From the NCBI GenBank assembly GCA_002763225.1, contig PFAI01000015.1, forward strand, positions 886 to 29,756: a DNA stretch of 28,871 nucleotides. The letters run 5' to 3'. The DNA comes from Candidatus Diapherotrites archaeon CG10_big_fil_rev_8_21_14_0_10_31_34. Lineage in GTDB: Archaea; Iainarchaeota; Iainarchaeia; Iainarchaeales; 1-14-0-10-31-34. The position numbers and the translations under genes are program-made. Under the pieces are notes generated by a model. That model had not been told where the DNA came from and did no database searches. It saw nothing but the letters and a program-made list of their open reading frames with translations. Shown here in pieces: positions 1 to 28,871 of this stretch. Position 1 is the stretch's first letter, and every line of letters begins with the position of its first letter.

Positions 1-1
1 T

Positions 2-421
2 GCCACTTCATTTGGTTTAATTCAAAATTCTTTGAATGAAGAAGAATTTTATGCTGAAATGCAGGAAAAAGCAGTTAATGCATCACAGGTTTTGGTTGCA
101 ACAAAAGGAAACCCTGATTCATGGGTTAAGTTAAATGACTTAACTGGAATAAATTCAATTGGATTGGCAAAAGAAAATAATGTTTTGGATGAAAACAAAG
201 TTGATACTTTAGTTGACTGGAATGCATTAAAATATGCGGAAATAAAAGAAGTTTTGGGTTTGCAGAAATACGATTTTTATTTTAAAATAACTGAAATGGA
301 TGAGCATACTGTTAGAGAGTTTGGGATTTTGCCTGGAGCGGAAGAAAAAACAATTTTAGTTGAAAGATATATTTTGTTTCAGGGAACTGAAAGAAAATTT
401 ATTTTAGGTGTGTTTAAATGA
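2..421 (+). CDS. Pilus-locus hypothetical protein (probable minor pilin-like protein), 5' end outside the window
   Basis: Frame is open from base 2 (ATSFGLIQNSLNEEE...), so the listed TTG start at 32 is probably internal. It is co-oriented with the downstream class III signal-peptide genes and pilus ATPase. Confidence 0.55.
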   Translation, partial: ATSFGLIQNSLNEEEFYAEMQEKAVNASQVLVATKGNPDSWVKLNDLTGINSIGLAKENNVLDENKVDTLVDWNALKYAEIKEVLGLQKYDFYFKITEMDEHTVREFGILPGAEEKTILVERYILFQGTERKFILGVFK

Positions 422-464
422 AAGGACTTGAAGAAAAGAAAAAAATTGGTTTAGGAGAGTTAAA

Positions 465-878
465 ATGAAGGGATTTGTTATTTCTGTTGACGCAGTATTT
501 GGATTAATTATTGCATTTGCTTTGCTGATGACTTCAATTGCTTATTTTGCTGAAAGCAGTTTTAGTTCATTAGATGATGTAAAATTAGGGTTGGTTTCAG
601 AAGATGTTTTAATCGTATTAGAAAAAAGCGGGAAATTAGAGCAGGCAGTAAAAGAAAACCAAAACAAAGAAATAGGAAAGTATTTGAATAAAACTTCAAA
701 AAATCTGTGTTTTGAATTAAATGTATTTGACTTTGATGGCAGTTCAATTGCTTTAAGCACTGCGACAAAAAAATCTTGCAAAAAAGAAGGCAATTATGTG
801 ATTTCAACTAAAAGAAGTTTTTTTGAAAACGAAAAAATTTATTGGGCTGAACTAAAAAGCTGGTATGCGGTGAATTAA
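465..878 (+). CDS. Class III signal peptide protein (minor pilin-like)
   Basis: Starts MKG|FVISVDAVFGLIIAFALL: KG cleavage site, hydrophobic helix and an acidic residue near +5. GGAG RBS at 454-457. Confidence 0.7.
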   Translation: MKGFVISVDAVFGLIIAFALLMTSIAYFAESSFSSLDDVKLGLVSEDVLIVLEKSGKLEQAVKENQNKEIGKYLNKTSKNLCFELNVFDFDGSSIALSTATKKSCKKEGNYVISTKRSFFENEKIYWAELKSWYAVN

Positions 879-1753
879 TGAAAGGATATATTGTCAGTTT
901 TAGTGCAATTTTATTGCTTTCTTCAATGCTGTTGTTTGCTGCTTTTTATTCAGGGAATGTTAAAGACAGAAATATTTCTGTTAATGAAATGAAAAAATAT
1001 TTTAAATTAGAATTTATAAAAGATGATTTGGCTTTTGATTTAAATAAAATGCTTGGAACAGAAATAGAAATTGAAAGAACAAATAATCTGACAATAGTTT
1101 TCAGGGAAAAAATTCCTGCAGGGTTTAACAAGATAGCAAGGCTTGAAAAATTAAAAGATTTTATTGAAAGTGATTATTCTTCAGTTAATAATTCAGATAT
1201 TAAATTTGATATTCGCAGATTGTATGTTACCAGAACAACCACAGATATTCCGGTTAAATTCAGCAACGGGTTAATTTATGAATTTCATTCAAACAATTAT
1301 GTTTTGTTTCATGCAAAAAACAAAGACACAAACATTAATTCAATTGAATTAAATTTAAATGCAGAAGGAAGTTCAATTAAGGTTTTTCTTCCGGCTGAAT
1401 CTTTGGCAGGAGACATTAATTTAAAGTTTAATTATGCTGACCAAAACACATTAAATGAAACACATTCAAGCCTGCAATTGAATTCTTCATTGGACAATGT
1501 TATTTTAATTTCTTTTTCTGAATCAGCAGGAGACGAAATTGAAATTCATATCGGAAGCTTTGAAGGAAAAATCAATGCAGTAAAAATCTGGAATAAAACT
1601 TTAAACCAAAACCAAATTAATTTAGTTTTTAAAGCAGTAATGGATGGAATAAATATAAATTCAAATTTTAATGCGTTTATTGATGCAGACCTGAATTACT
1701 TTCAAAGCGATTTGAATTCAAATGGCTTGGCTGAGTTAAATGGTTTTAGTTAG
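878..1753 (+). CDS. Class III signal peptide protein (minor pilin/adhesin-like)
   Basis: Starts MKG|YIVSFSAILLLSSMLLF, followed by a beta-rich Asn-rich domain. TAATG overlap with the upstream gene. Confidence 0.65.
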   Translation: MKGYIVSFSAILLLSSMLLFAAFYSGNVKDRNISVNEMKKYFKLEFIKDDLAFDLNKMLGTEIEIERTNNLTIVFREKIPAGFNKIARLEKLKDFIESDYSSVNNSDIKFDIRRLYVTRTTTDIPVKFSNGLIYEFHSNNYVLFHAKNKDTNINSIELNLNAEGSSIKVFLPAESLAGDINLKFNYADQNTLNETHSSLQLNSSLDNVILISFSESAGDEIEIHIGSFEGKINAVKIWNKTLNQNQINLVFKAVMDGININSNFNAFIDADLNYFQSDLNSNGLAELNGFS

Positions 1754-1792
1754 GTTTATTAATAAAAAAAGGGTATTATTGGTGGAACAAGA

Positions 1793-3523
1793 ATGATTTT
1801 AAAAACAAAAGTTTTTGAGTTAATGCAACTGCTGAAAAAAAAGAAAAAAGCAGAAATTGAAGAGATATCAAAAGAGTTAAACTGGGAAAAAGAAAAAGTT
1901 GAATTAAGTGCAAAAGTGCTGGAAAAAACCGGCTTAATTAATGTGATTTATCCGGCAAATGTTTTATCAAAACCGTTTATTAGATTAGAAAAAGAACCAG
2001 AAGAAAAAATTGATGTTCCGGAAAAACTAGGGAAAAATTTATCTGAATATGAATTAACTGCAGACACAAATAAAGGAAAAGTAAAAATAATTCAAAGAGA
2101 AAAAGCAGGCAGACCTTTTTATTTTTTAGAGTATGATAAAGTTGATTCAGCAACAAAAGCTTTTATGGAAGAAATCAAAGAAGAAATAGCACAAAAAATT
2201 TCAATTGAAGGAAACGGAATACAGGAAAAAGAGTTAAGGGAACAGTTTATCAAAAACGTTAATTCAACTTTATTAAATTATTTCCCCAAAGACCAGGAAA
2301 AAATAACTGAAAAACTTGCAGGAATTTTATTGCATGAAATGTATGGAATGGGCAAATTAGAATTATTAATGAAAGACAATTTATTAGAAGAAATTGCAAT
2401 TAATTCTTCTTTAAACCCGATAGCGGTTTATCACAGAGAGTATGGCTGGTTAAAAACAAATATTTTGGTTGAACAAGAAAATTTAATTGAAAATTATGCT
2501 TCACAGATTGCAAGAAAAGTTGGAAGAGAAATAACTAACTTAAATCCGATTCTTGATGCGCATTTAATGACCGGAGACAGAGTTAATGCAACTCTTTCAC
2601 CAATTTCTTCTTCAGGAAACACAATTACTATAAGAAAGTTTTCAAGAAAACCATGGACTATAACAGATTTTATTACTCCGGAAAAACACACAATGAATTC
2701 AGAAATGGCAGCATTTTTGTGGATGGCAATACATTATGAAATGAATTTAATGGTTGCCGGTTCAACTGCTTCAGGAAAAACCTCTGCATTAAATACCTTG
2801 TGTGCAATGATTCCAAGTTATCACAGAATAATTACAATAGAAGATGTAAGAGAATTAACTTTGCCTGATTATTTGAAATGGAACTGGATTCCATTAACTA
2901 CCAGAAACCCAAACCCAGAAGGGTTAGGGCAAATAAGCATGTTTGATTTAATGATGAGTTCATTAAGAATGCGCCCTGACAGAATTATTTTAGGAGAAAT
3001 GAGAAGAAGAGAAGAAGCAGAAGTATTATTTGAAGCAATGCATACAGGCCATTCAGTTTACTCCACAATTCATGCTGACTCAGGACACCAGTTAATCAGA
3101 AGATTAACTGAAGCGCCAATGGAAATTCCTTCACTTGAAATAGAAGCACTTCATTTGGTTTTAGTCCAGTACAGGGACAGAAAAACAAACAGGAGAAGAA
3201 CAATGGAAATAAGCGAAATTGACACAGGAATGCATGAAGGAAGCGTAGGAACAAACACTATTTTTCGCTGGAGCCCAAGAACTGATTCATGGGACAAAGT
3301 GAATGAACCAAATAAATTTTATGGAGAATTAAATCTGCATACAGGATTAACTGAACAAGAAATAGAAAAAGATTTAGATGAAAGAAAAAATATTTTAGAG
3401 TGGATGACAGAAAAAAAGTATAACACAGTTAACCAAGTAGGAGAAGTAATGAAAAACTATTATTCTGATTCAGGAACTGTTGCAAGAGCAGCAGAAAAAA
3501 AATTAAATTTAGACAAAATTTAG
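1793..3523 (+). CDS. Type IV pilus assembly ATPase (TadA/CpaF/ArlI family) with N-terminal wHTH-like extension
   Basis: Walker A GSTASGKT, Asp box ITIEDVREL, LRMRPDRIILGEMR (Walker B), His box TGHSVYSTIHA. Confidence 0.93.
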   Translation: MILKTKVFELMQLLKKKKKAEIEEISKELNWEKEKVELSAKVLEKTGLINVIYPANVLSKPFIRLEKEPEEKIDVPEKLGKNLSEYELTADTNKGKVKIIQREKAGRPFYFLEYDKVDSATKAFMEEIKEEIAQKISIEGNGIQEKELREQFIKNVNSTLLNYFPKDQEKITEKLAGILLHEMYGMGKLELLMKDNLLEEIAINSSLNPIAVYHREYGWLKTNILVEQENLIENYASQIARKVGREITNLNPILDAHLMTGDRVNATLSPISSSGNTITIRKFSRKPWTITDFITPEKHTMNSEMAAFLWMAIHYEMNLMVAGSTASGKTSALNTLCAMIPSYHRIITIEDVRELTLPDYLKWNWIPLTTRNPNPEGLGQISMFDLMMSSLRMRPDRIILGEMRRREEAEVLFEAMHTGHSVYSTIHADSGHQLIRRLTEAPMEIPSLEIEALHLVLVQYRDRKTNRRRTMEISEIDTGMHEGSVGTNTIFRWSPRTDSWDKVNEPNKFYGELNLHTGLTEQEIEKDLDERKNILEWMTEKKYNTVNQVGEVMKNYYSDSGTVARAAEKKLNLDKI

Positions 3524-3533
3524 GGGAAAAAAA

Positions 3534-4418
3534 ATGAGAGTAAAATTCATGCTGTTTTCAGTTGAACAGACACAAAAATTTAATCAAAGGATTTTAGTTA
3601 TCGGGGATTTCCTGCAAAAAATCTTTGTCGGAACAAAATATGATTTAAAGAAAGCAGAAATAAAAGTTGAACCGGAAAATTACCTGACTGCAACATTTTT
3701 TTCTGCAATAAGTTATGGAATAATCTTTTTTATTTTATTAACCGGATTAATTTTTGCAAGAGACGGAAATTTATCAGAAGCATTTCCATTGAATTTAATT
3801 ATAGGAATAATTTTCTTTGTTTTATTTTTCTTTCTGCATTTAATTTACCCCGGAATAATAGCCAAACAAATTGCTTTTGGAATTGACCAGAACCTGATTT
3901 TTGCTTTAAAGAGCATGCTGATTCAAGTTAAATCAGGAATCCCTTTGTTTAATGCAATAGAAAATGTGGCTAAAACAAATTATGGAGTAGTATCAGATGA
4001 ATTCAAAATAGTGGTAAAAGAAATTATGGCTGGAACGCCTGAAGCAAACGCAATAGAAAAAATGGCTTTAAGAACTAAATCAGAGTACTTAAGAAAAGCC
4101 GGCTGGCAGATAGTTAATTCAATTAAAAGCGGGGCAAGTGTTGTCGGAGCATTAGAAACAACAATTGAAACTTTAACCACAAACCAATTAAGAGCAATAA
4201 AAAATTATTCAGCTGAACTAAATTTATGGATTTTATTGTATTTATTGCTTGCAGCCGCAATCCCTACTTTAGGAATAACTTTTATGATTATTTTGTCTTC
4301 AATGGGAGGCTCAGACATAAGCGAACTGCATATAATGCTTACAATTATTTTTGCTTTTGTAATTCAGGTTGTTTTAATTGGGTTTGTTAAAAACAGAAAG
4401 CCAAAGGTGATAATGTGA
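3534..4418 (+). CDS. Type IV pilus membrane platform protein (TadB/TadC, T2SS F domain)
   Basis: Multiple TM helices and SGIPLFNAI...YGVVSDEF motif; lies directly after the ATPase. Confidence 0.88.
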   Translation: MRVKFMLFSVEQTQKFNQRILVIGDFLQKIFVGTKYDLKKAEIKVEPENYLTATFFSAISYGIIFFILLTGLIFARDGNLSEAFPLNLIIGIIFFVLFFFLHLIYPGIIAKQIAFGIDQNLIFALKSMLIQVKSGIPLFNAIENVAKTNYGVVSDEFKIVVKEIMAGTPEANAIEKMALRTKSEYLRKAGWQIVNSIKSGASVVGALETTIETLTTNQLRAIKNYSAELNLWILLYLLLAAAIPTLGITFMIILSSMGGSDISELHIMLTIIFAFVIQVVLIGFVKNRKPKVIM

Positions 4419-5431
4419 AACTATTAAGGCTTAAATTCATTTACAAAAGGCTTTCAGAAAGAGTTCCAGAAAACAAGAGAAAACAAATTCTGGTTAAAAT
4501 GGATTACGGAGGAATAAAAGAAGACATAGATGAATACACCGGAAAAAGATTTTTTTTGGCTTTGCTTTTTGGATTAATTGGTTTGTTGATTCCGTTAAGC
4601 CTGGGAAAATTAATCGGATTAGAAGAAATTTTATTGACTTTTGTTTTTGGATTGGTTCTTGGAATAATCTTTTTTTGTTTAACCCTGTTATTGTATTACC
4701 TGCATTTAGAATATCAGATTGAAGACAGGGCAAAAAGAGTTGAATCAGTTCTCCCTGATTTTTTATTGCTGGTTGCATCAAATTTAAAATCCGGAATGAC
4801 GCCATTTAATGCAACAAAAAACAGCTGCAGAGAAGAGTTCGGACCATTAGCAGAAGAAATGAAAGTAATTACAACAAGAAGTTTAGGCGTAGAGTCTTTC
4901 AGAGAAACACTAAAAATGCTGTCAGAAAAAATTGATTCAAGAATCCTAAAAGAAACAGTTTCATTTTTATCTGAAAGCATCAGGTCAGGAGGAAAACTGG
5001 CAAAATTAATTGAAGCAAGCGCAGAAGACATTTCCCAGACACAAGAACTAAAAAAAGAATTAATTTCCGGAACAAAAATGTATGTAATGTTTGTGTTGTT
5101 TGTAATAGTTGTTGCAACTCCATTGCTAATGTCAATTTCAGTCCAGTTTTTGGAAATGATTACTTCAATTCAAACAGGACAGCCGGCAATAGACGGAACA
5201 ACAAAGTTAGGTTTTCTTAGTTCACAGCTGTCAATTACGCCTGATTTCATGCAAAACATTTCTTTTATACTGCTTTTAGGAAATGCATTACTTTCAAGCC
5301 TGTTTATAGGAGTTTTAACTGAAAGAAAAGCAAAGCTGGGAATAAAATATGCGCCAATAATTTTCATTGCTTCAGCAGTATTATTTATTGGATTTAAAAC
5401 AATGGTTTCAGGAATCATTTCAGTTGCTTAA
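4415..5431 (+). CDS. Type IV pilus membrane platform protein (TadC-like, T2SS F domain)
   Basis: LPDFLLLVASNLKSGMTP...FGPLAEE and SGGKLAKL motifs with TM helices; GTGA overlap with the previous gene. Confidence 0.88.
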   Translation: MKLLRLKFIYKRLSERVPENKRKQILVKMDYGGIKEDIDEYTGKRFFLALLFGLIGLLIPLSLGKLIGLEEILLTFVFGLVLGIIFFCLTLLLYYLHLEYQIEDRAKRVESVLPDFLLLVASNLKSGMTPFNATKNSCREEFGPLAEEMKVITTRSLGVESFRETLKMLSEKIDSRILKETVSFLSESIRSGGKLAKLIEASAEDISQTQELKKELISGTKMYVMFVLFVIVVATPLLMSISVQFLEMITSIQTGQPAIDGTTKLGFLSSQLSITPDFMQNISFILLLGNALLSSLFIGVLTERKAKLGIKYAPIIFIASAVLFIGFKTMVSGIISVA

Positions 5432-5436
5432 GCAGA

Positions 5437-5449
5437 AAGGATTATAAAT
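5437..5449 (+). promoter_or_regulatory. Putative BRE/TATA box for the pilin gene
   Basis: AAAGGA-TTATAAA in the intergenic region upstream of the pilin; GGAGG RBS at 5546-5550. Confidence 0.45.
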
Positions 5450-5479
5450 GAAAAAACACTAAATAGATAGCAAAATTAG

Positions 5480-5545
5480 TTTTGATTAAACTTTTTGTAA
5501 AAGTTTATGCAAAGCATTTTTGATTAAAATTTTTGTAAAAGTTTA
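5480..5545. repeat. Two 28-bp direct repeats, each containing a palindrome
   Basis: TTTTGATTAAA(C/A)TTTTTGTAAAAGTTTA at 5480-5507 and 5518-5545 with one mismatch. The first copy contains TAAACTTTT-TGT-AAAAGTTTA. Confidence 0.9.
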
Positions 5546-5557
5546 GGAGGAAGAAAA

Positions 5558-6016
5558 ATGATTGGAAGAAAAGCACAAGGAACAACAGAATACTTAATTA
5601 TTTTAGCTGTAATTATTGTGATTGCATTAGTTGTAGTCGGAGTAATGGGCTGGGTTCCGGGGCTAAGCGGAGGAATCACAGAACAACAGTCAAGAGCATA
5701 CTGGCAATCAACTGCGCCTTTTTCAATAGTTGAATACAAGTTTGATGCAGGAGCAACAACAGCACAACTGGAAATACAAAATATTTCGGCAAACAAACTG
5801 ATTTTAACTGATGTGAAAATTGACGGAGTAACTGATAACATTACTGACGTAGCATTTAACGCAGGAGAAAGAAAATTAGTAAGCCTAACAGCAACACAAA
5901 CTTGTGGAACAGCCGGAGCAGGATTTGACTATAATGTTTCATTCACTTACAACTCAAAGAATGTTACTGGATTAGTGCAAATGGGCGACAAAGGATTAAT
6001 TGGGAAATGCGTTTAA
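5558..6016 (+). CDS. Probable major type IV pilin (class III signal peptide)
   Basis: RKA|QGTTEYLIILAVIIVIALVVV with Glu at +5, a small beta-rich head with two Cys, its own strong RBS and a terminator. Confidence 0.88.
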   Translation: MIGRKAQGTTEYLIILAVIIVIALVVVGVMGWVPGLSGGITEQQSRAYWQSTAPFSIVEYKFDAGATTAQLEIQNISANKLILTDVKIDGVTDNITDVAFNAGERKLVSLTATQTCGTAGAGFDYNVSFTYNSKNVTGLVQMGDKGLIGKCV

Positions 6017-6085
6017 ACGCATTTTCTTTTTCTATTTCTTTTTATTTAATTAATTTTTTGTTTTTTCATGTTATTTTTTTATTAA
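6005..6085 (+). terminator. Palindrome plus T-tract terminator between the pilin gene and tpiA
   Basis: Perfect 20-bp palindrome AAATGCGTTTAAACGCATTT (6005-6024) spanning the stop codon, followed by long T runs. Confidence 0.65.
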
Positions 6086-6814
6086 TTATTTAGCAGTATT
6101 GGCTATTTGCGCAAAAGTTTTTGGGTTTAGTGAAGCACCGCCGACTAAAACTCCATCAACGTTTTTGATGGAAAAAATTTCTTTACAGTTTTCGGGTTTA
6201 ACGCTTCCCCCATAAAGAATTTTAGTTGAATTGGCTTTTTCTCCAAACAATTCAGTTAACTGGCTTCTGATAAAAGAATGAGCTTCAAAAACATCATTTT
6301 GTTTTGCTGTTTTTCCTGTACCAATCACCCAAACAGGTTCATAAGCAACAAAAAGTTTTGAATTAAAAAAAATGCCTTTAAGAGAATCAGATAATTGTTC
6401 ACTTAAAACAAGATTTGTTTTTTCTTCTTCTTTTTCCTCTAAAGTTTCTCCAACACATAAAATTACATTAAAATTGAACTTTAATGCAGTTTTGATTTTC
6501 TTGTTTATTGATTGATTTGATTCAGAAAATTTATGTCTTTGGTCTGAATGGCCTAACAAAACAAAATCACAGAAATCTTTTAACTGAAGAAAAGAAACTT
6601 TTCCGGTAAACTCTCCTTTTTCTTCAAAAAACGCGTCTTGAGCGCCAATAAAAACTTTTTTTGAAGCAAACTGTTTTGCAGCCGGAATGCATGGAAAAGA
6701 AGGACAGATTAAAATTTCGTTTTTTGTTTTAGAAACAAGTTTATTGAATTCATTAAAGAAATCTTTTGTTTCTTTAACTGTTTTATTCATTTTCCAGTTT
6801 CCTGCAACAAACAT
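6086..6814 (-). CDS. tpiA: Triosephosphate isomerase (bacterial-type)
   Basis: AGNWKMN, GHS, AYEPVW.IGTG, LYGGSV and LVGGASL motifs. Confidence 0.96.
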   Translation of the reverse strand: MFVAGNWKMNKTVKETKDFFNEFNKLVSKTKNEILICPSFPCIPAAKQFASKKVFIGAQDAFFEEKGEFTGKVSFLQLKDFCDFVLLGHSDQRHKFSESNQSINKKIKTALKFNFNVILCVGETLEEKEEEKTNLVLSEQLSDSLKGIFFNSKLFVAYEPVWVIGTGKTAKQNDVFEAHSFIRSQLTELFGEKANSTKILYGGSVKPENCKEIFSIKNVDGVLVGGASLNPKTFAQIANTAK

Positions 6815-6911
6815 TAAACCACAGTATAATAAAACACAAAGAAATAAATAAAATTACTGAAAAAAAGGAAAAAAAGACAATTAAAAGCTTTTTATAGGAA
6901 GAATAATATGA

Positions 6912-8741
6912 ATGGAATATGAAAATGCATCCAGAAAAAAATTGATGGCTTTAGTGAAAAAAGCCCCTGAAATTGAATTAATCAAAAAAGCATTAGATAA
7001 ATCAGAAAACAATTTAAGCGGAAAACAATATTCTAATGCACTAAATACTGCTTTTATTTTAAGCCCATTGCTGATGAGAGGAAATATTATTTCTGCCGCA
7101 TTACTTTATGAAACAAAAATCAGTGAAGAAACAATAAAAAAAGAATTCAATGAAGACACAATGAAATTAATTGTTTCAATGAGAAAAATAAAAAAAATTG
7201 AATCACAGCAAAAAAATTTCAGTTCAGAAACTTTAAGCAAAATAATTCTTGCAACAACAAAAGATGTAAGAACAATAATTCTTGCTTTAGCCACAAAACT
7301 ATCTGAGTTAAGAAACACAAAAGAAGATGAAAAAAAACTTGCAAGAATAGTGAAAGAAGTTTATCTGCCAATAAGCCAGAAATTAGGATTAAATGAAATA
7401 AAATGGGAATTAGAAGACTTGTCCTTTAAAATACTTCAAAGAGAAGAATACACTAAAATAAAAAATGAAATGAAAAAAAAGAAAAAAAAAAGAGATAAAG
7501 ACTTAAAAAAAATTGAAAAAGAAATAAAAAAAGCATTAAAAAAAGAAAAAATTAACGCAAAAGTTGTGGGAAGAGCAAAAAACTTTTATGGAATATACAA
7601 TAAAATGAAGAAAAAAAAATGCAAAGTAAATGAATTGCATGACCTGCTTGCGGTAAGAGTAATCTGCAACACAATAAAAGAATGCTATATTATTCTTGGA
7701 TTAATTCATTCAATGTATGAACCATTGCTTAACGCATTTGATGATTATATTGCAAACCCAAAAGAAAACAATTACAGGTCAATTCACACAGACCTAAAAA
7801 CAGAAACAGGAAAAATATTTGAAGCACAAATCAGGACATGGGAAATGAATACTGAAGCAGAAGAAGGGCTTCCTGCACACTGGTCATACAAGCAAATAAA
7901 AAAAGACAGAGAATTTGACGGAAAACTTTCCTGGGCAAAACAATTAATTGAATGGAATAAAAAACACAAACCAAAAGATGTTTTTAACATAATTCAATTA
8001 GGGTTTGAAGACAAAAAAATTTTCACTTTAACTCCGAAAGCAGATATAATTGAACTGCCCCCAAAAGCAACTCCAATAGATTTTGCTTATGCAATTCATT
8101 CAAATATAGGGAACCAATGTGATAAAGCAAAAGTAAACGAAAAAATAGTTCCATTAAACCATGAACTGGAAAACGGAGACATTGTAGAAATAATTACTTC
8201 AAAAAAACAGTTTCCTAAAAGGCAGTGGCTGACAATAGCAAGAACTGCCAGAGCAAAAGCAAGAATAAGACAGGCACTAGAAATAACAGGAAAAGAAAGG
8301 AAAACAAAAAATCCGGAAAAACAAATAGCAAAAAAACAAATTCATTCAATAAGAATTTCAAAATGCTGTAATCCTCTTCCAGGAGACAAAATTACAGGAA
8401 TGAAAACAACTAAAAGAAAAATAACCATCCACAAGGAATCATGCAGGAATGTTTTAAGGGAAAACCCAAAAAAATTAATTCCAATTAACTGGGAAATGAT
8501 TGGAAAAAAAGAATTAACTGCAGAAATAAAAATTGAGACAACAGAAAAAATTAATTTGCTAAACACAATCCTTGATGCAATTGTATCCTTAAAAGGAAAA
8601 GTGATTTCAACTGAAGCCAAAATGGAAAACAAAAAAGTTTCATCAAAATTTGTTATTCAGGTAAAAAACCCGCAAACAATAACCAAAATAATTGAAAAAA
8701 TAGAGAAAATAGACGGAGTAAAGCAAGTTATAAGGGTTTAA
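6912..8741 (+). CDS. relA: Long RelA/SpoT homolog, (p)ppGpp synthetase with degenerate HD domain plus TGS, ZFD and ACT/RRM
   Basis: Synthetase motifs GRAKNFYGIYNKM, DLLAVRV, DYIANPKENNYRSIHT, EAQIRT; AHWSYK; TGS motif ATPIDFAYAIHS; ZFD KCCNPLPGD...IHKESC; C-terminal ACT. Confidence 0.93.
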   Translation: MEYENASRKKLMALVKKAPEIELIKKALDKSENNLSGKQYSNALNTAFILSPLLMRGNIISAALLYETKISEETIKKEFNEDTMKLIVSMRKIKKIESQQKNFSSETLSKIILATTKDVRTIILALATKLSELRNTKEDEKKLARIVKEVYLPISQKLGLNEIKWELEDLSFKILQREEYTKIKNEMKKKKKKRDKDLKKIEKEIKKALKKEKINAKVVGRAKNFYGIYNKMKKKKCKVNELHDLLAVRVICNTIKECYIILGLIHSMYEPLLNAFDDYIANPKENNYRSIHTDLKTETGKIFEAQIRTWEMNTEAEEGLPAHWSYKQIKKDREFDGKLSWAKQLIEWNKKHKPKDVFNIIQLGFEDKKIFTLTPKADIIELPPKATPIDFAYAIHSNIGNQCDKAKVNEKIVPLNHELENGDIVEIITSKKQFPKRQWLTIARTARAKARIRQALEITGKERKTKNPEKQIAKKQIHSIRISKCCNPLPGDKITGMKTTKRKITIHKESCRNVLRENPKKLIPINWEMIGKKELTAEIKIETTEKINLLNTILDAIVSLKGKVISTEAKMENKKVSSKFVIQVKNPQTITKIIEKIEKIDGVKQVIRV

Positions 8742-8818
8742 ACCAAAAAAAACAAAAAACAAAAGCTTTTATTTAATAAAAAGTTATATTTATTCATTGA
8801 ATAAAAAAAGGGGATTAA

Positions 8819-9562
8819 ATGAAAAGAGTTAAAACTGGAATAACTGGATTAGATGAATTAATTGAAGGGGGCTTTCCTGAAAAAAGATCAATGCTTGTAT
8901 CAGGGGCATGCGGAACAGGAAAAACAATTTTTTCAATGCAATACATTTACAATGGAGCAATGAAATACAATGAACCAGGAATTTATGTTACTTTAGATGA
9001 AAGACCAGAATTAATCAGAGAAGACGTAACAAGGTTTGGCTGGGATTTAAGAAAACTAGAAGAAAAAAAATTAATCAGCATAATAGATGGAAGTGTTGCA
9101 AGAATTGGAATGCCTTCAGAAGAAGAATTTGCATTACCAATGACAGGATTTGACTTAGATAAATTATTATTAGAAATAATGAGAGTAACAAAAAGAATCG
9201 GCGCAAAAAGAGTTGTAATAGACTCAATTCCTGCATTAGGATTTAACTTTGATAATGAACAAGAAACAAGAAAAGCCGTACTGAAATTAAGTTACATGCT
9301 GATGAGAATAGGCGTTACTTCAATAATGACTTCAGAAATACAGGAAGGTGCAGCCAAATTCGGAAAATACGATGTAGAAGAATATGTTGTTGATGGAGTA
9401 ATAATACTTCATTATTCCGGAATAGGCGGCGGAGGAACAAACAGAACAGTTCACATCAGAAAAATGAGAGCAACAAAACACTCAGAAGACCTGCACCCAA
9501 TTACAATCGGCAAAACAGGAATGAAAGTACACGGAATAGAAGAAGTGTATGACGAATCATAA
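8819..9562 (+). CDS. Single-domain KaiC-like (RAD55 family) RecA-superfamily ATPase
   Basis: TGITGLDELIEGG, Walker A GACGTGKT, RVVIDS, EYVVDGVI, KMRATKH. Confidence 0.92.
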   Translation: MKRVKTGITGLDELIEGGFPEKRSMLVSGACGTGKTIFSMQYIYNGAMKYNEPGIYVTLDERPELIREDVTRFGWDLRKLEEKKLISIIDGSVARIGMPSEEEFALPMTGFDLDKLLLEIMRVTKRIGAKRVVIDSIPALGFNFDNEQETRKAVLKLSYMLMRIGVTSIMTSEIQEGAAKFGKYDVEEYVVDGVIILHYSGIGGGGTNRTVHIRKMRATKHSEDLHPITIGKTGMKVHGIEEVYDES

Positions 9563-9615
9563 AAAAACTAGACTTAAATAGGTTTTCTAACTATTTTTTT
9601 ATTAAAGGTGTATTA

Positions 9616-11220
9616 ATGGCTAAATGGGTTTTTTGGGCAGACGAAATAGCAGACAAAATAATTAACAGAAAAAAATTTGATTTCACAGAAAAAACAATTC
9701 CAAAAGAAAAACAATGGACAGTAAAAAGCTCTAGTTCTTTATCAGGGGTATTACATATCGGAAGATTATCAGACATAATCAGAGGAGAAGCAGAAGCAAG
9801 GGCTTTAAAAGAAAAAGGGTTTCCTGCTGAATTCATTTATGTAACAGAAGACATGGATCCACTAAGAAAAATACCTAAAGGAGTACCAAAAGAATTCGAA
9901 CAATATATTGGTTTTCCTGTATCAGATGTTCCTGATCCGCATGGATGTCATTCAAGTTATGCAGAACATTTTACAGAAGAATTTTTGAAAGTATTCAAAG
10001 ACTTTTTGTTTTTAGAACCAGAAGTTTATTCAATGAGAAAAGAATACAAAAAAGGAAATTTTACAAAAGAAATAATTGAATTAGTAAAAAAAACAGATGA
10101 AGTAAAAAAAATCATTGAAAAAGTTCAGGGAAGTGAAGTAGGAAAAAACTGGAGTGTCTGGAAACCAATCTGCGAAAAATGCGGAAACTTGCAGACAACA
10201 GTTATTACAAAAATTGAAGGAGAAAAAATCCATTACAAATGCCAGGATTATGCATTTGAAAAATTTACTGCAAAAGGGTGCGGGCATGAAGGAATATCAG
10301 ATTTAAATAAAGCAAACGGAAAATTAGTTTGGAAAAGCGAGTGGGCAGCCCAATGGAAAAGATGGAAAGTCTGCTCTGAAGGAGCAGGAAAAGAATATGA
10401 AAGCAGAAACTCTGCTTTCTGGGTTAATGCAGAAATATCTGAAAAAGTCCTGAATTTTCCTCACCCTGAACCAATTTTTTATGAACATATAATAATCGGC
10501 GGAGCAAAAATGAGTGCATCAGTTGGAAACATAGTTTATCCTTTCCAATGGCTTGAAGTAGCAAAACCAGAAACACTAAAATACCTGTATATGAAGAGAT
10601 TAATGAAAACAAGAAGTTTTGACTGGATTGATGTACCTTTGTTGGAATTAGAATTAGACAGAGTATTAACTGCAGAAAAAAACAATGAAGGAGATGAAAT
10701 AGAACAATTAAAGAACTCAAAATACAAAAACTCTGTTAAAGTTAAAGGCAGAGAAATAATTCCATTAAAAGCAGACTATTCTTTGATTGCTTTCTTAAAC
10801 CAGTTCTGCTCAGAAAAACAGGTAATAGAAAAATTAAAGGAAATGGATAAAATAGAAAAAGGAGACAAAAAAGAATTAGAAAGTTTAAAGGAAAGAATTA
10901 ATTTGTCCAAAGCATGGCTGGAAAAATATGCGCCGGAAGAAAACAAAATCGTTTTTTCAGAGGAACTGAAAAAAAAGCCTGAAGGAAAAATAAAAGAAGT
11001 TTTCAGCGAAAGCATTAAAGTAATAGAAAAAGAAAGCAACCCAGAAGAAATACAGCAAAAAATTTATTCAATCGGAAAAGAAAAAGGAGTACAACCAAAA
11101 GAATTATTCAAAGAATTTTATTTGTTTTTAATTGAAAAAGAAAAAGGGCCAAGGCTAGGGCAATTAATTATTGCAATAGGAAAAGACAAAGTCTTGAAAA
11201 AACTAGAACAAGTAAAATAA
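9616..11220 (+). CDS. lysS: Class I lysyl-tRNA synthetase
   Basis: FWAD, SGVLHIGR (HIGH), DPLRKIP, Zn knuckles, KMSAS (KMSKS), GPRLG. Confidence 0.96.
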   Translation: MAKWVFWADEIADKIINRKKFDFTEKTIPKEKQWTVKSSSSLSGVLHIGRLSDIIRGEAEARALKEKGFPAEFIYVTEDMDPLRKIPKGVPKEFEQYIGFPVSDVPDPHGCHSSYAEHFTEEFLKVFKDFLFLEPEVYSMRKEYKKGNFTKEIIELVKKTDEVKKIIEKVQGSEVGKNWSVWKPICEKCGNLQTTVITKIEGEKIHYKCQDYAFEKFTAKGCGHEGISDLNKANGKLVWKSEWAAQWKRWKVCSEGAGKEYESRNSAFWVNAEISEKVLNFPHPEPIFYEHIIIGGAKMSASVGNIVYPFQWLEVAKPETLKYLYMKRLMKTRSFDWIDVPLLELELDRVLTAEKNNEGDEIEQLKNSKYKNSVKVKGREIIPLKADYSLIAFLNQFCSEKQVIEKLKEMDKIEKGDKKELESLKERINLSKAWLEKYAPEENKIVFSEELKKKPEGKIKEVFSESIKVIEKESNPEEIQQKIYSIGKEKGVQPKELFKEFYLFLIEKEKGPRLGQLIIAIGKDKVLKKLEQVK

Positions 11221-11241
11221 AAAAAAGTTATAATAAACTAA

Positions 11242-12771
11242 TTACTCGAATTCAATTGTTGCCGGAGGCTTCTGAGAAATATCATATAAAACTCTTGCAA
11301 CCCCGTTAACTTCATTTAAGATTCTAGAAGAAACTTTTTCTAAAAAAGAATCAGGGAATTTAGTCCAGTCAGCAGTCATTCCATCAACAGAGTTTACAGC
11401 CCTTAAAGCAACAATAAAAGAATAGTCTCTTGCATCCCCTTTAACTCCAACAGCTTTAACAGGAAAAATTGCAGCCAAAGCCTGCCAGGTTTTATCATAA
11501 AAATTGTTTTTCTTTAATTCATCAATAAAAATAAAATCAACTTCTCTTAAAATATCAAGTTTTTCTTTTGTTACTTCCCCTAAAACTCTTACGCCTAAAC
11601 CAGGGCCAGGAAAAGGGTGCCTGTCTAAAGCAGTTTTTGGAATTTTCAACAGAGTTCCTATTTCTCTTACTTCATCTTTATAAAATTCTCGTAAAGGTTC
11701 AATCAAAGACAAATTCATTTTATCAGGAAGAGAAAGATTATGATGAGACTTGATTTTTGAAGCAGTCTTTGATGGCTCGGCTGATTCAATTCTATCAGGA
11801 TAAATTGTTCCCTGCCCTAAAAAAGAAATTTTACCGTGTTTTTGTTCTAACTCAACTGCTTTGTCTTCAAAAACTTTAATAAAAGTAAAACCAATTGCTT
11901 TTCTTTTTTCTTCTGGGCCAGTTAAACCAGTTAAAACAGACAAAAATTCCTTTGAAGCATCGACAGAAAAAAAATGCTTGAAATTCATTTTTTTATATAA
12001 AGATTCAATATATTGTTTTTCGTTTTTTCTCATTAAACCGTTATCAATGAAAACACAAAACAACTGATTTGGAAGAATTTTATTAATTAAAACTGAGGCA
12101 ACCAAAGAGTCTACCCCTCCTGAAACCCCCATAAGGATTTTTTCTTCTCCAGCTTTTTCCTTAATTTCTTTTTGAATTTGCATTAAAACAGAACTGATTT
12201 TCCAGTCTTTTTTTGCAGTACAGATTTTCAAAAAATTTGAAAGAATTATTTTTCCTTTTGGAGTGTGATGAACTTCAGGATGAAACTGTAAACCAAAAAT
12301 CTTTTTGTTTTTGGAATACATTGAAGAAACTAAACAAGTTTTGGTTGAAGAAGAAACAATAAAATCTTTTGGAACAGATTTAACTGTATCAAAATGAGAA
12401 AGCCAGACTTGTTCTTTCTTTAATCCTTTAAGCAAAGGATCATTTCCTTTAACTGAAATAATGTTTTTGCCATATTCTCTTGAAGGGCCTGGTTTTATTA
12501 CTCCATTAAAGGTTTTTGCAATTAACTGCAAACCATAACAAATTCCTAAAACAGGAATTCCTAAATCAAAAATTTTACTGTCAAGCAAAGGAGCATTTAT
12601 TTCATTAACGCTTGCAGGGCCCCCTGATAAAATTATTCCGTCAGGATTTAATTTCTTTAATTCTTCTGCTGAAACAGTAAAAGGAAAAATTTCTGCTTTA
12701 GTTCCTAACTCTCTTATTTTTCTTGCAATTAAATGACAATACTGGCCTCCAAAGTTAATTACTGTAATCAT
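11242..12771 (-). CDS. guaA: GMP synthase (fused GATase and ATP-PPase)
   Basis: GICYG, QFHPEV, SGGVDS, IKSHHN, HPFPGPGL, KPPATIEFE. Confidence 0.97.
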   Translation of the reverse strand: MITVINFGGQYCHLIARKIRELGTKAEIFPFTVSAEELKKLNPDGIILSGGPASVNEINAPLLDSKIFDLGIPVLGICYGLQLIAKTFNGVIKPGPSREYGKNIISVKGNDPLLKGLKKEQVWLSHFDTVKSVPKDFIVSSSTKTCLVSSMYSKNKKIFGLQFHPEVHHTPKGKIILSNFLKICTAKKDWKISSVLMQIQKEIKEKAGEEKILMGVSGGVDSLVASVLINKILPNQLFCVFIDNGLMRKNEKQYIESLYKKMNFKHFFSVDASKEFLSVLTGLTGPEEKRKAIGFTFIKVFEDKAVELEQKHGKISFLGQGTIYPDRIESAEPSKTASKIKSHHNLSLPDKMNLSLIEPLREFYKDEVREIGTLLKIPKTALDRHPFPGPGLGVRVLGEVTKEKLDILREVDFIFIDELKKNNFYDKTWQALAAIFPVKAVGVKGDARDYSFIVALRAVNSVDGMTADWTKFPDSFLEKVSSRILNEVNGVARVLYDISQKPPATIEFE

Positions 12772-12912
12772 TTAACTGCCTCCGGAAAAATGAATAAAAA
12801 AAGAATAAAAATAGAATAAAATAAAATTAATTTTTTGTTCAACATAAATAATAATGGAAAAAAGGTATTATAATTATTTTCATGAATTAAGGAAAAAAAA
12901 GAAAGTTAAGTA

Positions 12913-13293
12913 TTACTTTGATTTAAGAATTCGAATAGCCAAGTAAGCCGCATTCTCTGCATTATCTATTCCGACACAGGCAACAGGAACACCTTTAGGC
13001 ATCTGGGAGATAGCTAATAATGCATCTAGACCCCCTAGTTTAGCAGAAACAGGCACTCCAATAACAGGTTTCTTATTATGAGAAGCAATTACCCCTGGCA
13101 AAGCAGCGTTAAGGCCTGCTATTGCAATAAAAACATCAAAATCTTTTTCTGCTATCTCTTTGATTTTTTCAGGGTCTCGATGAGCAGAAGCAACAAAAGT
13201 AGTAAAAGAAATTTTATTTTCCTTTAAAACTTTTTCAGCTTTTTCTGCAATCTTTTTATCTGACTTTGAACCCATTACAATTGCAACTTTCAT
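12913..13293 (-). CDS. purE: AIR carboxylase / N5-CAIR mutase PurE
   Basis: [27 protein letters not shown]. Confidence 0.95.
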
Positions 13294-13342
13294 AAATATA
13301 TCAACTAAATTAATGTTTTTAATTTTATTTAATTCTTTTCTT

Positions 13343-14308
13343 TTACCAATTGTGTTGCTTTTTCAATTCTTTATATTCTTCAACAACTTTTTTTAATGGT
13401 CTGGCAGAAGCAAAATTTTCTTGAATCCATTCTTGTGCAGCAGAAAGATAAAACTCTGAAATTAATTCAAGTAATTTTACAGGCAGTTCAGACGGAGCAG
13501 GCCAGTCTTCTTTTGTTTTTCCTGCACTCATTGCATCAGTTAATTCCTTTTTCCACGGAGTAGTATTATAATAATCTCTTGCAACCTGCTTGCTTACATG
13601 GATTCCGTTAAACAAAAACCTGTTTTCATCTAATGTCCCAAAAACATCAACCAACAAAAGCTTTCTTTCAGGAGAAAAAGCTGTTTCAATTTTACCATCA
13701 GCATGAACCAAATTCAAAGAAGAAGCTTTTTCATTTAAAAAAGAATTAACTTTTAAAGCAAAAGATTTTACTTGAATTAATTCACTTTGGGTTAATGCGC
13801 TTAATTCTTTTGCTTCTTTTTCAGCCAATAATCTGTCAGTTGGCTCAAGTTTAGTGAAAAACTCTATTATAGGTTTATCAAAAAAAGTGTTTGGTTTTGG
13901 GATTTCTGTAAAACCATATTGTTCAGGGGTTGCTTCACCTTTTCTAAAACGAGATAATAATGAAGAACCTTCAGGAAGCATGTTACGAAAAACAACTTCT
14001 AAAGGAATTAAATAATTTAAATCGTTTTCAGTCAACTTTCTTTTTTGAGGGTAGATTACCTGAACTAATTTTACTTTCATTTTATTTGGTTTAATAAATT
14101 CAATGAAATGAGAAGAAACATTTAGCTCAGAAATTTTTTCAAAATTATGTGAAGCCATTCTGCATAAAGCTTCTCCTTTGCCTGAAATTTTTTCAGGCAT
14201 TTTGCCGTAATCAAAAACACTGAAATCATCAGTAAAAGAAAAAATGCCTGTTCCGAAAGAATTTTCTGAAGCTTTTTTTATTACTTCCAAATCTTTAACT
14301 GAACCCAT
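13343..14308 (-). CDS. purC: SAICAR synthase (long archaeal-type)
   Basis: [42 protein letters not shown]. Confidence 0.93.
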
Positions 14309-14317
14309 AAAAAAAAC

Positions 14318-15739
14318 CTAATGCTGTTTTCTTTCACTAATCCTTGTTTCCTCAAATTCTTTTTCTGTTTCTTTTGGAATTTTAACAGGATAATTTCCGG
14401 TTAAACAAGCCATACACAAATCAGTTTTACCCAAAGCTTTTTTTAAAGAACCAAGTGAATTATAAATCAATAAATCTGCTCCAATATACTCCTGAATTTC
14501 TTTAATTGATTTTTTTGAAGCAATCAATTCTTTTTTAGAAGGCATATCAACTCCATAAAAACAAGGAGAAATAATTGGAGGGCAAGTAGAAGCAAAATAA
14601 ACTTTTTTTGCTCCGTTATCTTTCACCAGTTTAATTATTTTCTTTGAAGTAGTTCCTCTGACAATGCTGTCATCAACCAATAAAATATTTTTTCCTTTTA
14701 ATTCACTTTCAACTGGATTTAATTTCAGTCTAACTCCATTTTCTCTTTTAGCCTGGGAAGCCATAATAAAAGTTCTTCCAATATAACGATTTTTAATTAA
14801 GCCTTCCCTGTAAGGCACATTAATTGATTCAGCTAAACTTGATGCAGCAGTTCTGCTTGTATCAGGCACAGGAATAACCACATCAACTTTTAATCCTGTT
14901 TTCTTCCATTCTTCTGCTAACTGTTTTCCTAATCTTATTCTTGCAGTATAAACTTCTAAATCGTCTATAATCGATTCTGCTCCTGCAAAATAAACCCATT
15001 CAAACATGCAATGGGCTGGCTTTTCATGAGCTAAACTTTTTGAAGTAATGTTTAAATCTGAATCAACAAAAACTGCTTCGCCTGCTTTAATTGAACAAAC
15101 TAATTTATGGCCAGTTGTGGTAAGAGAAAGGCTTTCAGAAGCAAAACCAATTGATTTAATTCCATCAATGTTTTTTTCAGCCATAATTAATGGACGGATT
15201 CCATTTGGGTCACGGAAAACAAGCAATCCTTTTCCTTCAATTACTGCAATAACAGAATAAGCTCCTTTGACTTTTTCAAAAACTTTTTTTACTGCATTAA
15301 ATAATGCTTCAACTGAAAAATCTTCTGGAAGAGCCTGAGCAAAAACATGTAAAATTGCTTCAACATCACAGGCAGAAAGAAGACATTTTTTATTTAAATT
15401 TAATTCTTTTTTTAAATCCAAATAATTTGCAACATTCCCATTATGCACCATTCCAAGTTCATAAGGTTTTGAAACCATAAAAGGCTGGGCGTCAGTTAAA
15501 AAATCAGAACCAATAGTTGGATAGCGGGTATGCCCAATAGCAACATCGGCTGAAAGTTTTTCTAATTCTTTTTCTCCAAAAATGACCCCAACCAATCCTT
15601 CATTTTTGATTAACTTCATTTTGTCTTTAAAAGAAAGAATTCCAGCTGAGTCCTGGCCTCTGTGCTGCAAACAAAGCATTCCGACAAATAAGTCGGATAA
15701 AACGTCTTTTTTAGAGATGATTCCAATAATTCCACACAT
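14318..15739 (-). CDS. purF: Amidophosphoribosyltransferase
   Basis: Start reassigned to ATG 15739 (MCGIIG, N-terminal nucleophile Cys). QHRGQD, GHTRY, HNGN, VDDSIVRGTT, and Fe-S Cys residues. Confidence 0.96.
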   Translation of the reverse strand: MCGIIGIISKKDVLSDLFVGMLCLQHRGQDSAGILSFKDKMKLIKNEGLVGVIFGEKELEKLSADVAIGHTRYPTIGSDFLTDAQPFMVSKPYELGMVHNGNVANYLDLKKELNLNKKCLLSACDVEAILHVFAQALPEDFSVEALFNAVKKVFEKVKGAYSVIAVIEGKGLLVFRDPNGIRPLIMAEKNIDGIKSIGFASESLSLTTTGHKLVCSIKAGEAVFVDSDLNITSKSLAHEKPAHCMFEWVYFAGAESIIDDLEVYTARIRLGKQLAEEWKKTGLKVDVVIPVPDTSRTAASSLAESINVPYREGLIKNRYIGRTFIMASQAKRENGVRLKLNPVESELKGKNILLVDDSIVRGTTSKKIIKLVKDNGAKKVYFASTCPPIISPCFYGVDMPSKKELIASKKSIKEIQEYIGADLLIYNSLGSLKKALGKTDLCMACLTGNYPVKIPKETEKEFEETRISERKQH

Positions 15740-15856
15740 TACAAAAACCGAGGCCAATCAGTAATATAATTAAAGGAGTTAAAGAATTTAAAGTAGACTG
15801 GGAGAAATACAAAAAATAAAGAAAAAGATTATATTTAACAAAAAAGACATTTATCT

Positions 15857-16501
15857 ATGGTAAAAATTGTTTTAGTCTGGAACAAGCATCCCTCTGAAAG
15901 CCCAGTAACTTTGCATCTGGCAAAATTACTAAAATTAAATTTAGAAAAAAGAGGCCATAAAATAAAAATAGATCAAATGTCATCTAACAAAAACGAGGGG
16001 GAGAGCACATATCATTTAAGCCATATGTCTTATTTTTTAGAAAAATATCCTGATTCTTTTATAGTTGACTTGCATTCCGGGGCATATCTTTCCAGCAGGG
16101 CATATCTTTCCAGCAGAAAAGTAAAGCCGGGAAAAGAATTCAGAATTTCTTATTCTTATAGCAACCCAGTTGAAATTGAAAAAAGTTGGCCCATAATCTT
16201 CAGAGAAAATGAAAGATTTTATCAACTAGAATTTCCTTCAATTGAAGATTTTTCTAAAAATTGGGTTCTTGAAACTAATTTAAAAAAAACAAAAGCTGCA
16301 AACTACTTTTCCGAAATTGTAGTTAGAAGAGTCGCACACGCAATTAATAAGATAGTTGAATCCCCAAAAAAATTTAACGAATTTGTTAACGCACAAAAAG
16401 AAATGAAAAAACAAAAAAAAGGGAACAGAGAAAAAAATAAAAAGAAGAAGAAAACTCTAGTCGCTCGCTGGAAGAGATTAAAAAGGCATTTCAAGGGCTA
16501 A
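15857..16501 (+). CDS. Hypothetical protein, possible divergent M14/AstE-AspA-like Zn hydrolase with basic C-tail
   Basis: HPSE (HxxE) after the first beta strand, IVDLHS, and later LEFP; Lys/Arg-rich tail. Confidence 0.5.
   Translation: MVKIVLVWNKHPSESPVTLHLAKLLKLNLEKRGHKIKIDQMSSNKNEGESTYHLSHMSYFLEKYPDSFIVDLHSGAYLSSRAYLSSRKVKPGKEFRISYSYSNPVEIEKSWPIIFRENERFYQLEFPSIEDFSKNWVLETNLKKTKAANYFSEIVVRRVAHAINKIVESPKKFNEFVNAQKEMKKQKKGNREKNKKKKKTLVARWKRLKRHFKG
16080..16116 (+). repeat. 18-bp perfect in-frame tandem duplication
   Basis: GGGCATATCTTTCCAGCA x2, encoding AYLSSR twice. Confidence 0.95.
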
Positions 16502-16540
16502 AAACAAAAGCAATAAAAACAATTCAAATCATAGATATAT

Positions 16541-17878
16541 ATGTTGAAAGCTGTTTCTCCAACAGATGGAAGATATGAAGATTTGACTAAAGAATTACAG
16601 GAAATCTTCTCTGAATATGGAATGCAAAAATACCGAACAGAAGTAGAAATAAAATATTTGCTGTTTTTATCAAAAAAAAGAATAATAAGAAAATTCAATT
16701 CAAAAGAAAAAGAGTTTTTAGAAAAAATTTATTTAAAGTTTAATGAAAAAGATTCACATGAAATCAGCAGAATAGAAAAAACAACTAACCACGATGTAAA
16801 AGCAATAGAATATTTTATCAGAAAAAAAATTGAAAAAAATTCATTGAAAGATGTTGAAAGCTTTGTTCATTTTGGATTGACCTCAGAAGACATAAATAAT
16901 TTAACTAATTCAATTCAAATCAAAAAAGGGTTAGGTTTATACATAACTCAGATTTTGTTGCTGATTAAAAAATTGAGTTCAATTGCAGAAAAAGAAAAAA
17001 ACACTGCAATGTTAGGGCATACACATGGACAGCCTGCTTCCCCAACAACTTTTGGAAAAGAAGTAGCCATATTTGCTTCAAGGATTTCTGAAAGTTCGGA
17101 GATTTTGAAAGGATTAAAGCTTCCGGGAAAATTAAATTCTGCTACAGGAAACTTTAATTCTTTTTATGCTGCTTTCCCGGAAAAAAACTGGTTAAAGTTA
17201 AGCAAAGAGTTTGTTGAAAGCTTTGGGTTTGAACACAAAAAGTTAACTACCCAAATTATTCCTCATGAAAATATTTCCAGAATTTTAAATGAAATAAATT
17301 TACTGAATAATATTGTTGTTGATTTGGATTTAGATTTATGGGCATATATAAGTAAAGAATATGTTTCCCAGAAAAAAATCGGGAAAGAAACCGGAAGTTC
17401 AGTTATGCCACATAAAATTAACCCAATCCAGTTTGAAAACAGCGAAGGAAATTTATTATTAGCAAATAATTTACTTGTTTTTTTAAGTTCAAGACTGCAG
17501 AAAAGCAGGCTGCAAAGAGATTTATCAGATTCAACAATTAAAAGAAATTATGGGAATGCGTTTGGTTATTCTTTAATTGGAATAAAAATGTGTGTAAAAG
17601 GATTAGAAAGAATCCAACCAAACAGACAAAAAATGCTTGAAGAATTAAAAAACCATCCGGAAGTTTTAAGCGAAGCAGTTCAGACTATGATGAGAAAAGA
17701 AGGAAACAAAAAAGCTTACGAAGAAATGAAAAAATTCAGTAGAGGAAAAAAACTGAGTTTAGAAGAGTTAAAAAATTTTATTGAAAAAAGTTCTTTAAGC
17801 GAAAAAAGCAAAAAAATGCTTCTTAAATTAAAACCTGAAACTTATTTGGGAAAAGCAGTTGAATTAACAGATTTTTGA
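16541..17878 (+). CDS. purB: Adenylosuccinate lyase (E. coli PurB-like)
   Basis: AVSPTDGRY, TNHDVKAIEY, HFGLTSEDIN, THGQPA, GSSVMPHKINPIQFENSEGN. Confidence 0.96.
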   Translation: MLKAVSPTDGRYEDLTKELQEIFSEYGMQKYRTEVEIKYLLFLSKKRIIRKFNSKEKEFLEKIYLKFNEKDSHEISRIEKTTNHDVKAIEYFIRKKIEKNSLKDVESFVHFGLTSEDINNLTNSIQIKKGLGLYITQILLLIKKLSSIAEKEKNTAMLGHTHGQPASPTTFGKEVAIFASRISESSEILKGLKLPGKLNSATGNFNSFYAAFPEKNWLKLSKEFVESFGFEHKKLTTQIIPHENISRILNEINLLNNIVVDLDLDLWAYISKEYVSQKKIGKETGSSVMPHKINPIQFENSEGNLLLANNLLVFLSSRLQKSRLQRDLSDSTIKRNYGNAFGYSLIGIKMCVKGLERIQPNRQKMLEELKNHPEVLSEAVQTMMRKEGNKKAYEEMKKFSRGKKLSLEELKNFIEKSSLSEKSKKMLLKLKPETYLGKAVELTDF

Positions 17879-19165
17879 GTCTTTTGAACAGGTATCATCT
17901 CTTTCTGCCCCAAAAGACACTGTTTTAATCGGAACATTTAATTCTTTTTCAATAAACTCTAAATATTTTTTTGCATGTTCATCTAAAGCAGAATAACCTT
18001 TTTCTTTTAGCTCTTTTTGCTGTTCTTTATTTATTGAAAAACCTTTAAATTCTGAGTAATGAGGAACTGCTTTTGCAACTAAATGATTTGCATAAGGAAA
18101 ATCAAAAAACTTTTTTCCTTCAATTAAATAATAATCTGCAATAAGAAGTTTTTTTATCCCGCTTAAAACATCTAATTTAGTTATTGCAATTTCAGTAAAA
18201 CCATTTAACCTATTTGACATGCGGAGCATTGGTAAATCCAGCCAGCCAACTCTTCTTGCTCTTCCGGTTGTAGTCCCAAACTCATTTCCTGCGTTTCTTA
18301 AAAAATCTGCTTCTTCCCCTGAAATTTCTGTCGGAAAAGGGCCTGAACCAACTCTAGTAGTATAAGCTTTAACTATTCCAATAATTCTTTCAGAAATTTT
18401 TTGAGGGGAAATCCCTATTCCTGTTGTTGCCGCACCAGAAGTCGGATGAGAAGAAGTAACAAAAGGATAGGTTCCAAAATCATTGTCTAACAAAGTTCCT
18501 TGAGCACCTTCAAACAAAACTTTTTTTCCTTTATCCAAACATTCATTGACTTCAAGTGAAACATCAGTTAACATTTCCTTGAATTCTTTTCCTAAAGCAG
18601 AATATTGTTTGAAAACTTCTTCTTGGGTGAAATCAAAATGTTTGTTTAAAATTTTTTCACACACATTTTTATAATAAGGATAATTAAAATCAAGTTTTTC
18701 TTTTAACCTTTTTTCATCAACTAAATCATCAAACCTAATTCCAATTCTTGATGCCCTGTCAGCATAGCATGGACCGACTCCTCTTCTGGTTGTTCCAATA
18801 TTTTTTTCTTTTAAAGCTTCTTCTTTCCCAATATCAATCACATTATGCCAGGGCATAATTATCTGGCATCTTGGGTCAATGCCCAAATTTACTTTAATTC
18901 CTTTTTCTTTTAATCCATCTATTTCCTGTTTTAAAACTCTTGGATCCAATGAAACCCCTGTTCCAATCAAAGAACGTTTTTTTCTTACAACCCCTGAAGG
19001 AAGCAAATGCAGTTTGAATACTTTATCTTTTACTACCACAGTATGCCCTGCGTTATTTCCCCCTTGGTATCTTACAACATAATCAGATTGTTCAGCTAAA
19101 CAATCAACTAATTTGCCTTTTCCTTCATCCCCAAACTGGGAGCCAATAACCATAGTTGAACTCAT
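17864..19165 (-). CDS. purA: Adenylosuccinate synthetase
   Basis: Start reassigned to ATG 19165 because the listed extension runs through a tRNA. QFGDEGKGK, GGNNAGHT, EGAQG, GTTTGRARR, TKLDVL. Confidence 0.97.
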   Translation of the reverse strand: MSSTMVIGSQFGDEGKGKLVDCLAEQSDYVVRYQGGNNAGHTVVVKDKVFKLHLLPSGVVRKKRSLIGTGVSLDPRVLKQEIDGLKEKGIKVNLGIDPRCQIIMPWHNVIDIGKEEALKEKNIGTTRRGVGPCYADRASRIGIRFDDLVDEKRLKEKLDFNYPYYKNVCEKILNKHFDFTQEEVFKQYSALGKEFKEMLTDVSLEVNECLDKGKKVLFEGAQGTLLDNDFGTYPFVTSSHPTSGAATTGIGISPQKISERIIGIVKAYTTRVGSGPFPTEISGEEADFLRNAGNEFGTTTGRARRVGWLDLPMLRMSNRLNGFTEIAITKLDVLSGIKKLLIADYYLIEGKKFFDFPYANHLVAKAVPHYSEFKGFSINKEQQKELKEKGYSALDEHAKKYLEFIEKELNVPIKTVSFGAERDDTCSKDSKIC

Positions 19166-19203
19166 AACCTTCAAAATAAGGTGAGAAGAATTTAAAAAAA
19201 GAA

Positions 19204-19321
19204 TGAGGCTGGCGGGGTTTGAACCCGCGACACCACGGTCTTCAGCCGTGTGCTCTCCAAAGCCTATCATGAGCTAATAAAAAAAATATTCCTCTGTGAT
19301 ATCAGACTGAGCTACAGCCTC
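19204..19321 (-). tRNA. tRNA-Phe(GAA) with a 44-nt D-loop intron (19259-19302)
   Basis: Acceptor stem GAGGCTG/CAGCCTC-A, anticodon arm CACGG-CTGAAGA-CCGTG, T arm GCGGG-TTCAAAC-CCCGC. The D arm is interrupted by an insert forming a bulge-helix-bulge. Confidence 0.93.
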
Positions 19322-19327
19322 AAGATA

Positions 19328-20299
19328 TTAATAAATAGGGTGTGCAAGTGTTTTAAATTTATTTGTTGTCATCAACGAAACCATTTTATTAAGACGCCAT
19401 TGTTTCACTGGGTGAATAAACAATATTTCATTATTAAGTTTTTCAATATCTTTGTGTCTTTCTATTTGAATATAGCTAGACTGTTTACCCAAATCAAAAT
19501 AAGGCCCATTTACACTAATATTAAAAACCTCCTGCAAAATTTCTTTCATTGATTTTATAAAATTGTGTGATTTCATTCTAAGCTTTATTCTTGGTTGAGA
19601 GTTTAATCCTCTTTCAACGGCCCTCGTATCTCCATCTGCATCAAAAACTCCTCGTATAAACCATTTCTTAATTTCCGGAAAAGAATTTTCAATCAAAATA
19701 GGAACTTTTAAAGTCTCATATTTTTTGCCTGAAGGAACCCCAAAAACTTCGGTTAAAAAACGGTAAATTACTTTGTTTGTTGGGTTTAGATAATAAAGCT
19801 GTTCTCCTTTTTGTATTCTTTCAGTTCTAATTGGAAACACTGCACCAAATAACTCATAAAACAATTTTTTTATTTTTTTAATTTGTTCTAAAAATTCATC
19901 TCCAACAATAATTTTGTGTTCAAACCTTCTGGTTTTTAAGTAAGTTTTTTTAATGTCTTTTAAACCACCATCCCCTAAAAAATAACCAACAAAATAAGCT
20001 AATTTTGGGTTAAGTTTTTTTGGCAAATTTATTGGTTTAGCCCCTTTTGCTTTCACAAATTTAAAATTGGAATAAATTTTTTTAGTGTTTTTAAGTAAGA
20101 AATCAGAGTCTATGACAAAAAATTGACCTTCTGAAAAACATTTCAGATAAGAAGCTTTTTCATCAATTTCTTCAATATATAAATCAGGCAAATAATTTGG
20201 AAGATTGGTTGCGGGTGCGTTTTTGATTTTAATTTCTTTAAGCTGTTCTTTTAGAATTTTTCCATATTTGGTTTTTAAAAATAAATTAGTCGACATCAC
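19328..20299 (-). CDS. Free-standing two-motif LAGLIDADG endonuclease-like protein
   Basis: LAYFVGYFLGDG and WFIRGVFDADG motifs with acidic catalytic positions retained; no intein splicing motifs visible. Confidence 0.85.
   Translation of the reverse strand: MMSTNLFLKTKYGKILKEQLKEIKIKNAPATNLPNYLPDLYIEEIDEKASYLKCFSEGQFFVIDSDFLLKNTKKIYSNFKFVKAKGAKPINLPKKLNPKLAYFVGYFLGDGGLKDIKKTYLKTRRFEHKIIVGDEFLEQIKKIKKLFYELFGAVFPIRTERIQKGEQLYYLNPTNKVIYRFLTEVFGVPSGKKYETLKVPILIENSFPEIKKWFIRGVFDADGDTRAVERGLNSQPRIKLRMKSHNFIKSMKEILQEVFNISVNGPYFDLGKQSSYIQIERHKDIEKLNNEILFIHPVKQWRLNKMVSLMTTNKFKTLAHPIY
19351..19357 (-). promoter_or_regulatory. Putative TATA box for tRNA-Phe, inside the LAGLIDADG 3' end
   Basis: TTTAAAA on the minus strand about 30 nt upstream of tRNA G1. 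Confidence 0.4.
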
Positions 20300-20371
20300 A
20301 AATTTTTGTTTTTTCTATTTAAAAACAAAAACTAGACACAGCTCTGCCGATGAAAAAAATGTAGCAAGGCA

Positions 20372-20423
20372 GTACTATCGAGCAAAGCGAAGATAGTACA
20401 CTCCACAGCCGCGAGTTGCGGCT
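20372..20423 (-). ncRNA. Structured 3' trailer of tRNA-Lys(CTT): two hairpins
   Basis: AGCCGC/GCGGCT stem (20407-20423) and GTACTATC/GATAGTAC stem (20372-20399). Confidence 0.55.
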
Positions 20424-20425
20424 AA

Positions 20426-20498
20426 CGAGCCCAAGGGGATTCGAACCCCTGACATCCAGCTTAAGAGGCTGGCGCTCTACCGACTGAGCTATGGGCCC
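20426..20498 (-). tRNA. tRNA-Lys(CTT)
   Basis: GGGCCCATAGCTCAGTCGGTAGAGCG-CCAGC-CTCTTAA-GCTGG...GGTTCGAATCC...GGGCTCG; 73 nt, CCA not encoded. Confidence 0.96.
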
Positions 20499-20587
20499 AA
20501 CAACTTTAAAAAAAGTTGTACAAAAAAACAAGGCTTACTTTAAAATTAAACTGCAAAAGTTTTAAGAACAAAATGAGGTTTAAGACA

Positions 20588-20642
20588 GCATCATCGAACC
20601 AAAGCGAAGATGATGCATCGTGCTTAAACGGCGAAACGTTTA
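20588..20642 (-). ncRNA. Structured 3' trailer of tRNA-Lys(TTT): two hairpins
   Basis: TAAACG/CGTTTA stem (20625-20642) and GCATCATC/GATGATGC stem (20588-20616); the loop is nearly identical to that of the other trailer. Confidence 0.55.
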
Positions 20643-20715
20643 CGAGTCCGAAGGGATTCGAACCCTCGACACCCGGCTTAAAAGGCCGGTGCTCTACCGA
20701 CTGAGCTACGGACCC
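20643..20715 (-). tRNA. tRNA-Lys(TTT)
   Basis: GGGTCCGTAGCTCAGTCGGTAGAGCA-CCGGC-CTTTTAA-GCCGG...GGTTCGAATCC...GGACTCG; 73 nt. Confidence 0.96.
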
Positions 20716-20829
20716 AAAACTTTTAAAAAAAGTTGTGGTAAAAAACATTTTGTATTAAAAAAATATTACTTCAATAAAAATATAAATGTGCTTTAGAAGC
20801 AGTAAAAGAATTAAGTAAAAAAAGTTATA

Positions 20830-22116
20830 TTAAACTTTCTTTTTTGGTTTTAGTTCCTTTAAACCAAGCATATAAGGCCAAAGTGCTTTAGGGATTTTTA
20901 CTGTGCCTTGTTTTGTCTGAAAATTTTCTAAAATTAAACGCAACATTCTTGCAGTAGCAACCATAGTATTATTTAATGTGTGAACCAATTTCTTTTCTTT
21001 TCCATCAAAATACTTTATATTTAATCTTCTTGCCTGAAAATCAGTGCAATTAGAACAAGACATTACTTCAATATATTTTTTTTCTCTTGGAGAGTAGGCT
21101 TCAATATCATATTTTTTTGAAGCAACAACCCCAATATCTCCTGTACAAACATTGACTACTCTAAAAGGAATTCCTAAAAGTTTAAGAAAGTCTTCTGAGT
21201 TTCTTAATAATTCTTCGTGAAATTTTTCTGAATCTTCTTCTTTGCAGAAAATAACTTGTTCTATTTTGTTAAATTGATGAACTCTAAACAAACCTCTTTC
21301 ATCCAAACCGTGTTTTCCAACTTCTTTTCTAAAACAAGCAGAACATCCGACAAACTTCAAAGGAAGATTTTTTTCATCCAGGGTTTCATCCATATGCATA
21401 GCCACAATAGGGTGCTCTGAAGTAGCAATCAGATAAAGATCTTGATTTTCAAGTTTATACATTACATTTTCAAAATCATTTAAATCAGTGACTCCAGAAT
21501 AAGGTCTTCTTTTCATAAGAAAAGGGGGGTGAACCAGCAAATATCCTTTTTTAAACAAAATATCTATGGCTAAATTTCTTAAAGCATGTTCAAGCAAAGC
21601 AAGTTCGCCTTTTAAAAAATAAAATCCTGTTCCTGAAATTTTAACTGCTCTTTCAAAGTCTGCTCCATTTAATTCAACTGCGAGTTTTCCATGGTGCTTT
21701 AATTCAAAATCAAAAACAGGAATTTTTCCCTCTTTTTTTATTTCTTTGTTTTCAGAGTCATCTTTACCAAAAGGAACGCTGTCATGCAACAAATTAGGCA
21801 GTTTGTATAAGAGTTCTTCAAACTCTTTTTTCAATAAAAAAAGTTTTTGTTCTTTTTCTTTTAACTGGATAGGGAGCAGTTTTGCTTCCTTCAGAGCATC
21901 AAAAACGTTTTTTTTAGATGAAATTCCTTTTTGTATTTCCGCAGTAATTTTGTTTCTTTTAAATCTTAACTCCTCGGTTTCCTTTAACAGTTCACGCGTT
22001 TCCTTATCAACAACAATTAATTTATCAAACACGCCCAAATATTCTTTTGACTGTCTTTTCTCCAAATTCGTTTTTACCAAAAAAGGATTTTCCCTAATTA
22101 ATTTAATATCAAGCAT
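20830..22116 (-). CDS. serS: Seryl-tRNA synthetase
   Basis: Start reassigned to ATG 22116 (MLDIKLIRENP). LIATSEHP, FRKE...GLFRVHQFNKIEQ, SCSNCTDFQARRL, HTLN. Confidence 0.97.
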   Translation of the reverse strand: MLDIKLIRENPFLVKTNLEKRQSKEYLGVFDKLIVVDKETRELLKETEELRFKRNKITAEIQKGISSKKNVFDALKEAKLLPIQLKEKEQKLFLLKKEFEELLYKLPNLLHDSVPFGKDDSENKEIKKEGKIPVFDFELKHHGKLAVELNGADFERAVKISGTGFYFLKGELALLEHALRNLAIDILFKKGYLLVHPPFLMKRRPYSGVTDLNDFENVMYKLENQDLYLIATSEHPIVAMHMDETLDEKNLPLKFVGCSACFRKEVGKHGLDERGLFRVHQFNKIEQVIFCKEEDSEKFHEELLRNSEDFLKLLGIPFRVVNVCTGDIGVVASKKYDIEAYSPREKKYIEVMSCSNCTDFQARRLNIKYFDGKEKKLVHTLNNTMVATARMLRLILENFQTKQGTVKIPKALWPYMLGLKELKPKKKV

Positions 22117-22174
22117 AATACCAACAAATTCAATAAAAGATATTATAAAAATAGTAAGCAACCAATAAAATAAT

Positions 22175-22714
22175 ATGGTTAAAGATGTTTGTGTTTTAAG
22201 GTTAGGGCACAGGATTTACAGAGATATAAGAACTACAACGCATTGTGCTTTAACTGCAAGAGCGTTTGGAGCAAAAAAAATAATAGTGGTAGGAGAAGAA
22301 GATAATTCAATAAAAAAAACAATTCAAAATGTTGTGGAAAACTGGGGGGGAAAATTCGAAATAGACTTTTCATCTGATTTAAAAAAAGAAATAAAAAAAA
22401 GAAAAAAAGAAAAATATACGTTGGTTCATTTGACAATGTATGGAGAAAGAATAGGGGAAAAGATAAAAGAAATAAGAAAAATAAAAAAAGTTTGTATAAT
22501 AATTGGTGCAGAAAAAGTTCCCCCAATAGTCTATAAAGAAAGCGATTATAATATTTCGGTGGGAAACCAGCCACATTCAGAAGTTGCTGCTCTGGCAGTA
22601 ACCTTAAATGAATTGTTTGAAGGGAAAGCATTAAACAAAAAATTTAACAAAGCCCAAATTAAAATTATTCCCCAAAAGAAAGGCAAAAAGACAAAAAAAA
22701 CCAGATTAGTTTAA
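22175..22714 (+). CDS. trm56: tRNA (cytidine56-2'-O)-methyltransferase aTrm56
   Basis: LRLGHR..RD.R.TTH.ALTARAFGA, VHLTMYG, GAEKVP, NQPHSEVAALA. Confidence 0.95.
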   Translation: MVKDVCVLRLGHRIYRDIRTTTHCALTARAFGAKKIIVVGEEDNSIKKTIQNVVENWGGKFEIDFSSDLKKEIKKRKKEKYTLVHLTMYGERIGEKIKEIRKIKKVCIIIGAEKVPPIVYKESDYNISVGNQPHSEVAALAVTLNELFEGKALNKKFNKAQIKIIPQKKGKKTKKTRLV

Positions 22715-22739
22715 ATTGATTTTCACAAAACAAAATTAT

Positions 22740-23267
22740 ATGGCGAAAAAAGACATTTTATCTAACGAGATGACAAAATCTTTTATTATACGCGTTGGCG
22801 GGAATGATGCATTGTCTTTGATAAAAGTCTGTGAAAGTAAAAATAGAAAAGTCACAGATGAAGAAGTAGCAAAAAAAACAAAATTAAAAATAACAGAAGT
22901 CAGGGCAATATTAAACAGACTACATTATAGAGGTATAGCCTGTTATGATAAAAAAAAAAATAATCAAACCGGGTGGTATTCATACACCTGGGAAATCAAA
23001 ACAAGAAGAATTGCTGAGCTGATTATTGAAGAACAAAGCGAAGAAATCAAAAAACTCGAAAAAAAACTTGAATTTGAAAAAGATTATGTGTTTTTTTCCT
23101 GCAAAACAAATTGTGGAAATGTCCCATTTGAAGTAGCAGCGGAATATCAGTTTAGATGCCCCAAATGTGGGAAACCAATGGATGTAGTAAATAACAAAAA
23201 AAGGATTAAAGATATTAAAAAACAATTAATAGTGGTTGAACTGGCGTTAAAGAAGCTATCAAACTGA
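22740..23267 (+). CDS. tfe: Transcription factor E (TFE/TFIIE-alpha)
   Basis: ATG at 22740. wHTH TDEEVA...VRAILNRL, GWYSYTW, Zn ribbon C..C / FEVAAEYQFRCPKCG. Confidence 0.93.
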   Translation: MAKKDILSNEMTKSFIIRVGGNDALSLIKVCESKNRKVTDEEVAKKTKLKITEVRAILNRLHYRGIACYDKKKNNQTGWYSYTWEIKTRRIAELIIEEQSEEIKKLEKKLEFEKDYVFFSCKTNCGNVPFEVAAEYQFRCPKCGKPMDVVNNKKRIKDIKKQLIVVELALKKLSN

Positions 23268-23445
23268 TTAAAAAACACAAAAACTTGGACAAATAAGAAA
23301 ACAACAAATCAAAAAAGAAAAAGGCATTAAAGAAGATTAAAATAAATTTAAAGAAAAAAAAGCGGTTAAAAAGATTAAAAAACCACAAAAACAAAACCAA
23401 AGAACAAAAAAGCCTTAAAAATTGGTTTAAATTCAAAAAAAAGCT

Positions 23446-23520
23446 AGCGGGGTGGGGCAGCCAGGAGTGCCCGTCGGGCTCATAACCCGAAGGTCGCAGG
23501 TTCAAATCCTGCCCCCGCTA
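23446..23520 (+). tRNA. Initiator tRNA-Met(CAT)
   Basis: AGCGGGG acceptor stem with A1:U72, three G:C pairs in the anticodon stem (TCGGG-CTCATAA-CCCGA), GGTTCAAATCC. Confidence 0.96.
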
Positions 23521-23554
23521 CTCTCATTTTTTTGTCAAAAACTCAAAAACTAAC

Positions 23555-23895
23555 CTCACTAGCCCCTAATTATTTGATTAACTAAATATCTATTAAAAAA
23601 AGCCAACTCTTTTTCAATCCGGCTAAGATGCCCTCAAAAACAATTGACTCACCAAACCAACAAAATCTAAAAAACAAAGCTCACTAACAACAAGACAATT
23701 TAAAAAATGCCAAAACCCTCTAAACTTCAAAAACCATTTGAAACCAATTTAATCTCACTATTCAAAAAAACACGGCTATTTAGCCGTAAAAAAGCAGTTT
23801 AGTTAGTAATTACTTAAGGAAAATCAGGAAATTAAAGGTAATTACTGGTAAAAAAAGTAAAAAGAGTTAAGTTTTTAAGTAGTTAAGGTAATTAT
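23555..23895. repeat. Intergenic array of short repeats and palindromes
   Basis: CTCAC(T/C)A at 23555, 23648, 23680 and 23754; ACGGCTA-TT-TAGCCGT at 23772-23787; GTAATTA(C/T) at 23806, 23838 and 23888. Confidence 0.6.
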
Positions 23896-23899
23896 AATA

Positions 23900-24337
23900 A
23901 TGAAACATATGATTAAAGAGATTTTTAGCAGAGTTTTTTCAATTTTTAAAACTAAAAAAACTGAAAAGCAATCTGGGAAAACAATTTATGAAGATGAAGA
24001 AAGAGGAATCATCCCAGAGATTTATAGTTTGTGGGATTATATAAATCCTTTAGAAAACACCCAAGCACACCATATTTTATCAGTAATTGGTTTTGATGAA
24101 TGGGTGCCGATGGATGAAATCAAAAGAAGGATTAGAGAGCTTTTTTCAATTGAATATAAAAATGACCGAAGCCTTTACCCTTATATCAAAACAATGGTTG
24201 ATGTCGGGTTGTTAGAATCAATTAATGCCGGCGGAAAAAGAAAATGGAGAAAAAGAGATTTAATTATAAAAGTAAAAGAAAAAATAAGGGAAAAAGAAGA
24301 AGAAAGATTATTGGCTTTTGAGAAAAGTATACAATGA
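23900..24337 (+). CDS. Hypothetical winged-helix protein with N-terminal amphipathic helix
   Basis: ILSVI..EWVPMDEIKRRI..RSLYPYIKTMVDVGLLES..GGKRKWR fits the wHTH pattern; N-terminus IKEIFSRVFSIFKTKK. Confidence 0.6.
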   Translation: MKHMIKEIFSRVFSIFKTKKTEKQSGKTIYEDEERGIIPEIYSLWDYINPLENTQAHHILSVIGFDEWVPMDEIKRRIRELFSIEYKNDRSLYPYIKTMVDVGLLESINAGGKRKWRKRDLIIKVKEKIREKEEERLLAFEKSIQ

Positions 24338-24898
24338 ATAAAAATATTTTAGTTTATCTGATTTGTTGTAAACTTCTTTAAACCAAGAGGTATTTACTAT
24401 TTTATCTGATGCAGTTAGAGCTGTTTGAGAAAAAACTACATCAGAAGTTTTCTTTTCCATTTGGCGTTTTTTTATTGTTTCCATTTCAGACAAAAGTAAT
24501 CCGTGTTCTTTTAAAGGGTTTATAATATGAGTTCTGTCAAGCAGGTGTTCTAATGAACTAATTACTGCGGTTTCGTCAACTTCTTTTTCGTTTAAATAAT
24601 ATACTGCTTTCCAATCCCCTTTTATTGTCCAAGAATGGCTTGGGTTTTTTCCTGTTTTAAAAAAGCTTATTAATTCTGAGAATTTTTCCTGAGGAATCAC
24701 TACACAGTTTTTCCCGTGTTTTATAAAAGGAGTTTTAGAGAGAATTCCTGGTCTGTGGTAAACATAAGTTTTACCACTTGATTTAGAGACTTGCTGGGAA
24801 TACCCATAAATGGCCCTAAATAGTTTTTGATAAGTATAAGATGAGTGTTTTACGGTTTTAGGCAAAATAAATTTATATTGAACAAAATACCCTTTCAC
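24308..24898 (-). CDS. Hypothetical protein, possible Cas2/VapD-like ferredoxin fold
   Basis: GTG start with GAGGGG RBS. Pattern FVQYKF..KLFRAIYGY..GILS..GKNCVVIP..LISFF. Overlaps the wHTH gene tail-to-tail by 30 bp. Confidence 0.55.
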   Translation of the reverse strand: MKGYFVQYKFILPKTVKHSSYTYQKLFRAIYGYSQQVSKSSGKTYVYHRPGILSKTPFIKHGKNCVVIPQEKFSELISFFKTGKNPSHSWTIKGDWKAVYYLNEKEVDETAVISSLEHLLDRTHIINPLKEHGLLLSEMETIKKRQMEKKTSDVVFSQTALTASDKIVNTSWFKEVYNKSDKLKYFYSLYTFLKSQ

Positions 24899-25064
24899 AG
24901 AGACCCCTCAATTCCAGTAATACTTATATATATACAATATAAGCATCTTTTATGTATATATATATGTTATAATTAAATATAAATGTTTGTGAAGAAATAA
25001 CCTTTATTTATAAATAAACAAAAAATAGCTACTTAAAAATAGAAAAAAAGAAGAAAAAGAAAAA

Positions 25065-25373
25065 CTATCTTCTTTTAACATATGAAGAATAATATGACTT
25101 TTGGGGTTTTACTTCCTCTTCTTCGGAATCAGATATTTTTCCAGTTCTGACAATTATTATGTCTTTAGCAGATTTTACATTTCTATAAGGAACACTTTTT
25201 TCTTTAATTATTTTTTTTGCCTCTTGTTTTGATCTGACTTTTAATGGTTCAGTAGTAATTGTTTCTATTTTGCCTTTTTCAAGATTAATAACCAGATCAA
25301 AAACTTTTCCTTTGTATTCTGCATTGTCTGTATAAATGTCCATTCCAAAAAGTTTTGATAATCTTACACTCAC
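25065..25373 (-). CDS. PRC-barrel domain protein (possible CdpB-like division protein)
   Basis: LSKLFGMDIYTDNAEYKGKVFDLVIN...VPYRNVKSAKDIIIV; GAGGTG RBS and a TATA-like tract at about 25416-25427. Confidence 0.85.
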   Translation of the reverse strand: MSVRLSKLFGMDIYTDNAEYKGKVFDLVINLEKGKIETITTEPLKVRSKQEAKKIIKEKSVPYRNVKSAKDIIIVRTGKISDSEEEEVKPQKSYYSSYVKRR

Positions 25374-25479
25374 AAGAACACCTCTATAATTTTTAGATTA
25401 AATATTAACATCATTTATATATATAAGCTTTTGGGTTTTGTTAAGAAAATTTTGAAGAATTTGACTTAAATACTATTTT

Positions 25480-25578
25480 AAAACCAAAGAAAACCCACCT
25501 TATACATAACTGTTGGTTTGGGGCGTGTTTAGTTGGTATTGTAAAAACCAAAGACAACACACATATACATAATTATTG
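25480..25578. repeat. Two imperfect ~36-bp direct repeats downstream of the recombinase gene
   Basis: AAAACCAAAGAAAACCCACCTTATACATAACTGTTG (25480-25515) and AAAACCAAAGACAACACACATATACATAATTATTG (25544-25578). Confidence 0.8.
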
Positions 25579-25674
25579 TTGTTTTTTTAGGGGACTTTAA
25601 TTGGTTAATCTAATGATTTTGAGCAAATTCATGAATTTACTTTAATTTTCTTGGATTAGTGGAAGTACAGCGTG

Positions 25675-26538
25675 TCAAAGGCTATCTAAAGGACTTTTGA
25701 CTTTTTTAAGCTCTTCTGTTGAAACAAAAGTGTATATTTGGGTTGTTGCAAGATTGCTGTGGCCTAATAATTCCTGTATCTTCCTGATATTTTCTCCGGA
25801 TTCAAGTAAATGCGTGGCAAAAGAGTGCCTTAAAACATGCGGAGTAACTTTTTTCTGAATCCCTGCTTTTAAAGCACATTTTTTTACCATTCTTTCAATG
25901 GTATCTGATGTAATTGGTTTTCCATTTTTTTTTGAAAAAACAAATTCGCTTTGGATTTTCTTTTTTTTCAGGTATTTTTTTAAGTTATGAACCCATTTTT
26001 TTGAAAGAATTATTATTCTGTCTTTTTTTCCTTTCCCGCTTTGCACTCTTGCAACACCCTCAAATAAATCTAAATTTACTATTCTCATTTTTGCACACTC
26101 ACTTACTCTTATTCCACTGGCATAAAGAAATTCAATTATTGTTCTGTTTCTTCCGGATTTTGCTGCTTTAATTAATGCTTTGATTTCTTTTATGGTTAAA
26201 ATTGTTGGTAATTTTTTGTCTTTTTTTGGAATTTTTATTTCGTTTAAAATCTTGTTTTTCAGAATTGTGTTAAAAAAAAATTTTAACGAGGCATGAATTA
26301 ATGAAAGAGACGCATTTGAAAGATTTTCTTTTTCTCTTTTTACTGCAAGATAACTTACAATATCTTCTCTGGCAACTTCTTTAACGGGTTTTTTTATTTT
26401 TTTAAAAAAATCTTCTAAATAACATAAATACATTTTAAGGGTCTTATCAGAATACCCTGCGATGATTAACTCTTCTCTGGTTGTTTGCAGGAATTTTTTT
26501 TGTTCCTCGGTAAATTCTTCTGGATTTTTTTCTTTCAT
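25675..26538 (-). CDS. xerA: Tyrosine recombinase, XerA/XerC-D type
   Basis: N-terminal SAM-like domain and full catalytic set: R (SGIRVSE), K (GKGKKDR), HVLRH, LLGH, TQIYT. No IntI-specific insertion. Confidence 0.88.
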   Translation of the reverse strand: MKEKNPEEFTEEQKKFLQTTREELIIAGYSDKTLKMYLCYLEDFFKKIKKPVKEVAREDIVSYLAVKREKENLSNASLSLIHASLKFFFNTILKNKILNEIKIPKKDKKLPTILTIKEIKALIKAAKSGRNRTIIEFLYASGIRVSECAKMRIVNLDLFEGVARVQSGKGKKDRIIILSKKWVHNLKKYLKKKKIQSEFVFSKKNGKPITSDTIERMVKKCALKAGIQKKVTPHVLRHSFATHLLESGENIRKIQELLGHSNLATTQIYTFVSTEELKKVKSPLDSL

Positions 26539-26645
26539 AGAAAGAGTATGTTTTGTTTGGTTATAAAGTCTTTTGGTTTTAGGTTCTTTTTTTATTTGGT
26601 TTCATATACTGTTTTCTTGTATAAACTGAATTAGGAGTTGTTTTT

Positions 26646-27008
26646 ATGGTTGTAGAAAAAATGATTACAATTGAATTAGAAGACGGAGAAGAGGTTTTGA
26701 GTGCCTTAAAAAATGCGCTTGCCGAAAATAAAGTTCAAAAAGCCACTATGCGAAGTGTTGAAGGAAGAATAAAAGATTTTGATTTGAATGTTTTTGGCGG
26801 GGGAGCCTTTAGGAAAAAACACTTTGATGAAGATTTTAAAGTAACTTCAATTCATGGAACTTTTTTGGAAAAAGGAAATATGGGTTATAAAGGGGAATTA
26901 ACTGTTTCTCTTGCAGGAAGAAACAGCAATTCTGCCGGAGGCACACTAGTTAATGCAAAAACTTTTGGAAACCTTATTATCAGAGCAAATATTGATGAAT
27001 TTAAGTGA
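26646..27008 (+). CDS. PPC/DUF296 domain protein
   Basis: LEDGEEVLSAL...S.EG...VTSIHGT...GGTL pattern; GGAG RBS. Confidence 0.7.
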   Translation: MVVEKMITIELEDGEEVLSALKNALAENKVQKATMRSVEGRIKDFDLNVFGGGAFRKKHFDEDFKVTSIHGTFLEKGNMGYKGELTVSLAGRNSNSAGGTLVNAKTFGNLIIRANIDEFK

Positions 27009-27012
27009 TTAA

Positions 27013-27213
27013 ATGAATAAAGTTCAGCTTTCAGGAATTGCTTTGTTTTCTTCAGGTTTGCTTTTGGTTTTGGGTTACTTTATTTACAAATTTTTTTTGG
27101 AAGCAACAGAGGTTCCTGAAACAATTAAACTTGCTTTGCTGTTAATTTTTTTAGGGTTAATAGTTAGTTTAGCATCACTTTCATTTAAAAGAATAAAGGA
27201 GTTGAAAAAATGA
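27013..27213 (+). CDS. Small two-TM membrane protein
   Basis: Two hydrophobic helices; ATGA overlap with the YbjQ-family gene. Confidence 0.7.
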   Translation: MNKVQLSGIALFSSGLLLVLGYFIYKFFLEATEVPETIKLALLLIFLGLIVSLASLSFKRIKELKK

Positions 27214-27524
27214 TAATCACATCAACAGATTTTGTAACAGGAAAAACAGTCAGCCAAACCATGGGGTTGGTTAAAGGAAATACGATCAGGGCAAAATGGT
27301 TTGGAAAAGACATAATGTCTGGGTTAAGACAGATAGTCGGAGGAGAACTAAAAGAATACACTGAAATGCTTACAGAAGCAAGAGAAGAAGCGCTTGCAAG
27401 AATGGCGCAGGAAGCAGAAAAATTAGGCGCAGACGCAGTGATAAATGTAAGATTTACTACTGCCCAAGTAATGGCTTCAGCAGCAGAAATTTTAGCATAT
27501 GGGACTGCAGTAAAACTAAAATAA
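27210..27524 (+). CDS. YbjQ/UPF0145 family protein
   Basis: GLVKGNT, GGELKEYTEML..AREEAL.RM, GADAVINVRF, AYGTAV. Confidence 0.93.
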   Translation: MIITSTDFVTGKTVSQTMGLVKGNTIRAKWFGKDIMSGLRQIVGGELKEYTEMLTEAREEALARMAQEAEKLGADAVINVRFTTAQVMASAAEILAYGTAVKLK

Positions 27525-27564
27525 AACAAGAAGTATACATAACTCTGGGTTGTGCGGTGCTGAA

Positions 27565-27930
27565 ATGAAATACGCTTTTTCTGAAACTTTTACTTTTAAA
27601 GCAAGAGAATTACTAAAAAAACTGAATTATTCCCATATTCCTGCTGAAAGAGTTTCTTGCATTATTTCTAAAGGAACTAAAACAAGAAGAACCATTGCAA
27701 GAATTCATGCTTTAGGAAAAGCAATGCAATTAGGCATGCAGGAAAAACCTTTTTATGTGATTGAATTAATGGAGCCTTTTTTCAGGGAATCAGAGGAAGA
27801 CCAAACAAAAACTTTAATTCATGAGTTAATGCATGTTCCCCACAACTTTGGCGGAGGCTTTAGACACCATAAACCTTTTGTAACAAAAAACAAGGTTGAA
27901 CAAGAATTTGAAAGATTAAAGAGACTTTAA
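27565..27930 (+). CDS. Putative zincin-like metallopeptidase
   Basis: ATG at 27565; LIHELMHVP (HExxH) followed by GGGFRHH. Confidence 0.8.
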   Translation: MKYAFSETFTFKARELLKKLNYSHIPAERVSCIISKGTKTRRTIARIHALGKAMQLGMQEKPFYVIELMEPFFRESEEDQTKTLIHELMHVPHNFGGGFRHHKPFVTKNKVEQEFERLKRL

Positions 27931-27955
27931 AATAATTTCCTACTCTTTTTTTTGC

Positions 27956-28871
27956 ATGAAACCAATTAGATTTGCAGTTTGTTTGTTTAAAGAAACTTTT
28001 GATAAAATAAAACAAAAATTAAAAGACTATTTTTTAGGGTTAAACATTTTTTTAACTGTTGAAAACTGGAAAGAATATTATTTTGACTGCAAAAACAAAT
28101 CAAAAGAAAAATTTATTACTTATAATTTAAAAAGCGGATTAAAAATAATTACCAGAACAAAAACAAAAGACAGGGATATTTTTGCAGAAATCTTTTTCGG
28201 AAACGAATATTTTACAAAAGATTTGGTTTTGAGTGAAAAAGCAGTTGTATTTGATGTTGGTGCGCACATTGGAATTTTTTCTGTTTTTATTTCTCAGAAA
28301 GCCGAAAAAGTTTTTTCTTTTGAACCAGTTTTAGAAAATTTTAACCTGCTTAAACAAAACATTGAATTAAATAAACTAGAAAACAAGGTTTTTCCGTTTA
28401 ATTCCGCGGTTTCAAACAAAAAAGAAAAAAAAGTTTTTTTATCCATAATACTAACACAGGCGCCAATTCTTTTTTTCAGGGGCAGGGAAAAGGCATGTTG
28501 AAATCAATTGAAGTGCAAACCACTGTTTTAAAAGAGATTTTTGAATCAAACAAGATCGAAAAATGTGATTTAATGAAAATTGATATCGAAGGAGGGGAAT
28601 ATCCTTTATTGTACGATCTTGAAGAAAGCATTTTCAGCAAAATTAAGTTAATCGCAATGGAATGTCATAAACTAGATGAAAAACAAAACAACCCGAAAAA
28701 ACTAATTGACTTCTTGCAAAAAAAAGGGTTTGAAATCAAAAAAAAGAGAAAAAGTTTTGGAATGCTTTTGATTTTAGCTGAAAACACAAACAGGCTCTGT
28801 AGAATTCCTGTGCGGAAGCACAGGAACAATGCTTTTATTTTGAGTAAGCCTTTGACTGTTATGATTTCCAA
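27956..28871 (+). pseudogene. FkbM-family SAM methyltransferase with a -1 frameshift at about 28425-28440; second frame open to the window end
   Basis: First frame has VFDVGAHIG and FEPV..NF..L..N. The -1 frame from 28441 continues IHNTNTGANS...CDLMKIDIEGGEY...IAMECH. Confidence 0.85.
28805..28826. other. Perfect 9-bp hairpin with GGAA loop
   Basis: TTCCTGTGC-GGAA-GCACAGGAA. Confidence 0.6.

Follow-up and report, generated by a model that had tools for sequence, protein, structure and literature searches.

We found that an archaeon of the phylum Diapherotrites carries a long RelA/SpoT homologue (RSH) that is very probably a synthetase-only enzyme. The gene lies on the plus strand at 6912..8741 of the window, the 28,871-nucleotide stretch of DNA that was analysed, and a second long RSH of the same genome, on contig C47, displays the opposite residue pattern. 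To judge from these patterns, the two genes quite probably form a functional pair. The window gene would encode a long RSH that only synthesises (p)ppGpp (the class that Atkinson et al. write as [hS]), with a complete synthetase site and an HD domain kept as a structural relic, and the other half of the circuit would be the hydrolase-only long RSH ([Hs]) on C47. As an explanation of the whole, the best one and a reasonably likely one is an [hS] synthetase that is half of a two-gene alarmone circuit, arose by duplication in DPANN archaea, and has a RelA-like trigger. From sequence we infer which reactions the enzymes catalyse and what they produce, as well as a trigger by ribosome and tRNA and the direction in which the duplication ran.

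The stringent response is generally assigned to bacteria and plastids. In the part of a 2011 RSH survey that deals with Archaea, the archaeal RSHs were small, single-domain proteins only (PMC3153485), and a 2021 study states, in its passage on the subject, that (p)ppGpp was undetected in any archaeon (PMC8646023). RelA/SpoT genes in DPANN are already published. A 2021 paper places them in 69% of Diapherotrites (PMC8407392), and this one-sentence census was all that our literature search returned for an archaeal [hS]/[Hs] pair; archaeal long RSHs may be listed in the supplement to a 2019/2020 RSH census (bioRxiv 10.1101/575399). The earlier note on this DNA spoke of long RSHs in "a few DPANN genomes", which is an understatement: we detected RelA_SpoT (PF04607) in 162 of the 215 genomes of the phylum and in 45 of the 58 high-quality ones.

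The gene, its predicted domains, and its two neighbours are the following:

6086..6814, minus strand: triosephosphate isomerase (TIM), divergent upstream neighbour (PF00121, 276 bits)
6912..8741, plus strand: long RSH gene of type S ([hS]: hydrolase predicted dead, synthetase predicted live), from the ORF, Pfam, and structure matches
6978..7391, plus strand: pseudo-hydrolase (HD) domain, aa 23-160 (HD_4, a weak 64.6 bits; 0/5 key residues)
7569..7895, plus strand: (p)ppGpp synthetase domain, aa 220-328 (RelA_SpoT, 126 bits)
8025..8198, plus strand: TGS domain with the putative CCA-reading histidine H396, aa 372-429 (TGS, 76 bits)
8199..8351, plus strand: remnant of the AH (helical) domain and disordered linker, aa 430-480 (predicted structure and alignment)
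8352..8501, plus strand: zinc-finger/ribosome-intersubunit (ZFD/RIS) domain, aa 481-530 (aligns to RelA from 608; CCHC)
8508..8735, plus strand: ACT/RRM domain, aa 533-608 (ACT_4, 37.7 bits; predicted beta-alpha-beta-beta-alpha-beta fold)
8819..9562, plus strand: KaiC-like single-domain ATPase, conserved neighbour 77 nt downstream (PF06745, 254 bits)

At the domain level, the 609-aa ORF with an ATG start is a long RSH: HD_4, RelA_SpoT, TGS, and ACT_4 each exceeded their Pfam cut-off, so the long-RSH architecture is present, and PF28438, assigned to the protein's cluster (precomputed), covers the ZFD. The spoT_relA model TIGR00691 reached 488.6 bits, a little short of its curated cut-off (499.2), in two matched stretches with the break at the missing helical domain. 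Among solved structures, the best matches were mycobacterial Rel (8fr8, 1.4e-100), B. subtilis Rel (6yxa, 2.7e-94), and E. coli RelA. The AlphaFold model was confident (pLDDT 84, pTM 0.75), and a Foldseek search with the predicted fold matched RelA, Rel, and SpoT (RelA 5iqr at 6.5e-34; also 6yxa and 7qpr). A small alarmone synthetase (SAS) was ruled out, given the five further domains and only 38 bits for the YjbM model, whose cut-off is 320.

At the subfamily level, the RelA equivalog model (NF008124) gave 344 bits versus a cut-off of 728, and NF008303 gave 332 bits versus 947, the intact HD of a bifunctional Rel/SpoT [HS] being absent. Judged by these models and by the tree described below, the gene is RelA-like in its predicted action and yet is not a member of the RelA subfamily (the [hS] of Beta- and Gammaproteobacteria). 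The subfamily models and phylogeny suggested in the earlier note thus left it with a RelA-like residue pattern and without descent from the proteobacterial RelA/SpoT duplication.

We scored key residues on a 329-sequence alignment at five hydrolase and seven synthetase positions, where the controls behaved as expected (E. coli RelA 0/5 and 7/7, SpoT 5/5 and 7/7). The window protein presented 0/5 hydrolase and 7/7 synthetase residues, the same as E. coli RelA and in line with the synthetase-only, RelA-like pattern proposed before. Within the synthetase domain, R221, K223, K231, D244, R249, D278, Y288, H292, E304, and Q306 are invariant in the 66 synthetase-bearing relatives, and D244, E304, and Q306 align to RelA D275, E335, and Q337. 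The EXDD motif marks the RelA [hS] subfamily. The window protein carries AFDD at aa 275-278, where E. coli RelA has EFDD (306-309); type S proteins present EFDD in 22/52 cases and xxDD in 38/52, and in bacterial long Rels the motif is RFKD in 107/115. The earlier argument from xFDD stands as regards the motif itself and falls as a sign of hydrolase loss, since archaeal relatives with an intact HD domain carry it too (EFDD, RFDD, or QFDD in 21/32).

A hydrolase-dead enzyme had been taken to imply a separate hydrolase. Such a gene exists, although it is not SAH/Mesh1 or Nudix but a long-RSH paralogue with a predicted dead synthetase. The C47 ORF (600-606 aa) scored 5/5 hydrolase and 2/7 synthetase residues, with HD_4 at 128-131 bits, the motifs FIHP, LLHDVVEDTE, and KLADKYHNL, and RelA_SpoT at only 63-66 bits. 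FAYAVDS replaces the TGS histidine, and the protein has no CC motif and no zinc finger. It probably destroys the alarmone only, as its residues suggest. The gene lies directly behind the arginyl-tRNA synthetase (ArgRS) gene, which precedes genes of this kind (type H) in 18/19 loci. Neither the NUDIX nor the Ppx-GppA profile found a match in the window's own genome (81% complete).

Across the phylum, the typed set comprised 87 RSH ORFs (60 regions plus 32 loci, after removing 5 fragments), with 52 of type S, 35 of type H, and none bifunctional. The TGS histidine was kept in 52/52 type S and lost in 33/35 type H proteins, and the CC motif was present in 50/52 versus 0/35. Among 31 type S proteins, HD was the least conserved domain, with a mean pairwise identity of 0.28 (SYNTH 0.45, TGS 0.55, ZFD 0.48); for type H, the values were 0.45 for HD, 0.36 for SYNTH, and 0.38 for TGS. 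The two types show complementary domain relaxation. Some type H families, with forms of 480-498 aa, also lack the ACT domain.

The TGS histidine, ZFD, and ACT domain reported as retained were all recovered: DFAYAIHS starts at aa 390, with H396 equivalent to E. coli RelA H432, and the CCHC motif consists of CC at 485/486 and H507...C511. Calling the ribosome/tRNA-sensing domains intact was nevertheless an overstatement: only about half of the helical domain is left. Approximately 90 residues are missing between TGS and ZFD when compared to Rel and RelA (H396 to C485 spans 89 residues, versus 180 from H432 to C612 in RelA), and the AH core and linker helix 2 of RelA are absent. There, the AlphaFold model has only helices 439-442 and 446-456, and residues 462-478 are disordered (pLDDT <50). 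No PF19296 match was found in close relatives of the window protein. The shortened helical region is common to all archaeal relatives examined, so we consider it a variant and not an exclusion from the long-RSH superfamily.

H396, C485, C486, H507, and C511 are invariant in the 66 synthetase-bearing relatives and missing from the hydrolase paralogue, which indirectly suggests a trigger involving ribosome and tRNA. ZFD and ACT would hold the enzyme to the ribosome, with H396 reading the 3' CCA end of an A-site tRNA that carries no amino acid; H432 of RelA stacks on the CCA end, according to the passage on its role in PMC7797070. A RelA-like trigger seems the most likely one, and we put the mechanism of the earlier note, in which deacylated tRNA activates the enzyme on an archaeal ribosome, at somewhat short of an even chance. 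On bacterial ribosomes, the contact sites are H38, uL16, uS19, and uL11. In the RelA structure, the two elements that are absent here, AH core and linker helix 2, lie packed against the D stem and ACT (PMC4974054). Since the helical core is missing, the window protein must hold the body of the tRNA in another way than RelA does, and this loss speaks against an identical mechanism.

The alternative that survives best, though we find it rather unlikely, is an RSH that does act as a synthetase only but is regulated away from the ribosome, by an ACT ligand, the KaiC-like ATPase, or its expression level, with TGS and ZFD serving autoinhibition or oligomerisation. The halving of the helical domain, with which RelA and Rel hold the tRNA, fits this reading, and so does the KaiC-like ATPase, which lies 3' of the type S gene on the same strand in 14/19 loci from other genomes as well as in the window. 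TIM lies upstream in 11/19 type S loci, the upstream ORF having been examined for 14 of the 19. In favour of this reading, too, archaeal ribosomes are unlike those of bacteria, on which the RSH family evolved. Moreover, the binding experiments described for B. subtilis Rel gave a stable tRNA complex with a TGS-Helical fragment and not with TGS alone (PMC7797070). A complex prediction for the type S protein and its KaiC-like neighbour scored 0.00. Control away from the ribosome is hard to square with the retention pattern: if tRNA reading were irrelevant, H396 would hardly be kept in every type S protein and lost in nearly all type H proteins, and the same holds for the CCHC motif.

We consider it very unlikely that the protein is a pseudo-enzyme without catalysis, or that the gene is decaying after its transfer from bacteria and plays no part in alarmone metabolism. 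Among the 24 runs listed, no RNA run carried the gene, and one copy in the phylum (genome G017) has an in-frame TGA, both of which such decay would explain. It would explain far less well an intact 609-aa frame with all the synthetase residues in place, 35 invariant columns over 66 relatives that are 35-74% identical to the window protein, a conserved synteny, and a confident structure model, or the upkeep of the gene in so many small, reduced genomes.

More improbable still is a bifunctional enzyme whose divergent HD domain hydrolyses (p)ppGpp with other residues. An HD-like fold is kept, and the type H gene, present in 73/215 genomes of the phylum (75 reached E<=1e-120, of which G019 and G159 were discounted since their matches were S loci), is missing from many relatives that bear type S: it was found in 0/6 genomes of family f12, 0/38 of f14, 0/7 of f2, and 0/22 of f8. 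In f12, even a closed, 99%-complete genome (G083) has type S without type H. This speaks against the pair being a necessity, and a dedicated RSH hydrolase thus seems dispensable. NUDIX genes, which are possible substitutes, were present in 200/215 genomes with or without type H, so we rejected NUDIX compensation for a missing type H; they are scarce only in the window's genus (none in its own genome, 1/5 in the others). Against residual hydrolysis, the loss of hydrolase residues claimed in the earlier note was borne out: of its quoted motifs, AALLYET at aa 62 stands where B. subtilis Rel has LLHDVVED, and LATKLSELR at aa 126 replaces LADRLHNMR; YSNALNTA at aa 40 replaces the "IHP" histidine. 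All five scored metal-binding or catalytic positions (His of "HP", HD, ED, Asp of LADR, and Asn) are substituted, with a four-residue deletion at HDxxED, and the substitutions of this poorly conserved domain vary between type S families. E. coli RelA, the textbook hydrolase-dead case, has the same score.

Finally, it has a negligible probability that the gene is bacterial DNA which assembly or binning placed in an archaeal contig by mistake, even if long RSHs are typical of bacteria and the nearest bacterial proteins are 40-43% identical: archaeal genes (aTrm56, TFE-alpha, a class III signal-peptide pilin, class I LysRS) lie on both sides of the RSH, GC is even over the 28.9-kb window (0.28-0.34), contigs of four other runs span both the TIM-RSH and the RSH-KaiC junctions, many other genomes of the phylum, single-contig ones included, have an orthologue beside the same neighbours, and the archaeal copies form one clan apart from the 30 bacterial rows of our tree, so the chimerism named beforehand as a possible refutation was not found.

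That tree contained 98 rows, the bacterial ones included, and was built under LG+G4 with SH-aLRT support. All archaeal rows formed one clan (support 99), with the S, H, and bifunctional DPANN forms inside it and E. coli RelA outside, among the bacterial rows. Type S was monophyletic (99), and so was type H (100). In the free tree, S, H, and one bifunctional subgroup formed a three-way split (support 88); a tree constrained to hold S and H together had a log-likelihood 55 above the free quick tree (p-AU 0.92). Long-branch pull could join S and H, since both carry fast-evolving domains. One bacterial row labelled "Priestia" (L142) had a branch of 3.4, probably because the wrong ORF was picked; kept in the tree, it does not touch the archaeal clan.

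The named outgroups are, among the matches listed, generic bacterial Rel with 36-51% identity to the bifunctional short forms. DPANN bifunctional forms were 53-56% identical to Rel of Carboxydothermus, Thermovenabulum, and Halanaerobium, and a Firmicute-type bifunctional Rel is the likely donor lineage of the DPANN forms. S and H may both derive from one bifunctional short-linker Rel that passed from bacteria to DPANN archaea and was then duplicated, after which the two copies would have degenerated in complementary ways.

If this reading is right, an archaeal lineage found in groundwater keeps a predicted synthetase-only and a predicted hydrolase-only long RSH in genomes of about 1 Mb, and the pair combines complementary domain decay with conserved links to tRNA synthetase genes. 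We tentatively put forward a stringent circuit in this archaeal order that would be vertically inherited, with a ribosome-docked RelA-like sensor lacking the helical core and a SpoT-like hydrolase co-transcribed with ArgRS, usually with a second tRNA synthetase gene adjoining. A ribosome-coupled circuit would be the first such alarmone system in Archaea. Whether archaea have a stringent response can then be asked at the bench, given two specific proteins and a set of defined point mutants. As a candidate independent repeat of the RelA/SpoT split, the pair offers a natural experiment for RSH mechanism: the TGS histidine and the zinc finger go with synthesis and neither goes with hydrolysis, and a long RSH without the helical core tests how much tRNA grip is required.

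When compared to known systems, E. coli RelA shares with the window protein the domain order, the residue scores, an acidic xFDD, the TGS histidine, CC...H...C, the ACT domain, and a partnership with a separate long-RSH hydrolase. The window protein differs in having A275 for the Glu of EFDD, in its halved span between TGS and ZFD without AH core and linker helix 2, in its archaeal host and ribosome, and in its position on the tree.

The Moraxellaceae pair RelA[hS] and SpoT[Hs], called a "more complete" subfunctionalisation in the section of Atkinson et al. 2011 that treats it (PMC3153485), is also a duplicated long RSH with one copy for synthesis only and the other for hydrolysis only, which in our case is a residue pattern. 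In contrast, the archaeal H copy also lacks the zinc finger, the TGS histidine, and sometimes ACT, and adjoins ArgRS. Placed within the archaeal clan, the archaeal S/H split is, by this phylogeny, an event independent of the Moraxellaceae one.

Closer by descent are the bifunctional short-linker Rels of DPANN (P0145, P0063, P0072, and others, labelled "archaeon" or "Nanoarchaeota archaeon"), which belong to the same clan, mostly carry xFDD and not RFKD, and have a TGS-ZFD linker of 84-100 residues versus 156-211 in the 115 bacterial long Rels. Unlike the window protein, which lacks a hydrolase site, these 32 proteins score 5/5 for HD and 7/7 for SYNTH. Bacterial bifunctional Rel (6yxa, 8fr8, Firmicutes) provides the closest solved structures and differs from the window protein in its live HD, its RFKD motif, and its full helical domain.

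At the residue level, the window encodes a long RelA/SpoT homologue (RSH) that looks like a synthetase without a working hydrolase. The gene, its domains and its direct neighbors are the following:

6912-8741, + strand: synthetase-only (type S) RSH, 609 aa, ATG start
aa 23-160: HD_4 hydrolase domain, weak Pfam match (64.6 bits)
aa 220-328: RelA_SpoT synthetase domain, strong Pfam match (126 bits)
aa 372-429: TGS (Pfam)
aa 533-608: ACT_4 (Pfam)
6086-6814: triosephosphate isomerase (TIM), divergent, upstream of the RSH
8819-9562, same strand as the RSH: KaiC-like single-domain ATPase, 77-nt gap

The motifs quoted in the earlier note were all found where it had placed them, and its reading of a synthetase-only, RelA-like residue pattern held. 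Scored at five hydrolase and seven synthetase positions of a 329-sequence alignment, the window protein presented 0/5 and 7/7, as E. coli RelA did; SpoT, the other control, presented 5/5 and 7/7. The histidine position of IHP reads NAL, LLHDVVED has become LLY(4-residue gap)E, and LADRLHNM has become LATKLSEL. D244, E304 and Q306 correspond to D275, E335 and Q337 of RelA, AFDD (275-278) to EFDD (306-309), H396 to H432, and C485/C486 with H507...C511 to the CC...H...C motif. Among 66 relatives with merely 35-74% identity to the window protein, R221, K223, K231, D244, R249, D278, Y288, H292, E304 and Q306 are invariant, and so are H396, C485, C486, H507 and C511.

The NCBIfam general spoT_relA model gave 488.6 bits against a cut-off of 499.2, in two matching stretches; the equivalog models for RelA (344 vs. 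728) and SpoT (332 vs. 947) stayed far below theirs. The top solved-structure matches were mycobacterial Rel (1.4e-100), B. subtilis Rel and ribosome-bound E. coli RelA. An AlphaFold model built from 66 relatives was confident (pLDDT 84.1, pTM 0.75), and in Foldseek it matched full-length SpoT as well as RelA and Rel.

The earlier note implied a separate hydrolase, and the genome does encode one, as a hydrolase-only long RSH (type H). When the whole assembly (1.04 Mb, 65 contigs, 81% complete) was scanned with Pfam, this second long RSH came up on another contig, C47. Its HD_4 match reaches 128-131 bits with 5/5 hydrolase residues (FIHP, LLHDVVEDTE, KLADKYHNL), and its RelA_SpoT match a mere 63-66 bits with 2/7 synthetase residues: KIYIRT stands in place of the E.QIRT of active enzymes, and GRxK is missing. 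The TGS histidine is replaced by Asp (FAYAVDS) and the CC motif is missing, with the ACT domain retained. Judged by residues and domains, it appears as the mirror image of the window protein. NUDIX and Ppx-GppA domains had no match in this 81% complete assembly.

The S/H pair is a lineage trait. Among 215 species genomes of the phylum (58 of high quality), RelA_SpoT matched in 162 (45 of the 58) and HD_4 in 143, and genomes with two matches had the top synthetase and top hydrolase matches on separate loci. After removal of 5 fragments from the 92 RSH frames collected, the remaining 87 comprised 52 type S, 35 type H and 0 bifunctional proteins. The TGS histidine is present in 52/52 type S proteins and the CC motif in 50/52; type H has lost the histidine in 33/35 and CC in 35/35. 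Domain conservation is also complementary between the types.

Mean pairwise identity by domain in the two RSH types
Type S (n=31): hydrolase domain 0.28; synthetase domain 0.45; TGS 0.55; zinc-finger domain (ZFD) 0.48
Type H (n=22): hydrolase domain 0.45; synthetase domain 0.36; TGS 0.38; ZFD absent

With a profile built from 24 type H proteins, type H was found in 73/215 genomes: 75 genomes matched at E<=1e-120, but in two of them the match was the S locus. Four families have type S but no type H: f12 (0/6), f14 (0/38), f2 (0/7) and f8 (0/22). Genome G083 of f12, a single contig that is 99% complete, carries type S without type H, a state also seen among the related genomes G124, G132, G144 and G150. 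When mapped on the 31 rows of the type S tree, the presence of type H has to change at least 6 times. NUDIX genes are possible substitutes for type H; they occur in 200/215 genomes and do not alternate with it, and in the genus of the window (g1) they were found in 1/5 of the other genomes and not in its own.

Some members of both types depart from the usual architecture. The type H proteins of f11 (g28), f16 and f30 (g70) have just 480-498 aa and end after TGS, with ACT lost too. In G017 (L061, contig C36), one in-frame TGA breaks the type S RSH into pieces of 244 aa and 382 aa. G177 (L094, contig C4) has a long type S gene and, in addition, an SAS-like synthetase of 206 aa that consists of a single domain and has EFDD and E.QIRT.

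At the functional level, residue states and family knowledge suggest that (p)ppGpp would be made by type S and removed by type H. The likeliest trigger of type S would be uncharged tRNA on the ribosome, because the synthetase copy has kept the histidine that reads CCA and the zinc-finger motif, both of which the hydrolase copy has lost. The ZFD/RIS and ACT domains of RelA are described as binding the A-site finger, uS19 and uL16 (PMC4974054). A serious rival, somewhat less likely in our judgment, is control without the ribosome, exerted by a ligand of ACT or by the KaiC-like ATPase; such an ATPase follows type S on the same strand in 14/19 loci of other genomes. The shortened helical domain also bears on this choice. 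From H396 to C485 the window protein has 89 residues, whereas RelA has 180 (H432 to C612), and after TGS the AlphaFold model contains only helices 439-442 and 446-456, followed by disorder at 462-478. For B. subtilis Rel, a stable tRNA complex is described with a TGS-Helical fragment and none with TGS alone (PMC7797070). Thus, the claim that the sensing domains are intact was only partly right: the TGS histidine, the CCHC motif and ACT are kept, but the helical domain is cut down.

Arginyl-tRNA synthetase (ArgRS) lies directly 5' of type H on the same strand in 18/19 loci and in the genome of the window (L003:340-3449 on C47), with the ArgRS stop overlapping or abutting the H start, and in 15/19 a second tRNA synthetase gene converges on the locus (AlaRS in 5, a class I enzyme in 10). 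This arrangement looks like an operon tying alarmone removal to tRNA charging.

On the 5' side of type S, a divergent TIM gene was found in 11/19 loci (an upstream ORF was submitted for 14). It exists in two forms, one of 242-268 aa with 271-285 bits on Pfam TIM (genus of the window and family f26), and one of ~230-250 aa with 80-123 bits (remaining related loci), which looks like in-place replacement by a different TIM type. A purine-nucleotide gene run (11242-19270) lies 2.5 kb 3' of the RSH, with GMP synthase, PurE, PurC, a PurF-like amidotransferase, adenylosuccinate lyase and adenylosuccinate synthetase; in bacteria, (p)ppGpp targets include several of these enzymes.

A chimeric contig, a possibility named in the earlier note, can be set aside and the contig is sound: the window holds archaeal genes (aTrm56, TFE-alpha, class I LysRS, and a pilin with a class III signal peptide together with the ATPase and platform genes of an archaeal pilus), GC is even (0.28-0.34, and 0.28-0.30 over the RSH gene), and both junctions, TIM|RSH and RSH|KaiC, are spanned by contigs from four other groundwater runs that carried no flag as possible sources. 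The pilus locus spans 1793-6016 (T2SSE-type ATPase, two T2SSF-type platform genes, class III signal-peptide pilin). Elsewhere, a 323-aa LAGLIDADG_3 ORF, a possible homing endonuclease, lies at 19328-20299 (minus strand) immediately upstream of adenylosuccinate synthetase; two tRNA-Lys genes lie at 20425-20716 and tRNA-Met at 23446-23521. Near the 3' end (25675-27930) lie a tyrosine recombinase (Phage_integrase, 160 bits) and a protein with a 'phage metallopeptidase' domain, possibly left over from an integrated element.

Regarding origin, RelA/SpoT genes of DPANN archaea have been published before: a 2021 paper counts them in 69% of Diapherotrites, with a predicted origin in bacteria (PMC8407392). 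The nearest relatives are labeled by their submitters 'archaeon', 'Candidatus Micrarchaeota archaeon' and 'Candidatus Diapherotrites archaeon'. A third RSH group (630-650 aa; 'archaeon', 'Nanoarchaeota archaeon') is bifunctional (5/5 and 7/7) and shares 53-56% identity with the Rel proteins of Carboxydothermus, Thermovenabulum and Halanaerobium; its TGS-ZFD linker has 84-100 residues, similarly short to that of the window protein, whereas 115 bacterial long Rels have 156-211. The xxDD motif occurs in 38/52 type S proteins (EFDD in 22) and RFKD in 107/115 bacterial long Rels. Since 21/32 bifunctional archaeal forms also have xxDD, xFDD predates the hydrolase loss.

We built a maximum-likelihood tree (LG+G4) of 98 rows, choosing one or two representatives of each family and adding named bacteria. 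The rows comprised 31 S proteins, 22 H proteins, 15 short bifunctional forms and 30 bacterial sequences, E. coli RelA and SpoT among them. Every archaeal row fell into one clan (SH-aLRT 99), with S (99) and H (100) each monophyletic. S, H and one bifunctional subgroup formed a three-way split without resolved order (support 88); constraining S and H together gave a log-likelihood 55 above the free quick search (p-AU 0.92), and fast-evolving domains in both could attract each other. Under the LG+G4 model only, the result is consistent with a single transfer from bacteria to DPANN, after which the helical core was lost and the gene was then duplicated, its two copies decaying in complementary ways.

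The 2011 RSH census, where it treats archaea, gives small RSHs only (PMC3153485). In the literature searched, we found no description of a pair in which one RSH only synthesizes and the other only hydrolyzes, of the shortened helical domain or of the ArgRS link. The missing helical core counts against a mechanism identical to that of RelA. In our judgment, the S/H pair repeats the RelA/SpoT split independently, in archaea, and with it a stringent response in archaea can be tested directly.

Follow-up and report, generated by a model that had tools for sequence, protein, structure and literature searches.

How small, oddly placed archaeal tRNA introns arise and spread has been debated ever since disrupted tRNA genes were first surveyed. 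Randau and Soll are said to have hypothesized that the disruption of tRNA genes guards against the integration of mobile elements, and Fujishima et al. reportedly described intron transposition in Thermoproteales in 2010. Collaborative homing, for its part, was reportedly first described in Current Biology papers of 2009. It is represented, in PMC6083498 and PMC2790892, by F-CphI, a free-standing endonuclease whose gene neighbors the intron-containing psbA of cyanophage S-PM2, and by T4 mobE with the defunct I-TevIII intron. The disruption of tRNA genes in relation to mobile elements is also a topic mentioned in PMC10714607. A full-text search, with subscription journals and supplements outside it, returned no paper on archaeal tRNA genes with introns that have a free-standing LAGLIDADG gene as neighbor. 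Such an arrangement is found in the window, the whole stretch of 28,871 nt analyzed here from a Candidatus Diapherotrites archaeon (G000). We consider it reasonably probable, from sequence comparison, that the LAGLIDADG gene encodes a homing endonuclease targeting the uninterrupted D-arm DNA of tRNA-Phe and that the tRNA-Phe intron would confer immunity, in a form of collaborative homing or addiction.

The LAGLIDADG ORF (19328..20299, minus strand) was recognized from the ORF list, Pfam, alignment, and an AF2 model with its structural matches. It is free-standing, carries two motifs, and encodes 323 aa from a GTG at 20299 or, as is probably the case, 322 aa from an ATG at 20296, ending in a TAA at 19330-19328. 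Pfam LAGLIDADG_3 (PF14528) matches the product with an E value of 1.5e-7. The stop-to-stop frame is just 328 aa, and the ORF therefore does not lie within a longer intein-bearing gene. No Hint splicing domain was found in the product by Pfam or NCBIfam, either alone or in frame with a host protein, and intein models match through the endonuclease portion only, so an intein was rejected. Nor does the gene occupy the other classical location, inside an intron, as the neighboring intron measures just 44 nt; the first-pass annotation, which had placed the ORF outside any intein or intron, was correct. A TATA-like box, TTTTTAAATA (20316..20325, minus strand), is centered ~24 nt before the ATG in a region conserved in congener G001 and, judging from standard archaeal promoter geometry, probably directs transcription of a leaderless endonuclease mRNA. 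A search of sequencing runs for the locus returned 24 DNA runs and 0 RNA runs; Logan contigs of 4 runs covered the locus as short, low-depth pieces, with joint sides of at most 24 letters. In these pieces, which are too sparse to count as evidence of absence, no form of the same organism lacking the endonuclease gene or the intron was seen.

LAGLIDADG motif 1 (LAYFVGYFLGDGG, residues 100-112, 19964..20002, minus strand) contains D110 (codon 19970-19972), which aligns with the GDG of I-DmoI, and motif 2 (KKWFIRGVFDADGD, residues 211-224, 19628..19669, minus strand) contains D222 (codon 19634-19636). Both predicted catalytic residues are invariant in 20/20 aligned homologues, in agreement with the initial observation that the two motifs keep their acidic positions. 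The AF2 model of the product (pLDDT 93.4) displays the pseudo-dimeric alpha-beta-beta-alpha-beta-beta-alpha fold. Its top structural match is the endonuclease domain of the TliVMA intein (Z 18.6, rmsd 2.2 over 186 residues), and further matches include PI-PfuI (Z 18.0), I-Tsp061I (Z 17.2), and I-DmoI (Z 14.5). The matches to I-DmoI, I-Tsp061I, and the intein endonuclease domains span ~170-200 residues, and in the whole-model search the matches cover the product from residue ~28 or ~94 onward; an intein origin of the N-terminal ~95 residues was considered but not retained.

WhiA (Z 16.8) and the bI3 maturase (Z 11.3) also match the model, and a domesticated WhiA-like regulator or maturase had been named at the outset as the alternative to a homing endonuclease. 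Such a host-kept protein would help to process the D-loop intron, as a maturase-like factor or a helper of EndA, or would regulate the tRNA cluster. The ORF is under purifying selection: dN/dS, which the first-pass annotation had proposed as a check, is 0.16 against G001 and spans 0.16-0.43 in eight ortholog pairs. Purifying selection sustained to this depth of divergence exceeds that expected of a purely selfish, fixed element, which leaves room for a host-beneficial role, and the very high degree of conservation among the aligned homologues, which extends to an N-terminal T-x-Y-G-x-I motif, and the tight link to one intron-bearing tRNA point in the same direction. WhiA-like transcription factors have a C-terminal HTH domain and have lost the catalytic acidic residues. 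Here, however, Pfam detected no HTH domain and both aspartates are kept, so that the resemblance to WhiA is one of fold alone and a WhiA-like regulator is disfavored. The patchy distribution of the gene and the pseudogenization of one copy, both described below, likewise argue against domestication. An obligatory maturase is disfavored by two genomes, G008 and G039, which retain the same 18/19 D-loop intron with no LAGLIDADG gene nearby; the protein is therefore not required for splicing. Moreover, in every characterized system EndA suffices to cut bulge-helix-bulge (BHB) introns (Kaneta et al. 2018, PMC5829648), and G000 encodes EndA as a 172-aa ORF on G000:C6 (PF01974, 96.4 bits). Taken together, we regard a domesticated protein as improbable, and a homing endonuclease remains our preferred reading of the product.

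The presumed partner of this endonuclease is a tRNA-Phe(GAA) gene (19321..19204, minus strand), read directly from the sequence downstream of the ORF. As initially noted, the stop of the ORF (19328) is separated by 6 nt from G1 of the tRNA (19321). ARAGORN missed this gene, and the Rfam tRNA model matches just its 3′ part (19212-19264, 29.5 bits). The 5′ exon (19303..19321, minus strand) runs from G1 to G18 and comprises the acceptor 5′ strand, the D-stem 5′ strand, and the first part of the D-loop. It is followed by a 44-nt D-loop intron at position 18/19 (19259..19302, minus strand) and by the 3′ exon (19204..19258, minus strand), which extends from G19 to the discriminator A73, contains the anticodon GAA, and has no encoded CCA. 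The intron bounds were taken from the intron-less tRNA-Phe of congener G002, against which query positions 4-23 and 68-121 abut with 100% and 98% identity. This tRNA-Phe is the sole one detected in G000; since the genome is only 81% complete, it may contain a second, intron-less tRNA-Phe gene.

The intron folds with a central helix AGUC/GGCU, bulges UGA and UUG, and an inner helix UAUCA/UGAUA, in the order AGUC(UG/A)UAUCA ... UGAUA GGCU(UU/G), with the outer helix offset by 2 nt. A BHB fit (4-bp central helix, two 3-nt bulges, and an inner helix of at least 3 bp) was obtained for 25/26 distinct 18/19 introns, among which the inner-helix sequences vary. In BHB splicing the cut falls after the second bulge nucleotide, and a cut at this point regenerates the very D-loop seen in the intron-less alleles. 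Judged by this predicted geometry, the 18/19 tRNA-Phe introns are genuine BHB introns. The tRNA gene is also preceded by a TATA-like box, ATTTAAAA (19351..19358, minus strand), ~36 nt before G1 and within the last codons of the LAGLIDADG ORF, as the overlap described in the first-pass annotation would have it. A similar box was found at -50 to -22 in 18/21 parsed carriers versus 13/25 intron-less loci, a count that is weak evidence because the DNA is AT-rich and that includes some mis-parsed loci.

The ORF and its orthologs, designated family A, are patchily distributed, with strong orthologs in 6/61 related genomes and in 2/6 genomes of the window's genus. A tRNA-Phe gene lies directly downstream of the ortholog at 6/6 loci among the 61 relatives and at 12/12 genome-contig loci, and in the metagenomes (30 ortholog loci, 25 evaluable) it is on the same strand in 24 cases and convergent in 1. 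The upstream neighbor of the family A gene differs between loci. The adjacent tRNA-Phe is intron-bearing at all 12 genome loci and at all 25 evaluable metagenome loci. Among the genome loci, the intron is located in the D-loop in 11, at 18/19 in 10 of them and at 15/16 in 1; the remaining locus has an intron at 37/38 only, and its D-arm is diverged. The corresponding metagenome counts are 20 at 18/19, 4 at 15/16, and 1 at 13/14. Chance can hardly account for this arrangement, given its recurrence at each ortholog locus that could be evaluated. Viewed from the side of the tRNA, a LAGLIDADG gene of any family lies directly upstream in 16 of the 20 relatives with an intron-bearing tRNA-Phe and within the retrieved flanks in 0 of the 30 with an intron-less one (Fisher p ~1e-9, which overstates the significance because the genomes are not independent). 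The adjacency and co-occurrence of endonuclease gene and intron-bearing gene thus extend across genomes, and the association across DPANN on which the first-pass annotation had staked its proposal is strongly positive.

The insertion slot itself is defined by the conserved synteny serS - tRNA-Lys - [endonuclease] - tRNA-Phe - purA. In the window, all on the minus strand, the left anchor is serS (seryl-tRNA synthetase, 20830..22161), followed by tRNA-Lys(UUU) (20642..20716) and by tRNA-Lys(CUU) (20425..20499), the upstream neighbor of the ORF and conserved flank of the slot; the right anchor is purA (adenylosuccinate synthetase, 17864..19165), with its true start at the ATG at 19165. Within the window's genus, the serS..purA interval contains a family A gene and an 18/19 intron in G000 and G001, neither a LAGLIDADG gene nor an intron in G002 and G005, and a family C gene with other introns in G003 and G004. 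The empty site in G002 is a clean tRNA-Lys - 43 nt - tRNA-Phe junction. A presence/absence polymorphism at an orthologous site, the signature of mobility, is therefore found at this locus. That gene and intron come and go jointly across relatives suggests, at the level of sequence, that the intron may shield the tRNA gene from the enzyme.

The same slot upstream of tRNA-Phe is also used by three other LAGLIDADG families. Family A is associated with D-loop introns, family B (G006, G012, G020, G023, and G035) with introns at 31/32 and 37/38 in 5/5 members, and family C (G003, G004, and G046) with introns at 4/5 or 9/10. The two members of family D share no single site, one having an 18/19 intron (G048) and the other introns at 31/32 and 37/38 (G052). 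Several exceptions were noted. Four genomes (G008, G030, G039, and G043) have an intron-bearing tRNA-Phe without a LAGLIDADG gene; the D-loop intron is absent from carrier G044; and in G050 a LAGLIDADG gene lies upstream of an odd, intron-less tRNA(GAA). The family A copy of G059 is pseudogenized by an in-frame TGA. No remnant of an endonuclease gene was found in the ~800-bp spacer of G008, where tblastn gave only a tRNA read-through artefact.

In an alternative reading, the slot would be a safe harbor, that is, a strong promoter region with conserved flanks that tolerates insertions, for a selfish or formerly selfish LAGLIDADG element whose target lies elsewhere or which has lost cutting. The introns would then accumulate by other means, for example as protection against other integrating elements or by intron transposition, and would correlate with the gene through shared ancestry only. 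The four genomes with an intron and no LAGLIDADG gene are in line with this, as is the family A tree, which splits roughly by host lineage and in which sister endonucleases differ in intron site. There is no sign of recent horizontal transfer of family A: G000 and G001 are 72% identical in the endonuclease, comparable to 77% in the flanking SerRS and 82-83% in PurA, a divergence equal to that of housekeeping genes. Vertical inheritance over a long time, accompanied by losses, is as good a fit as repeated invasion, and no ortholog was found among viral contigs, which gave 3 distant LAGLIDADG matches with 25-38% identity over parts. Shared ancestry, however, leaves unexplained the use of one slot by distinct families A, B, and C with distinct intron positions, the lack of a LAGLIDADG gene beside any of the 30 intron-less alleles, and the joint presence or absence of gene and intron at one locus in one genus. 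For these reasons a safe harbor appears unlikely, and we favor an endonuclease directed at the tRNA-Phe gene itself. Three switches between the 15/16 and 18/19 intron sites occur among sister endonucleases in the family tree, and intron and endonuclease gene are consequently not one strictly co-inherited unit; given these switches, the intron seems better described as a shield renewed time and again than as one hitch-hiking partner.

According to this preferred reading, the ORF product would be a monomeric, I-DmoI-like homing endonuclease encoded by a free-standing selfish gene in the slot upstream of tRNA-Phe. Its most likely target would be the uninterrupted, nearly invariant, pseudo-palindromic D-arm DNA of tRNA-Phe, TAGCTCAG-YCYG/GGA-GAGCA, a candidate site placed from intron positions only. 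Across 28 intron-less alleles this 20-bp candidate sequence hardly varies, and no uninterrupted copy with at most 1 mismatch was found in G000. In its own genome the target would be split by the 44-nt BHB intron, which EndA would excise from the transcript, so that the sole detected tRNA-Phe could be immune as DNA and functional as RNA. When carrier DNA met an intron-less allele, the D-arm would be cut and then repaired from the carrier, and copying would take in the endonuclease gene together with the 5′ exon and its intron, since they lie within ~1.1 kb flanked by conserved tRNA-Lys and tRNA-Phe 3′-exon sequence. A resident nuclease would in addition make loss of the intron lethal, an addiction-like effect. 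That the split allele resists cutting and that transfer proceeds through repair are both inferred; cutting at the insertion site is suggested by the family-specific intron positions. The degenerate states expected of a homing cycle are present, namely the in-frame TGA of G059 and the introns without a gene in G008 and G039.

Another route to joint transfer would be integration of a cassette, as in fungal mitochondrial mORFs, rather than classical double-strand-break homing between homologous flanks. The cassette would bring a replacement 5′ part of the tRNA together with the intron, and the displaced old 5′ fragment would stay behind. Consistent with this, gene and tRNA 5′ end are fused in 9/27 parsed carriers, in which the ORF ends at the T8-A9-G10 triplet of the tRNA itself, and locus L118 has a GTGGGGCTG string, as in the acceptor 5′ end of the tRNA, upstream of the endonuclease gene. 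Inspection by eye of the 125 nt that separate tRNA-Lys(CUU) from the ORF in the window, and of G001, nevertheless gave no convincing tRNA-Phe 5′ relic, and the clean junction at the empty site in G002 also argues against a cassette. We therefore hold this route to be very improbable and retain repair-mediated homing as the proposed mechanism.

Tentatively, and as a distinct possibility, the proposal could be extended to non-canonical BHB introns in archaeal tRNA genes generally, which may arise and persist as DNA-level immunity to neighboring free-standing LAGLIDADG endonucleases. Each endonuclease lineage would be tied to one tRNA insertion site, and multi-intron tRNA genes would be archives of serial invasions, for example the tRNA-Phe of congener G004 with introns at 4/5, 18/19, 31/32, and 37/38. 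The locus and its relatives tie one intron position to one free-standing nuclease family, and other positions to other families. The view of the intron as a shield thereby provides a testable origin for odd archaeal tRNA introns and turns the idea that disruption protects against mobile DNA into an experiment with one protein and one substrate. If it is true, collaborative homing, known from phage group I introns, would come to include cellular archaea and protein-spliced introns, and a general mechanism would be at hand for how disrupted tRNA genes originate, where they are interrupted, and how they spread in DPANN, and possibly throughout the Archaea. The locus also explains why standard tRNA finders overlook essential tRNAs in DPANN genomes, and it brings into view a set of natural nucleases with putative tRNA-gene targets.

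Compared with F-CphI/psbA and T4 mobE/I-TevIII, the locus has the same organization, a free-standing endonuclease gene adjacent to one in which an ORF-less intron breaks up the presumed target, and in each case the proposal is that gene and intron travel and are maintained jointly. The phage endonucleases, however, are Endo VII-like or HNH enzymes associated with self-splicing group I introns, whereas the window's gene belongs to a cellular archaeon, encodes a LAGLIDADG nuclease with predicted cleavage, and is linked to a protein-spliced BHB intron in a tRNA gene. I-DmoI and I-Tsp061I share with the window protein the fold, a single chain with two motifs and an acidic residue in each, an archaeal host, and the association with BHB introns. 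Their genes are located inside the archaeal rRNA BHB introns that they mobilize; the window gene, in contrast, lies outside, with 25 nt between it and a downstream 44-nt intron that could not accommodate it, and its product has an extra N-terminal ~95 residues and only ~20% sequence identity to these enzymes. The endonuclease domains of the archaeal inteins TliVMA and PI-PfuI come nearest both in structure (Z 18.0-18.6) and in sequence (NCBIfam, PDB), but the window protein, confined to its 328-aa frame, has neither a Hint splicing domain nor a host extein. Finally, in common with the ideas of Randau and Soll and of Fujishima et al., tRNA gene disruption is here viewed as a response to, or a product of, mobile DNA; beyond them, the locus would provide a concrete, gene-linked agent, a putative site-specific nuclease family for each intron position.

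The LAGLIDADG ORF of the window sits in a minus-strand array that runs from serS (22161-20830) through tRNA-Lys(UUU) (20716-20642), tRNA-Lys(CUU) (20499-20425) and a 125-nt spacer to the ORF itself (20299-19328), followed by tRNA-Phe(GAA) (19321-19204) and, 38 nt further on, purA (19165-17864). As the first-pass annotation had claimed, the ORF is free-standing, since its stop-to-stop frame spans only 328 aa, and six nucleotides separate it from tRNA-Phe. It encodes 323 aa from a GTG, or 322 aa from an ATG one codon downstream. A TATA-like TTTTTAAATA box is located ~24 nt ahead of this ATG, in an upstream region kept in the congener G001, and under standard archaeal promoter geometry this spacing is consistent with a leaderless endonuclease transcript. 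The tRNA-Phe gene was not called by ARAGORN in the window and was matched only in its 3′ part by the Rfam tRNA model; it is nonetheless unmistakable by eye and aligns to the intron-less tRNA-Phe of the congener G002, which is 100% and 98% identical to the two window exons but has no counterpart of the 44-nt intron (19302-19259, minus strand). It is the sole tRNA-Phe gene detected in the window's own genome (G000; 81% complete). The mechanically called purA ORF (17864-19270, minus strand) is over-extended through the tRNA-Phe 3′ exon, with a tell-tale GSNP peptide, and the true start is the ATG at 19165.

The tRNA 3′ trailers in this region carry hairpins with the conserved loop UCUUCGCUUYGSUCGA. 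These follow both tRNA-Lys genes of the window (20336-20424 and 20556-20641, minus strand), a tRNA-Lys of G001 (locus L065, ~1090-1190) and a tRNA-Leu of the relative G057 (L016, ~2320-2390). No Rfam family matches the hairpins, which could be a processing signal, a terminator or a small RNA. At 1284-1371 of L065, ARAGORN called a tRNA-Leu(UAA) that is rather a tRNA-Lys(CUU) with an intron of ~15 nt beside the anticodon.

The 44-nt insert is predicted to form a textbook bulge-helix-bulge (BHB) core, in which a 4-bp central helix pairs AGUC of the 5′ exon with GGCU of the intron, the bulges are U-G-A and U-U-G, and the inner helix is UAUCA/UGAUA. The tRNA-splicing endonuclease EndA cleaves after the second bulge nucleotide, and cutting by this rule yields the D-loop AGUCUGGGA, identical to the intron-less D-loop of G002. 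The same BHB geometry is present in 25 of 26 distinct introns at 18/19 (tRNA numbering; all loci pooled), with differing inner-helix sequences and, in the G015 intron, a compensatory AGUC/GACU central helix. G000 has its own EndA homologue (172 aa). In DPANN lineages rich in disrupted tRNA genes, Kaneta et al. 2018 (PMC5829648) report EndAs of the alpha4 type that bear an additional loop.

Pfam assigns the ORF product to LAGLIDADG_3, and the NCBIfam and PDB sequence matches are to intein endonuclease portions and I-DmoI only. Conservation is very high across 20 aligned homologues (39-73% identity). The motif aspartates D110 and D222 are invariant, which bears out the proposal that both LAGLIDADG motifs keep acidic catalytic positions, and the same holds for K129, D134-E135 and a T-x-Y-G-x-I motif near the N terminus. 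The AlphaFold model built from this alignment (pLDDT 93.4, pTM 0.92) superposes on known structures over residues ~94-315, matching the endonuclease domain of the TliVMA intein (Z 18.6, with an rmsd of 2.2 Å across 186 residues), PI-PfuI (Z 18.0), I-Tsp061I (Z 17.2) and I-DmoI (Z 14.5). Because WhiA (Z 16.8) and bI3 maturase (Z 11.3) have the same fold, fold alone cannot settle function. The kept catalytic residues and the absence of an HTH domain, none being detected by Pfam, argue for a predicted nuclease. The dN/dS ratio is 0.16 against the G001 ortholog (dS 1.23) and 0.16-0.43 in seven further ortholog pairs, in which dS is mostly near saturation. Purifying selection at such depth leaves room for a role beneficial to the host.

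Elsewhere in G000, LAGLIDADG matches at G000:C35:40806-41189 and G000:C51:7951-8424 lie within open reading frames 1266 and 910 aa long, probably intein-containing host proteins. A second free-standing LAGLIDADG-like frame, of 377 aa, occurs at G000:C42:1078-1521 (L002), on a 3-kb contig in which neither ARAGORN nor Rfam found a tRNA.

Strong orthologs (E below 1e-90) of the window endonuclease, hereafter family A, are found in six of the 61 related genomes (G000 counted), two of them among the six genomes of the window's genus, and tRNA-Phe lies immediately downstream in all six loci. The same is true of 12/12 ortholog loci in the genome collection, labelled Iainarchaeum, Woesearchaeota, Nanoarchaeota and, in one case, a Micrarchaeota MAG. 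Among 30 metagenome loci, five lack downstream sequence; a same-strand tRNA-Phe is present in 24 of the 25 evaluable loci and a convergent one in L118. These sets share members: L065, L067, L071 and L072 correspond to G001, G055, G044 and G015, respectively, and several genome loci recur among the metagenome loci. Every family A-linked tRNA-Phe contains an intron (12/12 genome loci and 25/25 evaluable metagenome loci), so the anticipated co-occurrence of this ORF family with adjacent intron-containing tRNAs is found. The intron occupies the D-loop at 18/19 in 10 of the 12 genome loci; in L073 the D-loop intron is at 15/16 and is joined by three more, and L071 has a 37/38 intron only and a diverged D-arm. 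In the evaluable metagenome loci, it is found at 18/19 in 20, 15/16 in four and 13/14 in one. The two genes are 0-70 nt apart or overlap. In nine of 27 parsed loci (L068, L069, L073, L074, L103, L114, L117, L122 and L124), the ORF runs into tRNA-Phe and takes its stop from the T8-A9-G10 triplet of the tRNA itself; the tRNA-Phe promoter must therefore lie within the endonuclease coding sequence.

Some of these loci show further features. The tRNA-Phe genes of L118 (reverse strand) and of L073 and L116 (~2418-2600) have four introns each, one at 37/38 and the others in the D-loop, variable region and T-loop. In L118 a GTGGGGCTG string matching the acceptor end of its tRNA-Phe lies upstream of the endonuclease gene. 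The family A ortholog of L009 (G059:C114), next to a tRNA-Phe with introns at 4/5, 18/19 and 37/38, contains an in-frame TGA and is possibly a decaying copy.

A tRNA-Phe was located in 51 of the 61 relatives. It is intron-less in 30 genomes, where its usual upstream neighbours are tRNA-Lys and serS, and neither Pfam nor tblastn found a LAGLIDADG gene in the flanking sequence retrieved for any of the 30. The Pfam control scanned 53 of 78 upstream frames of at least 110 aa, with 25 overlapping or distant frames dropped. All 31 intron-less loci, probed by tblastn with 32 LAGLIDADG queries, gave tRNA read-through artefacts only. In 16 of the 20 genomes with an intron-bearing tRNA-Phe, a LAGLIDADG gene immediately precedes it; G008, G030, G039 and G043 are the exceptions. 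G050 is odd in having an intron-less tRNA(GAA) whose D-arm is diverged and which is preceded by a LAGLIDADG gene. Fisher's test gives p ~1e-9, a significance overstated because related genomes are non-independent; the pairing recurs across several families of hosts and of nucleases. In G008, a same-family genome with an 18/19 intron (L048, G008:C3), ~800 bp of unassignable sequence occupies the expected place of the endonuclease and includes a frame of 123 aa for which Pfam gives no match.

The 16 upstream LAGLIDADG genes sort into four families. Family A (six genomes, ~300 aa) accompanies D-loop introns. Family B (~220 aa; G006, G012, G020, G023 and G035; L082, L088, L090, L094 and L096) accompanies introns at 31/32 and 37/38 in 5/5 cases, and family C (G003, G004 and G046; L060, L078 and L095) introns at 4/5 or 9/10. 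Family D, with an N-terminal HTH (HTH-LAGLIDADG; G048 and G052; L045 and L093), has no clean single-site mapping, with an intron at 18/19 in G048 and at 31/32 and 37/38 in G052. Within the window's genus alone, the serS..purA interval holds a family A gene and the 18/19 intron in G000 and G001, a family C gene and other introns in G003 and G004, and is empty, with an intron-less tRNA-Phe, in G002 and G005. The empty G002 junction reads tRNA-Lys(CUU), 43 nt, tRNA-Phe; relative to it, the window has an insertion of ~1.06 kb plus the 44-nt intron. The tRNA-Phe of G004 (L078, G004:C144, ~1470-1700), behind its family C gene, has introns at 4/5, 18/19, 31/32 and 37/38, of which the 18/19 intron is homologous to that of the window (78% identity over the region). 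This four-intron gene looks like an archive of serial occupation. In relatives, free-standing LAGLIDADG paralogues of 220-400 aa (L011-L034) have a tRNA gene within 1.5-kb flanks at no fewer than 17 of 25 loci, against a chance expectation of ~1 in 7 (a rough estimate from ~45 tRNA genes per 1.1 Mb). These tRNAs (Leu, Lys, Gly, Thr, Arg and Ser) frequently lie next downstream in the same orientation and, at 107-127 nt, are long enough to imply an intron.

All family A intron sites (13/14 to 18/19) fall inside TAGCTCAGYCYGGGAGAGCA, a 20-bp stretch that hardly varies among 28 intron-less alleles and is pseudo-palindromic because the D-stem is encoded there; G000 has no uninterrupted copy with one mismatch or fewer. 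Together these features point to TAGCTCAGYCYGGGAGAGCA as the putative recognition site of the nuclease, which the intron would split. With a resident nuclease, loss of the intron would be lethal, and conversion of an intron-less allele by an incoming carrier would copy gene, 5′ exon and intron together. We infer target site, lethality and conversion from comparative sequence. The endonucleases of G000 and G001 are 72% identical, compared with 77% for the flanking SerRS and 82-83% for PurA, and the family tree splits roughly along host lineages, so recent horizontal transfer is not demonstrated; prolonged residence with frequent losses accounts for the data just as well. The 15/16 site appears three times beside 18/19 sisters in the endonuclease tree, so the intron seems to be renewed or to shift position, and its inheritance is not strictly tied to that of the gene. 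In four genomes tRNA-Phe introns are present without a LAGLIDADG gene.

Full-text literature searches returned no account in which an archaeal tRNA gene with a BHB intron is paired with a neighbouring free-standing LAGLIDADG gene. The proteins closest to the window endonuclease are I-DmoI, I-Tsp061I and intein endonucleases, and the closest described system is collaborative homing in phages, as in F-CphI with psbA and mobE with I-TevIII (PMC6083498 and PMC2790892).
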